Program-made: the position numbers and the translations under genes
Part shown: positions 1-64,000 of the stretch, one piece after another
Layout of the letters: the number at the start of each line of letters is the position of its first letter
How positions within the stretch are numbered: position 1 is the stretch's first letter
NCBI GenBank assembly: GCA_964532485.1
Contig: CAZHKE010000004.1
Coordinates: 15,501 to 79,500 of the forward strand
DNA from: an uncultured Bifidobacteriaceae bacterium
Lineage (GTDB): Bacteria; Actinomycetota; Acidimicrobiia; IMCC26256; PALSA-555
Length of the DNA: 64,000 nucleotides
Direction of reading: 5' to 3'
The notes under the pieces: model-generated
What the model saw: the letters and a program-made list of their open reading frames with translations, nothing else
Databases searched by the model: none
Told to the model about the DNA's origin: nothing

Positions 1-719
1 ACACGAGCGGTGAAGACGTTCGTGCCGCCCATCAGGAACGTCGCCAAGGTGAGCATCAGGGTTGCGACGTGGAACATCGGCCCGCAGTTCAGGTACGTGT
101 ACTCCCACGTGACGTCCGACAGCGTCGCCATCACGTACCCCTCGAGCAGGCACGACGTGTGTGACAGCAGCGCGGCATTCGGACGGCCGCCGAACGCGGC
201 CGTGTACACCATCAGGGCGGGGGAGGACGCATCGACCAGGGCTCCCGGGTCTCGGTCGTCGCCGTCGCCCAGGAACGACTCGTACCCGTCGGGATCACGC
301 TCGGGTGCGTCGTGACGCAGCCAGCGCGCCGACGGAGTGGCCCGCGCACGGGCCGCGAGGACGGATTCGCCGACCTCGGACTCCTGCCACACGACGATGC
401 GCGGGTCGACGTCGTCGATCACGAACGCCAGCTCCTCGGGCGCCTGGCGCCAGTTCGCCGGGCAGCACACGCCGCCGAGCTCGCCCGCCGCGAGCAGGCA
501 TTCGAGGAGTCGCGAGGAGTTCTGCCCGACCCACAGGATCCGGTCACCGGGGCCGAAGCCGCTGCCCTGCAACGCGTCGGCGAGCTTGCGGACCCGCGTC
601 GCGAGCTGCGGGTACGTGCGCCTGACGTCCCCGTCGACGATCGCGACGGCGTGGGGCCGGCTGCGAGCGTGCTCCTGGAGGACGTCGGCGAGCGTCGGGT
701 GGCGAGCCGGGTCCATCAT
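1..719 (-). CDS. Class I adenylate-forming enzyme (acyl-CoA synthetase / FadD-like). N-terminal ~239 codons only; the gene continues past the left window edge.
   Basis: Absent from the ORF track because it runs off the edge. My reverse-strand translation from ATG at 719 reads MMDPARHPTLADVLQEHARSRPHAVAIVDGDVRRTYPQLATRVRKLADALQGSGFGPGDRILWVGQNS...RDPDGYESFLGDGDDRDPGA...ALMVYTAAFGGRPNAALLSHTS...LMLTLATFLMGGTNVFTAR, open down to base 3. The layout is typical of an AMP-binding family N-terminus. The P-loop-like motif is degenerate (YTAAFGGRPNA). Confidence 0.75.
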   Translation of the reverse strand, partial: MMDPARHPTLADVLQEHARSRPHAVAIVDGDVRRTYPQLATRVRKLADALQGSGFGPGDRILWVGQNSSRLLECLLAAGELGGVCCPANWRQAPEELAFVIDDVDPRIVVWQESEVGESVLAARARATPSARWLRHDAPERDPDGYESFLGDGDDRDPGALVDASSPALMVYTAAFGGRPNAALLSHTSCLLEGYVMATLSDVTWEYTYLNCGPMFHVATLMLTLATFLMGGTNVFTAR

Positions 720-1686
720 GAGAAACAGTTACACGATTCCGGCAGCTCCCGACAAGCACCGGCGCCACGACGTCGTCGTCGTCGGCAGCCTGAACATGGA
801 CCTCGTCGCGCGCGCCCGACGCCTTCCGGTGCCCGGTGAGACCGTCCTCGGCGACGACTTCGCCATGGTGCCGGGCGGCAAGGGCGCCAACCAGGCGGTG
901 GCGGCGGCCCGACTCGGGGCCCGCACCGCGATGATCGGCTGTGTCGGCTGCGATGCGATGGGCGACCGGCTCATGGATGCTCTCGACGCTGCCGGTGTGG
1001 ACGCTGCCGGTGTCGTGCGGATCGACGACCAGCCGAGCGGGGTGGCGCTGATCGGGGTCGACGACGCGGGTGAGAACGCGATCATCGTCGTGCCCGGCGC
1101 GAACGGCGCGCTCGACGCCGACCACGTCCTGCACCACGAGCCGCTCCTGCGCGGTGCGAGCGTCGTGATCGCCCAGCTCGAGGTGCCGCTCCCGGCGATC
1201 AGCACCGCGTTCGAGATCGCGAGCGCGCATGGCGCGACGACGATCCTCGACCCGGCCCCGCCCCGCCCGCTCGACGACGCACTGCTTCGGAGTGTCGACC
1301 TCATGACGCCGAACGAGTCGGAAGCGGCCGCGCTCACCGGGGTCGACGTCGCCGACGAGGAGGGCATCCGCGCCGCAGCCCACGAGCTGCTCGACCGGGG
1401 GCTCGGCGCGGTGGTGATCACTCTCGGGCGTCGAGGCGCGCTCTATGCGGACGTGTCACACCAGCGCCGCATCGAGGCGTTCGCGATCGCCACGGTCGAT
1501 GCGACGGCGGCGGGCGACGCGTTCACGGGCGCGCTCGGCGCGGCGCTGGCTCGCAATGCCCCGGTGACGCTCGCGTTGCGGGAGGCCGTCGCGGCGGGCG
1601 CGCTCGCCGCGACTCGGCCGGGCGCGTCGTCGTCGCTGCCGACGACGGCCGACGTGCGCGAGCTCCTGGCCGCGGCCGCGCCGTAG
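718..1686 (+). CDS. rbsK: Ribokinase (PfkB family)
   Basis: This is the C-terminal 322 codons of track ORF 337..1686, starting at the in-frame ATG at 718. Motifs: VVVVGSLNMDLV, PGGKGANQAVAAARLG (ribokinase signature), and VDATAAGDAFTGAL (PfkB anion hole). The upstream 127 codons are antisense to the FadD-like gene and were rejected. Confidence 0.85.
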   Translation: MRNSYTIPAAPDKHRRHDVVVVGSLNMDLVARARRLPVPGETVLGDDFAMVPGGKGANQAVAAARLGARTAMIGCVGCDAMGDRLMDALDAAGVDAAGVVRIDDQPSGVALIGVDDAGENAIIVVPGANGALDADHVLHHEPLLRGASVVIAQLEVPLPAISTAFEIASAHGATTILDPAPPRPLDDALLRSVDLMTPNESEAAALTGVDVADEEGIRAAAHELLDRGLGAVVITLGRRGALYADVSHQRRIEAFAIATVDATAAGDAFTGALGAALARNAPVTLALREAVAAGALAATRPGASSSLPTTADVRELLAAAAP

Positions 1687-1754
1687 GCGCGACCGTTCGA
1701 CGAGATGGAGCTGACGCCTCCCCGCCGAAGGCGTCGAGCCTGGAAAGGGTGATG

Positions 1755-2948
1755 TCAGCCGACGGCACCGGCGGCGCGCAACGCGTCGATCTCCGAGCTC
1801 GAGAGGCCCGACTCGTCGAGCACCTCGAGGGTGTGCTCGCCGATCTCGGGCACGCGGTCGCCCGTCGGCGCGCGCGCACCGACCTCGCGGATGGGCCACG
1901 CCGGGACGCGCACCTCGCCCCCTGGTACCAGCACGGTTCGGATCGCTCGACGGGCTCGGTGCTGGGCGACATCCGGCAGCTCGCTCGGCTCGTAGGCGGG
2001 CCCGACGGCGACGTCCGCCGCGAGGCACACCGCGACCCACTCGTCGAGCGTGCGGGTGGCGAACAGTGCCTCGAGCTCGGCGCGCAGGGCGGTGTCGTGG
2101 GTCGCGAAGTCGAACTCGATGTCTGCGCCAGCGTGCGCGGCGTCGGCCTCGGCCAGGTCGGGTCGCCCGGCCTCGCGACAGAACGCCTCGAAGAAGCGGG
2201 GCTCGATCGCGCAGAAGATCATGCGCCGGTGGTCGGAGGTCTCGTACACCGAGTACTTGGCGCGGGGCGGACCGTGCAGTGGCTCCGCATCGGTCACGTC
2301 GGCGTTCCACTCCGGCGCGCCGAGGAACTGCTGCCACACGAGGCCGGCCTCCGAGCACGACACGTCGAGCTCGGCGCCGCGGCCGGTGCGCTCGCGCCGG
2401 TACAGCGCCGCGCACACGGCCTGCACGGCGAACATCGGGCCCGCGAGCACCGAGACCGGCATCCAGCCGGGCGCGACCGCCCCCTCCGGGGTCGAGAACG
2501 CGAGCCCGGCCACGCCGTCCAGGTTCAGGCCGTGACCGGGCAAGCCGGCGAGCGGCCCGTCCCGCCCGAAGGCCGAGAGGTGCAGCACCACCTTGCCGGC
2601 GAGCGCCAGCGCGGCGCCATCGAGGCCCCACCGCTCCATCACGCCCGGTCGGCTCGACTCGAGGATCACGTCCGCGCGCGCGGCGATGCGGCCCAGCACC
2701 GGCCGAGCCGCCGCGTGCTCGAGGTCCAGGCCGACGCTGCGCTTGCCCGCGTCGAGGGTGGCGCTCAGCATGCTCATGCCGTGCACGAGGGGTGGGACCC
2801 GCCGCAGGTACGTGCCTCGGGGGTGCTCGACCCGCACGACGTCGGCGCCGAGCGCGGCGAGCGCGCCGCCCGCCGCGGCACCCGGGATCAGCTTCGCGAG
2901 GTCGAGGACGCGCACCCCGTCGAGCAGGCCACCCCCGTCCTCGTTCAA
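1755..2948 (-). CDS. CoA-transferase family III (CaiB/BaiF-like)
   Basis: Track ORF 1755..3353 was trimmed to the in-frame TTG at 2948, giving LNEDGGGLLDGVRVLDLAKLIPGAAAGGALAALGADVVRVEHP, a typical family III N-terminus. The resulting length (~397 aa) fits the family. The upstream part is low-complexity P/R-rich. The exact start is uncertain. Confidence 0.8.
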   Translation of the reverse strand: MNEDGGGLLDGVRVLDLAKLIPGAAAGGALAALGADVVRVEHPRGTYLRRVPPLVHGMSMLSATLDAGKRSVGLDLEHAAARPVLGRIAARADVILESSRPGVMERWGLDGAALALAGKVVLHLSAFGRDGPLAGLPGHGLNLDGVAGLAFSTPEGAVAPGWMPVSVLAGPMFAVQAVCAALYRRERTGRGAELDVSCSEAGLVWQQFLGAPEWNADVTDAEPLHGPPRAKYSVYETSDHRRMIFCAIEPRFFEAFCREAGRPDLAEADAAHAGADIEFDFATHDTALRAELEALFATRTLDEWVAVCLAADVAVGPAYEPSELPDVAQHRARRAIRTVLVPGGEVRVPAWPIREVGARAPTGDRVPEIGEHTLEVLDESGLSSSEIDALRAAGAVG

Positions 2949-2979
2949 CTGACCCCGCCTCGGCAGCCCAAGTCGCCAG

Positions 2980-2996
2980 ATTATTAGACTGATTCG
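2980..2996 (+). promoter_or_regulatory. Recurrent 17-nt AT-rich promoter-proximal box, site E (ATTATTAGACTGATTCG), upstream of the NMO/PaaK/fusion/CbbQ operon
   Basis: 12/17 identical to site C. Shares ACTGATTCG exactly. Lies 78 nt before ATG 3075, oriented toward the gene. Confidence 0.5.
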
Positions 2997-3074
2997 CTCG
3001 GACGGCCCTTCCGCGAGCGCTCCGGGCGACCGGTAGGTGGAGGCCGAGCGAGGAGCCCGAGGAGGCGGAGGCGG

Positions 3075-4211
3075 ATGCGGACGCGGGTGTGCGAGCTGCT
3101 CGGGATCGAGTACCCGATCCTCGCGTTCAGCCACTGCCGGGACGTCGTCGCCGCGGTCACCAACTCGGGGGGCTTCGGCGTCCTCGGTGCCACCGCGCTC
3201 ACCCCGGAGCAGCTCGAGATCGACCTCGACTGGCTCGAGGCCGAGACGCGCGGCCGCCCGTTCGGCGTCGACGTGCTGTTTCCCGCGAGCTACGTGGGGC
3301 GTGACGACGCCCTCGACGCCGCCGCGCTCGAGGCACTGATCCCGCCGGAGCACCGGCGCTTCGTCGACGACCTGCTTCGCCGCTACGACGTGCCGGACTC
3401 ACCCGGCGGCGCAGACGGCGACGGCGACGCCGGGTCTGCGCTCGCGCTCGCGCCCGACCAGCTCGACCTGCTCGTCGAGGTCTCGCTGGCGCACCGAATC
3501 CGCCTCGTCGCCAACGCGTTGGGCCCGCCACCCCCCGATCTCGCCGCCCGCGCGCATGAACGAGACGTGCTCGTGGCCGCACTGGCGGGGTCGGTCGAGC
3601 ACGCCGAGCGCAACGTGGCCGCGGGCGCCGACCTGATCGTTGCCCAGGGGACCGAGGCCGGCGGGCACACCGGCGAGATCGCCACGATGGTGCTCGTCCC
3701 CGAGGTGGTCGACGCCGTCGCGCCGGTGCCCGTGCTGGCGGCAGGCGGCATCGCACGCGGGCGTCAGATCGCGGCCGCACTCGCGCTCGGGGCGGAAGGC
3801 GTGTGGACCGGTTCGGTGTGGCTGACCACGGACGAAGCCGAGACGCACCCGGTGGTCAAGCAGAAGATGTTGGCGGCCACGTCCCGCGACACCGTCCGGT
3901 CGCGCGCGGTCACCGGCAAGCCCGCGCGCCAGCTCCGCTCCGCCTGGACCGACGAGTGGGATGGTGCCGAGTCGCCCGGCTCGCTGCCGATGCCGCTACA
4001 GCCACTCCTGACCGACGACGCGCGGCGCCGCATCGAACGGGCGGCGTACCGTGACGGCTCGGGCGCGCAACAGCTCGTCAACTACTTCGTGGGCCAGGTC
4101 GTCGGGAGCATGCAGCAGGTGATGCCGGCCCGCCGCGTCGTGGCCGAGATGGTGGAGGAGCTCGCCGACACACTGCTCGCGCTCGACGGGTACCTGGAGC
4201 ACGCCGAGTGA
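3075..4211 (+). CDS. Nitronate monooxygenase / 2-nitropropane dioxygenase family FMN oxidoreductase (FabK-like)
   Basis: 378 aa. N-terminus reads MRTRVCELLGIEYPILAFSHCRDVVAAVTNSGGFGVLG; also GTEAGGHTGEIATMVL. The ATG at 3075 is preceded by GGAGGCGGAGG. Confidence 0.85.
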   Translation: MRTRVCELLGIEYPILAFSHCRDVVAAVTNSGGFGVLGATALTPEQLEIDLDWLEAETRGRPFGVDVLFPASYVGRDDALDAAALEALIPPEHRRFVDDLLRRYDVPDSPGGADGDGDAGSALALAPDQLDLLVEVSLAHRIRLVANALGPPPPDLAARAHERDVLVAALAGSVEHAERNVAAGADLIVAQGTEAGGHTGEIATMVLVPEVVDAVAPVPVLAAGGIARGRQIAAALALGAEGVWTGSVWLTTDEAETHPVVKQKMLAATSRDTVRSRAVTGKPARQLRSAWTDEWDGAESPGSLPMPLQPLLTDDARRRIERAAYRDGSGAQQLVNYFVGQVVGSMQQVMPARRVVAEMVEELADTLLALDGYLEHAE

Positions 4212-5485
4212 GCGGGGAGGACGAGCGCGAGCTGTGGGACCCGGCTGTCCAGGCTCTGGACCCGACCGAGGTCGAGGCCCGCGCGGCCGCCGGCCTTGCC
4301 GAGACGTGGGATCGCGTGTGGGCGCTGCCGTTCTACGCCGAGCGCTACCGCGCCGCCGGTCTGTCGCCGGGGCCGATGCCCGCCCTGTCCGACATCCCGC
4401 GCGTGACCAAGAGTGACCACCGCGCCGACGAGGCCGCACACCCCCCATTCGGCCGTCACCGCGCGGTCGCACTCGAGGACGCGATCCGTGTCGGGGTGTC
4501 GACCGGCACGACCGGCGCGCCGACGTTCATCTTCTACGGGAAACGGGATCTCGACGCGATGGTGCGGGTCGGCACACGCAACAACTGGCGACTCGGGCTG
4601 CGATCCGGCGACCGGTTCACCCACAGCTGGCCGCAGTACCTGTACCCGACCTCGGCGCACGGCGGGCGCCCCTACCTCGATCTCGGCGTCCTCGAGATCC
4701 CGGTGGGCCCACCGTTCTCCCCCGAGACCGCGGCCGAGCACCTTCGCGTCTGGGAGCGGCTCCGCCCCACCGGCTTCATGATGACGGCGTCGCAGTTCCA
4801 GACCTACGAGCGTGTCGGCGACGAGATCGGCATCGACTTCGCGGCGTGCATCGAGGGCAGCCTGCTCGTGTACCTGGATCTGGCCTGCCAGTTCGAGGCG
4901 CCACGGAAGCGGATCGAAGAGGCGTACGGCGTGCGCCTGCACAACCTGTCAGGCGCATCGGAGATCCCGGCCTTCAGCGTCAACGACAGCAGGTACCACC
5001 GGGGGTTCCAGGCCGCGGGCGATCACGTCCACATCGAGGTGTGCGACCCGATCACCGGCGCGGCGCTGCCCGACGGCGCCCGGGGCCATCTCGTGGTGTC
5101 GACCTTCGGTCTCGACGCTTGCTTCCTGCGCTACGACCTCGAGGACATCGTCGTTCGTGATACCGAACCCGACCCGACCGGCGAGACCGGCCCTCGCTAT
5201 GTCCTGATCGGCCGGGGCGCCGACGCGGTGACCGTCGACGGGCGAGATCCGATCTTCCCGCTCGACGTCCAGCTCGCGCTCGATGACCACGGCGCACCGG
5301 AGTTCCAGCTCGTGCCGGACGACGACACGTCGAGGCTTCACCTTCGAGTCGAGCACGATGGCGCGACCGGCGTGCTCGAGGGTCTGCTCGAGGAGCGCCT
5401 TGGTGTCGGCACGAGCGTCCAGGCAGTGGCGCCCGGGAGCCTGCCGCGAGCGGCCTTCAAGCCCCGGCGGATCGCGGCGGCATGA
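4208..5485 (+). CDS. PaaK / coenzyme F390 synthetase-type adenylate-forming enzyme (phenylacetate-CoA ligase-like), paralog 1
   Basis: 425 aa with the motif VSTGTTGAPTFIFYG, and PaaK-like length and layout. The GTG start overlaps the upstream stop (GTGA at 4208-4211). Confidence 0.8.
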   Translation: MSGEDERELWDPAVQALDPTEVEARAAAGLAETWDRVWALPFYAERYRAAGLSPGPMPALSDIPRVTKSDHRADEAAHPPFGRHRAVALEDAIRVGVSTGTTGAPTFIFYGKRDLDAMVRVGTRNNWRLGLRSGDRFTHSWPQYLYPTSAHGGRPYLDLGVLEIPVGPPFSPETAAEHLRVWERLRPTGFMMTASQFQTYERVGDEIGIDFAACIEGSLLVYLDLACQFEAPRKRIEEAYGVRLHNLSGASEIPAFSVNDSRYHRGFQAAGDHVHIEVCDPITGAALPDGARGHLVVSTFGLDACFLRYDLEDIVVRDTEPDPTGETGPRYVLIGRGADAVTVDGRDPIFPLDVQLALDDHGAPEFQLVPDDDTSRLHLRVEHDGATGVLEGLLEERLGVGTSVQAVAPGSLPRAAFKPRRIAAA

Positions 5486-8103
5486 CGCGTCGAGTGCTCG
5501 TGACGGGTGCGAGTGGAGTCTTCGGTCGTGACATCGCGACTCGACTGGCCCGGGCGGGTGCCGACGTCGTCGCGCTGGCGCGTCGCGAGGTCAGCATCCC
5601 GGGCGTCGAGTTCGTCGCCGGCGACATCCGCGACGCCGCCATCGTCGAGCAGGCGATGAAGGGCTGCGACGCGGTTGCGCACCTTGCGTGGGCCGTGTCG
5701 CCACTCAAGAGCAGGGACGACACGCACGACGTGAACGTGGGTGGCACGCAGAACGTGCTCGACGCAATGGACGCGACCGGATGTCGCCGCGTCGTGTTCT
5801 CGTCGTCGGTCACCGCATACGGTGCGTGGCCGGACAACCCGCCGCGCCTGCGCGAGACCGATCCGCTCCGCCCCGACCCGAGGATCTTGTACGCGTGGGA
5901 CAAGGCCCGCTGCGAGGAGCTGATCCTCGAGCGCGACCTCGACGCGGTGATCAGCCGGTCGTGCCTCGTCGTCGGTCGCCACATCGACAACTACGCGTTC
6001 CGGGTCTTCGCCGCTCCGATGCTCACGGCGCCGAAGGGCGAGATGCCGCTGTGGCAGTTCGTGCACCAGGAGGATGTCGGCCGCTTCCATGCCGACGCCG
6101 TGCTGGGTGACCGCACCGGCGTCGTGAACGTGGCCTGCGACGACGGCGTGCCGCTCGAGGAGATCGCCGAGGCGTTCGGCAAGCGGCTCGTGCACGTCGA
6201 CATCGACAAGATGGCGAAGGTCGTCGAGCTCGGGTGGAAGCACGACCTGATGGAGGTCGACCCCGACAGCCTCCAGGGCTTCCAGTACATGGCGGTCGCC
6301 GACACGACGAGACTGCGCGAGGAGTGGGGGTTCGAGCCCGCGTGGAGTGGGCGTGAGGCGATGCTCGACCTCGCGCGTTCGCTGACCCGAGTCGTGTACC
6401 TGGGCTACAAGGAGGTCCGCAAGCCGTGGCGACTCCGGTACGCGCGTACCGACATCCCGCCCGCGTATCCGCCGCTCGACGGCGTCGAGCTGGTCCAGGC
6501 ATCGGCGACGGGGGTCGGCGGCGAGTTCGACAGCGTGATCGATCCCCGCTTTCCGACGTTCTTCGCCACGAACCTCTCGGAGGCGTTCCCGGGTCCGATG
6601 ACGCCGCTGTCGCTCACCGTGAGCCTCGACGTGATGCGCGCCTCGTCCGACGGGATGGCCGACTTCCTCGGGCTCGAAGGCGATGTGAAGCGCGAGCTCC
6701 AGGCGCGTGGCGCCGCGGCCTTCGGGCACCGGATGTACGCGGGAGTCTCGGTCGTCCGCACGATGGCCGAGGCGATGCCGGGCATGACGCCGGAGGACAT
6801 CGATCACCAGTTCCTCGGTCTGGCGCGGACCGAGAGCACAACGAAGCGGCGGCCCTCTGTTCGCGAGGTGGCGCAAGGCGGCCGGTTGCTGGCGCACGTC
6901 GCGCCCCAGATCGCCGGGTTCGCACGCGAGATCGAGCGGGTCCAGGCCGAGGCACGTGTCCTCTTCCCCTCACCTGACGAGCTGGTCGGCATGACCGACC
7001 CGCAGCTGCTCGCGCACGTCGGGCTGGTGCACGACGAGCTCGGCCAGGCATGGAACGTCGCGTGCATCGGCAACATGATCGCCGGCGGCGCACTCGCCGC
7101 GGCCGAGCGGGCCGGTGCCGCCAACGCGGTCAGCGCCGCTGGTGGCGACTCCCCGTTGGTCAGCGCTGGGGCGTTGCTCGCCGTCGACGAGCTCGCGCGC
7201 TTGGCTCGTGAGCAGGCGAGGATCTCGGACGTCCTCGAGCGGGGCGTCCACGAGCAGACGCTCGACGCGCTACGGGAGGTCGCACCTTGGTGGGCCGCTC
7301 GCTTCGACGATCTGCTGCGCGACTTCGGGCACCGGGGACCGGGTGAGACCGAGCTCGAGAACCCGATGTTCTCCGACCGGCCTGATCTGCTCCTCGGGAC
7401 GATCGCGAAGGCGTTGCACGCGCCCGAGCGTCCCATGAGGCCGGAGCCCCCGTCCGGCGCGCTCGGGCGGCTCGCGGCGAGTGCGGTGAGTCGCGCGATG
7501 CGCACGCGCGAGCGGGCGCGTGATGCAGTTGTGCGTCTCACGCACGCCTTGCGGCTCGCGGCGCGCGAGCGCGCGCGACGGCTTGCGGAGGCGGGGGTCA
7601 TCGCCGATCCGGCCGACGTCTTCTACCTGAGCTACGCCGAGCTGCTCCACCCGCCGGCGGGCGTGGCGACCGCAGTGCCACGCCGCCGCGACGAACGGGA
7701 GCGTCTCAGGGCACTGCGGCTCCCGACCATGTTCACGCGCACGTGGGAGCCCGAGGCGAGCGACGCAGCGCTGGTCGCTCGGGGTGACCGCCTCAGCGGG
7801 ATCGCCGCCGCTCCGGGTGTCGCACGGGGTCGTGTGCGGATCCTGCGCGAGACGGGCGACGTGATCGAGCCCGGCGATGTGCTCGTCGCAGCCATCACCG
7901 ACACCGGCTGGACGCCGTTGTTCGCGTTCGCGTCCGCGGTGGTGACGGACATCGGTGGGCTGCTCTCACACCCCACGGTGGTCGCGCGGGAGTACGGGAT
8001 CCCGTGCGTCGTCGGGGTCGGAGACGCCACGCTGCGCTTGCGAGACGAGATGCTGGTCGAGGTCGACGGCGGGGGCGGCACCGTGCGCGTGCTCGAGACA
8101 TGA
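5482..8103 (+). CDS. Fusion protein: N-terminal NAD-dependent epimerase/dehydratase (extended SDR) domain, a central RPH/PpsA-like substrate-domain-like region, and a C-terminal PEP-utilizer phosphohistidine swivel domain
   Basis: 873 aa, one uninterrupted ORF. N-terminal domain: [18 protein letters not shown] (GxxGxxG) and YAWDK (YxxxK). Middle region: [19 protein letters not shown]-terminal domain: [54 protein letters not shown] overlap with the upstream gene at 5482-5485. Confidence 0.85.
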
Positions 8104-8912
8104 GCTCAGGCGACGCGGCGGTCCGGGCGGGCGACCGGCCCTTCTACGTCTCGGTCGGTGACGAGGAGACGATCTTCAAGGCCGCGCACCGACGCGGCCT
8201 GGCGGTGCTGCTCAAGGGACCCACCGGTACGGGCAAGACGCGCTTCGTCGAGGCCATGGCGCACGATCTCGGTCGGCCGTTGATCACCGTCGCATGCCAC
8301 GAGGACCTGACCGCGGCTGATCTCGTCGGCCGGTTCCTGTTGGAGGGGGGCGACACGGTCTGGGTCGACGGGCCGCTCACGCGCGCGGTGCGAGAGGGTG
8401 GGATCTGCTACCTCGACGAGGTGGTCGAGGCCCGCCAGGACACCACGGTCGTGCTGCACCCGCTGGCCGACCACCGCCGCGTGCTCGTGCTCGAGCGCCT
8501 CGGCGAGACGCTGGTCGCGCCGGATGGGTTCGGGCTGGTCGTGTCGTACAACCCGGGGTACCAGAGCGTGCTCAAGGACCTGAAGGACTCGACGCGCCAA
8601 CGGATGGTCGCGATCGAGCTCGGCTTCCCGCCCTCCGACGTGGAGGAGAAGGTGGTCGCGCACGAGGCAGGCGTGGACTCCGTGGTGGCGGCCGACCTCG
8701 TGCGGCTGGCGCAGGCCATCCGGCGCCTCGATCACTCGGGCCTGCGCGAGGTCGCGTCGACGCGGGTGCTGATCTCCGCCGGTCAGCTCGTCGTGGACGG
8801 GATCCCCGCACGTGCGGCGGCGCGCGCGGCGATCGCTGCACCGCTCACCGACGATCCCGGGCTCGCCGCCGGCCTGGCAGAGCTGGTGGACGCGTACCTC
8901 TCACCGGGGTGA
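8100..8912 (+). CDS. CbbQ/NirQ/NorQ/GpvN-family MoxR-class AAA+ ATPase
   Basis: Track ORF 8004..8912 was trimmed to ATG 8100, which overlaps the upstream stop (ATGA). Sequence reads [54 protein letters not shown] (Walker A) and [12 protein letters not shown] (Walker B). Length ~270 aa. Confidence 0.85.
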
Positions 8913-8935
8913 CGACGCGCGGCCGGCCGTGGCGC

Positions 8936-9880
8936 TCACGGCGTCGCGGCGCTCTGGCCGTCGCGGGCGGGGAGGCCGAGGCGGGACCGCACCTCGGCGG
9001 CGGTCGCGGGCTCGAGGCCGTGCGCCGACACGAGGTCGGCGGCACGCCGCGTGAGCTCGCCGTTCGTCGCCTCCGGGAAGGCATCGGGGCAGTCGCCGAT
9101 GCCGACACGCAGCCCCTGGCCCCGGTCGAGCGCCGCCCGCCACAACGTCTCGCACACCCCGGCGTCGTAGATCGCGTACGGGACCACGACGCCCTCGTAG
9201 TCGACGTCGTCGGGAACCTGGGCGACGTACGCGTCGAGCCCCGCGACGGTCGGGAACGGCCCGCTGGCCCAGCGCTCGGAGAGGAACCACTTCATGAGCA
9301 GCGGTGGCTCGAGGATGCCGGCCCAGAGCGCGTGCACCGAGTAGCGCAGGTAGGTGACGTCGAAGATGCCGAGCGTGGGGTGCAAGCCCCGAGCGCGCGC
9401 CTGAGCGAGCACCCACTCGAGCTCGTCGGGCGCGTTGATCGCGACCTGGTGATCTGCGGGCAGGAGGTCGAGCGGGGCGAATGTGCGGCGGTCACGATCC
9501 CAGAGCGTGACGTTGCGTGAGCCGATGTCGAGCGGCGCCAGCTCGAGCGGGGCACTCGACGGAGCGTCCGCGAGCGACCACACGTGGCGGTAGCGCTCTT
9601 CGCGCCGCACCCGAGGCGGATAGGTCGGGTAGCACAACAGGTCGCACTCCGCCGCGATGAGCTGCATGGCGGCTCGATAGACACCGTCATCGAGCCACAC
9701 CTGCGCGCCGTCGGGGTCTCTCGCGTGGAAATGCACGATCGACGCGCCGGCATGCGCGGCCTCGACCGCGGCCGCCGCGACCTCGTCCGGCCCGTACGGC
9801 ACGTGCGGGTTCTGGCCCTTCGACGCCGTCTCGTTGAGTCCGACCTCGATGATCGCCCTGCCGCGCTCGGCGAGTCGCAC
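8936..9880 (-). CDS. Beta-keto acid cleavage enzyme (BKACE / DUF849, 3-keto-5-aminohexanoate cleavage enzyme family), paralog 1
   Basis: Only the C-terminal 314 codons of track ORF 8936..10783 are kept, from the in-frame GTG at 9880. Sequence: RAIIEVGLNETASKGQNPHVPYGPDEVAAAAVEAAHAGASIVHFHARDPDG. The upstream part of the track ORF is an out-of-frame read through livF. Confidence 0.85.
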   Translation of the reverse strand: MRLAERGRAIIEVGLNETASKGQNPHVPYGPDEVAAAAVEAAHAGASIVHFHARDPDGAQVWLDDGVYRAAMQLIAAECDLLCYPTYPPRVRREERYRHVWSLADAPSSAPLELAPLDIGSRNVTLWDRDRRTFAPLDLLPADHQVAINAPDELEWVLAQARARGLHPTLGIFDVTYLRYSVHALWAGILEPPLLMKWFLSERWASGPFPTVAGLDAYVAQVPDDVDYEGVVVPYAIYDAGVCETLWRAALDRGQGLRVGIGDCPDAFPEATNGELTRRAADLVSAHGLEPATAAEVRSRLGLPARDGQSAATP

Positions 9881-9888
9881 GGGTCGCG

Positions 9889-10590
9889 CTATCCGCCGTC
9901 GGCGACGGGACCGGCGAGGTACGTTCGCTCGATGTCGTCGAGCCGGGCGAGCAGGTCGGACGCCTGGCCCTCGAGCTCGACCTTGCCGCGGCGCAGCACG
10001 TAGGCGCGGTCGGCGAGCTTCAGCGCCTCGCGGGCATGCTGCTCCACGAGGAGCACGCCGACGCCACGATCGGCGGCCTGGCGCACCGCGCGCAGGAGTC
10101 GCTGGACGATGATCGGCGCGAGCCCGAGCGACAGCTCGTCGGCGAGCAGCACCTTCGGCTCCGCTGCGAGCGCGCGCGCGAGCGTCAGGATCTGTTGCTC
10201 GCCGCCCGACAGCTGGCCGACCTTGCGGTGCAGCAGCGGCTCGAGCTCGGGGAAGAGCGCGATCGCGCGGCCGGGATCGCCCTGGCCGAGCCGCAGGTTC
10301 GCGATCGTGGTGAGGCCCATGAAGACGGACCGCTCCTCGGTGACGATCGACAGTCCGAGCTTGGCCCGGCGATGCAGCGGTGCCCTCGTCGGGCGGCCGT
10401 TGAGGGAGACCGTGCCCTTGATCGGCTTGAGCGCCCCCGCCAGCGTGAGCAGCGTGGTGGTCTTGCCGGCTCCGTTCGGGCCCAGCAGCGCGACGATCTC
10501 GCCCGGCGCGACCGAGAGGTCGAGGCCGCGCACGGCAGGTACGCCGTCGTAGCCGGCGTCGAGACCTCTCGCCTCCACGAGCGTGGTCAT
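9889..10590 (-). CDS. livF: Branched-chain amino acid (HAAT family) ABC transporter ATP-binding protein, LivF-like
   Basis: 233 aa. Walker A GPNGAGKTTTLLTLAG, signature LSGGEQQILTLARAL, Walker B VLLADELSLGL. ATGA overlap with the upstream fusion gene. Confidence 0.9.
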   Translation of the reverse strand: MTTLVEARGLDAGYDGVPAVRGLDLSVAPGEIVALLGPNGAGKTTTLLTLAGALKPIKGTVSLNGRPTRAPLHRRAKLGLSIVTEERSVFMGLTTIANLRLGQGDPGRAIALFPELEPLLHRKVGQLSGGEQQILTLARALAAEPKVLLADELSLGLAPIIVQRLLRAVRQAADRGVGVLLVEQHAREALKLADRAYVLRRGKVELEGQASDLLARLDDIERTYLAGPVADGG

Positions 10591-13388
10591 GACCTCGGCC
10601 CGGGAGTCGTGGCGACGCTCGCACCGTCGCCGCCGGGAGGACGATCCTCGTCAACCGGTTCGCCGAGGTAGGCGGAGATGACCGCGGGGTCGTCGCGGAT
10701 CTCGTCGGGTGTGCCGACGGCGATCGTGCGGCCGAAGTCGAGCGCCATGATTCGGTCGCAGATCGACAGGACGAGGCCCACATCGTGCTCGACGAGCAGG
10801 ATCGCGATGCCCCAGTCGTCGGCGAGTCGTCGGATCAGCTCGCCGAGCTCGGCGGTCTCGTCGTCGTCGAGACCGGCGGCGGGCTCGTCGAGCAACAGCA
10901 CCGACGCGTGCGTAGCAACCGCGCGCGCGATCCCGACGAGGCGCCGGCGCCCGAACGAAAGCTCGCCCGGACGGCGGTCGAGCTCCGACTCGAGATCGAA
11001 CTCGTCGACCGCAGCGATGGCGCTGGGCGAGAGGAGAGGGTCGCCGGGCCGGACCAGGTCGGTGAGATAGGCGAGCGGGTCGCGCGGATCCGACGCGGTG
11101 CGCAGGTTGTCGCGCACCGACATGTCATCGAACAGCTCGAGTGACTGGAACGACCGGGTGAGGCCGAGCCGCGCACGACGACGAGCGTTCAGCTCGGTGA
11201 TCGGCTCGTCGTCGAGCAGCACGTGGCCGTACCGGTGGCGCACGAAGCCGGTCGCGGCGTCGATGAGCGTCGTCTTCCCCGCGCCGTTGGGCCCGATCAG
11301 GCCGACGACCTCGCCCGGGTGCACGATGATGCTGGCGTCCTGAAGGGCGACCACCCCTCCGAAGTTCACCGTGAGCTCGCGCACCTCGAACGTCTTCGGC
11401 GTGACGCGCTCGCGGTCCACCTTGGGAAGGGCGGCGGGTGCGTCCGGCGCCTCACGGCGGTCGAGGCGGAGCCGGCGCGCGGCTGCGCGCAGCTGGCGGG
11501 CGTTCTGGGACGCGAGACCGTTGGGGTCCTGGAGCAGGATCACGATCAGGCCGAACCCGCCCACGATCTGGAACAGGTTCGCGACATCCTCACCGAGCAC
11601 GTTCTCGAGGATCTTGGGGCCCAGCGTGCCGATCGCCAGCATCGACCCGAACAATGGGCCGATCACGAACCCGACGCCGCCGATGACCGCGTAGACGACC
11701 GCGTTGATCGACTGCTCGACGCCGTAGCTCTCGCTGTAGACGATGGTGGTCGTGGTGAACGCGAGCAGCACCCCGGCGAGCGCGGCGATCGCGGCGCCGA
11801 ACGCGAACCCGTAGAGCTTGGCCCCGAAGACGCTGATGCCGAGCGAGGCTGCGGCACGCTCGTTGGTCCGCACGGCGACCATGCGCCGGCCGGCGCGTCC
11901 CCGGCGCAGGTTCGCGACCAGCATCATCACCAGCGCGAGGAGGACGACGCAGACCGTCGCGTAGCGCTCGACGTGGTTCACGCGGTCGATCGGCCAGCCG
12001 AACAGCGTCGGCGGGTCGACGATCAGCCCGGCGTCGAGCCCGCCCTCGGTCGTGAGCTCGACGTTGCGAAGGATGAGGTACTCGATCGCGACCGCCATCC
12101 CCATCGTGGCGACCGCGAGGTTCACCCCGCGGGTTCGCAGCGCCGGCAGGGCGACGATCAAGCCGACCGGGATGGTGCAGAGCACCCCGAGCACCAGCGC
12201 GAGCTCGAACGACATGCCGAGCTCGTGCGCGGCCTGACCCGCGAACCAGGCGCCCATCCCGGCGAGCGCGAACTGGGCGATCGACAGCTGTCCGGTGTAC
12301 CCGGTGACGACGACGAGCGACAGGGCGACGAGCGCGACGACCACCGTCGTGATCAGCGCGTCGGTCCACGAGTCGTCGAAGACGACCCAGATGAGCCCGA
12401 GGGCCGCCGCCACCGTGGCCGCGACGGGCAACGGACGGATCCGCCCGGAGCCGAGCTCGGGGAGCTTGGCCGATGCTTCGCCGCGCACGGGCAAGGCGCG
12501 CCCGCGGGCGACCAGCGTCAGGACGATCACGAGGAACGGCACCGCCCGCGCGAGCCCGGTGGTGCGGATGACGGCGGGCAGAGCGTCGGGCTCACCCGCG
12601 AGGTAGCTCATCTCCGCGGACAGGACGCCGATCAGGAGCGCGCCGAAGAAGGTGAGCGGGAACGACGTGAAGTTGCCGATGAGAGCGGCCGCCAGCGCCG
12701 GGATCACGAGCAGCGACAGGTCGAGCACGAGCAGCCCCGGGCCACCGGCGATGGGCGCCAGGAGGATCGCGGCGAGGCCGGCGAGCAGACCGCCGAGGAA
12801 CCAGTTGACCGCGGCGACGATGTTGGGGGAGCGGCCGAGCGCGGCTGTGGCGCGCTCGTTCTCGGCGACTGCGGAGGTGGCGAGGCCGAACGTCGAGTAG
12901 CGGTAGACGACGGTGAGCACCACGGTGAGGGCGGCGGCGATCCCGAGCAGGAGGAACCGGTCGACGCCGATGCCGTTGCCCTGCTCGAACAGGCCGAACA
13001 CGTTCTCCGAGGTCTGGGGCAGGAGCGAGACCGCGAGCCGGAACTCGGAGCCGAAGAGCTCCAGCCCCACGCCGATGAGCCCCGCGAAGAGGCCGAGGGT
13101 GGCGATGATCTTGGCGAGCCCGGTGGCTTGGCGCAGGCCTCGCATCACGAGCTGCATCCCGAGACCGATCAACGCGGGGACACCGAGCCCGACGATCAGC
13201 GCGAGCTTGTAGTCGACGCCGTCCTGGTCCTTGAGCTGGTAGAAGAGCTCGGCGCCCATCATCCCCATGGCGCCGCTCGCGAAGTTCAGGACGCCCGAGC
13301 CGCGGTAGACGAGCACAATGCCCTGTGCCGCCATCGCGTAGATCGCGCCGGCTCCGAGGCCGATGAGCGCGAACTGGAGGACCTTCAT
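10587..13388 (-). CDS. Single-polypeptide fusion of LivH-like permease, LivM-like permease and LivG-like ABC ATPase
   Basis: 933 aa. N-terminus MKVLQFALIGLGAGAIYAMAAQGIVLVYRGSGVLNFASGA (LivH-like). The centre holds many TM segments including GYTGQLSIAQFALAGMGAWFAG (LivM-like). The C-terminus has FEVRELTVNFGGVVALQDASIIVHPGEVVGLIGPNGAGKTTLID, LSFGRRRLVGIARA and VLLLDEPAAGL. Confidence 0.9.
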   Translation of the reverse strand: MKVLQFALIGLGAGAIYAMAAQGIVLVYRGSGVLNFASGAMGMMGAELFYQLKDQDGVDYKLALIVGLGVPALIGLGMQLVMRGLRQATGLAKIIATLGLFAGLIGVGLELFGSEFRLAVSLLPQTSENVFGLFEQGNGIGVDRFLLLGIAAALTVVLTVVYRYSTFGLATSAVAENERATAALGRSPNIVAAVNWFLGGLLAGLAAILLAPIAGGPGLLVLDLSLLVIPALAAALIGNFTSFPLTFFGALLIGVLSAEMSYLAGEPDALPAVIRTTGLARAVPFLVIVLTLVARGRALPVRGEASAKLPELGSGRIRPLPVAATVAAALGLIWVVFDDSWTDALITTVVVALVALSLVVVTGYTGQLSIAQFALAGMGAWFAGQAAHELGMSFELALVLGVLCTIPVGLIVALPALRTRGVNLAVATMGMAVAIEYLILRNVELTTEGGLDAGLIVDPPTLFGWPIDRVNHVERYATVCVVLLALVMMLVANLRRGRAGRRMVAVRTNERAAASLGISVFGAKLYGFAFGAAIAALAGVLLAFTTTTIVYSESYGVEQSINAVVYAVIGGVGFVIGPLFGSMLAIGTLGPKILENVLGEDVANLFQIVGGFGLIVILLQDPNGLASQNARQLRAAARRLRLDRREAPDAPAALPKVDRERVTPKTFEVRELTVNFGGVVALQDASIIVHPGEVVGLIGPNGAGKTTLIDAATGFVRHRYGHVLLDDEPITELNARRRARLGLTRSFQSLELFDDMSVRDNLRTASDPRDPLAYLTDLVRPGDPLLSPSAIAAVDEFDLESELDRRPGELSFGRRRLVGIARAVATHASVLLLDEPAAGLDDDETAELGELIRRLADDWGIAILLVEHDVGLVLSICDRIMALDFGRTIAVGTPDEIRDDPAVISAYLGEPVDEDRPPGGDGASVATTPGPRS

Positions 13389-13433
13389 CGGCGTGATTCC
13401 CTCTGCACCTGCATCGTGCCGGGCCGAGCAGCG

Positions 13434-13463
13434 GCGCGGGCCGGTGGGGTGGCCGGCCCGCGC
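13434..13463 (-). terminator. Intercistronic GC-rich hairpin between the binding-protein gene and the permease fusion (attenuator / mRNA-stabilising stem-loop)
   Basis: A perfect 11-bp stem, GCGCGGGCCGG (13434..13444) paired with CCGGCCCGCGC (13453..13463), and an 8-nt loop. There is no U-tract. Confidence 0.6.
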
Positions 13464-13472
13464 GTCGTCTGC

Positions 13473-14684
13473 CTACGCCTCGAGGAAGTTGTGGGCCTTG
13501 CTCCCGATCGCCTGGATCTTCCCGTTCTTGACCTTCGCGTAGTACACGTCGGTGGTGAAGGCCCGGCTGAGCGCCGCGATCAGCCCTCCGGCGGCGGTGA
13601 TCTCGGGCGGCTGCTGGCTGAAGTTGACCGGCGGGCCGACCCTCGTGTCCCACACCTTGTCCTGGTTGAGCTGAGCCACGAGCGTGGCGGCGTCCGTCGC
13701 GGGCTGCCCCTCGAGCGCGTCCGCGACCAAGTGCACGCCGGCCCACGACTCGATCGACGGGTCGACCAGGCGAATGTCCTTGTCGTAGGCGTTGATCTCC
13801 TTGAGCATCGCCTTGACGCCGGCGTCGTTCTTCAGCGACGCGGGCTTGAAGTTCGTCGAGACGAGCAGACCCTCGGCGAGGTCACCGAGCGTGTCGACGT
13901 TCGAAGGGTTGACGGTGCTGCCGGGTGCGGCGATCTTCGCCTTGCCGCCCGACTGGCGGTACGCCACCAGCCACTTCGAGAACTCCGGGTCGGTGAGCGC
14001 GAGCGCGATTCCCTCCGGGTCGTTGTCGCTGGTCTGCTGGACGCTCGGCTGGAGGTCGGCTCCGCCGACGGGCACCGGGGTCTGGGACGCGTCGGGTGCG
14101 CCCCTCGACTCGAGCCCGTAGTTCGCGAAGTCGGCGGCGAGCTTGCCGACCCCGCCGGGGAGATCGAGGTACGCGACGTCCACCTTGTCGGCGCCCTGGT
14201 CGGCGAGGATCGCACCCATGCCGCCGGTGCCGCCGATCGCCGTCGCGCCGATCGGGAAGGAGAGCGGGTTCGTGAGCTCGTCGTTCGAGATCCCGTAGTC
14301 GGCGACGCTCGGGATGCCGGCTTCGGTGAGCGGCTCGAAGTAGTCGTCGGTCACGAACGCCCCGACGATGGCGACGACGCCCTCGTCGACGGCCTCGCGT
14401 GCGCACTCGAGCGGCTTGTTCGGGTCGATGCCGGTGTTGCAGACGATGATCTTCACCGGTTGCCCGTTGATCCCGTCCTTCTTGTTGAGAGCCGCGGCCG
14501 CGGCCTTCGCCGCGTCGGGGATGTCGTTGAAGTCGAGCCCTGAACCCTCGAAGCTCCCCATCACCATGAGCTTGACGGGATCGCCGCTGGGCTTGTGGTC
14601 GACCCGAGCCTGCGCGCCCGAGGCGCCGACTCCCACCAGACCGGCGACCAGAGCGCCGATCACCAGTACACGAGCGTGTCGCAC
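13473..14684 (-). CDS. ABC transporter substrate-binding protein (Leu/Ile/Val-binding, type I periplasmic binding fold)
   Basis: Track ORF 13473..15161 was trimmed to the in-frame GTG at 14684, which is preceded by a G-rich Shine-Dalgarno (GGGGGGAGG, 4 nt upstream). The signal/anchor-like N-terminus is VRHARVLVIGALVAGLVGVGASGAQA, followed by KLMVMGSFEGSGLDF...GINGQPVKIIVCNTG. Confidence 0.85.
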   Translation of the reverse strand: MRHARVLVIGALVAGLVGVGASGAQARVDHKPSGDPVKLMVMGSFEGSGLDFNDIPDAAKAAAAALNKKDGINGQPVKIIVCNTGIDPNKPLECAREAVDEGVVAIVGAFVTDDYFEPLTEAGIPSVADYGISNDELTNPLSFPIGATAIGGTGGMGAILADQGADKVDVAYLDLPGGVGKLAADFANYGLESRGAPDASQTPVPVGGADLQPSVQQTSDNDPEGIALALTDPEFSKWLVAYRQSGGKAKIAAPGSTVNPSNVDTLGDLAEGLLVSTNFKPASLKNDAGVKAMLKEINAYDKDIRLVDPSIESWAGVHLVADALEGQPATDAATLVAQLNQDKVWDTRVGPPVNFSQQPPEITAAGGLIAALSRAFTTDVYYAKVKNGKIQAIGSKAHNFLEA

Positions 14685-14757
14685 GGTGCCTCCCCCCCGG
14701 CGGTCGCCCGACCGGCATGCTGGCCGGCGCATCGCAACGACGAGCTTGCCTGCCGGA

Positions 14758-14801
14758 CGAATCAGTTGACGGATCTTACCGATGGGGAGATGGGGCGGCA
14801 A
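14758..14801 (-). promoter_or_regulatory. Putative promoter of the ABC importer operon (TTGCCG-17nt-TAAGAT), immediately followed by box site C (ATCCGTCAACTGATTCG)
   Basis: Read on the minus strand: -35 TTGCCG at 14801..14796, a 17-nt spacer, -10 TAAGAT at 14778..14773, and the box at 14774..14758. The GTG of the binding-protein gene is at 14684. Confidence 0.5.
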
Positions 14802-14805
14802 CGGC

Positions 14806-14831
14806 GCCCCGGCTCTTCGCCCCGGCTCTTC
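14806..14831. repeat. 13-bp tandem repeat GCCCCGGCTCTTC x2 (plus a partial third GCCCCGGC at 14838)
   Basis: Read directly from the sequence. It lies between the stop of the AveC-like gene (14866) and the putative importer promoter. Confidence 0.8.
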
Positions 14832-14865
14832 ACCGGCGCCCCGGCGCTCACCCCCTTCACGTCCG

Positions 14866-15942
14866 TCACCGGGGTGCCCCGCCTCCGGGCGGCACGGCCT
14901 GGGAGTGGGGGAGCGGGATCGGGATCTCGGGGCCGTTGCACGCGTACCTCGTTCCCGGCCCGCACATCTCGTTCTGGAGGTAGCTCGGGAACCCGGCCGG
15001 CTGCTTGTCGTTGTGGAGCACGAACGCCTGGAACGCGATGTTGTACGTGAGCATCGCGACATTCGCGAAGCCGATGATCGCGAGGACGCGCAGCGGGGTG
15101 CGCCACCGCACGGCTCGTACGCGGTCGACACCCCGCTCCACGACGGAACGACCCTTGTCATCCCGGAAGTACTTCAGCGCGCCCATCGCGGTCCACATCA
15201 TCGGCCAGAGCACGGCTTCGTAGATCGGGAACTGGTATCGCTGCCCGCCCCAGATCGAGAGGCCGTGGACGGTTCCCGAGTAGGCGTACAGCTCCGTGCG
15301 CACCCAGATCAGCTCCGCGAGCAGGTCGAGACCGACCATGACGACCCACGCGCTGGCGATCAACCCGACGTTGCCGAGCCCGGGCCAGCGACGCTTCGCG
15401 CGCCGCATCACCCAGAATGTGAGGAGGCTCGCGCCCGGACCGAGCCAGAAGTACAGCGAGCCCACGAACGCGATGGGCTCGGGCAGCAGTGTGCCGTTCG
15501 GCGACATCCAGCCCGGGATGTGCTCCGTCCAGGAGCCGACGTTGAGGAAGTGCGAGTTGTAGTAGAAGCCCGTCCGGACGTAGTTGATGATCGGGTCTTG
15601 CCAGTACACGGCCACCCACGCGATGACGAGCATCGCGTCGAAGCTCAGCCGTCGCTCCCGCAATGACTGGCGGACGACGATCGCGACGATGAGCACCGCA
15701 GCCGCGACCGAGAGGATCTGGAACCCGTTGAGCCAGATCTCGGTTGCCCCGGTCAGCGGGTCGACCCCGGGCAGCGTGCGTGTCGCGTCGCCGCTCGCGA
15801 TCCACGACGTGTAGATGTAGACCTGCAGCGCGACGAAGCCGGCGCCGATCACGGCCCACCACAGCACCGGTCGGGCCTTGCGTCCCTCGAGCGAGATCGC
15901 GCCCGGTGCCGCCGCCTGACGCGTCACGGTGTCGGTCGTCAT
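14866..15942 (-). CDS. Polytopic membrane protein, possibly AveC (spirocyclase)/DUF5135-like. The function call is tentative.
   Basis: Only the last 358 codons of track ORF 14866..17766 are kept, from ATG 15942. There are several hydrophobic segments (PVLWWAVIGAGFVALQVYIYTSW, ILSVAAAVLIVAIVV, MLVIAWVAVYWQDPIINY). The remaining 608 upstream codons are antisense to real plus-strand genes. Confidence 0.7.
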   Translation of the reverse strand: MTTDTVTRQAAAPGAISLEGRKARPVLWWAVIGAGFVALQVYIYTSWIASGDATRTLPGVDPLTGATEIWLNGFQILSVAAAVLIVAIVVRQSLRERRLSFDAMLVIAWVAVYWQDPIINYVRTGFYYNSHFLNVGSWTEHIPGWMSPNGTLLPEPIAFVGSLYFWLGPGASLLTFWVMRRAKRRWPGLGNVGLIASAWVVMVGLDLLAELIWVRTELYAYSGTVHGLSIWGGQRYQFPIYEAVLWPMMWTAMGALKYFRDDKGRSVVERGVDRVRAVRWRTPLRVLAIIGFANVAMLTYNIAFQAFVLHNDKQPAGFPSYLQNEMCGPGTRYACNGPEIPIPLPHSQAVPPGGGAPR

Positions 15943-15989
15943 CGGTGCCCCCCAGGATCGAGCGCGCTGCGTCCGGCGGCATGGTATGA

Positions 15990-16006
15990 CTTCGCTACCT
16001 GATTCG
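15990..16006 (+). promoter_or_regulatory. Recurrent box, site F (CTTCGCTACCTGATTCG), upstream of SDR 16096
   Basis: 12/17 identical to site C. Its 5' part, CTTCGCTACCTG, matches 11/12 of the direct-repeat unit at 40292..40303. Confidence 0.45.
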
Positions 16007-16095
16007 AAAGCGCGAGCGAAGGAACGGCTGCGAGTGGGGTGACGGGGCCCGCAGCGACCGACCCAAGGTGAGGAGCGGGACCGCTGGATCTCGGT

Positions 16096-16878
16096 GTGGC
16101 GGGAAGAGTGGTGCTCGTGACGGGCGCGAGCACGGGGATGGGACGGGCCACCGCCCTCGTCCTCGCGGACGAGGGCGCCCGCCTCGCGCTGGCGTCGCAG
16201 ACCGCGGCACGCCTCGAGCGGACCGCCGCCGAGTGCACCGACCGCGGCGCCGAGGTCGCCTGGTGGGCCGACGATCTCGCAGCTCCGAACGCGCCGCCTC
16301 GCGTCGTCGAGGCCGTGATCGAGCGCTTCGGACGCGTGGACGCGCTGGTGAACACCGTCGGCCCGCTCGTGCGGACGAGCGGCATCCTCGACCAAGACGA
16401 CGACTGCTGGCAGCGTCACTTCGACAGCGTGCTGATGTCGGCGGTCCGCTTCTGCCGCGAGGTCGTGCCGTTGATGCAGGCGAACGGGGGCGGAGCGATC
16501 GTGAACATCTCGGCGATGTCGGTCCGCCACTACCACCCGCAGCTCGCGTACTACTCGGCGCAAAAGGCGGCACTGGCCCACTTCACCAAGAACCTCGCAC
16601 GAGAGTTCGCGCACGACGGGATCCGAGCCAACGCGGTGATGCCGGGGATGATCGCGTCGGAGGGTGTGCAGGAACGCCGACGGATCGCGGCCCGCGAGCG
16701 CCAGATGACCGAGCAGGAATACTTCGTCGACGCGAACGCGCGCTATGGCGGCGTGACCTGGGCCGACCGGCTCGGGACGCCGGAGGAGATCGCCGACGTC
16801 GTCGCGTTCTTGATATCTGACCGGGCGACCTACGTGAATGGGGCGTGGGTGAACGTCGACGGCGGGTCGAGCTTCTAG
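16096..16878 (+). CDS. Short-chain dehydrogenase/reductase (SDR), paralog of 46727..47527
   Basis: 260 aa with a GTG start. Motifs: VVLVTGASTGMGRATAL, NISAMSVRHYHPQLAYYSAQKAAL (YxxxK), and a C-terminal NVDGGSSF. Confidence 0.9.
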   Translation: MAGRVVLVTGASTGMGRATALVLADEGARLALASQTAARLERTAAECTDRGAEVAWWADDLAAPNAPPRVVEAVIERFGRVDALVNTVGPLVRTSGILDQDDDCWQRHFDSVLMSAVRFCREVVPLMQANGGGAIVNISAMSVRHYHPQLAYYSAQKAALAHFTKNLAREFAHDGIRANAVMPGMIASEGVQERRRIAARERQMTEQEYFVDANARYGGVTWADRLGTPEEIADVVAFLISDRATYVNGAWVNVDGGSSF

Positions 16879-16911
16879 CCGAGTGCCGACGCAAACCGGA
16901 ACGGAGGCGAC

Positions 16912-18219
16912 ATGGCCAAGGTCGTGGTAGTGGGAGCGGGGATTGCCGGGCTCGGTGCCGCGTATGCGCTGCAGAAGCAGGGTGTCGACGTCGCGGTGCT
17001 CGAGTCGACACCCCACGTCGGCGGACGCATGCGGTCGATGGAGTGGAACGGCGCATGGATCGACCTCGGTGCCGAGTTCATCGCGACGCCGGGCTTCGAG
17101 GACACGATCTTCGACGAGCTCGGGATCGCCGGCGACCGCCTGACGTACCCGGGCGGCGACGTGAGCTTCAGCGTGTGGCGGGACGGCACGGCACACGAGT
17201 TCAACTACACGGACCCCAAGGGGATCCTGCGCTTCACCGGGATGAGCGTGTGGGACCGGTTGCGGATGGCCAAGATGCTTCCGGCGTTCCTGCGCCAGCG
17301 CCGCGAGTCCGACGGTCGTTGGGACGAGCCCTGGCGCGGTGCATGGGCCGACGACCAGTCGGTCGAGACGTGGCTCTCGCGCCTCAACCCGAGCTTCCTC
17401 GAGTACGTCGTCGAGCCGATGTTCGAGCTCTACTGCGGCTGGGAGCCGCACAACTTCTCGAAGGGCGCGTTCCTGAGCACGTCGCTGCTCCCGCGCCAGC
17501 CGCAGATCTGGACGTTCCGGCAGGGTCTCGGCACGGTCACGGGCGCGCTCGCCGCACGGCTCGACGTCACGACCAACGCACGCGTGACCGACGTCGACCT
17601 CGGGCGCGACCCGGTCGCGATCAGCTGGGAAGAGGGTGGAGCGTCGAAGTCGACGACCGCCGACGCGGTGTTGATCGCAGTGCCGGGCAGCCGCGTGCTC
17701 GACTTCACCCGTGGTCTGACCCGCGAGCGAGTGCAGTTCTTCGAGCGTGTCCAGTACGTCCCCCACGAGCTACCGTTCTTCACCGTCACCGAGCCTCCCG
17801 AGGGTGTGCCGTCGGGCGTCTTCTTCCCCCGCAAGGAGGACCAGCAGATCGCGGCGCTCGGGTACGACGTCTCGAGCACGAACCCCGACGTGCGGTTCCT
17901 GCGGATCTCGATGAAGACGAACCACATCGTGCGCCAGCTCGACAAGACCGACGACGAGGACCTCGACGCCATCGTGGACGTCGCGTCTCAGCGCTACCCG
18001 TCGATCCGAACGGTGATCAAGGACCGGTTCGTGAGTCGATGGCGTGAGGCACTCCCCGCGTTCGGCGTCGGCTCCATGCGCCGGTTGGGCGAGTTCGTCG
18101 CGCTGCCGCCGCAGCGTGGTGTCGCGTTCGCCGGCGACTACCTGCTGACCGGCGCGACCAGCGCCGCGTACCTCACCGGCACGAAGGCGGCGGCAGCCCT
18201 GCTGCCCCACCTCGGCTGA
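16912..18219 (+). CDS. FAD-dependent oxidoreductase (amine oxidase / protoporphyrinogen oxidase / phytoene desaturase superfamily)
   Basis: 435 aa. N-terminal dinucleotide fold MAKVVVVGAGIAGLGAAYALQKQGVDVAVLESTPHVGGRM. Paralogous to the partial gene at 63042. Confidence 0.85.
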   Translation: MAKVVVVGAGIAGLGAAYALQKQGVDVAVLESTPHVGGRMRSMEWNGAWIDLGAEFIATPGFEDTIFDELGIAGDRLTYPGGDVSFSVWRDGTAHEFNYTDPKGILRFTGMSVWDRLRMAKMLPAFLRQRRESDGRWDEPWRGAWADDQSVETWLSRLNPSFLEYVVEPMFELYCGWEPHNFSKGAFLSTSLLPRQPQIWTFRQGLGTVTGALAARLDVTTNARVTDVDLGRDPVAISWEEGGASKSTTADAVLIAVPGSRVLDFTRGLTRERVQFFERVQYVPHELPFFTVTEPPEGVPSGVFFPRKEDQQIAALGYDVSSTNPDVRFLRISMKTNHIVRQLDKTDDEDLDAIVDVASQRYPSIRTVIKDRFVSRWREALPAFGVGSMRRLGEFVALPPQRGVAFAGDYLLTGATSAAYLTGTKAAAALLPHLG

Positions 18220-18229
18220 GGGTCGGGGG

Positions 18230-19384
18230 ATGGAGGGCGGCGAGGCACTCGACCGGGCGGTCGAGGAGGCGATCGCAGGCGGCGGCCTGCCCGGCGAGGG
18301 CGAGATGTTCGACGTGGAGGCCGCGCCGCTCGGCCCGGTGATCGCTCTCGACGTGCTGTCGCGGCGGGTCCCGAAGGCGGAGCTGCACCTGCACCTCGAG
18401 GGCGCGATCCCGGCATCGACGCTGCGCCGCCTCGCGGCCGAGCACGACGTCGAGCTGCCCGGTTCCCCCGCACCCGGGTCGGCCTTCGACTACCGGGGCT
18501 TCGCCAAGTTCGCCGCCGACCTCGCCCGTGCCGGCGAGGTCCTCCGCGAGCCGTCCGACGTCACCGACGCCACGCTCGACGTGCTGGCGCGCGAAGTCGA
18601 CGCGGGGTGTCGCCACGTGGAGGTCATGGTGACCCTCGGCTTCCACGTGGAGCGCGGCTGGGACCCGTTCGACTTCCTGCGCGCGCTGGACGTGGCGTTC
18701 GAGTCCGCGCGTGACCGCTGGGATCTCAGCGGCGGCGTGATCGTCGAGTTCGACCGTGCCGCCGGGGGCGAGGTCGCCGCTCGCATCGCCGAGATCGCCG
18801 GCGACGCGGCCGACCGCGGCCTGCCGGTGGTGGGTGTCGGCAACAGCGGCGACCCGCTGTCGGTGCCGTTCGCCGCGCTCGCGCCGGGCTATGAGGCCGC
18901 ACGCGCCCGCGGCTTGCGCCTCTGCGGGCATGTCGACATGCCCGACGACGTCGAGCCGGCGCTCGACTTCGGCCTCGACCGGATCGACCACGGCTACAGC
19001 GCCTTGTTCGATCACGACCTGCTCGCCCGCGTCGTCGAGCAGCAGATCCCACTCACGTTGTGCCTCACGAGCAACGTCATGCAGATGCCCGGGATCTTTC
19101 CCGATTTCGATGCACACCCCGTCGTGGGGTTGGCGGCAGCAGGTGCTCGCTGCACGTTCCACACCGACGACCCGCCCTACTTCTTCACCGACATCGCCCA
19201 GGAATACCGAGTGGCCGCGCGCACCCTGGGTTGGGGCCCGGAGGATCTCGTCGCCGCGGCGCGCGCTTCACTCGAGGCTGCGTGGCTCCCGACCGACGTG
19301 CGCCCCGAACGCCTGCGAAGCTTCGACGCCGAGCTCGTCGCCTTGCTCGCCGACCCGCGATGGAGCGCCGGCGGACCGGGTTAG
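18230..19384 (+). CDS. Adenosine/AMP-deaminase-family metallohydrolase (divergent)
   Basis: 384 aa. KAELHLHLEGAI (metal-binding HxH), DRIDHG and FHTDDPPYF are present. The canonical HAGE segment is replaced by CGHVDMPDD. Confidence 0.75.
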   Translation: MEGGEALDRAVEEAIAGGGLPGEGEMFDVEAAPLGPVIALDVLSRRVPKAELHLHLEGAIPASTLRRLAAEHDVELPGSPAPGSAFDYRGFAKFAADLARAGEVLREPSDVTDATLDVLAREVDAGCRHVEVMVTLGFHVERGWDPFDFLRALDVAFESARDRWDLSGGVIVEFDRAAGGEVAARIAEIAGDAADRGLPVVGVGNSGDPLSVPFAALAPGYEAARARGLRLCGHVDMPDDVEPALDFGLDRIDHGYSALFDHDLLARVVEQQIPLTLCLTSNVMQMPGIFPDFDAHPVVGLAAAGARCTFHTDDPPYFFTDIAQEYRVAARTLGWGPEDLVAAARASLEAAWLPTDVRPERLRSFDAELVALLADPRWSAGGPG

Positions 19385-19442
19385 CCGCGCGACGGGCCGC
19401 CCGCCTCGACCGCGCGGACGACCCAGTCCAGCAGATCGTCCC

Positions 19443-20585
19443 TCACGCTGTCGGAGTGAAGCGCACCGGGAGCTCCTTGCAGCCTCGCATCATCAACGGT
19501 CCGCGCGGCTCGAACTCGTAGCCGTCGGCGAGTCGCAGGTCTGGGAGCCGACGCGCCACCGTCTGCAGCGCGACCCTGGCCTCGAGCCGCGCGAGAGGCG
19601 CGCCGATGCAGAAGTGCTTGCCGTACCCGAACGTGAGGTGGGGAGCCTCCCGAACGCGGTCGAGGTCGAACGTCTCTGGGTGGGCGAAGACGGCCGGGTC
19701 GTGGTTCGCGTGCCCGACGCACGTCGCGACGACCGTCCCCCCGGCGATGCGCTCGCCGGCGACCTCGGCGTCGGTGCTCGCGATCCGGGGCACCCAGTTC
19801 AGCGGAGGGTCGATGCGGAGCGCCTCCTCGACCGCGGCCGGCACGAGCCCGTCGTTCGAGCAGACGCGGGCCCACAGCTCGGGCTGCGCGAGCAGGCGGT
19901 GGAAGAGGGTGCTCATCGCGTTCGTCGTCGTCTCGGTGCCGGCGACGATCAGGATGCGCACCATGGCGACGGCCTCGGCGTCGCTGAGGTGGTCACGCTC
20001 GTCCTCCGCGTGCACGAGCCGGCTCACGAAGTCGTCGCGGGGATGCTCTCGCCGTGCGCGAACCTGGTCGAGCACGTACGCGCGGAACTCGGCGTCGGTG
20101 GGGGACGGTTCGCTCGTGTGCGAGGTGGCGATCGCATCGTCGGCCCACGAGAGAAACTGCTCGCGATCATCGGCCGCGATGCCGAGCAGACCGAGGAACA
20201 CGATCGCAGGCATCGGCGCGCTGAGCTCTCGCACCAGGTCGGCGTGGCCGCGCCTGACGAAACGGTCGACGAGGTCGTTGGCGACCGCTTCGATGCGCGG
20301 CGCGGAGTCGGCAACCGCGCGTTCGGTGAAGGCCTTGTTGACGATCTTGCGCACGCGTGTGTGCTCGTCACCGTCCAGATGGACGATGTGCTGCACCTCA
20401 CCGCGTGGCAGCGGGCGCGGTGAGCGGCTGCTGAAAGTCTCGGCATCTCGCAGCACGGACGACACGGTCTCGTAGCCCGTCACGAGGTCGAGGCCGGGAA
20501 AGTGGTGAACCGGGCAGTCGGCGTGCAGTGCCGCCAGCGGACTGAACGGATCGGCCGTGGCGACGGCCGGGTGGTACTCGGTCAC
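19443..20585 (-). CDS. Cytochrome P450
   Basis: 380 aa. Heme-thiolate loop FGYGKHFCIGAPLARLE and I-helix VAGTETTT. The GTG start at 20585 is preceded by GGGAGGAG. Confidence 0.9.
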   Translation of the reverse strand: MTEYHPAVATADPFSPLAALHADCPVHHFPGLDLVTGYETVSSVLRDAETFSSRSPRPLPRGEVQHIVHLDGDEHTRVRKIVNKAFTERAVADSAPRIEAVANDLVDRFVRRGHADLVRELSAPMPAIVFLGLLGIAADDREQFLSWADDAIATSHTSEPSPTDAEFRAYVLDQVRARREHPRDDFVSRLVHAEDERDHLSDAEAVAMVRILIVAGTETTTNAMSTLFHRLLAQPELWARVCSNDGLVPAAVEEALRIDPPLNWVPRIASTDAEVAGERIAGGTVVATCVGHANHDPAVFAHPETFDLDRVREAPHLTFGYGKHFCIGAPLARLEARVALQTVARRLPDLRLADGYEFEPRGPLMMRGCKELPVRFTPTA

Positions 20586-20624
20586 TCGGCTGCTCCTCCC
20601 GGGACCACGGGTCGCGGCATACCG

Positions 20625-20645
20625 TAAACTTCGTTTAATGATTTG
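20625..20645 (+). promoter_or_regulatory. Palindrome TAAACTTCGTTTA overlapping box site A (CTTCGTTTAATGATTTG), between the divergent P450 and hotdog-hydratase genes
   Basis: 5-bp arms TAAAC/GTTTA around TTC. The core AACTTCGTT recurs as its reverse complement at 25385..25393. The box is 13/17 identical to site B. It lies 17 nt before ATG 20663. Confidence 0.5.
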
Positions 20646-20662
20646 TCACGGGGCGGGAGTCC

Positions 20663-21883
20663 ATGGACGATGACGCGGAGGGTGATGCCGACGACGCGCG
20701 CGTCGGCGCCCTGATCACCCCGGAGCAGATCGAGAAGGAACGCGCCCGCATCGGGTACACGGTCGGGTACACGTACCAGTGGAACGTCGAAGCCACGCTC
20801 GACGCGATCCGCCACTTCGCCCACGGCTGCGGCGACGACAACCCGCTCTGGTGCGACCCCAGGTATGCGGCTTCGACAAGCTGGGGAACGGTGGTCGCCT
20901 CACCGCTCTTCTACATGACGATGGGCGACGACCACTCGCCGAAGATGCCGCCAGACGTGAAGGAGAAGTCTCGTGGCGCGCTGTCGGGCGTGCATCTCTT
21001 CCACGCCGGCACCGAGATCGAGTGGGCAGAGCACATCCGACCCGGCGACGAGCTCGGCTTCGTCGGTGTCGTGTCCGACGTGGACGTGAAGGAATCGGAG
21101 TTCGGGGGAACTTCGGTGATCACCCACCACGATCTCCAGTGGACGAACCAACACGAGCAGCCCGTCGTGTGGCAGCACGAGTGGTACGTACGCACCGAGC
21201 GACGGGCCGCCGCGAAGCGCGGGAAGTACGAGGGCTACTCGAGCGCGAGCTACACCGACGAAGACCTGGCGCGCATCGACGAGGCCTACTCACGAGAGAG
21301 TCCCCGGGGCGCCGAGACCCGCTTCGTCGAGGACGTGGAGATCGGCGAACCGATCGGCGGCCTGGTGAAGGGCCCCCTCACCGTCACCGACATCATCGCG
21401 ATGCACATGGGGTGGGGGTGGGGCGGCTACGGGTTCGGCCCGTTCCGTCTCGCGCACCGGCATCGCCAGAAGATGCCGCGCTTTTGGACCAAGGACGCCC
21501 GGGGCGCATGGGATGTCGTCCAGCGGTTGCACTGGGAGGAGGACTGGGCCAAGGAGGTCGGTGCTCCGTTTCGCTACGACTACGGCTTCATGCGCACGGC
21601 GTGGATGATCCAGGCGATCACCGATTGGATGGGCGACGACGCGTTCCTGTGGCGCTTCTGGAACCGGCTCGACCGGTTCAACTTCATCGGCGACACGACG
21701 TGGGTGCAGGGCGAGGTGACGGACGTCCGCACCGACGACGGGCACTGCGTCGCCGACGTCACATTGCGTTGCATCGATCAGCGCGGCGAGCAGACAGCGC
21801 ACGGCGACGCGACGGTGATCCTGCCGTCGCGCGAGCGCGGGTCGGTGGAGCTGCCCTCGCTCACGCGACGGAGGCGCGAGTGA
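20663..21883 (+). CDS. Double hotdog-fold (MaoC/FAS1-type) acyl dehydratase / enoyl-CoA hydratase
   Basis: 406 aa. The two-halves architecture (N-terminal IRHFAHGCGDDNPLWCD, a second half with FIGDTTWVQGEVTDV) is typical of fused MaoC-like hydratases. Confidence 0.7.
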   Translation: MDDDAEGDADDARVGALITPEQIEKERARIGYTVGYTYQWNVEATLDAIRHFAHGCGDDNPLWCDPRYAASTSWGTVVASPLFYMTMGDDHSPKMPPDVKEKSRGALSGVHLFHAGTEIEWAEHIRPGDELGFVGVVSDVDVKESEFGGTSVITHHDLQWTNQHEQPVVWQHEWYVRTERRAAAKRGKYEGYSSASYTDEDLARIDEAYSRESPRGAETRFVEDVEIGEPIGGLVKGPLTVTDIIAMHMGWGWGGYGFGPFRLAHRHRQKMPRFWTKDARGAWDVVQRLHWEEDWAKEVGAPFRYDYGFMRTAWMIQAITDWMGDDAFLWRFWNRLDRFNFIGDTTWVQGEVTDVRTDDGHCVADVTLRCIDQRGEQTAHGDATVILPSRERGSVELPSLTRRRRE

Positions 21884-21958
21884 CGCAGCGGTGCAGGTCG
21901 CGAGCCCGCGAACCGGCTGAGCTCATGATCGCCAGCTCGCGTACATCGACGGGAGGGG

Positions 21959-22020
21959 CGGTCGGGCGCTCCTGACCGGGCGGATGGGTACACTGACCGC
22001 CCGGTCAGCACGGTCGGGCG
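21959..22020. repeat. 12-bp perfect inverted repeat (13-nt loop), flanked by 10-bp direct repeats
   Basis: Arms: CTGACCGGGCGG 21972..21983 and CCGCCCGGTCAG 21997..22008. CGGTCGGGCG occurs at 21959..21968 and 22011..22020. The structure lies between the hydratase stop (21883) and the P450 start (22072). Confidence 0.8.
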
Positions 22021-22071
22021 CGACGGCGAAGGCGAGCCGGCGGGAGGTCAGGTGGGGGAGCAACGGCGGCC

Positions 22072-23226
22072 GTGGTGAGGTTCGACCCCTACGACCCCGC
22101 CGTGCAGGACGACCCGTTCCCCCGCTACGAGATCCTGCGACGCGACGCCCCCTGCTATCGCGATCCCGACGGCCGGTTCTTCGCGATCTCCCGATACGAC
22201 GACGTACGCGCGGCGCTCAACGACCACGAGACCTACTCGAACACCGGCGGCATCATCCTCGGGACCGACGTCGAGCACGCGCCGCCCAGCATGGTGCTGA
22301 TGGACCCGCCCCAGCACACGCGCCTTCGCAATCTCGTCAGCCGCGCGTTCACGCCGCGCCGAATCGCCACATTCGAGGACGCGCTACGCGAGAGCGTCGA
22401 CGAGTTCATCGACGCGTTTCTCGGGCGGGACGAGGTCGATCTCGTCCCCGAGTTCGCCGACCTCGTGCCGGTGCGCGCGATCTCCGACATCGTGGGCGTC
22501 CCGCGCGAGGACCGGGCCCGGTTCCGTGAGTGGGCGGACAAGATGATCGGTGAGCCCGACACCGAAGCCGGCATGAACGCGATGTTCGAGTGCTTCGCTT
22601 ACTTCGGTGCTGCCCTCGAGGATCGCACGTCGATCCCGCGTGACGACATGCTCACCGCCATGACGGAGGCGGAGGTGGAAGGGGAGCGCCTCAGCCTCGA
22701 GGAGCAGATCGGCATGGTGCTGCTCTTGTTCTTCGCCGGTATCGAGACGACGGTCTTCCACATGACCAACATCGCCTACGAGCTCGGCGCGCACCCCGAC
22801 ATCCAGCGAGCGCTTCGGTCCGACCCGTCGCTCATTCCTCCCGCGATGGAGGAGATCCTCCGCTACGACGCGCCCGTGCAGGGTGACATCCGCACGCTGC
22901 GCCGCGACGAGCGCCTCCACGGCGAGCACATGCGAGCGGGCGACGTCGTCCTGGTGCTCATGGGGTCTGCGAACCACGACCCGACCGTGTTCGTCGAACC
23001 GCAGACGCTCGACATCGCCCGCACGCCCAACCCGCACCTCACGTTCGCGCAAGGTGTGCACTTCTGCCTCGGAGCCCCCCTGGTGCGCCTCGAGCAGCGG
23101 GTCGCGGTCGAGCGTCTCCTCGAACGCGTACCGCCGTTCCGTCTGCGCGACGACGGTGTGCGCCGGCGCCACCTCCACGGCCCGTTCATGCGCGGGCTCG
23201 AGGCGGTACCGGTCGTGTTCGAGTAG
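22072..23226 (+). CDS. Cytochrome P450
   Basis: 384 aa. FAQGVHFCLGAPLVRLE heme loop, FAGIETTV I-helix, EEILRYDAPV (ExxR). Confidence 0.9.
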   Translation: MVRFDPYDPAVQDDPFPRYEILRRDAPCYRDPDGRFFAISRYDDVRAALNDHETYSNTGGIILGTDVEHAPPSMVLMDPPQHTRLRNLVSRAFTPRRIATFEDALRESVDEFIDAFLGRDEVDLVPEFADLVPVRAISDIVGVPREDRARFREWADKMIGEPDTEAGMNAMFECFAYFGAALEDRTSIPRDDMLTAMTEAEVEGERLSLEEQIGMVLLLFFAGIETTVFHMTNIAYELGAHPDIQRALRSDPSLIPPAMEEILRYDAPVQGDIRTLRRDERLHGEHMRAGDVVLVLMGSANHDPTVFVEPQTLDIARTPNPHLTFAQGVHFCLGAPLVRLEQRVAVERLLERVPPFRLRDDGVRRRHLHGPFMRGLEAVPVVFE

Positions 23227-23235
23227 GGGCACGAC

Positions 23236-23682
23236 GTGGAGACCGTGGGCGAGCTGGTGTCGGTGTTCGCCCTCGCGGTCGTCGACCCCCTGCTCGCGAT
23301 CCCGCTCGGGATCGCGTTCGACATCAATCCCATTGCGGTCGGGCTCATCGCCGCGGGGGCAGGGGCTCTCGGCGTTGCGCTGTTCGTCGTCCTCGGCGAA
23401 GCCGTGCGCGAACGGGTGCGTCTCTGGCGCACGGCGCGCGGGCGTGCGCCGCGGGATCCAGGTCGGCGTAGTGCGCGACTGAGGCGCCACTACGATCGTT
23501 ACGGCGTACCGGGCGTGGGACTGATGGCTCCGCCGCTCACCACTGCACCAGGGGGCGTGCTGCTCGGACTCGCTCTCGGCGCGCCGCGAGGCCGGTTGCT
23601 CACGTGGGGCGTCGCCGGGGTCGTGGTGTGGAGCGCGGTGGGAACCGCGCTCGCCGCAGCCGGGGCGGAGCTCGTCCGCTGA
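23236..23682 (+). CDS. Small integral membrane protein, small multidrug export protein family-like (COG2426)
   Basis: 148 aa with a GTG start 10 nt after the P450 stop. AIPLGIAFDINPIAVGLIAAGAGALGVALFVVL and YGVPGVGLMAPPLTTAPGGVLLGLALG resemble the two conserved halves of that family as I remember them. Confidence 0.6.
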   Translation: METVGELVSVFALAVVDPLLAIPLGIAFDINPIAVGLIAAGAGALGVALFVVLGEAVRERVRLWRTARGRAPRDPGRRSARLRRHYDRYGVPGVGLMAPPLTTAPGGVLLGLALGAPRGRLLTWGVAGVVVWSAVGTALAAAGAELVR

Positions 23683-23701
23683 AGGGTCGGAGGGTCCGTG
23701 G

Positions 23702-24142
23702 TCACTCCACCGAGCCCGGCGACGTCGCCTCGAAGCGCAGGAGCTCGAAAGCGAGGCCGCCGACGCGCGCGACGGAACCGCTGAGGTCGAGGCCGTCACC
23801 CTTGGTGCGGATCGGGTCCGTCACCTCGATGCCGCGTCCGCGGCATTGATCGACGCGCGCCTCGAGATCGGGGGTGGCGAAGCTGATCAGCGCGAACGTC
23901 GGCTGCACGCGGCCTCGGAGCTCCTCGGGTATGCGGATCACCTCGACGAGACCGCCCGACCCGGTGCCCAGCATCCAGCCTTCGGCGCCGTCGTTCTCGG
24001 GCCAGCCGAGGATCGTGCTCGTGGCGTCACCGGGCGCCCGCAGGCGGCCGGTGAGCTCGAGCCCGAGCACGTCGGTCAGGAACTCGACGACCGCCTCGGG
24101 CTCATCCGTCACGCACGCGACGTGATGGCTGCGGTTGGGCAC
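23702..24142 (-). CDS. VOC (glyoxalase / bleomycin resistance / extradiol dioxygenase fold) family protein
   Basis: Track ORF 23702..24223 was trimmed to GTG 24142, preceded by AAGGAG at 6-nt spacing. Sequence: VPNRSHHVACVTDEPEAVVEFLTDVLGLELTG. Confidence 0.7.
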   Translation of the reverse strand: MPNRSHHVACVTDEPEAVVEFLTDVLGLELTGRLRAPGDATSTILGWPENDGAEGWMLGTGSGGLVEVIRIPEELRGRVQPTFALISFATPDLEARVDQCRGRGIEVTDPIRTKGDGLDLSGSVARVGGLAFELLRFEATSPGSVE

Positions 24143-24170
24143 AGAAGGCTCCTTGGGGTCGCGGGCATGC

Positions 24171-25295
24171 TCAGGGACCGGGCAGGTCGCCGGCAGTGAA
24201 CCCGTAGAACGAGACCGACGCATCGACGAGCATCTCGCGCTTCTGCTCGCTGGTCAGGTCCATACGTTCGGTCAGCTCGTCGACCGGCTTCCAGCTCGCT
24301 TCGTAGTGCGGGAAGTCGCTGGCCCAGAGGCACCGGTCGGCACCGACGAGCGCCGCGACGTCGGCGAGCTCTTTCTCGCCGGTCTCGCCCGACACCCAGC
24401 ACCGCTCGCGGAACTGCTCGAGCGGGGTCTGCTCCGGCATCGGGAACATCGATCCGAAATTCTCGTACGACTCCTCCATCTTGCGGATGAGCCATGGGAG
24501 CCATCCGATGTTCCCTTCCAGGAACCCGAGACGCAGGTTCGGGTGCCGGTCGAGCATGCCATTGCCGAACCCTTGCACCATGGCGAGCATGATCTCGAAC
24601 GGGCCTGATACGACATCCCACATCCAGCGCGTCGGCATCAAGCGCCCGAAGTCGTGTGTCGACGTCGAGGTGTCGGACACGTGGATGCCGAACGCGAGGT
24701 CGTGATCGGTGGCCGCGGCGTAGATCGCGTCTTCGGCGGGGTCTCCGACGAGTCGCGCGTCGGGCGCGGGCGCTGCGCTGACGAAGAGACCGGACGCGCC
24801 GCGGTCGGCCGCGCGGCCGACCGCGGCGACCGCCTCCTCGACGCTGTTGCGCGGTACGAACGCGACCCACTTCAAGCGTTTCGGGTCGGTCGCGCAGAAG
24901 TCGACCATCCAGCGTTCGTAGGCGTCGACGATCCCCTCGCGCAGCCCATCGGGGAGGTTCTGCGCGGTGAGCACGAACGTCGGGTACAGCACCGACACGT
25001 CGATGCCCATCTCGTCCATCAGCGCCAGCCGTGGTCCGGGCTCGGACGCCGCGGCGTGGATGTCGTTCCAGCCGCGCCCCTCCGCGTTCTCGGCGCGCAG
25101 ACCTCCGGGCGTCGCGAAGTCACCGGGTGACACGTCCATGTCGATCAAGAAGTCGCCCATCGCGAGCCTCTCCTCACCGTCGACGTCAACGGTCCGGTAC
25201 GCGAAGTCGCGCAATCCCGGGTCGAGGTAGGTCTGCCAGACCGTGAACGGCTCCATCACGTGGCCGTCGCCGTCGATGACAAGATGATCTGGCAT
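24171..25295 (-). CDS. Amidohydrolase_2 family metal-dependent hydrolase/decarboxylase (ACMSD-like)
   Basis: 374 aa. N-terminal LVIDGDGHVMEP, and a C-terminal WASDFPHYE motif typical of the family. Confidence 0.85.
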   Translation of the reverse strand: MPDHLVIDGDGHVMEPFTVWQTYLDPGLRDFAYRTVDVDGEERLAMGDFLIDMDVSPGDFATPGGLRAENAEGRGWNDIHAAASEPGPRLALMDEMGIDVSVLYPTFVLTAQNLPDGLREGIVDAYERWMVDFCATDPKRLKWVAFVPRNSVEEAVAAVGRAADRGASGLFVSAAPAPDARLVGDPAEDAIYAAATDHDLAFGIHVSDTSTSTHDFGRLMPTRWMWDVVSGPFEIMLAMVQGFGNGMLDRHPNLRLGFLEGNIGWLPWLIRKMEESYENFGSMFPMPEQTPLEQFRERCWVSGETGEKELADVAALVGADRCLWASDFPHYEASWKPVDELTERMDLTSEQKREMLVDASVSFYGFTAGDLPGP

Positions 25296-25384
25296 CGCCT
25301 GCTCCCGTTGCCTGGCGCGCTCGTCGCGGCTCGGGATGCCCGACCCGCGTCCGCTCGGCTGCTCTATCGCTCCTGCAATTGTCG

Positions 25385-25393
25385 AACGAAGTT
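25385..25393. promoter_or_regulatory. AACGAAGTT core (reverse complement of AACTTCGTT at 20627..20635), in the 195-bp divergent region between two amidohydrolase genes
   Basis: An exact 9-mer shared by two AT-rich intergenic patches. AAC-N3-GTT is reminiscent of TetR/KstR-type operators (AAC-N2-GTT). Confidence 0.4.
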
Positions 25394-25490
25394 ACCTATA
25401 GTCCGTCGGCAGCGCACGGGAGCCGGAGCACCGCCGAGGGGACCGATGGACGAGCAGGATCTTGCTCGCGAGCACGTGAGCCGGTAGCCC

Positions 25491-26342
25491 GTGAGCCCCG
25501 AATCGACGCGCGACTACGGCGTCATCGACGCGTGGATCCAGCCGTGGACGGTCGAGGTCGCGGGGATCCAGCCAGAGCGCAACTGGGCCCTGGTCGACCG
25601 GTACGGCGGCGATTCGCGGCTGCGCGCCGGAATTCCGATCGACGCGATGGTGGACGAGATGGACGCGGCGGGCATCGCCGTCGGCCTGTGCTCGGCCGGC
25701 CCGCTCGTACCGGTAGCGGTCGTGGAGGAGGCGGTCGCCCGCCATCCCGATCGGCTCCTCGGAGTGGGATACGCCGATCCGTTCACCACCGACGGCGTCA
25801 TGGCGGCGGTGCTCGAGCTGGGGCGCCAGGTCCGCGAGCTCGGATTCGTCGGCCTCAAGCTCGAGCCGTTCATCGGCGACCGACCGCTCACACTCCCGCA
25901 GTGGTACCCGCTGTACGCCGCCTGCTGCGATCTCGGGATCACGCTCCAGGTGCAAGTGGGCAACACCGGACCGCCGAGCTACCCGTCGGAGACGGGCCGC
26001 CCGCTCTACGTCGACCGCGTGGCCGTCGACTTCCCCGAGCTGCGCATCGTCGCGGGCCACATCGGGTGGCCCTGGACCGAGGAGATGATCGCGGTCGCTC
26101 AGAAGCACCCCAACGTCTGGATCGACACCAGCGCGCATCTGCCGAAGCACTACCCGGAGCGGTTCGTCAACTTCCTGCGAAGGTTCGGTCGCGCCAAGTG
26201 CATCTGGGCGAGCGACTGGCCGATCCTCGACTTCGAGCGTCCGCTGCAGGGCGTGGCTGACCTCGCGCTCCCGGCCGAGGTCGAGCGGGCGTTCCTGCGG
26301 GACAATGCTGTCGCCGCGTTCGCGATCCAGGGTCGCGTGTGA
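25491..26342 (+). CDS. Amidohydrolase_2 family protein
   Basis: 283 aa with a GTG start. Motifs: VIDAWIQPW, IVAGHIGWPWTEEM, WASDWP. Confidence 0.85.
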   Translation: MSPESTRDYGVIDAWIQPWTVEVAGIQPERNWALVDRYGGDSRLRAGIPIDAMVDEMDAAGIAVGLCSAGPLVPVAVVEEAVARHPDRLLGVGYADPFTTDGVMAAVLELGRQVRELGFVGLKLEPFIGDRPLTLPQWYPLYAACCDLGITLQVQVGNTGPPSYPSETGRPLYVDRVAVDFPELRIVAGHIGWPWTEEMIAVAQKHPNVWIDTSAHLPKHYPERFVNFLRRFGRAKCIWASDWPILDFERPLQGVADLALPAEVERAFLRDNAVAAFAIQGRV

Positions 26343-27505
26343 ACTTCGGGCTCGACGAGCGAGAACGTGCGTGGCGTGACGAGATCCGCGCGTTCGTCGA
26401 GGAGATCTCGGGTGGCGACGCGCTCGGCTTCCGGCGCGAGATGGCGGATCTCGAGGTCGAGCGGCACGCGCCCACCTTCTATCGAATGCTTGCCGAGCGC
26501 GGCTGGATCGGTCTGGGATGGCCCGAGCCGTACGGGCGACCGGTCACGGAGACCGAGCGGTTCGTGCTCCACGAGGAGATCGACTGCGCCGGCTTGCCCA
26601 TGTACGGCGTGGAGATCAACGAGGCCATCGGATGGATGCTGGTGCGTCACGGTTCCGACGCGTTGCGCGCCGAGCACCTGCCGCGCATCGCCCGAGGTGA
26701 CACCTGGTACGCCGGCGGGTACAGCGAGCCCGAGGCGGGGAGCGATCTTCTCGCGCTGAAGACGCGTGCGGTGCGCGACGGCAACGCGCTGCGAGTCAGC
26801 GGCTCGAAGCTCTGGACGTCGAGCGCTCACCTCGCCGACTTCGTGTTCGCGATCGTACGGACCGATCTCGACGCGCAGCGGCACCACGGCCTGTCGATCG
26901 TCCTCATCGACACGAGCCTCCCGGGCGTCGAGATCACGCCGGTCCCCGTGATGGGCGGGTGGCGGGTCAACTTGTGCTTCTTCGACGACGTGGTGGTCCC
27001 GGTCGCCAACGTCGTGGGCGAGGTCGACGAGGGCTGGTCGGTGCTGGCCGAGGCCCTCGACGTCGAGCGGGCGATGAGCTTCGGCGGCCGGGAAGGGCGC
27101 CTCTGGCTGGCACGCTTCCTGCACCGGTACGAGGGACGCGCCGACGAGCTGGGTGAGGCCCGTCTGGAGGAGCTCGGCCGGCTCGTCGCCGACCTGGAGG
27201 TCGAGCGTCTGCTGGGCCTGCGCCTGGCCGCCATCGGCGAGCGCGGTGCGATCGCGAACGCCGAGGCGTCGATGGCGAAGGTTGCGGGGTCAGAGCTCGC
27301 GCAGCGTGAGGCGCAGTGGCTGACCGACCTGCTCGCCCCCGAGACGCTGTACCAGGAGGAACGTGGCGCTGCTGCCCGCGACCAGCTCGCAGCGGACATG
27401 GAGGAGATGCTGCGCGTGGCAACGGTCTACACGGTCATCGGCGGTACCAGCGAGGTGCAGCGCAACACGATCGCGTCGCGCGGCCTCGGGCTGCCGAGGG
27501 GCTAG
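26339..27505 (+). CDS. Acyl-CoA dehydrogenase (first of an adjacent pair)
   Basis: 388 aa. GYSEPEAGSDLLALKTRA, a C-terminal GGTSEVQRNTIASRGLGLP. 4-nt overlap with the upstream gene. Confidence 0.9.
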   Translation: MNFGLDERERAWRDEIRAFVEEISGGDALGFRREMADLEVERHAPTFYRMLAERGWIGLGWPEPYGRPVTETERFVLHEEIDCAGLPMYGVEINEAIGWMLVRHGSDALRAEHLPRIARGDTWYAGGYSEPEAGSDLLALKTRAVRDGNALRVSGSKLWTSSAHLADFVFAIVRTDLDAQRHHGLSIVLIDTSLPGVEITPVPVMGGWRVNLCFFDDVVVPVANVVGEVDEGWSVLAEALDVERAMSFGGREGRLWLARFLHRYEGRADELGEARLEELGRLVADLEVERLLGLRLAAIGERGAIANAEASMAKVAGSELAQREAQWLTDLLAPETLYQEERGAAARDQLAADMEEMLRVATVYTVIGGTSEVQRNTIASRGLGLPRG

Positions 27506-27512
27506 CGGCGCG

Positions 27513-28505
27513 ATGCTCGACGAGCGTTGGGGTGAGGAAGAGGCCGAGCTCGTCGACGGCCTGCGCGCGCTGCTCACCAAGGAGTGCACGACGACGGACG
27601 TGCGAGCGGCAGAGCAGGCGGCCGACGGTCGCAGCGCTGCGCTCGAGGCGCGGCTCGAGGCGTTCGGGCTCGCGGAGCTCCCGCCGACGCCCGCGTTGCT
27701 CACGGCCGCGGCCTGGGAGCTCGGACGCGCCCTCGCGCCCGTTCCGTTCGTCGAGACTGCCGCGGTACGGGCGGTCCTCGCGATCGACGCGGCGTACGGG
27801 CTCGACGGGGTTGCACCAGCGAGCGCGGCGCACGCGGTGGTGGCCGATGCCGACGGTGTCGCGCTCGCGTCGGTCGAGGCAGCGGCGGCACGCCGCACGA
27901 CGGCGGGCGACCTCCTCGCGCCCGTGGGCAGGGCACTCGGCGAACGTCTCGGGGGGCCCGACGAGGCGGACCGCTTGCGTCGTCTTGTGCGCCTGCTCGC
28001 GTCCGCCCGCGTCGTCGGCGCCTCCGACGCGTTGCTCGCGCTCGGCGTCGAACACGTGAAGCACCGCGAGCAGTTCGGGCGTCCGGTGGGGGCGTTCCAG
28101 GCGGTCGCGCACAGGCTTGCCGATGCGGCCACGGCGGTCGACGGCACCGCGCTGCTGGTGCGCAAGACCGCGTGGGTCGCCGACGATGCGCAGCGCGGCG
28201 GGGGGGTGCCGCCACCGGTGTTCGCCACCATGGCGTGGGCCAAGGCCGTCGAGACCGGCCGGCACGTCGCGACTGCGGTGCACCAGTGCATGGGTGGCTA
28301 CGGCTTCGCGACCGAGTACGACTGCCAGCTGTTCACCCGCCGAATCCGTAGCTGGTCGATGCGGCTCGGCGATCCCGCCGCCGAGCTGGCAGAGCTCGCC
28401 CGGGTGCTGCTCGACCCGCCGCGGCGCGACGCGGTCATGCATCTCTGGCACCACGACCGGGGCGTGCCCGTCCCACGATGGTCGCGGGAGCTCGACTTGG
28501 CCTGA
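27513..28505 (+). CDS. Acyl-CoA dehydrogenase-like protein (second, shorter member of the pair; possible beta-type subunit)
   Basis: Track ORF 27363..28505 was trimmed to ATG 27513, 7 nt after the upstream stop. Motifs: REQFGRPVGAFQAVAHRLAD, HQCMGGYGFATEYDCQLFTRR. Confidence 0.8.
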   Translation: MLDERWGEEEAELVDGLRALLTKECTTTDVRAAEQAADGRSAALEARLEAFGLAELPPTPALLTAAAWELGRALAPVPFVETAAVRAVLAIDAAYGLDGVAPASAAHAVVADADGVALASVEAAAARRTTAGDLLAPVGRALGERLGGPDEADRLRRLVRLLASARVVGASDALLALGVEHVKHREQFGRPVGAFQAVAHRLADAATAVDGTALLVRKTAWVADDAQRGGGVPPPVFATMAWAKAVETGRHVATAVHQCMGGYGFATEYDCQLFTRRIRSWSMRLGDPAAELAELARVLLDPPRRDAVMHLWHHDRGVPVPRWSRELDLA

Positions 28506-28570
28506 CGGCATCCTCTTCGTCACCCTCAGCCGCGGGATCGCCGCGAGCTGTCCGCCACGCTGGCGCGGCG

Positions 28571-29824
28571 TCACGCGCTCGACGCACGTTGCCAGTCGGC
28601 CGCGGCCGCGCGCTGGTCGGGCGTGAGCTCGTCGATCTCCACGCCGAGCGTCGCGAGCTTCTCGCGGGCCACCGCGTCGTCGATCTCGGTCGGGAGCGGA
28701 TGCAGCCCCGGGCCCATCTCCGCGCCGTGGAGTGCAAGATGGCGAGCCGCCAGCACCTGGATCGAGAAGGTCAGGTCCATGATCTCGATCGGGTGCCCCT
28801 CGCCGGCCGACAGGTTCACGCACCGGCCGTCACCGACGAGCAGCACGGCGGGACCGTCCGTGAGCGCGTACTCGACCACGTGGGGCCGAACCTCCCGGAT
28901 CACGGTCGCGCCGGCGCGGAGGCCATCCACGTCGATCTCGTCGGACGGGCCGCCGGCGTTCGCGAGGACCACGCCCGGCTTGCAACGGCCGATCGCCCGC
29001 ATCGGAAGCGCCCGCCGGCAGCCCGTTGCCGTGATCACCCAGTCGGCGCGCTCGCAGGCATCGGAGACGGTCGCGATCTCGTGACCGTCATGATGGGCTT
29101 CGAGCGCTGCGACCGGGTCGACCTCGGCGACGGTGACGCGTGCGCCGAGGCCGCGAGCGACCCGTGCGAGACCGCGCCCGACCCAGCCGTAGCCCACGAT
29201 CAGCACGGCGGTGCCCGCGATCAGCAGGTTGGTCGTGTCCATGAGGGCGCTCAGCACCGACTGGCCGCTCCCGTACTTGTTGTCGAAGAGGTGCTTGCAA
29301 CGAGCGTCGTTTGCCGCGATGCACGGGACGCGAAGCGCGCCGTCGGACGCCATCGTGCGGAGCAGGCTGACCCCCGACGTCGTCTCCTCCGTCGCACCCC
29401 GTAGGTCGGCAAGTGCGTGTGAGTGCTCGAGGTGGGCGAGCCGGATGAGCTCGGCCATGTCGTCGATCACGACTTCCGGATGCCGCGCGAGCACCTCGGC
29501 GTAGTACTGCTGCTCGTCGTCCGGGGACGCGTCGCTACGAGCGAACACGGTCACGCCTCGCTCATCGAGCGCGGCCGCGACGTCATCGTTCGTCATTGCC
29601 GCGTTGCACGTGAGCACGACGTCGGCGCCGGCATCGGCGAGGACGCACGCGAGGAACGCGGTCTTGGGCTCGAGCGCGAGGACGACACCGACGAGCCGCC
29701 CGCGCAAGCTCGCGTCGTCGACGATTCGCTCGCGCACTCGTCGCAGCACCGGCGCATGTTCGGCTGCCCACTCGATGCGACGAGCACCGGGTCCGGCGAG
29801 GGTCGGATCACGGATGTCGCTCAT
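28571..29824 (-). CDS. S-adenosyl-L-homocysteine hydrolase-like protein, short (archaeal-type) form, with degenerate catalytic motifs
   Basis: 417 aa. The NAD fold GYGWVGRG and NDARCKHLFDNKYGSGQS are conserved. Other motifs have diverged: ALEPKTA (vs HLEAKTA), CNAAMTND (vs SNPGSTQD), GGPSDEID (vs GHDDREID). ATGA overlap with the upstream paralog at 29821-29824. Confidence 0.8.
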   Translation of the reverse strand: MSDIRDPTLAGPGARRIEWAAEHAPVLRRVRERIVDDASLRGRLVGVVLALEPKTAFLACVLADAGADVVLTCNAAMTNDDVAAALDERGVTVFARSDASPDDEQQYYAEVLARHPEVVIDDMAELIRLAHLEHSHALADLRGATEETTSGVSLLRTMASDGALRVPCIAANDARCKHLFDNKYGSGQSVLSALMDTTNLLIAGTAVLIVGYGWVGRGLARVARGLGARVTVAEVDPVAALEAHHDGHEIATVSDACERADWVITATGCRRALPMRAIGRCKPGVVLANAGGPSDEIDVDGLRAGATVIREVRPHVVEYALTDGPAVLLVGDGRCVNLSAGEGHPIEIMDLTFSIQVLAARHLALHGAEMGPGLHPLPTEIDDAVAREKLATLGVEIDELTPDQRAAAADWQRASSA

Positions 29825-31077
29825 CGGGTATCGACGGTCTCGTGGTCGTCGAGCTCGATGCCCAGGGTCGCAAGCTTCGTTCGCGCGATCGCGCGATCGA
29901 GATGGTCGGGCAGCGGTTGCACGCCGGCAGACAGGTCGTCGGCACCGGCGAGGTGGTGCACGGCCAGCGCCTGGACCGAGAACGACAGGTCCATGATCTC
30001 GACCGGGTGGCCGTCGGCGCCCGCGATGTTGACGAGCTGGCCCTCGCTCAGCACGTGGACGCGCCGCCCGTCGCGAAGGGTCAGCGTGGTCACCCCGGGC
30101 CGAGGCTCAGCCGATGACGTGGCTCCACGTCGGAGGGCTTCGACATCGATCTCGCGGTCGTCGTGGCCCGCATTCGCCAGCAGGACGCCGTCGGCGAGGA
30201 ACGGGAAGGCTGACGCGGGCAGCGCGTCGACGTCGCCGGTCGCGGTGATCACGAGGTCGGCGTCGGGGAGAGCATTGCGCAGACGGGCGACTCGGTGGCC
30301 CTCCATGTGGGCGACGAGCGCGCGTACCGGGTCGAGCTCGACCACAGTGACGCGCGCACCGAGCCCCTCGGCGTACTCGGCGAGGCCGCGACCGACCCAG
30401 CCGTAGCCGACCACGCACACCTCCTTGCCCCACGCGCTGGTGTTCGTGAGCCGAAGCACGGCCGCGAGCGCGGATTGGCCCGTCCCGAAGCGATTGTCGA
30501 AGAGGTGCTTGCACGAGGCGTCGTTCCCCGCGATCGCGGGGAACGGGAGACGACCGGCGGCTTCGAGGGCGCGCAGGCGGGCGACTCCGGTCGTCGTCTG
30601 CTCGGTCACGCCGCGTAGGCGTGTGACGAGGTCGGGCCGATGCTCGATCATCCGTGTCGTCAGCTCGGCACCGTCGTCGACGACGAGCTCGGGACGGGCA
30701 TCGGCCACCGCGAGCAGGTCGAGCTCGAACTCCTCCGGCGTAGCGCCGTGGATCGCGTGCACCTCGACCCCGCGGCGGACGAGGGCGGCGCACACCGAGT
30801 CCTGGGTCGATCCCGGATTGCTCCCGGCGGCGACGACGCGGGCGCCGGCCTCGGCGAGCAGAAGCGCGAGGTACGCGGTCTTTGCTTCGAGGTGCACGAC
30901 GACCGCGATGGTGCGCCCGCGCAGGGCGCCGTCGGCAAGGCGCTCGAGAGCGAGACGGTTGAGGACCGGGGAGTGGTCGGCGACCCAGTCGATGAGCTGC
31001 TCACCGCGGTCGGCGAGCGACGCGTCGGCGATTCGCGACCGATCTGTCGCGTCGTTCGCCGCGAAGCGCCCACTCAC
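29821..31077 (-). CDS. ahcY: S-adenosyl-L-homocysteine hydrolase family enzyme, short archaeal-type form (SAH or S-inosylhomocysteine hydrolase-like), motifs intact
   Basis: Track ORF 29821..31140 was trimmed to GTG 31077, which overlaps the upstream stop (GTGA). Motifs: VVHLEAKTAYL, GSNPGSTQD, EQTTTGV, NDASCKHLFDNRFGTGQS, GYGWVGRG, GHDDREID. Confidence 0.8.
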   Translation of the reverse strand: MSGRFAANDATDRSRIADASLADRGEQLIDWVADHSPVLNRLALERLADGALRGRTIAVVVHLEAKTAYLALLLAEAGARVVAAGSNPGSTQDSVCAALVRRGVEVHAIHGATPEEFELDLLAVADARPELVVDDGAELTTRMIEHRPDLVTRLRGVTEQTTTGVARLRALEAAGRLPFPAIAGNDASCKHLFDNRFGTGQSALAAVLRLTNTSAWGKEVCVVGYGWVGRGLAEYAEGLGARVTVVELDPVRALVAHMEGHRVARLRNALPDADLVITATGDVDALPASAFPFLADGVLLANAGHDDREIDVEALRRGATSSAEPRPGVTTLTLRDGRRVHVLSEGQLVNIAGADGHPVEIMDLSFSVQALAVHHLAGADDLSAGVQPLPDHLDRAIARTKLATLGIELDDHETVDTR

Positions 31078-32006
31078 GGGGACGCGGTCAAGCGGGCGAT
31101 GAGCGTCTCCACGAAGTGATCGTGGTCGAAGCCGGTGCACAGGTCGATATCGGCGGGTGCTCCGGTGGTGCCCCAGTGGTCGATCACGAGGGCGCCGCGG
31201 GTCAGCTCACCGAGGCACTCCACGTCGGCCGCGACGCGACGCCAGCTGGCATGGTCAGGTCGGAGCGCTGCAGCCATGGCCACCGGATCGGGGAGGTCCA
31301 TGGCGCCAGGGAGATGGTTCGACGACACGAACTCGAAGTAGCGGCGGGTCACGTCGGCGGCGAACTTCGCGACCGGGTCAGATGACGCGCGCAGACGATC
31401 GACATCGGCAGCGGTGACAACGGCATCGCGTCGCGAGACGTCCCAGCCGACGACGCGCAGCGGGAGTCCCGAGCGGAGCACGATCCGAGCCGCTTCCGCG
31501 TCGCACCAGAAGTTGTACTCCGCGGCGGGCGTGACGTTTCCGACTCCGTCGCCGGCGCCGCCCATGACCACGACCTGCCCGACGCGTCGGCAGGTGTCCG
31601 CGTCGACATCGATCGCGTGTGCGAGGTTGGTCAGCGGGCCGAGGGCGACGTAGGTCAGCGTCGATCCGTGTTCGCGAAAGAGCGCGAGCGTCGCGTCGAG
31701 CGCGGCATCGGGATGCTCGGCGCCGACGGGATCGAAGTCGTGGCCACCGAGGCCGTCGTGCCCGTGGACGCTCTCGGCGCGTTCGAAGCCCTCCGCAGCG
31801 AGGCTCTCGGATGCTCCGCGGTGCACCGGCACGTCGAGCCGGCCCGCGACGCTGAGCGTCTTCAGCGCGTTGCGTGTCGCCTGGTCGACGTCGACGTTGC
31901 CCGCGACGGTCGTGAGTGCGACAACTTCGGTTCCCGGGGTGCGCAGGGCCAGGAGGATCGCGACCGCGTCGTCGGCGCCCGGGTCGGTATCGACGAGCAG
32001 CTTCAC
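31074..32006 (-). CDS. Nucleoside hydrolase (inosine-uridine preferring, IUNH family), copy 1
   Basis: 310 aa. N-terminal Ca/ribose-binding motif KLLVDTDPGADDAVAILLAL, and GPLTNLA. GTG start at 32006. Confidence 0.9.
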   Translation of the reverse strand: MKLLVDTDPGADDAVAILLALRTPGTEVVALTTVAGNVDVDQATRNALKTLSVAGRLDVPVHRGASESLAAEGFERAESVHGHDGLGGHDFDPVGAEHPDAALDATLALFREHGSTLTYVALGPLTNLAHAIDVDADTCRRVGQVVVMGGAGDGVGNVTPAAEYNFWCDAEAARIVLRSGLPLRVVGWDVSRRDAVVTAADVDRLRASSDPVAKFAADVTRRYFEFVSSNHLPGAMDLPDPVAMAAALRPDHASWRRVAADVECLGELTRGALVIDHWGTTGAPADIDLCTGFDHDHFVETLIARLTASP

Positions 32007-32152
32007 GTGAGCATGCCGCCTGCCGCCTTGACCGATTGGGCCGTGATCGCGCCCGCCGCGCCGTGCGCCCCGAGCTCGAGTGCGATCGCGCGCCCCAGTC
32101 CCTGGCTCGCGCCAGTGACCGCGGCGACGAAGCCGTCGAGGTCGTGCTGCAC
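32003..32152 (-). pseudogene. 49-codon stub that looks like the N-terminal Rossmann segment of an SDR. Either a gene remnant or a tiny leader ORF.
   Basis: In-frame GTG at 32152 gives VQHDLDGFVAAVTGASQGLGRAIALELGAHGAAGAITAQSVKAAGGMLT, then stop. TGASxGxGxAxA is the SDR cofactor motif, but the ORF ends about 200 aa early. Its stop overlaps the GTG of the nucleoside hydrolase (GTGA at 32003-32006). Confidence 0.35.
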
Positions 32153-32185
32153 TGCCGGGATGCTACGGACTTGACCCCAATCATG

Positions 32186-32202
32186 CGACTCAGTAAGAGG
32201 AT
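32186..32202 (-). promoter_or_regulatory. Recurrent box, site G (ATCCTCTTACTGAGTCG on the minus strand), upstream of the nucleoside hydrolase / SAHH-like operon
   Basis: 12/17 identical to site C. Shares the ATCC prefix and the ACTGA-TCG core. It lies 33 nt before the GTG of the 49-codon stub. Confidence 0.4.
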
Positions 32203-32282
32203 TGATGCACGGGCTCCTCGTGCACTCGCGGCAGGGAGGTTGTCGACGTGGTGCTACCACCGCCGACGACCGGAGGTGATCG

Positions 32283-32801
32283 ATGAGCGATCCAGCCGGA
32301 TGGGCCGAGGCCTGGGAGGAAGCGCGGGCGAGCCTGGGCGAGGGCGGTGTGCCGATCGGTGCCGCGCTGGTCCGCACGAGCGACGGCGCGGTCCTCGCGC
32401 GCGGACGCAATCGGCGATGCCAGGCGGGCGGGCTCGCGTACCACGCCGAGATCGTCTGCCTCCACGACGCGGGGCTGTTGAAGCTCGCCGAGCTGCGCGA
32501 GACGACCCTGGTGAGCACCGCCGTCCCGTGCTGGATGTGCGCGGGCGCGGTGCTCCAGCACGGGATCCCGCGAGTCGTGGTGGGGATGGCTGCCGTCGAG
32601 GGGGAGCGACTCGGCAGCCATGAGCTCCTCGTCTCCCACGGGATCGAGGTGGTCGACCTCCAGCGGCCCGAGGTCCTCGAGGTGATGATGGAGCACTTCT
32701 CCGAGCACCCGGTCGACGGGCTCGAGGATCTCGGGACCGCGGCCGCGGGGGTCGACGTCGAAGCCATGATCGCCGAGCGCGGCGCGGAGCCGCAGCGTTG
32801 A
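32283..32801 (+). CDS. CMP/dCMP-type zinc deaminase (Fcy1 cytosine deaminase / guanine deaminase-like)
   Basis: 172 aa. GGVPIGAALV, zinc/catalytic motifs YHAEI and PCWMCAGA, HGIPRVVVG. Confidence 0.8.
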   Translation: MSDPAGWAEAWEEARASLGEGGVPIGAALVRTSDGAVLARGRNRRCQAGGLAYHAEIVCLHDAGLLKLAELRETTLVSTAVPCWMCAGAVLQHGIPRVVVGMAAVEGERLGSHELLVSHGIEVVDLQRPEVLEVMMEHFSEHPVDGLEDLGTAAAGVDVEAMIAERGAEPQR

Positions 32802-32832
32802 CCGACCTGTTCGAGGAGCTTCGCCGCTGCGA

Positions 32833-33840
32833 TCAGGGTCCCGTCGCCGCGGCGACTGCCGCAGCGACGATGCGGTCCACCGACGGGAGCGCCTGGAGCT
32901 CGGCCGCACCCTCGGGCAACGGCACCTGCGCGCACGCGACCCGCCGGGGCGGCGTGCGCAGGGTGCCCGGCTCGACCCCCTCGAGGACCCGCATGCAGAT
33001 CTCGCCCGCGGCGCCACAGCTCACGTGGTCCTCGTCGAGCACGACCAGCGCGCCGGTCTTGGCGACGGAGGCGAGGACCGCGTCGAGATCGAAGGGCTCG
33101 AGCGTGCGCGGATCGATGATCTCGGCCGACACGCCGTTGGCTGCGACCTGCTCAGCCGCCGTGACCGCGAGATCGTTCATGTGGCCGATCGCCACGATCG
33201 TGACATCGCCACCCTCGCGCCGGACCACCGCCTTGCCGAACGGGACCGGGCTGTGGTCGACCGAACCCGTCGAGAACATGAAGAGCTTGTGCGCGAGGAA
33301 CACCACGACGTCGTCGTCGCGGATCGCGGTGCGCATCAACCCGTACGCGTCCGACGCTGTCGACGGAAACGCGATCTTCAGCCCCGGGGTGTGCATCCAG
33401 TAGCCGGTCGGCACCTGGGAGTGGTTCGCGCCCACTCCCAGGTAGCCGCCGACGAGCATCTTCACGACCATCGGCACGCGGACATCGCCGGCTCCGCCGT
33501 GCATGTGGCGCCACCGCGGGGCACGCACGATCTCCTCCATCGCGACGTACGAGAAGTCTGCGATCTGGATGTCGGCGATCGGGCGCATGCCCGCCATCGC
33601 CGCGCCGAGCGCGGCGCCGACGATCGCGGTCTCGGCGAGCGGCGAGTCCCGCACGCGGCCGGGGAACTCGGTCGAGAGCCCGGCATACTGCTGGAGCAGC
33701 CCGCCGTAGGGGTCCTCCACGTTCTCGCCCCACAGCACGACGTCCTGGTCGGCGGCCATCTCGTCGCGAATGGCCGCACGGATCGCGTCGAAGAAGCCCA
33801 CCTCGGCCACGGTCACCGCGTTCTTGTCGCGTACAGCCAT
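32833..33840 (-). CDS. 2-oxoacid (pyruvate/acetoin/branched-chain) dehydrogenase E1 component, beta subunit
   Basis: 335 aa. FGRVRDSPLAETAIVGAALGAAMAGMRPIADIQIADF; transketolase-like pyrimidine-binding and C-terminal domains. Confidence 0.9.
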   Translation of the reverse strand: MAVRDKNAVTVAEVGFFDAIRAAIRDEMAADQDVVLWGENVEDPYGGLLQQYAGLSTEFPGRVRDSPLAETAIVGAALGAAMAGMRPIADIQIADFSYVAMEEIVRAPRWRHMHGGAGDVRVPMVVKMLVGGYLGVGANHSQVPTGYWMHTPGLKIAFPSTASDAYGLMRTAIRDDDVVVFLAHKLFMFSTGSVDHSPVPFGKAVVRREGGDVTIVAIGHMNDLAVTAAEQVAANGVSAEIIDPRTLEPFDLDAVLASVAKTGALVVLDEDHVSCGAAGEICMRVLEGVEPGTLRTPPRRVACAQVPLPEGAAELQALPSVDRIVAAAVAAATGP

Positions 33841-34757
33841 TGGCCGGCGTCTTCGTCGGGAGCATGCCCGGGCTCCGCGAGCACCTGCTGGAGCGCCGAC
33901 GCGACGGCGGTGGTTGCCTCCGACTCGATCCGGTCGAGCTGCGCATCGTCGAGCCCGTCCTCATCGACGAGTCGCCTTCGAGCAACCACGAGTGGGTCAC
34001 GCGCGCGCCACGCGTCGATCTCTTGCTGGTCTTGGTAGGTCGCGGCCTCGATCTCGGTGTGTGGCCTGACGCGGTAGGTCTTCGCCTCGAGCATCACCGG
34101 CCGGCTCGTTCGACGCACCTCGTCGACGAGCCGATCTGTCGCGTCGCGCACCGCGAACACGTCATTGCCGTCGACGATCTCTGCCGACATGTGGTACCCG
34201 GAGGCGAGGTCCGCGACCTCACCGGGGAAGATCGCATCCGCTCGCGTCGAGATCATGTAGCCGTTGTTCTCGCACACCCACACCACGGGGAGCTCCCACG
34301 CGGAAGCCATGAGGAACGCCTCATGGAGCGTGCCCCGCTGCGCGGAGCCGTCGCCGAAGATCGCGCACGCGATCGCTCCGCGCCCCGCGTGCTTCGCCGC
34401 GACACCGAGGCCTGCCCCGCGCCCGAACTCGCTGCCCGACGTGCCCTGATGGCCGAACATCCCGAGGTCGGTCGCGACCGGGTGCCACGTGCGGCCGCGT
34501 GCGGGCGAGGTCGACTTCAGCAGGAACGAGCGGAGGAGGTCGGGGGCGGCCATGCCCTTGGCGAGCGGCGCACCGATGCCGCGGTAGTGCGTGACGAGGA
34601 AGTCATCGGGGCGCAGCGCCGACGCGGTGCCGACGCCGACGGCTTCCATCCCGAAACCCGAGTGATAGAACGCGGCGTTCGCCTGGATCGCCTCCTCGAG
34701 CGCGCGCGCCTCGGCGAGTGTGGCGAACAGAACGGTTCGGTCGCTCACCGAGTGCAA
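33813..34757 (-). CDS. 2-oxoacid dehydrogenase E1 component, alpha subunit (TPP-binding)
   Basis: 314 aa. HYRGIGAPLAKG, and TPP motif GDGSAQRGTLHEAFLMASAWELPVVWVCENNGY. 28-nt overlap with the beta gene. Confidence 0.9.
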   Translation of the reverse strand: MHSVSDRTVLFATLAEARALEEAIQANAAFYHSGFGMEAVGVGTASALRPDDFLVTHYRGIGAPLAKGMAAPDLLRSFLLKSTSPARGRTWHPVATDLGMFGHQGTSGSEFGRGAGLGVAAKHAGRGAIACAIFGDGSAQRGTLHEAFLMASAWELPVVWVCENNGYMISTRADAIFPGEVADLASGYHMSAEIVDGNDVFAVRDATDRLVDEVRRTSRPVMLEAKTYRVRPHTEIEAATYQDQQEIDAWRARDPLVVARRRLVDEDGLDDAQLDRIESEATTAVASALQQVLAEPGHAPDEDAGQWLYATRTR

Positions 34758-34781
34758 CCCTCCGTGCTTCGACGCTCGACT

Positions 34782-34852
34782 ACCGATGGGTTAGCCTGGC
34801 TGACCGATAGGTAAGCACAGTCGACCGATCGAGTCGATTGGCTCGTCGACCG
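34782..34852. promoter_or_regulatory. Candidate TetR operator region between the E1-alpha gene and tetR
   Basis: ACCGAT hexamers occur at 34782, 34803 and 34824, exactly 21 bp apart. There is an imperfect palindrome CCGATCGA-G-TCGATTGG at 34825..34841 (7/8 arm match), and GTCGACCG is repeated at 34820 and 34845. Confidence 0.5.
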
Positions 34853-34871
34853 CAGTGGTGGTGGCACCGCC

Positions 34872-35489
34872 GTGAAGAAGGCGATCCTGGAGGCACGTCA
34901 GGAGGTCTCCAAGCAGGAGATCCTGAACGTCGCGAAGCGGCTGTTCGCCGAGCGGGGCGTGCGCGCCACGTCGCTGGCCCGGATCGCCGAGGCCGTCGGC
35001 GTCACCAAGGCCGCGCTCTACCACTACTTCTCGTCGAAGCACGAGATCGTCCTCGAGGCGGTGCGGGCCAACATCCGTGACTTCGACGAGGACGTCCTCG
35101 AGCCGAGCGAGGGGCTGTCGGCGAGCGAGCTGCTCGTCGAGCGGCTCGAGCGCAAGGTCGCGCGCGCCGAGCGCGACGGCCCGCTCGACCTTCGCTTCTT
35201 CTACACAGTGCTGCTTGAGGAGATCGGCGAGCCCGACATCGAAACGGTCATCCGCGAGTTCTGGGCGGCGGGGCGGCGTGAGCTCGCGGAGTTCGTACGC
35301 GGCGGCCAGCGCTCGGGTGAGTTCCGCGACGACGTCGACCTCGACAGCGTCCTCGACGTCCTGTCGGGGGCGATCATGGGCATCGACATACTGTGGCTGA
35401 ACGACGCCGAACAGGTTGACCTGCGCAGGGCGTACGGCATGGCGCTCGAGCAGACGCTCGCGATCCTCGCTCCCGGCGCACGGAGGTGA
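34872..35489 (+). CDS. TetR/AcrR family transcriptional regulator
   Basis: 205 aa with a GTG start. HTH region ILNVAKRLFAERGVRATSLARIAEAVGVTKAALYHYFSSK. Confidence 0.9.
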   Translation: MKKAILEARQEVSKQEILNVAKRLFAERGVRATSLARIAEAVGVTKAALYHYFSSKHEIVLEAVRANIRDFDEDVLEPSEGLSASELLVERLERKVARAERDGPLDLRFFYTVLLEEIGEPDIETVIREFWAAGRRELAEFVRGGQRSGEFRDDVDLDSVLDVLSGAIMGIDILWLNDAEQVDLRRAYGMALEQTLAILAPGARR

Positions 35490-35491
35490 CG

Positions 35492-36292
35492 ATGGGTCGT
35501 CTCGAGGGGACCGTCGCGCTGATCACGGGCGGCGGTTCCGGCATCGGCGAGGCGACGGCGCTTCGCTTCGCATCCGAGGGTGCCGCGGTCGCGATCGCCG
35601 ACATCGATGGTGACGCGGCGACCGCCGTCGCCGCCGCGGTGGAGTCTGGTGGCGGGCGCGCCCACGGCATGACCGTCGACGTCACGAAGGCGGCCGACAA
35701 CGAAGCGATGGTGCGCGACACCGTCGGCACGCTGGGCGGGCTCGACGTGTTCCTCGCCAACGCGGGGATCGAGCGCAACGGCACCGTCGTCTCGCAGTCC
35801 GAAGAGGACTGGGACGCGGTCTTCGACGTCATCGTGAAGGGGAGCTTCCTCGGAGCGAAGCACGCGATCCCGGCGATCCGTGAGTGCGGGGGCGGCTCGG
35901 TGCTGTTCACCGCCTCGGTCGGCGGCTTGTGGGGCTGCACGAACGCCGCCGCGTACAGCGCGGCCAAGGCCGCGGTCGTCAACATGACGTACACGCTTGC
36001 CCTCGACCACGCACACCACGGAGTGCGAGTCAACTGCGTGTGCCCCGGCGGCACTCGCACCGCGCTGGCGGAGCGGCTCGTCGCGGAGCTCCCCGAGCAG
36101 CTCCGGTCGATGATGGAACTGAAGCTGACGCAGCTCGTGCCACTGGGCGGGCGTCTCGCGGAGCCCGACGAGATCGCCCGCGCTTTCCTGTACCTCGCGT
36201 CGGATGAGGCGAGCTTCGTGACCGGCCACGCGCTCGTCGTCGACGGCGGCCAGCGTGCTGGTCTGTTCATGCCGGAGCAGCTCACGCCCTGA
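35492..36292 (+). CDS. Short-chain dehydrogenase/reductase
   Basis: MGRLEGTVALITGGGSGIGEATAL, and SVGGLWGCTNAAAYSAAKAAV (YxxxK). ATG 35492 lies 5 nt after GGAGG. The track start GTG 35486 (GTGA overlap with tetR) is an alternative. Confidence 0.9.
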   Translation: MGRLEGTVALITGGGSGIGEATALRFASEGAAVAIADIDGDAATAVAAAVESGGGRAHGMTVDVTKAADNEAMVRDTVGTLGGLDVFLANAGIERNGTVVSQSEEDWDAVFDVIVKGSFLGAKHAIPAIRECGGGSVLFTASVGGLWGCTNAAAYSAAKAAVVNMTYTLALDHAHHGVRVNCVCPGGTRTALAERLVAELPEQLRSMMELKLTQLVPLGGRLAEPDEIARAFLYLASDEASFVTGHALVVDGGQRAGLFMPEQLTP

Positions 36293-36305
36293 GCTCCTCT
36301 TGACC

Positions 36306-37139
36306 ATGGATCTGGCGGTGCGGGTGGCGGAGCGGGATGGCAGCCTCGCGTACGGCGTGGCGGGAGACGGACCACCGGTCGTCTTGCTGCACGGCTGGCC
36401 CGAGACCCGGCGGGCGTGGCGCCACGTGTGGCCGCGGGTCGTCGGCGCCGGCCGCCGCGTGATCGTGCCCGACCTTCGTGGGGTCGGGGAATCGGATCGG
36501 TCCGCTGACGCCGACTACTCCTGGAAGGCGTATGCCGCCGACCTCGACGCCGTGCTCGCGGCCGAGGGCATCGACCGGTGTGCTCTCGTCGGTCACGACA
36601 TGGGAGGCGTCGTGATGTTCGAGTGGGCGCTTCGGAATCCTGATCGCGTCGAGCGACTGGCCGCCATCTCCACGAGCTTCAACCGCTACGAGCTGGCGAA
36701 GTCGTACTACCTCGTGCTGCTCGCGACCCCGGGCCTCGGAGCGGCGTTCATGAGGCTGGCGCTGGGGAGCCGGCGCGCGTTCGAGAAGGCGCTTCGCCGC
36801 AGCTGTGTGCACCCCGACGCGTTCACGGCCGCCGACATCGAGGCGTATTGGGACGCCGCAGGCTCACGCGACTCGCGCCGCGCGGTGCTCGCCGGCTACC
36901 AGGCGTTCTTTCGCAACCGACGTACGCGATCGCGCGAGGTGGGCGACGTGCAGCTCATGTGTCCGGCACTGATCGTGTGGGGCACGAGGGAGTGGGCGCT
37001 CGGTGCCGACGGCTGGAAGCGGATCGAGGCCGACCTCCCGCAGGCGCGAGTCGAGATCCTGGACGCCGGCCACTTCGTGATGGAGGAGCAGCCCGACGCG
37101 CTTTCCGACCTCCTCGTGGGGTTCCTCGGCCGCGGCTGA
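36306..37139 (+). CDS. Alpha/beta hydrolase, epoxide hydrolase / haloalkane dehalogenase-like (Asp nucleophile)
   Basis: Track ORF 36255..37139 was trimmed to ATG 36306. VVLLHGWPETRRAWRH, and nucleophile elbow VGHDMGGVV. Confidence 0.85.
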   Translation: MDLAVRVAERDGSLAYGVAGDGPPVVLLHGWPETRRAWRHVWPRVVGAGRRVIVPDLRGVGESDRSADADYSWKAYAADLDAVLAAEGIDRCALVGHDMGGVVMFEWALRNPDRVERLAAISTSFNRYELAKSYYLVLLATPGLGAAFMRLALGSRRAFEKALRRSCVHPDAFTAADIEAYWDAAGSRDSRRAVLAGYQAFFRNRRTRSREVGDVQLMCPALIVWGTREWALGADGWKRIEADLPQARVEILDAGHFVMEEQPDALSDLLVGFLGRG

Positions 37140-37234
37140 TCGGGACGAGTCAAGGCGAGCGCCGGCGTCCAACGGTTCGGCGATCCTGGCGCGCAACGCT
37201 TCGAGCACGGGGCTCCGGCGGTCGCGAAAGACGG

Positions 37235-38422
37235 CTACGCCGTGCCGAAGAGGGGCTCGTCGCTGGAGCTCAGGCCGGCGGTCGGCAGGCCGTCGGGGAA
37301 CTCTCGGCGTACGCGTTGCAGCACCTCGGTGGCGACCTCGAGATGCCAGTGGCGCGTCGTCTCGTAGAACTCGCGGGCATCGTCGCTGAGCTTGGGCTGA
37401 CCGTGCAACGGCTTGTCGCTGATGGACAGCAGCGTGGCACTCGGGATGCGGTAGCGGAAGCCGTTTGCCGCGATCGTCGCCGACTCCATGTCGATCGCGA
37501 TGCTGCGCGAGACCTGGATCTCGTCGGCGATCCGCGTGGGGTTCAGCTCCCAGTTCCGGTCGCCGGTCGTGTACACCGTGCCCATCCGGTACCGCAGCTG
37601 GCGTGCATCGAGCGCCGCGATGATCAGCTCGTTCAAGAAGTGGTTCGCCGTGAGCGGCACACTCGTCGGGAGCACGTCGTCGAGCACGCGGTCGCCACGC
37701 ATGTACGCGGTCGCGAGCACGAGATCACCGACGTCCTGGTGGTTGCGAAGACCCGCACAGTGACCGACCATCACCATGGCGTCCGGGCGGAGCACCGCGA
37801 GGTGGTCGGTCATGGTCTTGGCGTTCGAGGGCCCGACGCCGATGTTCACGAGCGTGATGCCCGCGTGCCCGTCGATGCAGTGGTGGTACGCGGGCATCTG
37901 GATGCCGGGGCGTGCCGGGCGCTGCGCGTCGGGATAGAGCTCGAGGAACGCCTCGACGTGCATCTCGTAGTTGGTGAACAGCACGTAGCGCTGGAAGTGC
38001 TCGGCTGCAGTGCCCGTGTAGTGCTCGAGGCGGTCGATCGACAGCGCGGCGCGCTCGGCGCGGAACAGGAACAGCTTCTTGCGGCGTAGGTCCCAGGCGG
38101 TCTCGTCGAGGACCTCGAGCAGGCGCGCGTCATCGAGTGCCGTGACCGGTCGCGACGCCCGCGCCGTGATCCGGGCCTTCGACAGCGCGAGCTTGCGCAG
38201 CTCGCGCTCGAGGTACCAGCGGATCGCTGCGGGGCGTGCGAACTCGCCGGTGAGCACCGGGTTGTGCTGCGACCAGGGCCGGTCGACCTCGAGCTCCGCG
38301 TAGCTCCCGGCCGCGTAGATCTGCTCGAGCTGATCGCAGAGTCGCTCGACGCCCATCGCGATTGCCTCGTCACCGACTTCGGCGGCGAAGTCGATCGCGA
38401 GCGACTCGCTCCGTCTAGCCAA
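37235..38422 (-). CDS. amn: AMP nucleosidase
   Basis: The catalytic region reads HYTGTAAEHFQRYVLFTNYEMHVEAF, GVGPSNAKTMTDHLAVLRPDAMVMVGHCAGL, and SIAIDMESATIAANG (PNP/UDP-type fold). The start is uncertain. The in-frame TTG at 38422 would overlap the upstream stop by 8 nt. The N-terminal domain is shorter than I remember for E. coli Amn. Confidence 0.75.
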   Translation of the reverse strand: MARRSESLAIDFAAEVGDEAIAMGVERLCDQLEQIYAAGSYAELEVDRPWSQHNPVLTGEFARPAAIRWYLERELRKLALSKARITARASRPVTALDDARLLEVLDETAWDLRRKKLFLFRAERAALSIDRLEHYTGTAAEHFQRYVLFTNYEMHVEAFLELYPDAQRPARPGIQMPAYHHCIDGHAGITLVNIGVGPSNAKTMTDHLAVLRPDAMVMVGHCAGLRNHQDVGDLVLATAYMRGDRVLDDVLPTSVPLTANHFLNELIIAALDARQLRYRMGTVYTTGDRNWELNPTRIADEIQVSRSIAIDMESATIAANGFRYRIPSATLLSISDKPLHGQPKLSDDAREFYETTRHWHLEVATEVLQRVRREFPDGLPTAGLSSSDEPLFGTA

Positions 38423-40280
38423 CGCGCTCGAGAGAGAGGTTGTGGCGCGCCGAGCTCCGCAGCTTCGTGGACGTCCGGCCCGTCGTGTCGGCGTCGAGCT
38501 GGCGTGGCTCGCCGGCCCCGGTGAGCCGATAGCGCGCCAGGGGCCGCAGCCGGGCGAAACCCACATCCACTTCGCCGTTGGCGGCCGGGCCCGGCACGAT
38601 CGTCGCCTGCAGGCCGTCGCCGGTGGCGCGCGCCGACGTGACGATCACCTCTGGGTACGACGCGCGCTCGAGCTCCGGGGTCTCGTCGCGGGCGGGTACG
38701 TGCCGGTGGGCCGCGAGGAGACCCTGCTGGGTGTTCTGGAGTGCCATGAAGGTGAACGCCATCGAGAGGATCGAGCCCGGGCCCGGTCGGTCGCCGTCCG
38801 GTGTGAGCATCTGCTCGAGCGTGCGACGCAGGCCGGCGGCCGACTCGTCGTCACCGAGCTCCGTCGCGTAGAGCAGCGCAAGCGAGTAGGGCTGCGCCGG
38901 GTTCCAGCCGTAGCTGGTGTCGAACGTGTCGATCTTCGACAGTGCGAGTGTGATGCGACCGTCGACGTCGGGCTCGCTCATCCGCGACTTCACCTGCCGC
39001 TCGTAGCTGGCCTCGACGTGGCCGCGGCCGAAGGGCGACATCATCACTCCGGTTCCGGCCTGACCGCTCACGCCGACGATGAGCGAGTCGGTCGGGTGCA
39101 CGAACCCGGCGATGTTGCGGCACGTGTCGATATGGCCGTCCGGGGACACGAAGTATCGAGCGAATGACTCCGAGAAGCGCTCGATCGCCCAGCTGTGGTC
39201 GGTGCCGTGGACGAGATCGCCGAGCTGGATCGAGCGCAACGAGAACGTCTGGCATGGCGGCCACAGCCATCCGGGAATGCAGCTGATCGCCCCGTGCACG
39301 CTCGCCGCGTGCTGCGCAGCGAGGTTGTCGACGATCTCCGCGTGGCTCCACGAGTAGGTACGCGTCTTGTCGCTGACCGAGTAGCCGCCCGGCTGGTCGT
39401 AGCGCTCGTCACCGCTCATCGCCTCGTACATCGAGGTCACGTCGGCCGCGTAGCCCGAGTACATGACGTTCTCGTGGCGGAAGGGGTCGCCGTCGATCCG
39501 AAACGAGCTGACGTTCTGGAACCGTGTGTAGCGCCAGACCCTGTAGTCGCGGCAGCGCTCGGCGAGGTTCCCGAGGGCGGTCGTCGCTGCCTCGCGGTAC
39601 GCGGGCATCGAGAGGTGCTGCACCAGGTACATCGCCCACGCGGACAGCACGATCTGGTAGCGCAGCGCCGAGTCGACGTGCTTGGGGTCGTCGAAGACGC
39701 CCCAGTCAGTCGGGTCGGCGTGGCCGAAGCGGAGGAAGTACCGCAGGTAGGCCTCGGCGTACGGGTCGATCGGCGCGACGGCGCCGTGCTCGACCGGCGC
39801 GTAGGCGGGCGTGGCCCCGTGCGCCGGCGCCTCGGCGACCGCGGCCTTGACCGCGGCGAGGCGTCGCTGCTTCGCCCGGAAGTTGAGCTGCTCGACGAGG
39901 ACGCCGGCGGCCAGGCCCGCGATGCCGCCGACGGGGATGCTCCACCACGCTCCGCCGGTCGCGGCGTTCAGCGCGGCCGCGGGCGCGAGGAACGCGAGGG
40001 GGAGAAACCCGAGGCGCAGGATGCGGTTGAACAACGCGAACAGATCGACCAGCACGAAGAGGAACACGGCGAAGATCGCGATGCCGAGCGCGACGTCGCC
40101 CGCGACGATCTGGCCGAGTCCCGGAACGATCAGGGAGAGCAAGCCGGTCCACGCGGAGTCGGAGCCGTCGAGGCTCACGCCGACGATGCCCGCGATCAGA
40201 CAGGCCGCGGCGGCGAGGCCGAGGGCGCGGCCGACCCCGCGCCGGCCGGTCAGCGGTATCACATGGGCCGGATCGGGCAC
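38415..40280 (-). CDS. Membrane-anchored protein with a large C-terminal domain resembling linalool dehydratase/isomerase (LDI) family
   Basis: Track ORF 38415..40922 was trimmed to GTG 40280 (GAGGGG 4 nt upstream). N-terminal TM helices include LGLAAAACLIAGIVGVSL and IAIFAVFLFVLVDLFALF. The following segments match my memory of Castellaniella LDI: YRVWRYT, HENVMYSGYAADVTSMYEAMSGDERYD, AISCIPGWLWPPCQTF (two Cys 9 residues apart, CxP...C), and LVHGTDH. Confidence 0.7.
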   Translation of the reverse strand: MPDPAHVIPLTGRRGVGRALGLAAAACLIAGIVGVSLDGSDSAWTGLLSLIVPGLGQIVAGDVALGIAIFAVFLFVLVDLFALFNRILRLGFLPLAFLAPAAALNAATGGAWWSIPVGGIAGLAAGVLVEQLNFRAKQRRLAAVKAAVAEAPAHGATPAYAPVEHGAVAPIDPYAEAYLRYFLRFGHADPTDWGVFDDPKHVDSALRYQIVLSAWAMYLVQHLSMPAYREAATTALGNLAERCRDYRVWRYTRFQNVSSFRIDGDPFRHENVMYSGYAADVTSMYEAMSGDERYDQPGGYSVSDKTRTYSWSHAEIVDNLAAQHAASVHGAISCIPGWLWPPCQTFSLRSIQLGDLVHGTDHSWAIERFSESFARYFVSPDGHIDTCRNIAGFVHPTDSLIVGVSGQAGTGVMMSPFGRGHVEASYERQVKSRMSEPDVDGRITLALSKIDTFDTSYGWNPAQPYSLALLYATELGDDESAAGLRRTLEQMLTPDGDRPGPGSILSMAFTFMALQNTQQGLLAAHRHVPARDETPELERASYPEVIVTSARATGDGLQATIVPGPAANGEVDVGFARLRPLARYRLTGAGEPRQLDADTTGRTSTKLRSSARHNLSLERVG

Positions 40281-40290
40281 GTTCCCCTCA

Positions 40291-40326
40291 CCTTCGATAC
40301 CTGCGCGTCCCTTCGATACCTGCGCG
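40291..40326. repeat. Perfect 17-bp tandem direct repeat CCTTCGATACCTGCGCG (x2, 19-bp period) in the divergent promoter region
   Basis: Copies lie at 40291..40307 and 40310..40326. They sit between GTG 40280 (LDI-like/amn operon, minus strand) and ATG 40377 (hypothetical/cytosine deaminase/upp operon, plus strand). Confidence 0.85.
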
Positions 40327-40376
40327 AAGCCGCAAGCCTTGCGCGCCGCCGCAACGATACGGCATCCTGCGGCACC

Positions 40377-40985
40377 ATGTCCGTTCCTTCGAGCCCCCCC
40401 TCGGGACTGCCCGAAGACGCCTGGGTGCTGCTGCACGAGCTGCGTCTGCGCGGGTTGATGCCCGAGTTCGACGACGGGCTCGCCGACACCCTGTGCTCGG
40501 GTGGCCTGGCCCAGCGCAAGGGCGCGTTCTTGGCGCTCACTCCCGAGGGGCGCGCCGCGCACGCGACGTGGGCGCGTCTCGAGCCTGGGACCGAGGGTGA
40601 GGTGGCTGCGCAGCGGGCGTACGCCCAGTTCCTGCCGCTCAACCGCGCGCTGCTCCAGGTCAGCACCGACTGGCAGGTACGGCCCGGCAACGTCCCGAAC
40701 GATCACCGCGACGCGCCGTACGACTGGGAGGTGATCGACCGGTTCGTCGCACTCGACGAGCGAGCCGGTCCGGTCGTGCGGCGCCTCGGCACGGCTGTCG
40801 ATCGCTTCGGCGGCTACCGGCCGCGGCTGCGCGAAGCCGTGCGAAAGGTCCAGGACGGCCAGCACGAGTGGCTCCTGTCGCCGCGCTGCGACTCGTACCA
40901 CACGGTCTGGATGCAGATGCACGAGGATCTCTTGCTCGCGCTCGGCCTCGACCGTGCGACCGAGGAACAGGCGCAGAGCTCATAG
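40377..40985 (+). CDS. Hypothetical protein (202 aa). Possibly a regulator; function unknown.
   Basis: Only the last 202 codons of track ORF 39195..40985 are kept, from ATG 40377. The rest is antisense to the LDI-like gene. Sequence: MSVPSSPPSGLPEDAWVLLHELRLRGLMPEF...WEVIDRFVALDERAGPVVRRLG. Codon usage looks genuine. I recognised no family. Confidence 0.6.
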   Translation: MSVPSSPPSGLPEDAWVLLHELRLRGLMPEFDDGLADTLCSGGLAQRKGAFLALTPEGRAAHATWARLEPGTEGEVAAQRAYAQFLPLNRALLQVSTDWQVRPGNVPNDHRDAPYDWEVIDRFVALDERAGPVVRRLGTAVDRFGGYRPRLREAVRKVQDGQHEWLLSPRCDSYHTVWMQMHEDLLLALGLDRATEEQAQSS

Positions 40986-41507
40986 GTGCGTGCCACGATG
41001 CGGGATGTGAGTACCGGCCCCGCCGACGAGCACTCGGACGACCTGCGCTTCATGGCCGCGGCGATCGACCAGGCCCGCATCGGACGCGATGAGGGCGGGG
41101 TGCCGATCGGCGCGGTGCTCGTCGCCGACGGGAAGATCCTCGGCGCGGGCCGCAACCGGAGGATGCAGCTCGGCAGCGCAACTCGCCATGGCGAGACCGA
41201 CGCGCTCGAGAACGCGGGTCGACTGCCCGCCACCGTGTACCGGCGAGCGACGATGTACACGACGCTGTCGCCCTGCTACATGTGCAGCGGTGCCATCTTG
41301 CTGTTCGGCATCCCGCGCGTCGTCGTCGGTGAGAACGATACGTTCATGGGAGCCGAGGGCATACTGCGCGAGCACGGCGTCGAGGTCGTCGTCCGCCGGT
41401 CACAAGCGTGCGTCGACCTGATGGCCGCGTTCATCGCTTCGCATCCCCACGTCTGGCACGAGGACATCGGCGAACCGTATGAGGCGACGTCGACGGACCT
41501 CCGATGA
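40986..41507 (+). CDS. Cytosine deaminase, yeast Fcy1-type (CMP/dCMP deaminase fold)
   Basis: 173 aa. Near-colinear with my memory of S. cerevisiae Fcy1: EGGVPIGAVLV, GSATRHGETDALENAGRL, TMYTTLSPCYMCSGAILLFGIPRVVVGEN, WHEDIGE. The GTG start immediately follows the upstream TAG. ATG 40998 is an alternative. Confidence 0.85.
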   Translation: MRATMRDVSTGPADEHSDDLRFMAAAIDQARIGRDEGGVPIGAVLVADGKILGAGRNRRMQLGSATRHGETDALENAGRLPATVYRRATMYTTLSPCYMCSGAILLFGIPRVVVGENDTFMGAEGILREHGVEVVVRRSQACVDLMAAFIASHPHVWHEDIGEPYEATSTDLR

Positions 41508-41517
41508 GGTCCGTGAC

Positions 41518-42144
41518 GTGCCGCTGACGCTGGTCGATCACCCGCTCGTGCAACACAAGCTGTCGGTGCTGCGCGACCGCGAGACGGACACGTTGACCTT
41601 TCGTCAGCTCGTCGGCGAGCTCGCCGCGTTGCTGACCTATGAGGCGACCCGCGCGCTCGACCTCGAGCCGATCGAGGTCGAGACGCCCCTCGAGCGTGCC
41701 CAGCAGTGGAAGGTCAGTGGCAAGAAGCTTGCCGTCGTGCCGATCTTTCGCGCCGGCCTCGGGATGCTCGACGCAGTCCTCGATCTCATCCCGGTGGCGC
41801 GTGTGGGCTTCGTCGGGTTGTACCGCAACGAGGAGACCCTCGAGCCAGTCGAGTACTACGCCAAGTTCCCGACCGACCTCGCGGAGCGCGACGCGTTGGT
41901 CCTCGATCCGATGCTCGCGACGGGTGGGTCGGCCTCGGCGGCCTGCTCGCTGCTCACGAGGAAGGGTGTTCGGCGGATGACGGTCGTCTGCCTGGTCGCG
42001 GCACCCGAAGGCCTCGCTCGGTTCTCCGCGGACCATCCCAGCGTGCAGATCGTCGCCGCCGCGCGCGACCGTGAGCTGAACGAGCTCGGCTACATCCTGC
42101 CCGGGCTCGGCGACGCGGGTGACAGGTTGTTCGGCACCCGCTGA
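41518..42144 (+). CDS. upp: Uracil phosphoribosyltransferase
   Basis: VDHPLVQHKLSVLRD, PRPP motif LVLDPMLATGGSA, C-terminal YILPGLGDAGDRLFGT. GTG 41518 is preferred. The track start 41479 would overlap the deaminase gene by 29 nt. Confidence 0.9.
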   Translation: MPLTLVDHPLVQHKLSVLRDRETDTLTFRQLVGELAALLTYEATRALDLEPIEVETPLERAQQWKVSGKKLAVVPIFRAGLGMLDAVLDLIPVARVGFVGLYRNEETLEPVEYYAKFPTDLAERDALVLDPMLATGGSASAACSLLTRKGVRRMTVVCLVAAPEGLARFSADHPSVQIVAAARDRELNELGYILPGLGDAGDRLFGTR

Positions 42145-42175
42145 CCTGATCCGGTGCGGTCCCGCAGCTCGACCG

Positions 42176-43192
42176 TCACATCTCGCCGTAGAACCGGCGG
42201 AACTCGGCGCGCACCGCTGCGACGTCCGAACCGAGGGCGACGCGCCACACACCCTTGCCGTCGTAGAACTGCGCACGCGCGAGGTCGGCGAGCTCGGCCG
42301 GGATCAGGCCCTTCGTGATCCAGCGCGCGCGAAAGTCGAAGACGGTGGCGCCCCACGCCGCGCCGCCGGCGGTGTCGACCGACATCGGCAGCTCCTCGTA
42401 CGTGAGGAGCTCGGGGTTCGCGACCGCCATCATCGTGAGCGTGTCGTGCGACGCGCAGCCTTCCTCGGACTCGATCTCGCTCAGCGCGCGATACACCTCG
42501 AACGGTCCCGCCATGAACTCGGCCTGCGGCGTGCGCCGCTCGTTCAGGACGCTGAACTCCTCGTCGTGCATCGTGGCCGTCAGCGTCACGTCGAGCCCCA
42601 CCATCCGCGGAGGGTTGATCCATGGCGCAACTGCCATCTCGTTGGCGGCGACGGGATCGACCACGACGTTGAACTCGCCGTACGCGGTTGCGTTCCCCGG
42701 CGGCGATGCGACGCCGCCCATGATCACCAGCTCCTTCACGAGCTCGGGAAGCCGGGGCTCGACACGCAGCGCCAACGCCACGTTGGTGAACGGCCCGACC
42801 GCGACGAGGGTGATCTCGCCGGGCCGTTCGCGGCACAGCCGGACGATCAGCTCGGCACCCGACTCGCCGACCGGTTGGAGCGCGACGTCGGGCGGCGCAC
42901 GCCCTCCGAGCCCGTCCTCGCCGTGCATCAGCGTCGCAGGCGGCACCTCGGGGGCGGGCCCGAGCTGGTCCTCGGCTCCGACTGCGAACGGCACGTCGGG
43001 TCGTCGCGCCGCGTCGAGCACCTTCGCGACGTTGCGTGCCGTGGCGCCCGCGGAGAGCACTCCCGCGACCGTCGTGACGGCGAGCAGGTCGAGCTCGGGC
43101 GCCACGAGGCCGTACCAGAGCGCCGAGTAGTCGTCGACGCCCCCGTCGGTGTCGAGGATCACCGGAACCCGCCTCGCTTCACGCTCGCTCAT
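42176..43192 (-). CDS. Nucleoside hydrolase (IUNH family), copy 2
   Basis: Track ORF 42176..43471 was trimmed to ATG 43192. Sequence: MSEREARRVPVILDTDGGVDDYSALWYGL, GPFTNVALAL. Confidence 0.85.
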   Translation of the reverse strand: MSEREARRVPVILDTDGGVDDYSALWYGLVAPELDLLAVTTVAGVLSAGATARNVAKVLDAARRPDVPFAVGAEDQLGPAPEVPPATLMHGEDGLGGRAPPDVALQPVGESGAELIVRLCRERPGEITLVAVGPFTNVALALRVEPRLPELVKELVIMGGVASPPGNATAYGEFNVVVDPVAANEMAVAPWINPPRMVGLDVTLTATMHDEEFSVLNERRTPQAEFMAGPFEVYRALSEIESEEGCASHDTLTMMAVANPELLTYEELPMSVDTAGGAAWGATVFDFRARWITKGLIPAELADLARAQFYDGKGVWRVALGSDVAAVRAEFRRFYGEM

Positions 43193-43233
43193 CGGACCTG
43201 CCGCGGTCGCCCCACTCGGTGCCTGCCCCGATG

Positions 43234-44322
43234 TCACTGGCCCAGGACGTGCGTAGCGACGCGCTCGAGGTGAGATTCCGGGTCGCCGAGGAGGAGCTCG
43301 TCGACCTTCACGCGCCGCAGATAGAGGTGGAGGTCGTGCTCCCAGGTGATTGCGATGCCACCGTGGATCTGCACCGCGTCGCCGACCACCGTGACCGCGT
43401 GCTCGGTCGCGGTCGCCTTCGCGGTCGCGGCCGCGACATCGGCGTGGGTCGTACCTGCTTCCACCTCCCACGCGCCGAAGTAGGTGGCGGACCGGGCGTT
43501 CTCGACTGCCACCAGCATCTCGGCCGCCTTGTGCTTCACGGCCTGGAACACTCCGATCGGCTGTCCGAACTGCTGGCGCACCTTGGCGTAGTCGGCACTG
43601 AGCTCGAGCGACCGTCCCGCGGCGCCTGTCGCGTCGGCGGCCAGGGCGACGTACGCGCGCCGCCGCGCGTCGTCGAGCGCGTCGTCGGCGCCCCCTACCG
43701 CGCCCAGCGGCTCACCCTCGGCGGCTTCGAGCACCACCTCTGCCGGACGCCGGGTGCGGTCGAGGGCAGGCAGGTCCTCGACAGAGGCGCCGGAGGTGGC
43801 GGTCCGCACCGCGTACACCGACTGCCCGTCACCCTCGACGACGGGTACGAGCACGAGGTCGGCGGCGGCGCCTTCGACGACGAGCGGCAGTCGGCCGGTG
43901 AGCCGCCCGTCGGCGCAGCGCACCTCACCCGGCGTGTTGCCCGTGCCCGGGCCGGTGAGCGCGACCGCGACGACGAGGGCACCGCTGGCGATGGCAGTGC
44001 CGATCTCGGCGGTTTGCTCGGCGGAGCCGAGCGCGCCGACGAGGAAGCCGCCCATCACCGTGGTCGCCAGGAACGGGACCGGTGCGACCGCGCGCCCGAG
44101 CTCCTCGGCCACCACGACCTGGTCGATCAGGCCGCCGCCGCTCCCGCCGTGAGCCTCGTCGATGCCGAGCCCGAGCGCGCCCGCGTCGGCCAGCATCGCC
44201 CAGAGCTCTCGGTCGACGGCGGGCCCGCCGTCGTAGGCCGCGCGCGGGTTCGCCCGTTCGACGAGCAGGCGACGCAGCGACGCCCGCAGCTCGTCCTGCT
44301 CGGAGGTGAACTGATACTCCAC
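43234..44322 (-). CDS. Acyl-CoA dehydrogenase
   Basis: Track ORF 43234..44628 was trimmed to GTG 44322. VEYQFTSEQDELRASLRRLL, YAKVRQQFGQPIGVFQAVKHKAAEM, QIHGGIAITWEHDLHLYLRR. Confidence 0.85.
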   Translation of the reverse strand: MEYQFTSEQDELRASLRRLLVERANPRAAYDGGPAVDRELWAMLADAGALGLGIDEAHGGSGGGLIDQVVVAEELGRAVAPVPFLATTVMGGFLVGALGSAEQTAEIGTAIASGALVVAVALTGPGTGNTPGEVRCADGRLTGRLPLVVEGAAADLVLVPVVEGDGQSVYAVRTATSGASVEDLPALDRTRRPAEVVLEAAEGEPLGAVGGADDALDDARRRAYVALAADATGAAGRSLELSADYAKVRQQFGQPIGVFQAVKHKAAEMLVAVENARSATYFGAWEVEAGTTHADVAAATAKATATEHAVTVVGDAVQIHGGIAITWEHDLHLYLRRVKVDELLLGDPESHLERVATHVLGQ

Positions 44323-44404
44323 GGCGCTAGCCTCGGCTTCGTTGCGGGATCGTGCAAGTCTTGCGCGCGAGCGACAGATCAGCCGAGCGGGAGCCCGACG
44401 GGAC

Positions 44405-45217
44405 GTGCCGGACCAGACATCATCGAGCTGGGAGACGATCCGGGTCGAACGTGATGGTGGCGTGACGCTCGTGACGATCGACCGGCCCGAACGGATGAAC
44501 GCGATCAACAGCGTGATGATGGACGAGCTCGAGCGCTTCTGGGAGGCCTTCGACCGCGATCCCGACCAACGGGTCGCGATCGTCACCGGCTCCGGCGACC
44601 GGGCGTTCTGTGTGGGTGCGGACGTCAAGGAGATCGCCGAGCTGGGCGCGCTCCCCGAGCGCCAACGTCACCCCGACGTGCGCATCGCATCTCGGATCAC
44701 GCCGCTGCAATCACGCGTCTCGAAGCCCACGATCTGCGCGGTCAACGGCATCTGCGCTGGCGGGGGCCTGCACTTCGTGGCCGACTGCGACGTGTCGATC
44801 GCCGCCGAGGAAGCGACGTTCGTCGACCCGCACGTCAGCGTCGGGCAGGTCAGCGCGCTCGAGCCGATCGTCCTCGCGCGGCGGGTCCCGCTCGGCGCGC
44901 TGCTGCGCATGGTGCTCGTCGGGAGCCACGAGACCCTCACCGCGCGGCGCGCGTACGAGCTCGGGATCGTCACCGAGGTCGTCCCGCGAGCCGAGCTGGG
45001 CGACCGCAGCCTCGACCTCGCGCGCAAGATCGCGTCGAACTCCCCGGCCGCGATCGCGGCCAGCCGAAGGGCCGTGTGGGACTCCCTGGAGATGTCGTTG
45101 GAGGCCGCGCGCCAGCACGGGTGGGACCTGCTGATGACCCACTGGGGCCACCCCGACTTCGACGAGGGTCCGCGCGCCTTCGCCGAGAAGCGCACACCGG
45201 ACTGGCACCGCCAGTAG
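44405..45217 (+). CDS. Enoyl-CoA hydratase/isomerase (crotonase) family
   Basis: Track ORF 44342..45217 was trimmed to GTG 44405 (start uncertain). VTLVTIDRPERMNAIN, AFCVGADVKE, ICAVNGICAGGGLHFV. Confidence 0.85.
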   Translation: MPDQTSSSWETIRVERDGGVTLVTIDRPERMNAINSVMMDELERFWEAFDRDPDQRVAIVTGSGDRAFCVGADVKEIAELGALPERQRHPDVRIASRITPLQSRVSKPTICAVNGICAGGGLHFVADCDVSIAAEEATFVDPHVSVGQVSALEPIVLARRVPLGALLRMVLVGSHETLTARRAYELGIVTEVVPRAELGDRSLDLARKIASNSPAAIAASRRAVWDSLEMSLEAARQHGWDLLMTHWGHPDFDEGPRAFAEKRTPDWHRQ

Positions 45218-45241
45218 CGCGACGAGGAGACGGAGGCGGCG

Positions 45242-45451
45242 ATGGCGATCGAGGTCCGCATCGACGAGGGCGCCTGCATGGGCTCGCACGAGTGCTCCTT
45301 CTGGGCACCAGGGGTCTTCGACAACCGTGAGGACGGCAAGGCGTTCGTCGTCGACACGTCGGCGCAGCCCCGCGACAAGATCGTCGATGCGGCGAAGCGG
45401 TGCCCGAACTTCGCGATCGCCGTCTTCGAGGACGGCACGCAGATCGCGTGA
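45242..45451 (+). CDS. Small ferredoxin, [3Fe-4S]-type as commonly paired with actinobacterial P450s
   Basis: 69 aa with the cluster motif CMGSHEC...CP (CxxHxxC...CP). Preceded by GGAGACGGAGG. Confidence 0.8.
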   Translation: MAIEVRIDEGACMGSHECSFWAPGVFDNREDGKAFVVDTSAQPRDKIVDAAKRCPNFAIAVFEDGTQIA

Positions 45452-45460
45452 CCGGCGGCG

Positions 45461-46648
45461 TCAGGCCGGCGTGAACACCACCGGCAGGTGCTTGGGGCCG
45501 CGGAAGGCAAAGAAGTTGACCTTCTCGTAGACGAAGTCGGGTGCAAGCCGAGGCTCGGCGACGTGGTCGAACAGCTCGTTCATCAGGATGCGGGTCTGCA
45601 GACGAGCCAACGGCGCGCCGACGCACAGGTGCGGCCCGAGGCCGAACGCCATGTGGTTGGTCACCAGGCCGCGGTCGAGGTCGAACTCCGCGGCATGGTC
45701 GTAGACCGATTCGTCGCGGTTGGCCGATCCCATGCTGACGATCACCCGCTCGCCCTGCTTGATCGGACACTCCGCGAGATCGGTGTCGCGTGTCGCGGTC
45801 CGGAACATGAGCTGGACCGGCGAGTCGTGGCGCAGCGACTCCTCGATGGCGGCAGGCAGGAGCTCGCGATCCGCGCGCACGCGCTGGTACCGCTCGGGGA
45901 CCCGGATCAGCTCGTGGCAGAGGTTCGCGATCAAGTTGGTCGTCGTCTCGTTCCCCGCCATGAGCATGAAGCGGACCTGCGTGACGACCTCGGTGTCGGT
46001 CAGGTGGCGGCCGTCGGTGAGCTCGTGCGAGATCATCCGCGTGATGATGTCGTCGGGTGGGTCGTCCTCGGCGCGACGCAGCCGCACCTGCTCGAGGATG
46101 TACGCGTTGAACTCGTGCTCCGTGTCCGTGCGGGTGCGCTGGCCGCCCGGTGACGATGCCTTGTCCTCGACCATGTCGGCCGTCCACGCGTGGAAGCGGT
46201 CGTGGTCCGACTCGGGCACGCCGAGCATGTTCGCGATGACCTTCGACGGCAGCGGCACCGCGAAATCGGTGACGAGGTCGGCTCGGCCGGTCGACGCGAA
46301 GCGTCCGACGACGTCCTCGGCGAGCGCGCGGATGTACGGCTCGGCATCGGCGATCGCGGCCGGGGACAGCGCGGTGAGGAGCAGCCGACGGATCGGCCCG
46401 TGGCGGGGTGGATCGATCTCGTTCAGGGTCTGCTCCTCGGCCGGCTTCTCGCCGCCGAGGCGCAGGCCGCCCGCGTTCGAGAAGATCTCCCAGTTGCGGA
46501 AGACGAACGCGGTGTCGGGGTGGCGAACCACGAAGTTCACGCCGGGGACGGGCTTGCTGACCGGGCTGCGGTCGCGGAGCTCGGCCAGCCGCTCGTACGG
46601 TTCGGCAGCATCGTCCGGGTCGAGGGGGTTGAACGCCTCGTCGGCCAC
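45461..46648 (-). CDS. Cytochrome P450
   Basis: Track ORF 45461..47266 was trimmed to GTG 46648. FGLGPHLCVGAPLARLQ, MAGNETTTN, EESLRHDSPV. A promoter-like TTGACA-17nt-CAAGAT ends 6 nt before the GTG. Confidence 0.9.
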   Translation of the reverse strand: MADEAFNPLDPDDAAEPYERLAELRDRSPVSKPVPGVNFVVRHPDTAFVFRNWEIFSNAGGLRLGGEKPAEEQTLNEIDPPRHGPIRRLLLTALSPAAIADAEPYIRALAEDVVGRFASTGRADLVTDFAVPLPSKVIANMLGVPESDHDRFHAWTADMVEDKASSPGGQRTRTDTEHEFNAYILEQVRLRRAEDDPPDDIITRMISHELTDGRHLTDTEVVTQVRFMLMAGNETTTNLIANLCHELIRVPERYQRVRADRELLPAAIEESLRHDSPVQLMFRTATRDTDLAECPIKQGERVIVSMGSANRDESVYDHAAEFDLDRGLVTNHMAFGLGPHLCVGAPLARLQTRILMNELFDHVAEPRLAPDFVYEKVNFFAFRGPKHLPVVFTPA

Positions 46649-46683
46649 GACGGCATCTTGCGGAGCACCGCAATCATTGTCAA
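46649..46683 (-). promoter_or_regulatory. Putative promoter giving a leaderless P450 transcript
   Basis: Read on the minus strand: TTGACA (46683..46678), 17 nt, CAAGAT (46660..46655), 6 nt, then GTG 46648. There is no Shine-Dalgarno. Confidence 0.45.
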
Positions 46684-46726
46684 GACGAGCAAGATACAGT
46701 CGGCCGTCCGAGCGGGAGGAGCACCG

Positions 46727-47527
46727 ATGGACCTGGGCCTGGAGGGCAAGGTGGCGCTGATCGCCGGGGCGAGTGAGGGGATGGGTCGGGGCACCGCGCT
46801 CGTCCTCGGCGCCGAGGGCGCGCAGCTCGCGCTGGTCGCGCGCACGGCGGCCACGCTCGAGAAGACCGCCGCAGAGGTCGCGGAGCGAACCGGCGCGGAG
46901 GTCGCGCCCTTCGCAGCCGACGTGATCGACACCGCTGAAGTCGAGCGGGTCGTCGCCGAGGTGAGAGACAGGTTCGGAACCGTCGACGTGCTGGTGAACA
47001 CGGTGGGTGCCTGCGAGACGGTGCCAGAGCTCGCCGACCGCACCGACGACGTGTGGCAGCGTGCATACGACTCGGTCCTCATGGCGGCGGTGAGGGCCTG
47101 CCGAGCGGTGGTCCCGATCATGCAGGAGCACGGTGGGGGAGCAATCGTCAACATCTCGGCGATGTCGGTGCGTCATTGGATCCCTCGCATCGAGCACTAC
47201 TCGGCGGCCAAGGCTGCGCTCGCGCACTTCACGAAGAACCTCGCGCGTGAGTTCGCACACGATCACATTCGTTCGAACGCGGTGATGCCGGGCTGGATCG
47301 GCTCGGAGAGCGTGCGCCGGAACCTCGAACCGCGTTGTCGTGACCTCGGCCTCGACACAGTGGACGACTACTTCCCGATCGGCAACGAGCGCATGGGTGG
47401 CGTCACCTGGGCGGACCGCATGGGCACGCCCGAGGAGATCGGCAACGTCGTCGCGTTCCTTGCGTCGGAGCGGGCGAGCTACGTCAACGGCGCGCTCGTC
47501 AACGTCGACGGCGGCTCGAGCTTCTGA
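46727..47527 (+). CDS. Short-chain dehydrogenase/reductase, paralog of 16096..16878
   Basis: Track ORF 46190..47527 was trimmed to ATG 46727, 5 nt after GGGAGGAG. KVALIAGASEGMGRGTAL, NISAMSVRHWIPRIEHYSAAKAAL, AHFTKNLAREFAHD, a C-terminal NVDGGSSF. Confidence 0.9.
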   Translation: MDLGLEGKVALIAGASEGMGRGTALVLGAEGAQLALVARTAATLEKTAAEVAERTGAEVAPFAADVIDTAEVERVVAEVRDRFGTVDVLVNTVGACETVPELADRTDDVWQRAYDSVLMAAVRACRAVVPIMQEHGGGAIVNISAMSVRHWIPRIEHYSAAKAALAHFTKNLAREFAHDHIRSNAVMPGWIGSESVRRNLEPRCRDLGLDTVDDYFPIGNERMGGVTWADRMGTPEEIGNVVAFLASERASYVNGALVNVDGGSSF

Positions 47528-47566
47528 CCGGCGCGCGGGGGCATCCGGGCGGCTCGTGGACCGGCA

Positions 47567-49288
47567 TCACGGGGGATCCGCTCCCGGCGTCGACGCGCCG
47601 TCAGCCATGAGCTCGACGTCGCCGCGCGTGCCGTCCACGGTGACCGTCTGACCGGTCGCGAGGCGCGTCGAGCAGTCCTTGACGTTGATGACACACGGGA
47701 TCCCGAGCTCGCGGGCGATCACCGCGCCGTGCGAGAGCGCGCCGCCGAGGTCGATCACCGCCGCGGCGGCGTCGAGGAAGAGCGGTGTCCACGCCGGGTC
47801 GGTGGTGCGCGCCACGAGGACCTCACCCGGCTGGAGGTCGGCGGCGAACGGATCGGTGACGACCCGCACCTTGGCGGTGGCCATGCCCGGCGACGCGCCG
47901 AGCCCGTGCAACACCGGGCTGTCTGTCACCCCGGACCCGCCGACCGGCGCGGACGGGAGCAGCCCGAGCTGGCGAATGCGCTCGTCGGGAACGACGTCGA
48001 CCGAGCCGGGCGCCGCGAGGAACAGCTCGGGGAGCTCGAGGACGCGCGCGCGCTCGTGCACGCCGCGACGCCGCGCGACGTCGTCACGGCGATCAGGCGG
48101 GTTGGCCCGCACCACGTCGGCGACCACCTCGTCGAACGTGAGGAACCATCCGTCCTCGGGACGGTCGATCGCGCCACGGTCGACGAGCCGTCGCGCGGCC
48201 TCGCGGGCAGCGAGCCGGAGCCGCGCCACGCCCAACACCTCGGGCACCTTCGTGTTCTCCCGCCAGCGCAGGTGATGCTCGAGGCTCCGGAGCAGCCCGG
48301 CGAGAACTGGCCGGCGCGGTCCGGCATCCGCGCGAAGCCGCGCGCGCGCCGCGGCGACATCGCGTTCGACCGCGCGGTTGCGCTCGTCGCCGCGCGACCT
48401 CGTCTGCTCGACGAGCATCTCGAGGTACCGGTCGTCCTCGCCCCACGGGCGTGACGCGAGCTCGTACTCGATCGGTCCGCGGAACCCGTACTCCGTACGC
48501 CACGCGTCGAGTGTCATCAAGCCGTCGCCGACGCGACCGAGTGCAGTCATCGCATCGCTCGTGTGGATCCCGCCGATGTTGGTCATCGCGCGAGCCGCCA
48601 GTGCCGGACCCTCGTCCCCGCTGGTGCGCGTCGCGAGCTTCACGAGCTGCTCGTAGACGCTCGCTGCGATCATGTTCGACACGAGGAGCGGGACGCGCCA
48701 ACGCTCTGCGTTGACTGCGTAGAACGCGAGCTCTGCGACGAGCTCGGAGTCGTCGACGGCCGCCCAGTCGAGGTCAAGCGCCTGCTCCCAACGGCGACGA
48801 TTCTCCGCCTCGTAGACGCGGGAGTCGCGGGGGTATCGCCGCATCGCGCGCAGGACCCGCGCGCCGACCGAGGCGATCTGGCGTGGGCTGCCGCCGCCCG
48901 CCGGCTCGGCCCAGTCCGGGTCGGGCGGCAGACCGAAGTACTGCTCGCCGACCGCCTGCGCCGACCAGCCCGGCACGGCATCGGCCATGCGGAGCGTCGG
49001 CTCGAGCCCGACGGCGACGAACCCGTAGAACACGCCGGCACAGTCGACGACCGGCGCGCGCTCGATCAGGCCGAGCACGTCGGTGTACGTGGTCGGCAAC
49101 GAGCGGATCTGGGGCACCGCGACCGCCGTCTGCGTGAGCGGCGTCACCGGGTTCGGCCACTGGTCGGCGCCGTTGGCCCGGGTGTAGAGCCGCGGCTCGG
49201 CGGGCCACGTGCAGAGCTCGTCGTCGAGGTTCGCGAGGTCGCGCACGAGGTCCTCGGGTGTGTGCGCCGCCCTGTTGGGTCGCGTCAT
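47567..49288 (-). CDS. PEP-utilizer swivel-histidine protein without a recognisable ATP-grasp domain (RPH/PpsA-like substrate region plus mobile His domain), paralog b
   Basis: Track ORF 47567..49369 was trimmed to ATG 49288 (AAGGAG upstream). N-terminal ANGADQWPNPVTPLTQ. C-terminal GASPGMATAKVRVV...QPGEVLVARTTDPAWTPLFLDAAAAVIDLGGALSHGAVIARELGIPCVINV. Length ~573 aa. Confidence 0.85.
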   Translation of the reverse strand: MTRPNRAAHTPEDLVRDLANLDDELCTWPAEPRLYTRANGADQWPNPVTPLTQTAVAVPQIRSLPTTYTDVLGLIERAPVVDCAGVFYGFVAVGLEPTLRMADAVPGWSAQAVGEQYFGLPPDPDWAEPAGGGSPRQIASVGARVLRAMRRYPRDSRVYEAENRRRWEQALDLDWAAVDDSELVAELAFYAVNAERWRVPLLVSNMIAASVYEQLVKLATRTSGDEGPALAARAMTNIGGIHTSDAMTALGRVGDGLMTLDAWRTEYGFRGPIEYELASRPWGEDDRYLEMLVEQTRSRGDERNRAVERDVAAARARLRADAGPRRPVLAGLLRSLEHHLRWRENTKVPEVLGVARLRLAAREAARRLVDRGAIDRPEDGWFLTFDEVVADVVRANPPDRRDDVARRRGVHERARVLELPELFLAAPGSVDVVPDERIRQLGLLPSAPVGGSGVTDSPVLHGLGASPGMATAKVRVVTDPFAADLQPGEVLVARTTDPAWTPLFLDAAAAVIDLGGALSHGAVIARELGIPCVINVKDCSTRLATGQTVTVDGTRGDVELMADGASTPGADPP

Positions 49289-49304
49289 GGGCTCTCGCAC
49301 TCCT

Positions 49305-50162
49305 TCACGAGAGCCGGCGCAGGATGCCGTGCTCGGCGACCGCGGTCCCGTGGCCAGCCGCACCCGCATCGAGTGCCATGCACTCCTCGTAGGCCGCGAA
49401 CGTCGGCCCGCGCCGTTCGACCCCCATCGGTGCCCAGAACCCGACGCTGCTGCCGGCGCGCAACGTCAACGGACCGGTGCCCTCGACGACGACATCGAGT
49501 GCCCCCAGCAGCCCGGAGGCGGTCCGTGTGATCTCGGCGCTCACCACGGGCGTGGCGCTCGTGCCGAGCCGGTAGCCGCCGACCCGTGTCCCGCCGTCGG
49601 GCTCGAGGAACTTCGTCACGGTCAGGTCCCAATCGTCGAAGCACGCTCCGAGTGCGAGGTACTCGACGAACATCAGCGACTCGTCACGGAAGCCCCACGT
49701 GCGGTCGCGGAACCCGCGTGCCTCGACGTCGACGCGCCGATCGGCGATGATCAAGGTTCCGGTGACGTCGGCACCTTGCTGGTAGTGGGTGAGGGCGGGG
49801 TGTCCGGGCAACGGCGGGATCAGGTCGAGCGCGGTGTAGTCGGCGGGCACGTGGCGCGGCGTGGCGATGAGGTCGAGCGACATCCCTTCCGCGCGGACGC
49901 GGACGGGACCGTCGACGCCGAAGTCGATCGAGTCGCCGGTGAAGGTCGACGGTCCGAGGGGTTCGACGACCTCGGCGAGCCGACCGTCGACGACCACGCT
50001 CGCGCGAGCGCGACCGCCGTGGCCGGGCGACGTCGACACGTGGACCGCGCCACAGACGCCTCGCTCCTGGTCGAAGAACGAGAGGAACGCGTTCTCCCGC
50101 CATGGTGCGGTCTCGTCGTCCCGGGCGTGGAAGGGCTCGGCGAGTGGACCCCAGGTCGTCAC
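49305..50162 (-). CDS. Hypothetical protein (285 aa), beta-rich. No family recognised.
   Basis: Track ORF 49305..50390 was trimmed to GTG 50162, which overlaps the upstream stop (GTGA). Sequence: VTTWGPLAEPFHARDDETAPWRENAFLSFFDQERGVCGAVHVSTS...RGFRDRTWGFRDE. Confidence 0.65.
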   Translation of the reverse strand: MTTWGPLAEPFHARDDETAPWRENAFLSFFDQERGVCGAVHVSTSPGHGGRARASVVVDGRLAEVVEPLGPSTFTGDSIDFGVDGPVRVRAEGMSLDLIATPRHVPADYTALDLIPPLPGHPALTHYQQGADVTGTLIIADRRVDVEARGFRDRTWGFRDESLMFVEYLALGACFDDWDLTVTKFLEPDGGTRVGGYRLGTSATPVVSAEITRTASGLLGALDVVVEGTGPLTLRAGSSVGFWAPMGVERRGPTFAAYEECMALDAGAAGHGTAVAEHGILRRLS

Positions 50163-51400
50163 TCGTCCACGACACGCTGCGCCTTGTAGGCCGACCGCGG
50201 CAGCGTCCCATCGGGCACGGCCTCGACGACCACCGGCACACCGATCGCAGCCGTGAGCCGGTCCGCGAGATCGCCGGCAGGGGTGCCCTCGATGCGGACC
50301 GTGAGCACGTCGGCGGGGGAGGCGGGGCGAACGAGCACGAACTCGGCGTCGGCGGGCACCTCCATCCACACGTCGATCGGGAGCACCCATCGGCCTTGCA
50401 CCTCGACGATGTCCTTGCCGCGGCCCTCCCAGAACGCACGCCGCGAGGTCTCGCCGCAGTCGCAGGGCTCGGACTCGAGCCGGATGACGTCCTCCATGTC
50501 GTAGCGGATCATCGAGTTGTCGCGACCGAGCGACGTGATCACGAAGTAGCCGCGCTGCCCGTCAGGCACGGGGGCTCCGGTGGCGGGGTCGAGCGCCTCG
50601 ACGATCGCGTAGTCCTCGGCCAGGTGCGAGCCGCGCCCGGGTGAGCACGCGCTGCCGAGGAAGCCCACGCACTCCTGGCCCGCGCTGATGCGGTCGTACT
50701 GGTACGTGGGGCCGATCTCCTCGGGCTCCGGGAGTGTCCCCTGGTAGCCGAGGCGGGCCGCGGCCTCACGGAACCGGTGGAGCGCGGCCGGGAACAGCCC
50801 CCAGTGGTCGATCGGGATGTGCTCGATCGCGCGCAGCGCCGTCTCGGCAGCGTCCACCGACTCGGGCGGACCCAATGAGATCGAGAGGCACCCCATCGAC
50901 TCGTAGAGCGCTGAGATGAACGCCTGACCGCCGTTGAGATAGCCGGGATGCGCGTTGGCCACGATCATCCCGGGCCGGATGCCGAGACGCCACTGCATGC
51001 GCGCGCCGAGCTCGCATTCGAGCGCGAGGTCGTGCCGCGTCCACAGCGAGAACGTCGGTCGGCCGGTCGTCCCCGTCGACATCGCGAGCCTGATCGCACC
51101 GCGCAGGCCCGAGACGCGGTAGTCGCCGACGGGCGGGTGCTCGGCCTCGTTCTCGCGCAACGCCTGTTTCTGGAAGCGGGGGATGCGCGGGAGGTCGTCG
51201 AGCGTCTTGACGTCGTCGGGTCGGATGCCGGCCGCGTCGAAGCGGCGCCGGAAGAATCCCGTGCCCTCGTAGGCGCGCCCGACGGCTTCGCGCAGCCGCT
51301 CCTCTTGCAGCGCACGCAGCGCGTCGCGCGGCATCGTCTGCGCCTCTTCGTTCCAATAGCGCCGGTCGGTCGCAGGGGTGATGTCTGTGCTCGAGGGCAA
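50159..51400 (-). CDS. PaaK / F390 synthetase-type adenylate-forming enzyme, paralog 2
   Basis: Track ORF 50159..51664 was trimmed to TTG 51400 (GAGGAGAG 5 nt upstream). The N-terminus aligns to paralog 1 (RYWNEEAQTMPRDALRALQEERL vs ELWDPAVQALDPTEVEARAAAGL). Motif MSTGTTGRPTFSLW. Confidence 0.8.
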   Translation of the reverse strand: MPSSTDITPATDRRYWNEEAQTMPRDALRALQEERLREAVGRAYEGTGFFRRRFDAAGIRPDDVKTLDDLPRIPRFQKQALRENEAEHPPVGDYRVSGLRGAIRLAMSTGTTGRPTFSLWTRHDLALECELGARMQWRLGIRPGMIVANAHPGYLNGGQAFISALYESMGCLSISLGPPESVDAAETALRAIEHIPIDHWGLFPAALHRFREAAARLGYQGTLPEPEEIGPTYQYDRISAGQECVGFLGSACSPGRGSHLAEDYAIVEALDPATGAPVPDGQRGYFVITSLGRDNSMIRYDMEDVIRLESEPCDCGETSRRAFWEGRGKDIVEVQGRWVLPIDVWMEVPADAEFVLVRPASPADVLTVRIEGTPAGDLADRLTAAIGVPVVVEAVPDGTLPRSAYKAQRVVDE

Positions 51401-51419
51401 GGGAGCTCTCCTCGGGTGA

Positions 51420-52325
51420 TCAAGCCAGTGTGAATCGGACGCGCACGTCGGCAGCGGTCGCGAGCGGCCGCCCCGCGTCGTCGGCCCAGCGCGCCGCGTC
51501 CTCGACGAGCGCTGCATTGGTCCTGGAAGGGTGGGCCGCCGGGTTGTCTCCCACGCCCACACGGATGTTGCCGCCGAGCTCCAGCGCCCGCCGACACACC
51601 CGCTCGACGGTCGCGGGGTCGTCGATCGTGTACGGCACCACCATCCACTCGACGTCGATGTCATCGGGGATCTGGTGCAGGTGGAACTCGAGCGCGGCCG
51701 TGTCCGGTGCCGGTCCGACCGCCCAGGAGCCCATCACGAATATCTTGAAGAACACGGGCTGGCGCAGCCGTCCGGCGCGCACGAGGTTGACCATCGTGCG
51801 CGTGAAGCCCACGTCGAAAGCCGCCACGCTCGGGTGGAGGCCGAGCTCGTCGAAGCGCGCGAGCGCGGTGAGCGTGAAGGCGAGCGAGTTCTGCACCACC
51901 GTCCGGCCTGCGAGCGTGTCGATCGCGCCGACGAAGTCACACGCGTCCTCGTCCCACGTGATCACGTTCACCGAGCCGATGTCGATCGGTGCGACCTGGA
52001 GCCCATGCCGCTCGCGCAGGATCCAACAATGGCCGAGCCGGTCCTCGATGGAGTCCGGGGGTTGTGTCGGGTACGTCGGATACGCGACCACGGAGCTGCG
52101 GGCGCGCATCTGCTCGAGCGCGGCGCCGTACAGCTCGGCGTCCGCGGCGCGTTGCTCGCCCGTCTCGGGGTCGCGTGCGTGCCAGTGCACGACCGACGCG
52201 CCGGCGGCTTCACAGTGCTGCGCGTCGACAGCGATGTCCTCGGGAGTGATGGGGACGTGGGGATGATCAGCGCGACTGATGCCCTCGTTGAGTCCCACCT
52301 CGACGATGACGGCGTCGCGCTCCAC
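51420..52325 (-). CDS. Beta-keto acid cleavage enzyme (BKACE / DUF849), paralog 2
   Basis: Track ORF 51420..53108 was trimmed to GTG 52325, 5 nt after the upstream stop. AVIVEVGLNEGISRADHPHVPITPEDIAVDAQHCEAAGASVVHWHARDPETG. Roughly half the residues match paralog 1 by eye. Confidence 0.85.
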   Translation of the reverse strand: MERDAVIVEVGLNEGISRADHPHVPITPEDIAVDAQHCEAAGASVVHWHARDPETGEQRAADAELYGAALEQMRARSSVVAYPTYPTQPPDSIEDRLGHCWILRERHGLQVAPIDIGSVNVITWDEDACDFVGAIDTLAGRTVVQNSLAFTLTALARFDELGLHPSVAAFDVGFTRTMVNLVRAGRLRQPVFFKIFVMGSWAVGPAPDTAALEFHLHQIPDDIDVEWMVVPYTIDDPATVERVCRRALELGGNIRVGVGDNPAAHPSRTNAALVEDAARWADDAGRPLATAADVRVRFTLA

Positions 52326-52330
52326 CGGCG

Positions 52331-53197
52331 TCAGGCCTTCGCCTCGGGACGCCAGCTCGGCGGGCGCTTCTCCTGGAAGCTGCGCATGCCCTCGACGGCC
52401 TCCGGCGACCGCATTGCGAGCAGGAAGTCGTCGAGGCGAATCGGCACCAATGCCTGGTTCACCATCCGCTTCGCGATCGCGCGCGCGCCGGGTGCGGTGC
52501 GCCGGACGAGCGCGGTCACCGATTCCATCTCTTCCTCGAGCCGTTCGTGTGCGACGACCTTGGCAACGAGACCGGCCCGTTCCGCGGCGTCGGCGTCGAG
52601 CTCCTCCGCCGTGTAGATCATCCACCGTGCCTTTGCCAGCCCGATGTGCATCGGGAGGCGAGGAGGGACGAACGGGTCGACGAGACCACGCAGCAGCTCC
52701 GGGACGCGGAAGCGCGCGTGCTCCGACGCGATCACGAGGTCGCTCATCAAGACGATGATCAAGCCGGCCGCCTGGCACAGGCCGTTGACCGCGGTGATCA
52801 CCACCTTCGAGCACCGTTCGAAGCTCTGGTAGGGGAAGGCGCCCTCGGCGGCCGCGAGCTTGCCGACGAGATCGGCTGCCCACTCGTCGGCGCCGATCGA
52901 GAGGTCGCCGCCGGGCACGAAGTACTGGTCGCCGGTCGCGCTGATCGTGATCACGTCGACCGAGTCGTCGAGCTCTGCGAGCAGCAGGGCGCGGCGGAGG
53001 CCCTCGTACATGGCCGGCGTGAGCGCGTTCGCCTTGTCGGGACGGTCGATGACGAGTCGGGCGACGCCGTCGCGAGCCTCGAAGTGCAACCCTTCGGTCT
53101 CGCGCCACTGCGCGCCCGTGTCGACCACCGCAGCATCTTGCGGACGGCCTCTCGAATTGTCAAACATGGTGAGACGATTCGACCCCAGGGTCTTCAT
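52331..53197 (-). CDS. Enoyl-CoA hydratase/isomerase family protein
   Basis: Track ORF 52331..53386 was trimmed to ATG 53197 (GGAGAAGAGGG upstream). ATG 53167 is an alternative. VARLVIDRPDKANAL, VITAVNGLCQAAGLIIV. Confidence 0.8.
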   Translation of the reverse strand: MKTLGSNRLTMFDNSRGRPQDAAVVDTGAQWRETEGLHFEARDGVARLVIDRPDKANALTPAMYEGLRRALLLAELDDSVDVITISATGDQYFVPGGDLSIGADEWAADLVGKLAAAEGAFPYQSFERCSKVVITAVNGLCQAAGLIIVLMSDLVIASEHARFRVPELLRGLVDPFVPPRLPMHIGLAKARWMIYTAEELDADAAERAGLVAKVVAHERLEEEMESVTALVRRTAPGARAIAKRMVNQALVPIRLDDFLLAMRSPEAVEGMRSFQEKRPPSWRPEAKA

Positions 53198-53258
53198 GCC
53201 CTCTTCTCCCGGCGCGTCGCGCGCGTCACGGTGTGAACGGCACCGGCCGGCTGACCAC

Positions 53259-54950
53259 ATGAGCGGTCGCCGCGCTCCCTGGCGCCTGCCGCGCGCGGAG
53301 ACCGCCGTGCCCGCCGACGTGCCCCCGCCCGACGGCACACCGCTCGTCGATGCGGGCCCACCCGGTGTCGCCGGCGAGCTCGACACGCGGATCGACCCCC
53401 GCTTTCCGCTCTACACCGCGTCGAACCTCTCCGAGGCGTTCCCCGGACCCATGACGCCGCTGTCGCTCGACCTCACGATGCACGCGATGCGCGGCTCCTC
53501 GCGCGTGTCGGCCACCCTCTACGGGCTCGAGGAGCCGCTCGCCACCGAGCTGCTGCGCTCGGTCGCGGTGTTCGGCCACCGCGTCTACGGCGGAGTCTCG
53601 ATCCTGCGTGAGCTCGCCGAGGTGATGCCCGGATGGTCCCCGGAGGAGATCGACCATCAGTACCTCGGGATCCCGCTGCCCGAGGAGCGCACTCGCACCC
53701 GTGTGTCGACGGGCGCCGTGATGCGCGGCCTGCGGGTCGGCACCACCGTCGCTCTCCTTGCCGCGGGCCTTCGTCGGGAGGTCGACGAGGTCGTTGCGAC
53801 GGCGGCGCGGCTCACGTCCGATCTTGATGCGCTGGCCGGGCTCGACGACACCGCGCTCGCCAGGCGGATCACCACGTTGCACGACGAGGTCGTGCAGGCG
53901 TGGGTCGTCTCGACCTTCTGCACGGTCCTGGCCGGCGGCGTCCTCTCGGCGATCGAGAAGGCCGGTGGTGTGCCGGTTCGCTCGGGTCCGGGCGCACGCC
54001 GCCTCGACAGCGTCGGCGCGCTCGCTGGCGTGGCGGCCATCGCCGACCGGGCTCGGAGTGAGCCCGCGGTTGCCGAGGTGCTGCGCACGAAGCCGCCCGC
54101 GGAAGCCCTGCGCGAGCTACGGGAACGAGCTCCGTGGCTCGCACGGTCGATCGACGACGTCATCCGCGACCACGGACACCGCGGACCCGGCGAGACCGAC
54201 CTCGCGAGCCCCATGTTCGCCGACGACCCTGCACTGCTCGTCGACGTCGTCAGGAAGACGCTCGATGCCCCCGCGCGGCCCGCGCCCGACGTGCCGGCGC
54301 TCTCACGGCACCAGCGTGTGCTCGCTCGCCTCGCGCACCGGACGATGCTCACGCGCGAGCGCTCTCGTGATGCGGTCGTACGGATGACCCATGCGCTGCG
54401 GCTCGCGGTGCGCGAGCGTGGAGTCCGACTCGCCGCGGCCAGAACGCTGGGGCGCCCCGACGATGTGCACTACCTCGTGTTCGCCGAGCTGCGCGACCCG
54501 CCGCGGGACGCGCGCGACGCCGTGGCCAGGCGGCGCGCCGAGCGTGCTCGCCTGGCGAGGGTTCGCATGCCTCCCCTCTTCGCCGGTCACTGGGAGCCCG
54601 AGGTCGACGCCGGTGCCCGGCTCGAGCCCGGAGAGGTGATCAGTGGGATCCCGGCGTCGCCCGGCACGGTCCGGGCGAGGGTGCGCGTGCTCGAGGCCGA
54701 CTCGCTCCACGACCTCGAGCCCGATGAGGTGCTCGTCGCCGCCACCACCGACACCGGGTGGACGCCGCTCTTCGCGTTCGCCGCCGCGGTGGTCACCGAC
54801 ATCGGAGCACAGATCTCGCATGCCGCGGTCGTCGCCCGGGAGTTCGGCGTCCCGGCCGTCGTCGGCACCCGAGAGGCGACGCGGCGCCTGCGCACCGGCC
54901 AGCTCGTCGACGTCGACGGCGCCGCGGGGACGGTGACGGCGGTCGACTGA
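53259..54950 (+). CDS. PEP-utilizer swivel-histidine protein without a recognisable ATP-grasp domain, paralog c
   Basis: Track ORF 52860..54950 was trimmed to ATG 53259. [19 protein letters not shown] near the N-terminus. C-terminal GIPASPGTVRARVRVL...[50 protein letters not shown]. Length ~563 aa. Confidence 0.85.
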   Translation: MSGRRAPWRLPRAETAVPADVPPPDGTPLVDAGPPGVAGELDTRIDPRFPLYTASNLSEAFPGPMTPLSLDLTMHAMRGSSRVSATLYGLEEPLATELLRSVAVFGHRVYGGVSILRELAEVMPGWSPEEIDHQYLGIPLPEERTRTRVSTGAVMRGLRVGTTVALLAAGLRREVDEVVATAARLTSDLDALAGLDDTALARRITTLHDEVVQAWVVSTFCTVLAGGVLSAIEKAGGVPVRSGPGARRLDSVGALAGVAAIADRARSEPAVAEVLRTKPPAEALRELRERAPWLARSIDDVIRDHGHRGPGETDLASPMFADDPALLVDVVRKTLDAPARPAPDVPALSRHQRVLARLAHRTMLTRERSRDAVVRMTHALRLAVRERGVRLAAARTLGRPDDVHYLVFAELRDPPRDARDAVARRRAERARLARVRMPPLFAGHWEPEVDAGARLEPGEVISGIPASPGTVRARVRVLEADSLHDLEPDEVLVAATTDTGWTPLFAFAAAVVTDIGAQISHAAVVAREFGVPAVVGTREATRRLRTGQLVDVDGAAGTVTAVD

Positions 54951-54975
54951 CCCGACCGTCGACAGGGTCCGTGCA

Positions 54976-55710
54976 TCACGTGGCTCGTCGCGCGCGTCGC
55001 TCGAACAGCTCCACCTGCACGTGCAGCTCGCTCGCCATCTCGCGCTCCACCTGCTCGTCGGTGAGCCCGTCGACCAGCGCCTTCGCGCGTGCGACAGCGA
55101 CCGGGTCTTGGTCGGCGAGCAGGGTGGCCAGCGCACCCGCGCGAGCATCGAGCTCGGCGTCTGCCGCAAGCTCGCTCACGAGTCCCCACGACACTGCCGC
55201 CTCGCCACTGATTGCATCGCCCGTGAGCACGAGATGCTTCGTCCGCTCGGGGCCGACGAGCCCGTCGAGGAGCGCGATCCCACCGAGGTCGGGCACGATG
55301 CCGAAGCGGATCTCCGGGAGCCCCATGCGGGCGTCGGGCGTCGCGACGCGCAGGTCTGCGTGGAGCGCGAGCTCGAGCGCACCGCCGAGCACCCAGCCGT
55401 GGAGCGCGGCGACGACGGGCTTGGTGATGCGCCGGAGCGCCAGCGCCGCCCGCTGGTCGCGCCCGATGAACTCTGCGTCGCTCTCGCCGTGCGGCCGCCG
55501 ACCGAGCTGCGTGATGTCGCGCCCCGAGGAGAAGGACGGGCCTTCACCCCGGAGGACGATCGCGCGGACACCGTCGTCGGCCGCGAGCTCGGCTAGGGCT
55601 GACCGCCACTCGGTGAGGAGCTCGTCGCTGAGCGCGTTGTGCTTGTCGGGCCGGTTGAAGGACAGGACGCCCACGCCGTCCGCGACGTGGGAGGTCGTCA
55701 GCCCGCTCAT
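54976..55710 (-). CDS. Enoyl-CoA hydratase/isomerase family protein
   Basis: 244 aa. VGVLSFNRPDKHNAL, SFSSGRDI, VAALHGWVLGGALELAL. Confidence 0.9.
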   Translation of the reverse strand: MSGLTTSHVADGVGVLSFNRPDKHNALSDELLTEWRSALAELAADDGVRAIVLRGEGPSFSSGRDITQLGRRPHGESDAEFIGRDQRAALALRRITKPVVAALHGWVLGGALELALHADLRVATPDARMGLPEIRFGIVPDLGGIALLDGLVGPERTKHLVLTGDAISGEAAVSWGLVSELAADAELDARAGALATLLADQDPVAVARAKALVDGLTDEQVEREMASELHVQVELFERRARRAT

Positions 55711-55728
55711 GCGCTAGAGAGTGTGCCG

Positions 55729-56919
55729 ATGGCAGCGCGCGCGATCCACCGCGTGGGCGAGTCGGCGCGCCGGGTCGGTGCTGTCGCGGGCTCGATCGGC
55801 CAGGTCCTGCTGGGTCTGGCGCCGTGGGTGCCGGCGCCGCGACCGCACACCGGAGCTGCGCTGCGCCCGGAGTGGCTCACGCGGCAGCTGGGTGCGCGGG
55901 TTCCGGGAGCGGTCATCGAGCGCATCGACACGATCGACGGCACGTCGGGAACGACCGACCGGCTGCGGCTGGGGCTGTCGTGGAACGAGGCCGGCCGCGC
56001 CGCCGCGCTGCCGGCAAGCGTGTTCGTCAAGAGCACTTCACCGTCGCCGAAGAACCGGACGATGGTCGGTGCGCTGTGGATGGCCGTCAACGAGGTGAAG
56101 TTCTACCGCACCGCTCGGGTCGATCTCGGCGACGTCGCGCCCGAGCCGTACGTCGCTCACGCGGGTGCCGGGGCGCGGTTCCTGCTCGTGCTCGAGGATC
56201 TCGTTGCTCGTGGCGCGCATCCCTTCGGGTTGGGTGACGACTGCGACCTCGCGCACGCGCAGGCGATGATGCGGACGCTGGCCGAGGTGCACGCGAGGTT
56301 CTGGGAGTCTCCGCGATTCGAGACCGACCTCGCGTGGGCCGCGCCGGTGACCCGCCGGTCCGGCATGAGCCTGCTCGCGTTCCAGTTCCGGCGAGTCCGC
56401 ACGAAGATGCTCGAGTCGCGAGATCGTTTCGAGCTCCCACCCGCGGTGGAGCGGATGGCGCGCTTCGTGAACGACCACGACGAAGCGCTGTACCGGTGCT
56501 GGGAGCGAGGCCCGTCGACGCTCCTCCACGGCGACTCGCACCTCGGCAACACGTACGCGCTTCCTGACGGCCGCGCGGGTCTGCTCGACTGGCAAGTGGT
56601 CTTCCGTGGTCCCGGGGTGCGCGAGGTCGCGTACTTCCTCGCGACGTCGGCACCGACAACCTTGCGTCGCGAGCACGAGCGCGGTCTTCTGCGCCTGTAT
56701 GTCGACACGCTGCGCGAGCGCGGCATCGATGCCCTCTCGTTTGACGCCGCGTGGGACGACTACCGGTTCTTCGTCTACGACGCCTGGGACTCGACCGCGA
56801 TCACCGTGCTCTGGCCCGGACTCCAACCATCGCAGACGGTCGCAGGGTCGTTTCGACGAGCGACGGCCGCAGTCGTCGACCTGCAGGTCGACGACGCGGT
56901 GGAGCATGCGCTGAGGTAG
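55729..56919 (+). CDS. Phosphotransferase (aminoglycoside phosphotransferase / ecdysteroid kinase-like, protein-kinase fold)
   Basis: Track ORF 55639..56919 was trimmed to ATG 55729. Catalytic loop LLHGDSHLGNTY, followed by LLDWQ. Confidence 0.8.
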   Translation: MAARAIHRVGESARRVGAVAGSIGQVLLGLAPWVPAPRPHTGAALRPEWLTRQLGARVPGAVIERIDTIDGTSGTTDRLRLGLSWNEAGRAAALPASVFVKSTSPSPKNRTMVGALWMAVNEVKFYRTARVDLGDVAPEPYVAHAGAGARFLLVLEDLVARGAHPFGLGDDCDLAHAQAMMRTLAEVHARFWESPRFETDLAWAAPVTRRSGMSLLAFQFRRVRTKMLESRDRFELPPAVERMARFVNDHDEALYRCWERGPSTLLHGDSHLGNTYALPDGRAGLLDWQVVFRGPGVREVAYFLATSAPTTLRREHERGLLRLYVDTLRERGIDALSFDAAWDDYRFFVYDAWDSTAITVLWPGLQPSQTVAGSFRRATAAVVDLQVDDAVEHALR

Positions 56920-56940
56920 TCCGAGCGCGACGATGTCGAC

Positions 56941-57387
56941 GTGAGCATCCGGCTGTCCGAGGATGAGGCCTGGGCGGTGGTCGAAGCCGCCCGTACCGGG
57001 ATGCTCACGACGCTGCGCGCCGATGGCCGTCCGGTCACCCTTCCCGTCTGGTTCGTCGCGCTCGAGCGTGCCGTCTACTGCCAGACGCCCACCAGAGCGA
57101 AGAAGCTGGCGCGGATCCGCCAGGATCCGCGAGCGAGCTTTCTCGTCGAGCGCGGCGACCGTTGGACCGAGCTCGTCGGCGTGCACCTCGAGGGGAGCGC
57201 CGAGATCGTGGACGACGACGAGGTCTGCCGTCAGGTCCGCCGCGCGCTCGACGAGAAGTACGAGGGCCTCGGCGTGCCCCGGTCAGCCCCGAGCGAGACC
57301 AAGGCGCGCTACGCCCAGAGTGCGGTGATCCGCTTCGTACCGGACGGCAAGATCCTCACGTGGGACAACGCTCGCCTCGACGTCTGA
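56941..57387 (+). CDS. Pyridoxamine 5'-phosphate oxidase-like (PPOX class, FMN/F420-binding split beta-barrel) protein
   Basis: 148 aa with a GTG start. GMLTTLRADGRPVTLPVWFVALERAVY. Size and pattern are typical of the family. Confidence 0.75.
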   Translation: MSIRLSEDEAWAVVEAARTGMLTTLRADGRPVTLPVWFVALERAVYCQTPTRAKKLARIRQDPRASFLVERGDRWTELVGVHLEGSAEIVDDDEVCRQVRRALDEKYEGLGVPRSAPSETKARYAQSAVIRFVPDGKILTWDNARLDV

Positions 57388-57398
57388 GGCGGCGTGCG

Positions 57399-58202
57399 TC
57401 AGCGGCCCTCGAAGCGGGGGTCGCGCTTCTCGACGAAGGCCTTGAGCCCCTCCTTGAAGTCGCCGCTGCGGATCGCGAGCTCCTCGACGACCGCCTCCTG
57501 CGCGAGCGCCTGGGTCAGCGACGATTCGAGCGAGTGGTGCATCAGCGACTTCGTGAGGCCGACCGCGACGGTCGACGCCTGAGCGAGGCGCCCCACCAGC
57601 TCGAGGGTCTCTGCGTCGAGGGCGTCGTCGTCCACCAGCCGTGTGACGAGTCCCCAGTCGTAGGCCTGCTCCGCGTCGATCGTTTCGCCCAGCAACAGCA
57701 TCTCCTTCGCGCGAGCAACGCCGATCAAGCGCGGCAGTATGAACGAGCCACCCGAGTCGGGGGTGAGGCCGCGCTGCACGAAGGGCTCCGCGAAGCGCGC
57801 CGTGCGCGACGCGACGACGAAGTCGGCCGCGAGCGCGAGGTTGCAGCCGACCCCGATCGCATGCCCTCGCACGGCAGCCACGACCGGGAGCTGGCTCTCC
57901 CACAGCCCGCGGATCAGCCGGTGGGCTCGGGCCGCGAGGCCACGCTGCACGTGACCGGTGCGCGGGCGCTGATCGCTGGGCGCGTTGACCGAGGGGAGAT
58001 CGATCCCGGCGCAGAAGCTCGAGCCGGTGCCCGCGACGACGATCACCCGTGTCGTGTCGTCGGACGCAGCGTCGATCACCGCGTCGGCCAGCAGCCCGAG
58101 CCCGGGGTCGGTGAGCGCGTTGTGGACGTCGGGCCGGTCGATGGTCAGGCGCAGCACCGGGCCGTCGTGCTCGATCAGGAGTCCTTCGTCTGCTGCGCTC
58201 AT
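57399..58202 (-). CDS. Enoyl-CoA hydratase/isomerase family protein
   Basis: 267 aa. VLRLTIDRPDVHNAL, SFCAGIDL, VAAVRGHAIGVGCNLAL, C-terminal FKEGLKAFVEKRDPRFEG. Confidence 0.9.
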   Translation of the reverse strand: MSAADEGLLIEHDGPVLRLTIDRPDVHNALTDPGLGLLADAVIDAASDDTTRVIVVAGTGSSFCAGIDLPSVNAPSDQRPRTGHVQRGLAARAHRLIRGLWESQLPVVAAVRGHAIGVGCNLALAADFVVASRTARFAEPFVQRGLTPDSGGSFILPRLIGVARAKEMLLLGETIDAEQAYDWGLVTRLVDDDALDAETLELVGRLAQASTVAVGLTKSLMHHSLESSLTQALAQEAVVEELAIRSGDFKEGLKAFVEKRDPRFEGR

Positions 58203-58254
58203 GCTTCCCGCTCTCGGCGTCTGCGGCGCCGGGCCGCGCTCGCTCGACGCGTGC

Positions 58255-59376
58255 TCATGCCGGCATCCGGTCGCGAGCGGCGTCGAGCAGCAGTCCGGCG
58301 AGGCGGCCGCGATGGATGGCGGTGTCGCCGAACAGCGCCGCGTCGAGCTGGGTGCGCTTCAGGTACAGGTGGCAGTCGTGCTCCCAGGTGAAGCCGATGC
58401 CGCCGTGTGCCTGTACCGCGTCACCGGCGACCCGCTCGGCCGCGTCCCGCGCGTACGAAGCTGCGATCGACGCAAGGCGAGGCGCGGCGTCGGGTTGCAG
58501 GTCGAGCGCGTGGGCCGCGCCTTCGACCGCGACCGACGCGGCCTCGGAGAGCACGTACATGTCGGCGAGCATGTGCTTGACCGCTTGGAACGAGCCGATC
58601 GGCCGGTTGAACTGCACGCGTTGCTTCGAGTACTCGACGGCGCGGGCGAGGATCTCACGCGCGGCGCCGGCGCCGTCGGCCGCGAGCACCGTCGCGGCGC
58701 GCTCGACCAGCTGGTCGAACACGGTGTCGTCGATCGCCGCGGTCGCGTCGACCACGACATCGTCGAACGTCAGCTGCGAGAGCCGCCGGGTGTGGTCGAT
58801 GGTCGGCGTCGGCCGCACGTCCACCCCTGGGATCGTCGTCTCCACGAGCGCCAGGCGACGCGCGCGACCATCGGTTGTGGCGACCACCACGAAGTCGGCC
58901 ACGTGGGCGTCGGGCACGAAGCCGGCGGCGCCGTCCAGGCGGAGCGCCGAGCCGTCGTCGCGGCACCGTACGCCGAGTGCGTCGTCACCGAGGCGACCGC
59001 TCGGCCCGGTCAGCGCGACCGTCCCGATCGCCTCGCCCGTGGCCAGCGGATCGAGCCAGCGAGCCCGCTGCTCGACGCTGCCGCCCAGCACGAGCGCTGA
59101 GATCGCGAGCACCGCGCTGGCCAGGAACGGGCCCGGCGTCAGACGGGCGCCGAGCTCCTCGGCGATCACGACGACCTCCCCGAACCCGGCGCCGGCACCG
59201 CCGTCGACCTCGGGCACGAGCAGAGCGAGCCATCCGAGCTCGGCCATGTCGCGCCACAGCGCCTGATCGAACCCCACGGGATGGTCGAGCAGCTCCCGCA
59301 CGCTCGCGGTCGGCGCCGACCGGTCGAGCATCGCTCGCGCCGACGCGCGCAGCGCGTCGCGCTCTTCCGCGTTCAC
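58255..59376 (-). CDS. Acyl-CoA dehydrogenase (downstream member of an adjacent pair)
   Basis: 373 aa. YSKQRVQFNRPIGSFQAVKHMLADM, QAHGGIGFTWEHDCHLYLKR. 4-nt overlap with the upstream ACAD. Confidence 0.9.
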   Translation of the reverse strand: MNAEERDALRASARAMLDRSAPTASVRELLDHPVGFDQALWRDMAELGWLALLVPEVDGGAGAGFGEVVVIAEELGARLTPGPFLASAVLAISALVLGGSVEQRARWLDPLATGEAIGTVALTGPSGRLGDDALGVRCRDDGSALRLDGAAGFVPDAHVADFVVVATTDGRARRLALVETTIPGVDVRPTPTIDHTRRLSQLTFDDVVVDATAAIDDTVFDQLVERAATVLAADGAGAAREILARAVEYSKQRVQFNRPIGSFQAVKHMLADMYVLSEAASVAVEGAAHALDLQPDAAPRLASIAASYARDAAERVAGDAVQAHGGIGFTWEHDCHLYLKRTQLDAALFGDTAIHRGRLAGLLLDAARDRMPA

Positions 59377-60593
59377 GTCGACGTGGGCTCGCGGGGGAGC
59401 CCGAGCACCCGCTCACCGATCACGTTGCGCTGGATCTCGCTGGTGCCGCCGGCGATCGTCCACGTCCACGAGCCGATGTGGTCCATGAGCCAGTCGCCGG
59501 AGGTCCAGCTCGACGCGAACCCGCGGCCCCGGTCGACATGGGCGGGCAGCCCGCGGACCCGGACCCCGAGCGCGGTGAGCGACTGGAGCAGCTCGCTGTA
59601 GAAGAGCTTCACGATCGAGGCTTCCGGACCGAGGTCTCCGTGCCCGATCAGGTTGCGGAACATCCGGGAGGCGAGGAGCCCGAGGATCTCCACCTCGGCG
59701 GCGCACCTGGCGAGCTCGTCGCGGAACCGCGCGTCGTCCGCGACCATGCGCCCGGAGCCGGCCGGCGTGACCATCGCCTCGTCGCACAACCGGTCGAGTG
59801 CCTCCACGAGCCGTTCCTGGAGCTCGATGATCGCGGAGCCGCGCTCGTTCGTGAGGGTCGTCTGCGCGATGTGCCAGCCCTCGCCCTCTTCGCCGAAGCG
59901 GTGGTCGGCGGGGATGCGCACGTCGGTGAGGAAGATCTCGCAGAACTCCGCGTCGCCGGTCGCCTGGCGGATCGGGCGGATGTCGATGCCCGGGCTCGAG
60001 AGGTCGAGCATGAAGTACGAGATCCCCTTGCGCTTCGGCGCCTCGGGATCGGTGCGCGCCAGCAGGAGGCACCACTGCGCGTGGTTCGCCATGCTCGACC
60101 AGATCTTCTGACCGTTCACGACGTAGTGGTCGCCGTCGCGCACCGCTCGAGTCTGCAAGGACGCGAGGTCCGACCCGGCGTTCGGCTCGGAGAAGCCCTG
60201 GCACCAGATCTCACCGTCGAGGATCCCGGGGAGCAGCTTGCGCTGCTCGGGTGTCCCGTGCTCCATGAGCGTGGCGCCCGCGTGGTTGAGCGAGATCATG
60301 TGGACGCGCAGCTCGGGCGCCTTGGCCCGCGCCATCTCCTGTTGGATCACGATCTGCTCGGCGACCGTGTTGCCGCCGCCGCCGTGCTCCACCGGCCAGT
60401 GCGGCACGAGATACCCGCCGTCGCGCAGCGTGCGCACCCACTCGCAATGGAACTCCACGTACTGCTCCGGGGTTGCTCCCGCGAGGCGCGGCTCCCAGTC
60501 GCGAGGCGCATGATCGTCGAGCCAGGCGCGGACCTCGGCGCGAAACGCCGCGAGCTCGGGTGTCTCGTGTGTCCCCAGGTTCCCGGCGCCCAT
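59373..60593 (-). CDS. Acyl-CoA dehydrogenase (upstream member of the pair)
   Basis: 406 aa. GFSEPNAGSDLASLQTRA, YVVNGQKIWSS, GGTSEIQRNVIGERVLGLP. Confidence 0.9.
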   Translation of the reverse strand: MGAGNLGTHETPELAAFRAEVRAWLDDHAPRDWEPRLAGATPEQYVEFHCEWVRTLRDGGYLVPHWPVEHGGGGNTVAEQIVIQQEMARAKAPELRVHMISLNHAGATLMEHGTPEQRKLLPGILDGEIWCQGFSEPNAGSDLASLQTRAVRDGDHYVVNGQKIWSSMANHAQWCLLLARTDPEAPKRKGISYFMLDLSSPGIDIRPIRQATGDAEFCEIFLTDVRIPADHRFGEEGEGWHIAQTTLTNERGSAIIELQERLVEALDRLCDEAMVTPAGSGRMVADDARFRDELARCAAEVEILGLLASRMFRNLIGHGDLGPEASIVKLFYSELLQSLTALGVRVRGLPAHVDRGRGFASSWTSGDWLMDHIGSWTWTIAGGTSEIQRNVIGERVLGLPREPTST

Positions 60594-60646
60594 CCAGCGC
60601 TGCTCCCGCGTGGTCGACGGCTTGCGTCGCCGACCGTATCCTATGT

Positions 60647-60663
60647 ATCCGTTAACTGATTTG
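60647..60663 (+). promoter_or_regulatory. Recurrent box, site B (ATCCGTTAACTGATTTG), upstream of the P450/amidohydrolase/FAD-oxidoreductase operon
   Basis: 15/17 identical to site C; both differences are T/C transitions. It lies 22 nt before ATG 60686. Confidence 0.55.
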
Positions 60664-60685
60664 AGGCAGCCGGGGAGCGTTGGCG

Positions 60686-61924
60686 ATGGACTCAGCGGCG
60701 ACCGACGCCGTGCGCTACGACCCGATGGAGCCGGCCCAGGCCGCAGACCCGTACCCGCGGTACGCCGCGCTGCGGCGCGAGTGCCCGGTCTCGGAGACGA
60801 TGTCGGTGTTCGCCTTCCTGGCGCGCCACGACGACTGCACCAGGGTGCTGCGCGATGCCTCGACGTTCTCCAGCGCGCTGGGGATGAGGATCCACGGCCA
60901 GGAGCTCGACGAGGCCGACCAGACGATCAACGAGATCGACGCGCCGCGCCACACCAAGATCCGCCGGCTGCTCGTGTCCGCATTCAGCCCCGCGTCGGTC
61001 GACGCGATCGAGCCGTCGGTCGTGGAGCTCGCGGGGCGACTGGTCGACGGCTTCGCCGCACTCGGCGGCGTCGACCTCGTGGAGGCGCTCACCGTGCCGT
61101 TGCCGATCACGGTGGTGGCGACGATGCTCGGGATCCCGCCCGAGGACCGTGGCGACTTCAAGCGCTGGAGCGACGACATCATGATCAACGGCGTCTACGG
61201 ACGCGACCGGATCGCGACGCTGCCCGAGTTCCACGCGTACCTCGACGAGCGGATCGCCGCGAGGATCGAAGCCGCAGACCCACCCGACGACCTCATCACC
61301 CGCCTCGTGCGCGCCGAGGTGGACGGTGCGCGGCTGTCGAGCCGAGAGATCCGGACCCAGGTGCGCTTCCTCGTGATGGCCGGCAACGAGACGACGACGA
61401 ACCTGATCGGAAACGCGGTGCACGAGGTGCTCCGCCGCCCGGGTCTCTGGCGGAGGCTGCGCGACGACCGCAGCCTCGTGCCCGCCGCGATCGAGGAGAC
61501 GCTGCGCTACAACGCTCCCGTCCAGTTCATACCGCGGACCTGCACCACCGCGACCGAGCTGTCGGGCACCGAGATCCCGCCCGGGCAACGAGTGCTCGTC
61601 GGGCTCGGGTCCGCCAATCGTGACGAGTCGGTGTTCGCCGACGCCGACGAGTTCTCGGTCGACCGCGGCACCGATCTGCCACACCTGACCTTCGGGCTGG
61701 GCCCGCACTTCTGTGTGGGTGCCGCGCTCGCGCGCATGGAGGCTCGCGTTGCGCTCGATCAGCTGCTCGACCGCTTCCCCGACCTCGACCTCGCGCCGGG
61801 CTTCGAGTACGAGAAGGCGCCGATGATCATGGTGCGGGGACCGAAGCGGCTCGACGTCCGCTTCACGCCCGACCCCGGACCCGACCGTGGACCCGGACCC
61901 GAGCATGGAGAGGAGCGAGCCTGA
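60686..61924 (+). CDS. Cytochrome P450
   Basis: The track start TTG 60680 was replaced by ATG 60686, 8 nt after GGGGAG. FGLGPHFCVGAALARME, MAGNETTTN, EETLRYNAPV. Pro/Gly-rich C-terminal tail. Confidence 0.9.
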   Translation: MDSAATDAVRYDPMEPAQAADPYPRYAALRRECPVSETMSVFAFLARHDDCTRVLRDASTFSSALGMRIHGQELDEADQTINEIDAPRHTKIRRLLVSAFSPASVDAIEPSVVELAGRLVDGFAALGGVDLVEALTVPLPITVVATMLGIPPEDRGDFKRWSDDIMINGVYGRDRIATLPEFHAYLDERIAARIEAADPPDDLITRLVRAEVDGARLSSREIRTQVRFLVMAGNETTTNLIGNAVHEVLRRPGLWRRLRDDRSLVPAAIEETLRYNAPVQFIPRTCTTATELSGTEIPPGQRVLVGLGSANRDESVFADADEFSVDRGTDLPHLTFGLGPHFCVGAALARMEARVALDQLLDRFPDLDLAPGFEYEKAPMIMVRGPKRLDVRFTPDPGPDRGPGPEHGEERA

Positions 61925-63045
61925 TGGCCCTCGACCTGATCTCTGTCGACGACCACATCATCGAGCACGCGCGGGTGTGGACCGACCGCCTGCCGGTCAA
62001 GTGGCGCGAGCTGTGCCCGCACGTCGTCGAGGAAGACGGCCGCGAGTTCTGGGTGTACGAGGGCAACCGCTCCGAGACGATGGGCCTGAACGCGGTGGCC
62101 GGGCGCGAGCGCGAGGACTACTCGACCGACCCGGTGCGCTTCGCCGACATGATCCCCGGCTGCTACGACCCGGCGGCCCGGGTCGCCGACATGGATCGTG
62201 ACGGTGTGCGCGCCAGCGTGGGCTTCCCGAGCTTTCCTCGCTTCTGCGGTCAGACGTTCCTGATGGCGGGCACCGACCGCGAGCTCGGACTGTTGTGCGT
62301 GCAGGCCTGGAACGACTTCGTGCTCGACGAATGGTGTGCCGCTGCGCCCGACCGGTTCATCCCGATGGTCATCGGCCCACTGTGGGACCCGGAGGGCATG
62401 GCCGACGAGGTGCGCCGCTGCGCGGCGCGGGGTGCACGCGCGCTGAGCTTCTGTGAGAACCCGGCCAAGATCGGGTTGCCGTCGCTCCACGACGACCATT
62501 GGGACCCGTTGTGGCGCGCCTGCGAGGAGACCGGCACGGTCGTCGCGTTGCACATCGGCACATCGGGCTCGATCCCGGTCACGTCGCCCGACGCGCCGGT
62601 GCCCGTCGGCATCGCGCTCGCGGGCACGCTCGCGCAGGCGGCGTGCACCGACATCATGATGAGCCGTATCCCGTACCACTTCCCGAACCTGCGCTTCGCG
62701 CTGTCGGAGGGTGGGATCGGCTGGGTGCCGTACGCGTTGGAGCGGGCCGACTACACCTGGGAGCGACACCGGTACTGGTCGGGCCTCGGCGACGACCGCA
62801 AGCCGTCCGATGTCTTCCGTGAGTGCATCTGGGTGTGCTTCATCGATGATGTCGCCGGCCTCGAGATGCGCGAGCACATCGGCGTCGACAAGATCATGTG
62901 GGAGTGCGACTACCCGCACTCCGACAGCACATGGCCGCACAGTCAGAAGCGTGCCGCGGAGGTGCTTGCCGGGCTCCCCGACGACGAGGTGGCGGCGATC
63001 ACACACGGGAACGCCGAGCGGCTCTTCCGGTGGGCGGCGACGTGA
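61924..63045 (+). CDS. Amidohydrolase_2 family metal-dependent hydrolase
   Basis: 373 aa. LISVDDHIIEH, MWECDYPHSDSTWP. The start overlaps the P450 stop by 1 nt (TGATG). Confidence 0.85.
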   Translation: MALDLISVDDHIIEHARVWTDRLPVKWRELCPHVVEEDGREFWVYEGNRSETMGLNAVAGREREDYSTDPVRFADMIPGCYDPAARVADMDRDGVRASVGFPSFPRFCGQTFLMAGTDRELGLLCVQAWNDFVLDEWCAAAPDRFIPMVIGPLWDPEGMADEVRRCAARGARALSFCENPAKIGLPSLHDDHWDPLWRACEETGTVVALHIGTSGSIPVTSPDAPVPVGIALAGTLAQAACTDIMMSRIPYHFPNLRFALSEGGIGWVPYALERADYTWERHRYWSGLGDDRKPSDVFRECIWVCFIDDVAGLEMREHIGVDKIMWECDYPHSDSTWPHSQKRAAEVLAGLPDDEVAAITHGNAERLFRWAAT

Positions 63046-64000
63046 GCACGGGCTCCGCCGACCACGACGTGATCGTGGTCGGAGGCGGGATCGCCGGGCT
63101 GGGTGCCGCGCACACCTTGGCACAGCGGGGCGTCGATGTGGTCGTGCTCGAACGCGAGGACGAGGCGGGCGGTCGCATGCGCTCGCGCCAGGCATGGGAC
63201 GACCTGTGGTTCGACCTCGGCGCCGAGCACCTCACGAGCAAGGACACTGCGTTCCTCGGCTACATGCGGCAATACGGGCTGGAGGACCAGAAGGTCACCT
63301 ACCTCGGTACCGACACGGGGATGTCGTTCCAGATCTATCGCGGCGGCCGGTCGTACGAGTTCGACATGGTGCGGCCGACGAAGATTCTTCGATTCGGCGC
63401 GATCTCTCCGCGTGGTCGCCTCCAGATCGTCAAGCTCCTGCCCGCGATGCTCGCCCAGATGCGGCGCAACCGTGGATCGACGTTCGAGCCCTGGCGCGCC
63501 GCGAAGGTCGACGACGAGTCGATGGAGGAATGGGTTGGCCGGCTGGCACCCGAGTTCCTCGAGTACGCGCTCGAGCCGATGTGGGACATCGTCTGCGGGT
63601 GGGACCCGGCCGACATCAGCCGCGGCTTCCTCCTCTACGTCATGACCGCGTACCACCAGAGCACCGGGTTCACGCTGCGCGAGGGCGCAGGCGCGATCAC
63701 GCGTGCGCTCGCGCGCGCGCTCGACGTCCGAACCGGTACCGCCGTCACCCGCGTCGACGTCCACGACCGCACGGTCGACCTCGAGCCGGCCGCGGGCGGG
63801 CCGAGCAGCCGGCTCCGCGCCAAGGCCGTCCTGGTCGCGACCCCCGGTCACGTCGTGCCCGAGCTGGTGAGCGGGCTCGACCCGGAGCGCACGGAGTTCT
63901 TCGCCGGCGTCCGGTACCAGGCCGGTGACAACTGCTTCTTCAAGCTGAGCGACAAGGCCGAGGAGCTCGACCTGCCCACCCGTGGCTTCTACCCACGCAA
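63042..64000 (+). CDS. FAD-dependent oxidoreductase (amine oxidase-like), paralog of 16912..18219. 3' end lies outside the window.
   Basis: Absent from the ORF track because it runs off the right edge. GTG 63042 overlaps the upstream stop (GTGA). My translation: VSTGSADHDVIVVGGGIAGLGAAHTLAQRGVDVVVLEREDEAGGRMRS...EFLEYALEPMWDIVCGWDP, colinear with the 16912 protein. Confidence 0.8.
   Translation, partial: MSTGSADHDVIVVGGGIAGLGAAHTLAQRGVDVVVLEREDEAGGRMRSRQAWDDLWFDLGAEHLTSKDTAFLGYMRQYGLEDQKVTYLGTDTGMSFQIYRGGRSYEFDMVRPTKILRFGAISPRGRLQIVKLLPAMLAQMRRNRGSTFEPWRAAKVDDESMEEWVGRLAPEFLEYALEPMWDIVCGWDPADISRGFLLYVMTAYHQSTGFTLREGAGAITRALARALDVRTGTAVTRVDVHDRTVDLEPAAGGPSSRLRAKAVLVATPGHVVPELVSGLDPERTEFFAGVRYQAGDNCFFKLSDKAEELDLPTRGFYPR

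What the first reader, a model, noticed from the sequence alone, without database searches (positions are those of the whole stretch)
14758..14774. A 17-nt AT-rich box recurs in six promoter regions, always pointing at the downstream gene
The six sites, read in the direction of the downstream gene, are:
- C: ATCCGTCAACTGATTCG (14774..14758, minus strand);
- B: ATCCGTTAACTGATTTG (60647..60663);
- E: ATTATTAGACTGATTCG (2980..2996);
- F: CTTCGCTACCTGATTCG (15990..16006);
- G: ATCCTCTTACTGAGTCG (32202..32186, minus strand);
- A: CTTCGTTTAATGATTTG (20629..20645).

B and C are 15/17 identical. E, F and G are each 12/17 identical to C, and A is 13/17 identical to B. All sites lie 17-89 nt upstream of a start codon.

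The operons they precede are: the swivel-His operon; the ABC importer/BKACE operon; the SDR/FAD-oxidase/deaminase operon; the hotdog hydratase; the nucleoside hydrolase/SAHH operon; and a P450 operon.

In site C the box directly abuts a good -35/-10 pair, so it could be an operator at the transcription start. Alternatively TyAACT may itself be a -10 element followed by a conserved GATTyG. Either way it suggests that the oddly mixed gene content is one regulon.
Basis: seen in the sequence. Interest (0 to 1): 0.7.

Follow-up and report, generated by a model that had tools for sequence, protein, structure and literature searches.

The report
Shared promoter-region control motif, binder unknown
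A short DNA motif (core TGATTYG) really does recur in front of six gene clusters of a breakdown-pathway island in an uncultured Acidimicrobiia bacterium and is conserved in its relatives, so it is most likely the docking site of a still unidentified gene regulator: a sound but ordinary kind of finding.

Summary
The recurrence is far beyond chance. An unbiased scan of all 23 intergenic regions picks box B as the best seed (z about 11, 0 of 60 shuffles). TGATT[C/G/T]G occurs 7 times in the window, 6 of them in the 4.5% that is intergenic. Each site is recovered when it is left out of the model.

Related metagenome contigs and MAGs (uncultured Acidimicrobiia, 72-94% protein identity) keep the boxes at the orthologous positions. 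There they form 30-35-nt conserved islands in otherwise diverged spacers.

The unit is larger than 17 nt. An upstream block carries -10-like hexamers, often on both strands. A 3-5-nt variable stretch follows, then an invariant (A/C)(C/A)TGATT[Y/G]G core. The motif is asymmetric: the B/C palindrome is not kept in orthologs. No RNA structure or Rfam family fits.

Best reading: the operator of an unidentified trans-acting regulator. It would lie near the start point of the same-strand promoter and over the -35/spacer of the divergent promoter.

The TetR and the 202-aa protein suggested as binders each have a different conserved upstream element and are not supported. "Always pointing at the gene" is uninformative for 5 of 6 sites, and the register of site G is ambiguous. 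This is a new regulon motif of a known kind.

The parts
2976..2996 (+). Site E: CCAGATTATTAGACTGATTCG, core TGATTCG at 2990-2996. It lies between the CoA-transferase gene (minus strand) and the NMO / PaaK-like ligase / epimerase-swivel / CbbQ operon (plus strand).
   Evidence: Exact match. PWM 25.9. Left-out rank 6 of 127,956. No divergent ortholog was obtained; only the same strain was found (L030). Weakest left half of the six.
14757..14785 (-). Site C: CCATCGGTAAGATCCGTCAACTGATTCGT, core TGATTCG at 14764-14758. TAAGAT lies at 14778-14773 and TTGCCG at 14801-14796 (17-nt spacer). It sits upstream of the ABC importer / BKACE operon. This is the only site in a co-directional spacer.
   Evidence: The ortholog in L005 reads CCATCGGTAAGATTCGTTTACTGATTCGT. 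In the more distant L001 the TGAT of the core is replaced: TCCGTCAACacacTCGTC.
15977..16010 (+). Site F: CGGCATGGTATGACTTCGCTACCTGATTCGAAAG, core at 16000-16006. It lies between the AveC-like gene (minus strand) and the SDR / amine oxidase / deaminase operon (plus strand).
   Evidence: This is the only block of near-continuous invariant columns in the four-way alignment of the whole spacer (A2). Orthologs are in L005, L001, L002 and L006.
20621..20650 (+). Site A: ACCGTAAACTTCGTTTAATGATTTGTCACG, core at 20639-20645. It lies between a P450 gene (minus strand) and the hotdog hydratase gene (plus strand).
   Evidence: Alignment A4. The flanks ACCGTAAACTTCG and TGATTTGTCACG are invariant in L004, L005, L001, L002 and L006, while the central 5 nt vary. 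The orthologs carry a better core context (CTACCTGATTTG) than the window copy.
32177..32204 (-). Site G: CAATCCTCTTACTGAGTCGCATGATTGG, with two overlapping registers. It lies between the SDR-fragment / nucleoside hydrolase / SAHH operon (minus strand) and a cytidine-deaminase-like gene (plus strand).
   Evidence: This is the weakest member. The geometry differs: the only same-strand TANNNT (TAGCAT) lies 18 nt downstream of the core and 7 nt before the GTG start.
60633..60663 (+). Site B: ACCGTATCCTATGTATCCGTTAACTGATTTG, core at 60657-60663. It lies between the ACAD/ACAD/ECH operon (minus strand) and the P450 / amidohydrolase / amine oxidase operon (plus strand).
   Evidence: Top seed of the unbiased scan. 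Alignment A3. Orthologs are in L033 (90%), L034 (77%) and L035 (81%).
25375..25396 (-). Probable degenerate seventh site (H): GGTAACTTCGTTCGACAATTGC, in the divergent spacer between two amidohydrolase genes. The core is CAATTGC instead of TGATTYG.
   Evidence: PWM only 7.9 in the window. The corresponding spacers in relatives read TAACTTCGTTAGATGATTC (L006) and GATAACTTCGTCAGACGATTC (L008), in register with site A.
53165..53181 (+). Half-site-like element (I): CATGGTGAGACGATTCG. A -10-like hexamer is directly followed by GATTCG. It lies in the spacer between an ECH operon (minus strand) and a swivel-domain gene (plus strand).
   Evidence: PWM 11.9 to 12.1. It is conserved as GGTGAGATGATTCAG in L034 and GGTAAGACGATTCGC in L035. 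Its geometry differs from the six main sites, so membership is uncertain.
40291..40328 (+). Tandem 19-nt repeat CCTTCGATACCTGCGCG(TC/AA), two copies. Each copy carries the left and central part of the F-type box (CTTCGnTACCTG) without the TGATT core. It lies upstream of the 202-aa orphan gene.
   Evidence: 3 hits to CTTCGNTACCTG against 0.35 expected. One copy is present in the 85% relative L036 and none in the 71% relative L038. Its relation to the box is unexplained.

Best explanation
The box is the conserved core of a compact promoter-operator module. It is used at six or more promoter regions of a catabolic island in an uncultured Acidimicrobiia lineage.

**Layout of each module (about 30-35 bp).**
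- An upstream block carries -10-like hexamers. In the divergent spacers there is usually a strict TANNNT on the opposite strand. In C, A and H there is one on the same strand.
- A 3-5-bp variable stretch follows.
- Then comes an invariant (A/C)(C/A)TGATT[Y/G]G core.

**Proposed mechanism.**
- The core is the binding site of a sequence-specific DNA-binding regulator encoded outside the window.
- Bound there, the regulator would lie over positions about +1 to +8 of the same-strand promoter. It would also lie over the -35/spacer of the divergent promoter. One molecule, or one oligomer, could then shut both operons until an inducer releases it.
- The regulator is most likely a repressor.

**Shown:** the motif, its non-random placement, its conservation at orthologous positions, its asymmetry, and the absence of RNA structure.

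**Inferred:** the start sites, that a protein binds, and the sign of regulation.
For: **Recurrence beyond chance.**

**Phylogenetic footprints.** In spacers that are otherwise unalignable between relatives at 72-94% protein identity, the box region is the one block of near-continuous invariant columns.
- F: 15977-16010.
- B: 60633-60661.
- A: 20621-20650.
- C: conserved in L005.

**Tied to transcription, not translation.**
- Conservation extends about 27 nt upstream of the core, beyond any plausible transcript start.
- The distance from the T of TGATT to the start codon varies from 24 to about 108 nt. The distance to the -10-like hexamer stays at 8-9 nt in C, A, F and B.

**Site C.**
- It is the only unidirectional case.
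- It has TTGCCG-17-TAAGAT followed 9 nt later by the core, and no opposite-strand TANNNT.

**Divergent spacers.**
- In F, A, B and H a strict opposite-strand TANNNT starts 18-24 nt upstream of the core. By my reading of these sequences, this places the core at that promoter's -35/spacer.
- E also has an opposite-strand TANNNT (TAATCT), but only 12 nt upstream of the core.

**No RNA signal.**
- Rfam finds nothing in the window.
- The six putative leaders fold no better than shuffles, with z from -0.41 to +0.99.

**Not a general promoter feature.** Other promoters in the same island lack the box and share a different motif.
Against: - No cognate regulator was found. The only recognised TF gene in the window (the TetR) and the wHTH-like orphan each have other conserved upstream elements. 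No TF gene appears in any fetched relative locus.
- The motif has no conserved dyad. The B/C palindrome decays in L034 and L035.
- The average dyad (54%) only equals the maximum of 300 shuffles (95th percentile 0.46). The 12-bp direct repeat (55%) exceeds the 95th percentile (0.50) but not the shuffle maximum of 0.64. This is unusual for common homodimeric repressors.
- Geometry is not uniform. F, B and G lack a strict same-strand TANNNT at the expected place, and in G the only good -10 lies downstream of the core.
- The tool's sigma-70 scan finds no strict promoter at C, F, A or B.
- A G-like element in L001 sits between two convergent genes, where no promoter is expected.
- Start sites are not mapped.
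Confidence: 0.55

Rival explanations
1. The box is a binding site for an activator. It would work mainly for the opposite-strand genes as a class-II-like site overlapping their weak -35 region, not as a repressor operator for the same-strand genes.
For: - Strict TANNNT hexamers are more regular on the opposite strand (F, A, B, H, plus E at a shorter distance) than on the same strand (C, A, H).
- By my reading of these sequences, the core falls at the -35/spacer of those promoters, and their -35 hexamers are poor (TTTCGA, CTCAAA).
- An asymmetric, orientation-dependent site is typical of monomeric activators such as MarA/SoxS (my knowledge).
Against: - Site C has no opposite-strand gene and no opposite-strand TANNNT, yet it has one of the best boxes and is conserved in L005.
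- No AraC/XylS-type or other activator gene is present in the window or in the related loci.
Confidence: 0.15
2. The box is a promoter-intrinsic element read by RNA polymerase itself. It could be the promoter of an alternative sigma factor. It could instead be a conserved start-site / initially transcribed sequence that sets promoter strength or promoter-proximal pausing. No separate regulator would bind it.
For: - The motif is asymmetric and has a fixed orientation relative to a -10-like hexamer.
- No regulator gene was found nearby.
Against: - The hexamer proposed as the -10 is the least conserved part, and only E fits TANNNT.
- The two conserved blocks are about 15 nt apart centre to centre. 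That does not fit the roughly 23-nt spacing of -35/-10 promoters of the sigma-70 family (my knowledge).
- Other promoters of the island (TTGACA-N17-CAAGAT, apparently leaderless) lack the core.
Confidence: 0.12
3. The conserved core acts at the RNA level. If transcripts start 2-3 nt before it, all six leaders begin with A(C)UGAUUYG. An RNA-binding protein, a small RNA or a ribonuclease could recognise this linear tag and coordinate the operons after transcription.
For: - The inferred starts (an A at -2 or -3 in every site) put the invariant core at the extreme 5' end of the leaders.
- The core has a fixed strand orientation.
Against: - Conservation extends about 27 nt upstream of the core into DNA that would not be transcribed.
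- No Rfam family matches. There is no excess folding. Orthologous leaders share nothing beyond the core.
- In G the likely -10 lies downstream of the core, so the core would not be transcribed there.
Confidence: 0.1
4. There is no shared function. The similarity would be residual homology from duplicated promoter regions, or a chance product of AT-rich promoter composition.
For: - The island contains paralogous operons: three swivel-domain / PaaK-like / BKACE sets.
- The whole-window count of the core word is not above expectation.
Against: - The composition-preserving shuffle test gives z about 11.
- The paralogous proteins are only 38-51% identical. By inference, neutral spacer homology would be gone at that divergence.
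- The boxes precede non-paralogous genes in different arrangements.
- Purifying selection is visible at orthologous sites.
Confidence: 0.03

Closest known systems
Operator regulons of actinobacterial catabolic islands, e.g. the KstR and KstR2 (TetR-family) regulons of steroid catabolism (motifs recalled from my own knowledge)
   Same: - One short motif recurs in many, often divergent, intergenic regions of an island rich in P450, acyl-CoA dehydrogenase, enoyl-CoA hydratase and hotdog hydratase genes.
- The motif overlaps promoter elements and marks a co-regulated set.
   Different: - KstR and KstR2 operators are palindromes bound by a TetR dimer whose gene belongs to the regulon.
- Here the motif is asymmetric, and no KstR pattern is present (0 hits).
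- The single KstR2-like hit (25453-25466) is elsewhere.
- The window's TetR shows no link to the box.
Asymmetric, orientation-dependent sites such as the marbox of MarA/SoxS/Rob (AraC/XylS family; my knowledge)
   Same: - A non-palindromic, degenerate site.
- Its orientation relative to the promoter is fixed.
- It is shared by functionally mixed operons.
   Different: - Marboxes lie upstream of or over the -35 region and activate.
- Here the core lies at about +1 of the same-strand promoter.
- No AraC-family gene was found.
Direct-repeat boxes of actinobacterial response regulators and SARPs, such as GlnR a/b sites and PHO boxes with an 11-bp period (my knowledge)
   Same: A weak second copy (GATYCG / ACTTCG) lies 12 bp upstream of GATTYG. 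It is perfect in the L005 copy of site C (GATTCGTT twice).
   Different: - The period is 12 bp, not 10-11 bp.
- The repeat is only marginally above shuffles.
- The sequences are unrelated.
- The position is over -10/+1 rather than upstream of the -35.
Compact bidirectional promoters sharing one operator (general bacterial arrangement; my knowledge)
   Same: Opposite-strand TANNNT hexamers sit back to back within the conserved upstream block (ACCG-TA-AACT in site A). The single core lies at +1 of one promoter and at the -35/spacer of the other.
   Different: - Start sites are not mapped.
- Site C uses the same module in a unidirectional context.

Membership tests
Transcription-factor operator in a promoter region (generic) | Recurs in non-coding upstream regions more often than composition allows | tested here: met
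   z about 11, 0 of 60 shuffles; 6 of 7 TGATTBG in the 4.5% intergenic fraction, p = 5.5e-8; leave-one-out ranks 5 to 11 of 127,956.
Transcription-factor operator in a promoter region (generic) | Conserved at orthologous positions while the surrounding spacer diverges | tested here: met
   Alignments A2, A3 and A4. C is conserved in L005. There is an exception: C lost its core in L001. E could not be tested.
Transcription-factor operator in a promoter region (generic) | Constant position relative to the core promoter elements or start site | tested here: inconclusive
   The T of TGATT lies 8-9 nt after a -10-like hexamer in C, A, F and B. Only C, A and H have a strict TANNNT there, and G differs. 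The strict sigma-70 scan is negative. No start sites are known.
Transcription-factor operator in a promoter region (generic) | Internal symmetry matching the oligomer that binds (dyad or tandem repeat) | tested here: inconclusive
   The dyad centred at -3.5 scores 54% (shuffle 95th percentile 46%, maximum 54%). The direct repeat of period 12 scores 55% (95th percentile 50%, maximum 64%). The dyad is not kept in orthologs of B.
Transcription-factor operator in a promoter region (generic) | A cognate DNA-binding protein exists and binds the site | not testable with these tools
   No candidate emerged. Whole genomes could not be scanned, and binding needs an experiment.
TetR-family operator of the window's TetR (34872-35489) | A palindromic operator, normally also present in the regulator's own promoter region | tested here: not met
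   The box is not palindromic in orthologs. The TetR upstream spacer conserves ACCGAT-type repeats, and its GATTGG piece is not conserved in L040.
TetR-family operator of the window's TetR (34872-35489) | The regulator co-occurs with the motif in related genomes | tested here: inconclusive
   Of 19 homologs with E <= 1e-20, none is listed on a contig of 2,463,246, 646,909 or 341,006 bases, the lengths of the long box-bearing contigs. L001 and L038 lack the whole segment that holds the TetR. Other contigs of those MAGs could not be checked.
   Only E (TAGACT) fits. The hexamer is the most variable part among orthologs of A.
Structured cis-regulatory RNA (riboswitch or leader; Rfam) | A match to a known family, or a conserved and stable secondary structure | tested here: not met
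   No Rfam hit at gathering threshold. Leader folding z-scores run from -0.41 to +0.99. Orthologous leaders do not align beyond the core.
KstR / KstR2 operators | TnnAACnnGTTnnA or AnCAAGnnCTTGnT (patterns recalled from memory) | tested here: not met
   0 hits for the KstR pattern. One one-mismatch KstR2-like hit at 25453-25466 is not at any box.

The most novel reading that the evidence does not exclude
The invariant core is not a conventional dimeric-repressor operator. One option is a monomeric or otherwise unconventional DNA binder not recognisable as a transcription factor in these loci. Another is a linear 5'-terminal RNA tag (A(C)UGAUUYG) on all leaders of the regulon. Either would coordinate a multi-operon catabolic island in an uncultured Acidimicrobiia lineage by a mechanism not yet described for Actinomycetota.
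Probability: 0.12. Interest if true: 0.6.

Novelty: new member of a known kind. Interest (0 to 1): 0.35.

Why it matters
- The motif shows that six functionally mixed operons of a catabolic island form one regulatory unit. They encode an ABC importer, P450s, SDR / amine oxidase / deaminase enzymes, nucleoside hydrolase / SAHH-like enzymes, swivel-domain enzymes and acyl-CoA dehydrogenases.
- The organism is known only from metagenomes, and the motif sets this unit apart from a second unit in the same island that carries a different motif.
- This helps to delimit the pathway.
- It also gives a concrete bait (the TGATTYG module) for finding the regulator and its inducer, and hence the unknown substrate.
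- The finding does not change any general view of bacterial gene regulation.

Tried and rejected
**Readings of the box that were tested and rejected**
- **Palindrome reading of B/C (ATCnGTTAACnGAT).** Rejected because the left arm drifts in L034 and L035 while the right arm is invariant.
- **Central hexamer as the -10.** Rejected.
- **RNA element.** No Rfam hit, no stable fold and no leader conservation.
- **KstR / KstR2 motifs.** Absent at the boxes.
- **MITE or repeat-element reading.** Similarity is confined to about 23-30 nt, and the sites are conserved at orthologous positions.

**Candidate regulators**
- **The 202-aa orphan as binder.**
  - Its family is far wider than the motif, with more than 800 homologs.
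  - Its orthologs conserve a GCAAGCCTTGC palindrome instead of the box.
  - Its AlphaFold model is confident (pLDDT 93.9). The N-terminus has a helix-helix-hairpin-helix layout like a winged helix.
  - It has no significant PDB match. The best is PadR at E 0.38.
- **The TetR as binder.** No support.
- **Search for a regulator gene in relatives.** None was found in about 200 kb of related loci.

**Searches that were unhelpful or led nowhere**
- **Simple k-mer sharing statistic.** It was dominated by GC-rich words and uninformative. It was replaced by the composition-weighted seed test.
- **Extending the window.**
  - Gene 58 is not on record.
  - Gene 57 returned only a 2.6-kb contig.
  - L030 adds 5.3 kb on the left with no TF and only a degenerate E-like sequence.
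- **Literature search.** Searches for the core word and for Acidimicrobiia P450 clusters found nothing relevant.

Full report
**1. Setting**

The window is 70.6% G+C. A codon-usage gene caller gives 59 genes plus one missed SDR. Pfam annotation shows a catabolic island. It holds:
- several P450s
- acyl-CoA dehydrogenases
- enoyl-CoA hydratases
- BKACE enzymes
- swivel-domain (PEP-utilizer) proteins
- PaaK-like ligases
- amidohydrolases
- amine oxidases
- nucleoside hydrolases
- SAHH-like proteins and deaminases
- an ABC importer
- one TetR

The closest genomes are uncultured Acidimicrobiia MAGs.

**2. The observation**

All six 17-mers are exact, and the quoted identities are right. All lie between genes.

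The core word is not over-represented in the window as a whole:
- CTGATTYG: 4 occurrences against 2.0 expected
- TGATTBG: 7 against 8.6 expected

What is non-random is placement plus flanks:
- 6 of 7 TGATTBG lie in the 4.5% of bases that are intergenic (p = 5.5e-8).
- I ran a discovery-corrected test. Every 17-mer of the 23 intergenic regions served as a seed, and I summed the five best composition-weighted matches in other regions. Box B comes out as the best seed of all: 143.4 against 120.3 +/- 2.1 for shuffled spacers, 0 of 60 reaching it.
- A PWM spanning -15 to +7 around the T of TGATT scores the six sites 23.7-34.7. The next independent position scores 11.9.
- When each family is left out of the model, A, B, C and F rank 5th, E ranks 6th and G ranks 11th among 127,956 positions.

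**3. Caveats on the observation**

- Five of the six spacers are divergent, so a box there points at some gene whichever way it lies. Only C is informative, since genes 11 and 12 are both on the minus strand.
- G has two overlapping registers 9 nt apart. The related elements in L001 and L002 conserve ATGATTGG / ACGATTCG rather than CTGAGTCG. G is the weakest member either way.
- The promoter at C (TTGCCG-17-TAAGAT) matches 8 of 12 positions and fails the tool's strict threshold.

**4. Comparative evidence**

*Sources of related loci*
- A scan of reference genomes with the AveC-like protein gave two syntenic Acidimicrobiia MAG loci, L001 and L002, at about 72-84% protein identity.
- A metagenome scan with the hotdog protein gave L004-L008 (100-82% identity) plus distant loci.
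- Homologs of the P450 downstream of B gave L033-L035 (90-77%).

*Conservation at each site*
- In all close relatives the boxes are present at the orthologous places.
- F: whole-spacer alignment shows the box region (15977-16010, CGGCATG.TATGACTT.G.TACCTGATT.GAAAG) as the only block of near-continuous invariant columns.
- B: ACCGTATCCT.TGTAT....TAACTGATT.
- A: ACCGTAAACTTCG.T...TGATTTGTCACG.
- C: kept in L005 as CCATCGGTAAGATTCGTTTACTGATTCGT. Its core is lost in the more distant L001.
- Orthologs of the weak site A carry a stronger core context (CTACCTGATTTG).

*Range and further candidates*
- Distant relatives at 35-48% identity have no box.
- Those at 67-73% have a different gene order, with no spacer upstream of the gene.
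- The motif is therefore confined to a narrow clade.
- A profile search found a probable seventh family (H). The window copy at 25375-25396 is degenerate (CAATTGC), but L006 and L008 read TAACTTCGTTAGATGATTC and GATAACTTCGTCAGACGATTC.
- A half-site-like element (I) at 53165-53181 is also conserved in relatives.

**5. Anatomy**

Aligned on the T of TGATT, each ortholog set shows three parts:
- an upstream conserved block, about -27 to -7
- a 3-5-nt variable stretch
- an invariant block from about -4 to +6

T at -9 is present in all six window sites.

*Same-strand promoter elements*
- A strict same-strand TANNNT starts at -14 in C (TAAGAT) and A (TAAACT), and at -15 in H (TAACTT).
- F and B have TATGAC and TATGTA there.
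- An A at -2 or -3 in every site would be the expected start point.

*Opposite-strand promoter elements*
- A strict opposite-strand TANNNT lies 18-24 nt upstream of the core in F (TACCAT), A (TACGGT), B (TAGGAT) and H (TATAGT).
- It is absent in C, which has no divergent gene.
- By my reading of these sequences, the core therefore sits at about +1 to +8 of the same-strand promoter. It also sits at the -35/spacer of the divergent promoter.

*Symmetry*
- Symmetry is weak. The dyad centred at -3.5 scores 54% and the 12-bp direct repeat 55%. Both are only marginally above shuffles.
- The near-palindrome of B and C is not maintained in L034 and L035.
- The direct repeat is perfect only in the L005 copy of C (GATTCGTT twice).

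**6. RNA-level alternatives**

- Rfam finds nothing in the window.
- The six putative leaders fold no better than shuffles.
- Orthologous leaders do not align beyond the core.
- Conservation extends well upstream of any plausible start.
- The distance to the start codon varies from 24 to about 108 nt.

This argues for a DNA-level function tied to transcription initiation.

**7. Candidate regulators**

*The 202-aa orphan (40377-40985)*
- It has no Pfam or NCBIfam match.
- It belongs to a large, well conserved actinobacterial family, some members of which NCBI labels MarR family.
- Its AlphaFold model is confident (pLDDT 93.9), with an N-terminal winged-helix-like layout. It has no significant PDB neighbour.
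- Upstream of its orthologs the conserved element is the palindrome CCGCAAGCCTTGC, not the box.

*The TetR (34872-35489)*
- It has few homologs, none listed on a contig with the length of a long box-bearing MAG contig.
- Its upstream region conserves ACCGAT-type repeats, while the GATTGG piece is not conserved.
- L001 and L038 lack the whole segment that carries the TetR, yet L001 keeps boxes A and F.

*Other loci*
- No other transcription-factor gene is seen in the window or in the fetched relative loci.
- The binder, if any, is encoded elsewhere.

**8. Interpretation**

The best-supported reading is an operator for an unidentified trans-acting regulator, embedded in a compact and often bidirectional promoter module. 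It is most likely a repressor site, because it overlaps the inferred start of one promoter and the -35/spacer of the other.

Rivals that remain possible:
- an activator site for the opposite-strand genes, contradicted by C
- a promoter-intrinsic element
- a 5'-terminal RNA tag

Residual homology or chance is effectively excluded.

The island holds at least one further motif family. It includes GCAAGnCTTGC and related CAAG/CTTG elements, and the TTGACAAT...CCGCAAGATGC promoters. The box therefore defines one of at least two regulons, not the whole island.

**9. Novelty**

Nothing comparable is in Rfam or in the searched literature. KstR/KstR2-type patterns do not match.

This is a new motif and regulon of a familiar kind in an uncultured lineage. 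Two features are mildly unusual: the asymmetry of the site and the absence of a local regulator.

Noticed in passing
window 40291-40328: Tandem 19-nt direct repeat CCTTCGATACCTGCGCG, two copies, upstream of the 202-aa orphan gene. Each copy matches the left and central part of the F-type box (CTTCGnTACCTG; 3 hits against 0.35 expected) but lacks TGATT. There is one copy in the 85% relative L036 and none in L038.
   Followed up: partly
window 40332-40342, 44354-44364 and 25452-25467; L036 and L038 upstream of orthologs of the 202-aa gene: A second motif family: perfect palindromes GCAAGCCTTGC and GCAAGTCTTGC in two divergent spacers. The first is conserved upstream of orthologs of the 202-aa gene. 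A KstR2-like GAGCAGGATCTTGCTC lies before the amidohydrolase/ACAD operon. This probably marks a separate regulon of the same island.
   Followed up: partly
window 46649-46683 (-) and 53129-53163 (-): Two paralogous promoter-like stretches, TTGACAAT..(N)..CCGCAAGATGC. Each has TTGACA-N17-CAAGAT followed 6 nt later by the GTG start of a P450 gene or an enoyl-CoA hydratase operon. The transcripts therefore look leaderless.
   Followed up: no
window 34782-34829: Three ACCGAT(N)G(G)GT repeats spaced exactly 21 bp apart, upstream of the TetR / E1-dehydrogenase divergent pair. The first two repeats and the following GGTAAGCAC are conserved in the 89% relative L040; the third is not.
   Followed up: partly
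window 40377-40985: The 202-aa orphan belongs to a large, strongly conserved actinobacterial family (more than 800 homologs at 56-85% identity) with no Pfam or NCBIfam model. Its AlphaFold model is very confident (pLDDT 93.9), with an N-terminal winged-helix-like layout and a helical C-domain. There is no significant PDB match.
   Followed up: partly
L001 273-310; L002 about 300-330: An element related to site G (AATCATCGAACTGAGTAAGATGATTG, arms CCAATC/GATTG 17 nt apart) sits in L001 between two convergent genes. These are orthologs of window genes 35 and 24, and no promoter is expected there. The roughly 9-kb window segment between genes 24 and 35, which includes site G and the TetR, is absent at that place in L001 and L038. 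This suggests an insertion or deletion with one end at the element.
   Followed up: partly
window 32003-32152 (-): A 49-codon ORF encodes only the N-terminal Rossmann motif of an SDR. It overlaps by 4 nt the start of the nucleoside hydrolase gene. It is probably a truncated or frameshifted gene remnant directly downstream of site G.
   Followed up: no
window 4208-8912 and 47567-54950; L030 1842-4460: Three paralogous sets of swivel-domain (PEP-utilizer / Rph_4th) proteins occur with PaaK-like ligases and BKACE enzymes (38-51% identity between copies). One further copy lies just left of the window. Its upstream spacer (L030 1721-1841) holds a degenerate E-like sequence, CCAGATGATTGTTGTTCGGCTGATCC.
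   Followed up: partly
whole window: TGATTBG is nearly absent from coding sequence (1 occurrence), although dinucleotide shuffles of the whole window predict 8.6 in total. This is probably a by-product of the roughly 88-90% G+C at third codon positions. Whole-window shuffles are therefore a poor null model for AT-rich words here.
   Followed up: no

What the first reader, a model, noticed from the sequence alone, without database searches (positions are those of the whole stretch)
28571..32152. Tandem, translationally coupled short SAH-hydrolase-like paralogs (one with degenerate catalytic motifs) behind a nucleoside hydrolase
The operon order on the minus strand is: 49-codon stub, nucleoside hydrolase, SAHH-like 2, SAHH-like 1. 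Every junction is a 4-nt overlap: GTGA at 32003, GTGA at 31074, ATGA at 29821.

Paralog 2 keeps the family motifs: HLEAKTA, SNPGSTQD, EQTTTGV, NDASCKHLFDN, GYGWVGRG, GHDDREID.

Paralog 1 keeps the NAD fold but has ALEPKTA, CNAAMTND and GGPSDEID. It therefore loses the conserved His of two motifs and the SNP.STQ segment.

This looks like a catalytic plus pseudo-catalytic hetero-oligomer. The short HLEAKTA-type form is the archaeal type. In methanogens, a member of that type has been reported to hydrolyse S-inosyl-homocysteine. With the adjacent nucleoside hydrolase, plus ribokinase and a deaminase-family protein elsewhere in the window, one can propose a route from SAH (or an analogue) to nucleoside, then to base plus ribose.
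Basis: partly seen in the sequence, partly recalled or inferred. Interest (0 to 1): 0.75.

Follow-up and report, generated by a model that had tools for sequence, protein, structure and literature searches.

The report
Paired SAH-hydrolase genes, one histidine-less
Two back-to-back S-adenosylhomocysteine-hydrolase genes are real, and the odd copy that lacks two catalytic histidines belongs to a large, conserved, unstudied bacterial group that is usually encoded beside (sometimes fused to) a normal-looking partner, which suggests a two-subunit enzyme of a kind not described for this otherwise homo-oligomeric family.

Summary
On the minus strand, a 49-codon stub, a nucleoside hydrolase, SAHH-like par2 (29821-31077) and par1 (28571-29824) follow each other with 4-nt overlaps.

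Par2 keeps the HxExK (inosine-type) catalytic set. Par1 lacks the equivalents of human His55 and His301 and the SNPxSTQ loop.

"Degenerate" is misleading, however. All 120 closest relatives of par1 carry the same replacements. They also keep every ribose-, base- and NAD-contacting residue (Lys186, Asp190, Asn191, Asp131, His353 and others).

Eleven independent loci have the same order, canonical partner then His-less copy. One 800-aa protein cluster (8 sequences) fuses the two. Other His-less relatives are fused to, or followed by, a TRZ/ATZ-family amidohydrolase, the family that holds SAH/MTA deaminases. Transporters are often adjacent.

Best reading (confidence 0.5): a conserved, probably hetero-oligomeric SAHH-family module working in salvage of 5'-thio purine nucleosides (SAH to S-inosylhomocysteine to inosine to base). 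The His-less subunit binds nucleoside and NAD but cannot perform the canonical 5' chemistry.

Main rival: a separate enzyme with a different 5' substituent.

I found no published description. I rate it a new variant of a known kind, with interest about 0.6. No ribokinase was found.

The parts
28571..29824 (-). par1: His-less SAHH-family protein (417 aa). It keeps the NAD site and the ribose/base contacts. It lacks the equivalents of His55, the SNPxSTQ loop, Gly132 and the His301-Phe302 gate.
   Evidence: AF2 model has pLDDT 93.2. Foldseek TM-score is 0.92-0.95 to T. maritima and P. furiosus SAHH.
29821..31077 (-). par2: HxExK-type SAHH/SIHH-like protein (418 aa) with both histidines, the catalytic Lys/Asp/Asn and the SNPGSTQD loop. 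It is atypical in three ways: Gln at the Glu156 position, a His-Asp gate, and no C-terminal LTxxQxxFxxxW helix.
31074..32006 (-). Inosine-uridine-type nucleoside hydrolase (310 aa). Its stop overlaps the par2 start by 4 nt.
   Evidence: PF01156 at E=1e-85. RihA/RihC/UriH-like but below the NCBIfam cut-offs. The same neighbour occurs in L083 and L085/86.
32003..32152 (-). 49-codon remnant of a short-chain dehydrogenase N-terminus (..VAAVTGASQGLGRAIALELGAHGA..). It overlaps the hydrolase start by 4 nt.
   Evidence: adh_short at E=6e-5 and FabG-like at E=8e-8, covering profile residues 1-44 only. Sequence shown. Absent from the syntenic locus L085.
32283..32801 (+). Divergently transcribed CDA-fold (dCMP_cyt_deam_1) deaminase, 172 aa. 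The arrangement is conserved in the Acidimicrobiia locus L085/86.

Best explanation
par2 and par1 are the two products of an old duplication inside the HxExK (inosine-type) branch of short SAH hydrolases. They are inherited together as a translationally coupled module.

I propose they assemble into a hetero-oligomer, probably an alpha2-beta2 version of the usual SAHH tetramer.
- par2 (alpha) carries out the classical NAD-dependent cycle on S-inosyl- or S-adenosyl-homocysteine: 3'-oxidation, C4' deprotonation, thiol elimination, water addition and re-reduction.
- par1 (beta) still binds NAD and a 6-oxopurine nucleoside. Its 5'-side pocket is rebuilt (no His55, no His301 gate, altered 79-85 loop, Arg or Met at position 132). 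It therefore cannot perform the canonical 5' elimination and hydration. It would act as a structural, regulatory or ligand-holding subunit.

The module works in salvage or catabolism of 5'-thio purine nucleosides rather than as a stand-alone housekeeping enzyme. The released inosine or adenosine goes to the co-transcribed nucleoside hydrolase. In other genomes a TRZ/ATZ-family deaminase and a transporter sit in the same operon.

Shown here: gene structure, residue pattern, conservation, co-occurrence and fusions.
Inferred: complex formation, substrates and the role of beta.
For: 1. Residue pattern. In 120/120 relatives of par1, every contact to ribose, base and NAD is invariant, while H55, the 79-85 loop, G132, H301 and F302 are replaced by a different conserved set. 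All 120 partners keep the canonical set.
2. Both histidines are needed for all characterised chemistry of the family. H56A and H299A abolish AgmF activity (PMC8599513). The His55 equivalent protonates the leaving sulfur and binds the 5'-OH (PMC13406329).
3. The tandem order, partner then variant, occurs in 11 independent loci from Actinomycetota and Dormibacterota. Spacings range from a 13-nt overlap to an 11-nt gap.
4. In a neighbour-joining tree the two clades are sisters inside the HxExK branch, and the L024 pair is basal in both. Pair distances co-vary (r=0.88), and the variant diverges only 1.24 times faster than the partner.
5. A natural fusion of partner type and variant type exists as an 800-aa protein, in 8 sequences from ENA, NCBI and Logan.
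6. Pathway context. A TRZ/ATZ amidohydrolase follows the pair in L084, L088 and L090. It is in the same operon in L211, and it is fused to His-less relatives in P0280 and P0346. Nucleoside hydrolase, adenosine deaminase, a phosphorylase, and Bmp, CUT1 or ECF transporters lie nearby.
7. The HxExK motif is linked to a preference for S-inosylhomocysteine (PMC10978960).
Against: - No direct evidence for a complex. The tools here cannot model multimers, and gene adjacency or fusion also fits two sequential or parallel enzymes.
- Strict conservation of Lys186, Asp190, Asn191 and Asp131 in the His-less clade fits an active enzyme better than a passive subunit.
- His-less relatives occur without an adjacent partner (L003 and L004 behind an ECF transporter; long VLEPKTA forms; the Rarobacter fusion). 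A partner-type gene also occurs alone (L009).
- The window's own par2 is atypical: Glu156 is replaced by Gln, the C-terminal helix is missing, and the gate is His-Asp.
- The amidohydrolases score below every NCBIfam cut-off, so their substrate is not established.
- The window itself has no TRZ/ATZ gene next to the pair. It has only a CDA-fold deaminase there and an adenosine-deaminase-family gene about 10 kb away.
Confidence: 0.5

Rival explanations
1. Two separate enzymes. The His-less clade is a neofunctionalised SAHH-family enzyme that forms its own oligomer. It acts on a purine nucleoside with a different 5' group, for example 5'-methylthioinosine or 5'-deoxyinosine, which are the other products of MTA/SAH/5'-dA deaminases. 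Alternatively it performs only part of the redox cycle. It would sit next to the SIH hydrolase because both serve the same salvage pathway.
For: - The redox and ribose-binding residues are invariant, and a new conserved 5'-pocket set replaces the old one: Pro/Val at position 55, Met/Val at 83-84, His at 85 or 134, Arg at 132, Glu at 83 in the long forms.
- Singletons lie behind ECF transporters.
- Fusions to an amidohydrolase occur without a canonical partner.
- 63 of 121 domains among the top 50%-identity representatives lack both histidines. This is a large radiation.
Against: - Both histidines are essential in every characterised member, including the dehydratase AgmF.
- The strict partner-then-variant coupling and the partner-variant fusion are more typical of subunits.
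- No candidate replacement residues are conserved in par1's own subclade, which has Ala50, Met123 and Asn79.
Confidence: 0.3
2. The pair is simply this lineage's housekeeping SAH hydrolase for the methyl cycle, and the neighbouring salvage genes are coincidental.
For: - Both proteins pass the NCBIfam adenosylhomocysteinase cut-off.
- No other SAHH gene lies in the 64-kb window.
- In L090 the pair sits next to glycine-cleavage (one-carbon) genes.
Against: - Related taxa (Gaiellaceae, Thermoleophilia) also carry ordinary non-HxExK (DDGAD-type) short SAHHs (L036, L069, L082).
- The module is found in LacI-regulated operons with transporters and beside nucleoside hydrolases, phosphorylases and deaminases.
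- I could not search the whole genome, so this remains open.
Confidence: 0.15
3. par1 is a decaying duplicate on its way to becoming a pseudogene.
For: It has lost two catalytic histidines. The variant clade evolves slightly faster than the partner.
Against: - The ORF is intact, with GC3 of 0.87.
- Identity is 57-74% across classes and phyla, with the same substitutions in 120/120 relatives.
- The AF2 model is confident.
- The divergence ratio is only 1.24.
Confidence: 0.02

Closest known systems
HxExK-type S-inosyl-L-homocysteine / SAH hydrolases (T. maritima TM0172, PDB 3X2E/5TOV; P. furiosus 7R37; M. maripaludis 7R3A; M. jannaschii SIHH)
   Same: - Short form without the 40-residue insert.
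- HxExK base-recognition motif in par2, and ExK kept in par1.
- 42-46% identity and TM-scores of 0.92-0.95.
- Association with an SAH-deaminase-family gene in several genomes, as in the Thermotoga and Methanocaldococcus route.
   Different: - The known enzymes are homotetramers from a single gene.
- Here a second, His-less paralog is always co-encoded.
- The partner's gate is His-His or His-Asp instead of His-Phe.
AHCYL1/IRBIT and AHCYL2 (eukaryotic inactive AHCY paralogs)
   Same: A paralog with the SAHH fold that has lost residues needed for catalysis. From my own knowledge, it is reported to associate with active AHCY.
   Different: - Independent origin.
- No IRBIT-type N-terminal regulatory domain.
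- Bacterial, operon-encoded and translationally coupled.
- The pattern of lost residues differs.
Prozyme systems (trypanosomatid AdoMetDC, deoxyhypusine synthase, PRMT1)
   Same: A catalytically impaired paralog forms a hetero-oligomer with the active paralog of a normally homo-oligomeric enzyme (PMC3663545, PMC5201418, seen).
   Different: - Different folds, and eukaryotic.
- Activation by the dead paralog is demonstrated there and only hypothesised here.
- Here the 'dead' site keeps most of its ligand-binding residues.
AgmF (angustmycin dehydratase), a non-canonical SAHH-family enzyme
   Same: An SAHH-fold, NAD self-recycling enzyme that does not hydrolyse SAH. It shows that the family can take on new substrates.
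   Different: AgmF keeps both histidines and needs them. par1 lacks both.

Membership tests
S-adenosyl-L-homocysteine hydrolase (Pfam PF05221/PF00670; NCBIfam NF004005) | Two-domain SAHH fold with a Rossmann NAD domain (GxGxxG) and a family profile score above the cut-off | tested here: met
   Both proteins score 499 and 512 bits against a cut-off of 275. Pfam E-values are 1e-34 to 1e-39. The par1 model has TM 0.92-0.95 to solved SAHHs.
S-adenosyl-L-homocysteine hydrolase (Pfam PF05221/PF00670; NCBIfam NF004005) | Redox and ribose residues: Lys186, Asp190, Asn191, Asp131, Glu156, Thr157-159 (human numbering) | tested here: met
   All are present in par1. In par2 all are present except that Glu156 is Gln.
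S-adenosyl-L-homocysteine hydrolase (Pfam PF05221/PF00670; NCBIfam NF004005) | His55 (proton donor to the leaving sulfur; 5'-OH ligand) and the His301 of the GHF gate | tested here: not met
   par1 has Ala50 and Gly292, so the feature is not met. par2 has His62 and His305, so it is met, but the gate Phe is Asp. Because of this I do not file par1 as an SAH hydrolase.
S-adenosyl-L-homocysteine hydrolase (Pfam PF05221/PF00670; NCBIfam NF004005) | [quoted passage not shown] | not testable with these tools
   Needs an enzyme assay.
S-inosyl-L-homocysteine hydrolase type (HxExK) | H-x-E-x-K signature in the substrate domain, short C-terminus, no 40-residue insert | tested here: met
   par2 has HLEAK. 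par1 has ALEPK, so ExK is kept and His is lost. Motif meaning is from PMC10978960. Substrate preference itself was not tested.
Pseudoenzyme-partner ('prozyme') hetero-oligomer | Loss of essential catalytic residues in one paralog | tested here: met
   Both histidines are lost in par1 and in 120/120 relatives. Their essentiality is shown.
Pseudoenzyme-partner ('prozyme') hetero-oligomer | Relaxed constraint on the remaining active-site residues | tested here: not met
   The remaining ligand contacts are invariant in 120/120 relatives.
Pseudoenzyme-partner ('prozyme') hetero-oligomer | Physical complex between the active and inactive paralog, with an effect on activity | not testable with these tools
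   Indirect support only: 11 tandem loci, translational coupling, and an 800-aa natural fusion.
AHCYL/IRBIT | N-terminal IRBIT regulatory domain preceding the AHCY-like domain | tested here: not met
   par1 starts at the SAHH core; residue 2 aligns to profile position 5.

The most novel reading that the evidence does not exclude
The double-His-less SAHH-like proteins are a large, unrecognised enzyme or subunit class, all currently annotated 'adenosylhomocysteinase'. The class includes par1, the long VLEPKTA forms, and the fusions to amidohydrolase or to a canonical partner. It would have its own function: either an obligate non-hydrolytic subunit that makes a hetero-oligomeric SIH/SAH hydrolase, or an enzyme that handles a second deaminated 5'-substituted nucleoside such as 5'-methylthioinosine. 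In the second case the pair or fusion would be a bifunctional salvage machine.
Probability: 0.35. Interest if true: 0.8.

Novelty: new variant of a known kind. Interest (0 to 1): 0.62.

Why it matters
SAH hydrolase is among the most conserved and best-studied enzymes. A comprehensive 2026 review lists only homo-oligomers and treats the His-His-Asp-Lys machinery as universal.

A widespread bacterial clade lacks both histidines but keeps everything else. It accounts for 63 of 121 aligned domains among the 150 best-scoring 50%-identity cluster representatives, out of 1,148 representatives at E<=1e-30. It is co-encoded or fused with a canonical partner, with deaminases and with transporters.

If the proposal holds, it would have three consequences:
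- thousands of 'adenosylhomocysteinase' annotations are wrong or incomplete;
- bacteria would have a prozyme-like or bifunctional architecture in this family;
- the deaminate-then-cleave SAH route, known from Thermotoga and methanogens, would extend to soil Actinomycetota and Dormibacterota.

The proposal can be tested directly with two recombinant proteins.

Tried and rejected
It returned mostly ordinary short SAHHs. Only L003, L004, L009 and L024 were useful.
- The metagenome scan for the PVEPKTA codon pattern gave 120 stretches, of which only 3 were real SAHH loci. All 3 were tandem pairs.
- The promoter and terminator scan of 28300-32900 found nothing. It is uninformative for a genome with about 70% GC.
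- Looking up the 100%-identical par2 protein did not return the 112-kb NCBI contig. The source genome therefore could not be searched for a second ahcY, pfs, luxS or mtaD.
- A link to queuosine salvage was considered, because of the QueT S-component upstream of the singletons, QueA in L088, and the fact that QueK is a nucleoside hydrolase. The transporter paper does not mention SAHH-like genes. I left this as an unexplained lead.
- A missing C-terminal tail in par2 looked at first like evidence for subunit complementarity. However, 117 of 120 partners have the tail, so it is a peculiarity of this organism.
- Ribokinase: no PfkB motif or Pfam hit in the ORFs I checked.
- Five literature searches found no bacterial heteromeric or His-less SAHH.


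Full report
**Observation**

The minus strand between 28571 and 32152 carries four consecutive ORFs joined by 4-nt start/stop overlaps:
- a 49-codon stub (32003-32152);
- an inosine-uridine-type nucleoside hydrolase (31074-32006; PF01156, E=1e-85);
- par2 (29821-31077, 418 aa);
- par1 (28571-29824, 417 aa).

Independent gene calls on two other assemblies of the same sequence give the same gene boundaries for par1, and L001, the one that holds par2 whole, also for par2.

par1 and par2 are 50% identical. Both score above the NCBIfam adenosylhomocysteinase cut-off. Both match the short SAHHs of Thermotoga maritima, Pyrococcus furiosus and Methanococcus maripaludis at E=1e-93 to 1e-110.

An AlphaFold2 model of par1 is confident (pLDDT 93.2, pTM 0.88). 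It superposes on those structures with TM-scores of 0.92-0.95.

**Residue mapping**

I numbered residues on human AHCY, using a sequence I confirmed to be identical to PDB 1LI4.

par2 has His62 (H55), the HLEAK signature, SNPGSTQD, Asp135 (D131), Lys190 (K186), Asp194, Asn195, His305 (H301) and His357 (H353).

par1 has Ala50 in place of H55. It has a one-residue deletion and CNA-AMTND in place of the 79-86 loop, Met123 in place of G132, and Gly292-Pro293 in place of the His-Phe gate.

par1 nevertheless keeps Glu52, Lys54 and Thr55 (the ExK base contacts), Asp122, Glu147, Thr148/149, Asn172, Lys177, Asp181, Asn182, Asn337, Gly343, His344, Met349, Phe353 and the NAD GxGxxG motif.

Two details need amending:
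- par2's 'EQTTTGV' has Gln at the Glu156 position, where 119 of 120 relatives have Glu.
- The stub is the first 44 or so residues of a short-chain dehydrogenase. It is a gene remnant and is absent from the syntenic locus L085.

**par1 is not a degenerate one-off**

The 120 best database relatives of par1 are 57-74% identical to it. All of them carry the same class of replacements:
- Pro (112) or Ala (8) at position 55;
- the one-residue deletion, with a Q/P-G-A/V-M-V-H loop;
- Arg (112) or Met (8) at position 132;
- Ser at position 159;
- Gly/Ala then Ile/Val/Pro at positions 301-302.

Every ribose, base and NAD contact listed above is invariant in all 120.

The 120 best relatives of par2 (67-77% identical) keep the canonical set in 120/120. 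Their gate is His-His (114) or His-Asp (6) rather than His-Phe.

So the change is confined to the pocket around the 5' substituent, and that pocket has been rebuilt rather than abandoned.

**The two types travel together**

I recovered the genomic context of variant-type genes by exact protein look-up, a genome scan and a metagenome pattern scan. This gave 11 independent loci in which a partner-type gene immediately precedes a variant-type gene: the window, L083, L084, L085/86, L088, L089, L090, L024, L129, L166 and L178. Where genes were called (L083, L084, L085/86, L088, L089, L090) the spacing ranges from a 13-nt overlap to an 11-nt gap.

In a neighbour-joining tree the variant and partner clades are sisters, nested in the HxExK branch that also holds the Thermotoga, Firmicutes and euryarchaeal enzymes. 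The most divergent pair (L024) is basal in both clades (no bootstrap support was computed).

Across ten pairs the two distance matrices correlate (r=0.88), and the variant diverges only 1.24 times faster than its partner.

A profile search of 1.84 billion cluster representatives found an 800-aa protein whose N-terminal half is partner-type (57% to par2) and whose C-terminal half is variant-type (43% to par1). Its cluster has 8 members from ENA, NCBI and Logan assemblies, six of them exactly 800 aa.

Such a fusion is classical evidence that two proteins act together physically.

**Pathway context**

A 433-447-aa Amidohydro_1 protein recurs with the module.
- It directly follows the pair in L084, L088 and L090. 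There it belongs to the TRZ/ATZ group that contains MTA/SAH and 5'-deoxyadenosine deaminases. All hits are below the curated cut-offs, so only the family is established.
- In L211 it sits in one operon with the fused protein. The operon reads: divergent LacI regulator, the fusion, a CUT1-type ABC transporter, then the amidohydrolase.
- It is fused to His-less SAHH-like domains in Rarobacter incanus (WP_211344965.1, 998 aa) and in a 10-member 889-aa cluster.

Other recurrent neighbours are the nucleoside hydrolase (window, L083, L085/86), an adenosine deaminase, a uridine/purine phosphorylase-like gene, and Bmp nucleoside ABC transporters (L088, L090).

The window itself is syntenic with an Acidimicrobiia MAG (GCA_041394025.1, L086). 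The shared genes are E1 alpha/beta, the divergent CDA-fold deaminase, the nucleoside hydrolase and the pair, plus an SDR, an alpha/beta hydrolase, and a second CDA-fold deaminase with uracil phosphoribosyltransferase.

An adenosine-deaminase-family gene lies at 18230-19384. I found no ribokinase.

**What the literature says**

- The HxExK motif marks enzymes that prefer S-inosylhomocysteine. These work downstream of an SAH deaminase in M. jannaschii and T. maritima (PMC10978960; PMC13406329).
- The His55 equivalent protonates the leaving sulfur and binds the 5'-OH. His301 is the gate that closes on the 5' side.
- In AgmF, an SAHH-family dehydratase that does not accept SAH, H56A and H299A still abolish activity (PMC8599513).
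- A comprehensive 2026 review lists only homotetramers and homodimers, and never mentions a heterotetramer.
- Five full-text searches found no bacterial His-less or heteromeric SAHH. The library does not cover most subscription journals, so this absence is not proof.

**Interpretation**

The best-supported reading is a conserved two-subunit module.
- par2-type proteins are the catalytic SIH/SAH hydrolase.
- par1-type proteins bind NAD and a 6-oxopurine nucleoside but cannot carry out the canonical elimination and hydration at C5'.
- The two probably form a hetero-oligomer.
- The module serves salvage or catabolism of 5'-thio purine nucleosides, with a deaminase upstream and a nucleoside hydrolase or phosphorylase downstream.

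I give this a confidence of 0.5. The complex, the substrates and the role of the His-less subunit are all inferred.

The main rival (0.3) is that the His-less clade is an enzyme in its own right, with a different 5' substituent. Three observations favour it:
- the strict conservation of the redox residues;
- singletons placed directly behind an ECF transporter with a QueT-family S component (L003, L004);
- amidohydrolase fusions that lack a canonical partner.

The long His-less forms even carry new conserved polar residues in the pocket, Glu at position 83 and His at position 134. These could be relocated catalytic groups. par1's own subclade has none of them.

A housekeeping role for the pair (0.15) cannot be excluded without the whole genome. 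However, related taxa also carry ordinary non-HxExK short SAHHs, and the module sits in regulated uptake operons.

Decay of par1 is effectively excluded.

**Scale and novelty**

The profile search found 1,148 50%-identity cluster representatives at E<=1e-30. From its 150 best-scoring representatives, 121 domains cover both histidine positions. Of these:
- 63 lack both histidines;
- 54 of those 63 keep Lys186;
- 48 of those 63 keep the ExK signature.

Members that carry a name are annotated 'adenosylhomocysteinase'.

This is a new variant of a known kind. The fold and the partner enzyme are familiar. The conserved His-less partner, its coupling or fusion to a canonical subunit, and its link to TRZ/ATZ amidohydrolases have not, to my knowledge, been described.

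Interest is about 0.6. The pattern would surprise a specialist and can be tested directly. Everything about the mechanism still rests on sequence inference, and the window's own par2 copy has three atypical features (Gln at position 156, a His-Asp gate, and a missing C-terminal helix).

Noticed in passing
window 32003-32152 (-): The 49-codon 'stub' is the N-terminal Rossmann beginning of a short-chain dehydrogenase (VAAVTGASQGLGRAIALELGAHGA). It then diverges and stops, overlapping the hydrolase start by 4 nt. It is probably a remnant of a deleted SDR gene. The syntenic Acidimicrobiia locus has only a 53-nt intergenic gap there.
   Followed up: partly
window 29821-29880 (-), C-terminus of par2: par2 ends ...LGIELDDHETVDTR and lacks the LTxxQxxFxxxW C-terminal helix present in 117 of 120 partner-family proteins. 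It also has Gln at the Glu156 position (119/120 have Glu) and a His-Asp gate (6/120). This copy may be kinetically unusual.
   Followed up: partly
L003:961-5568 and L004:5102-9744: In a Rubrobacteraceae MAG and an Actinomycetota MAG, a His-less SAHH-like gene (PIEAKTA, DDRAGL, GG/A-V-D) stands alone, with no canonical partner on the contig. It lies directly downstream of an ECF transporter (EcfAA', EcfT, and an S component of the QueT family, PF06177, E=4e-18). The imported substrate is unknown.
   Followed up: partly
P0271, P0273, P0276, P0293, P0304 and about 40 more representatives: There is a large group of 490-680-aa His-less SAHH-like proteins. They carry VLEPKTA, Glu at position 83, His at position 134, Asn at position 353, and a VAGGVDxE[VI] gate. 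Their N-terminal extension of 130-290 aa has no Pfam match.
   Followed up: partly
L213:10001-12997 (Rarobacter incanus, WP_211344965.1) and the P0346 cluster: These are single polypeptides that fuse a His-less SAHH-like domain to a C-terminal Amidohydro_1 domain (998 and 889 aa). In Rarobacter a Cupin_5 gene and amino-acid ABC transporters follow.
   Followed up: partly
L211:6728-14896: An operon reads: divergent LacI regulator, then the 800-aa partner+variant fusion, then a sugar-type ABC transporter (SBP_bac_1 and two permeases), then Amidohydro_1. It looks like an inducible uptake and catabolism unit for an unidentified nucleoside-like compound.
   Followed up: no
P0261 (Saccharopolyspora spp., WP_358390522.1, 824 aa) and P0243 (827 aa): These are other tandem double-SAHH fusions from a different branch (HLTKQTG type). 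In P0261 the second half is strongly degenerate (Lys186 to Gly, Asp190 to Ser). This looks like an independent case of an active plus a dead SAHH domain.
   Followed up: no
partner family: 19 of 120 partner-type proteins have Asn instead of the His353 equivalent (GGDGNP). The conserved gate is GHH[DE]RE rather than GHF.
   Followed up: no
window 37235-38566 (-), 38415-40922 (-), 40986-42144 (+): Three nearby features. A 443-aa protein has a PNP_UDP_1 phosphorylase domain only in its C-terminal half. An 835-aa protein has a linalool dehydratase/isomerase-like domain. A second CDA-fold deaminase overlaps a uracil phosphoribosyltransferase gene, which suggests pyrimidine salvage.
   Followed up: no
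No PfkB signature appears in any frame, and no PfkB Pfam hit appears in the roughly 35 ORFs I scanned. An adenosine-deaminase-family gene is present at 18230-19384 (+).
   Followed up: partly
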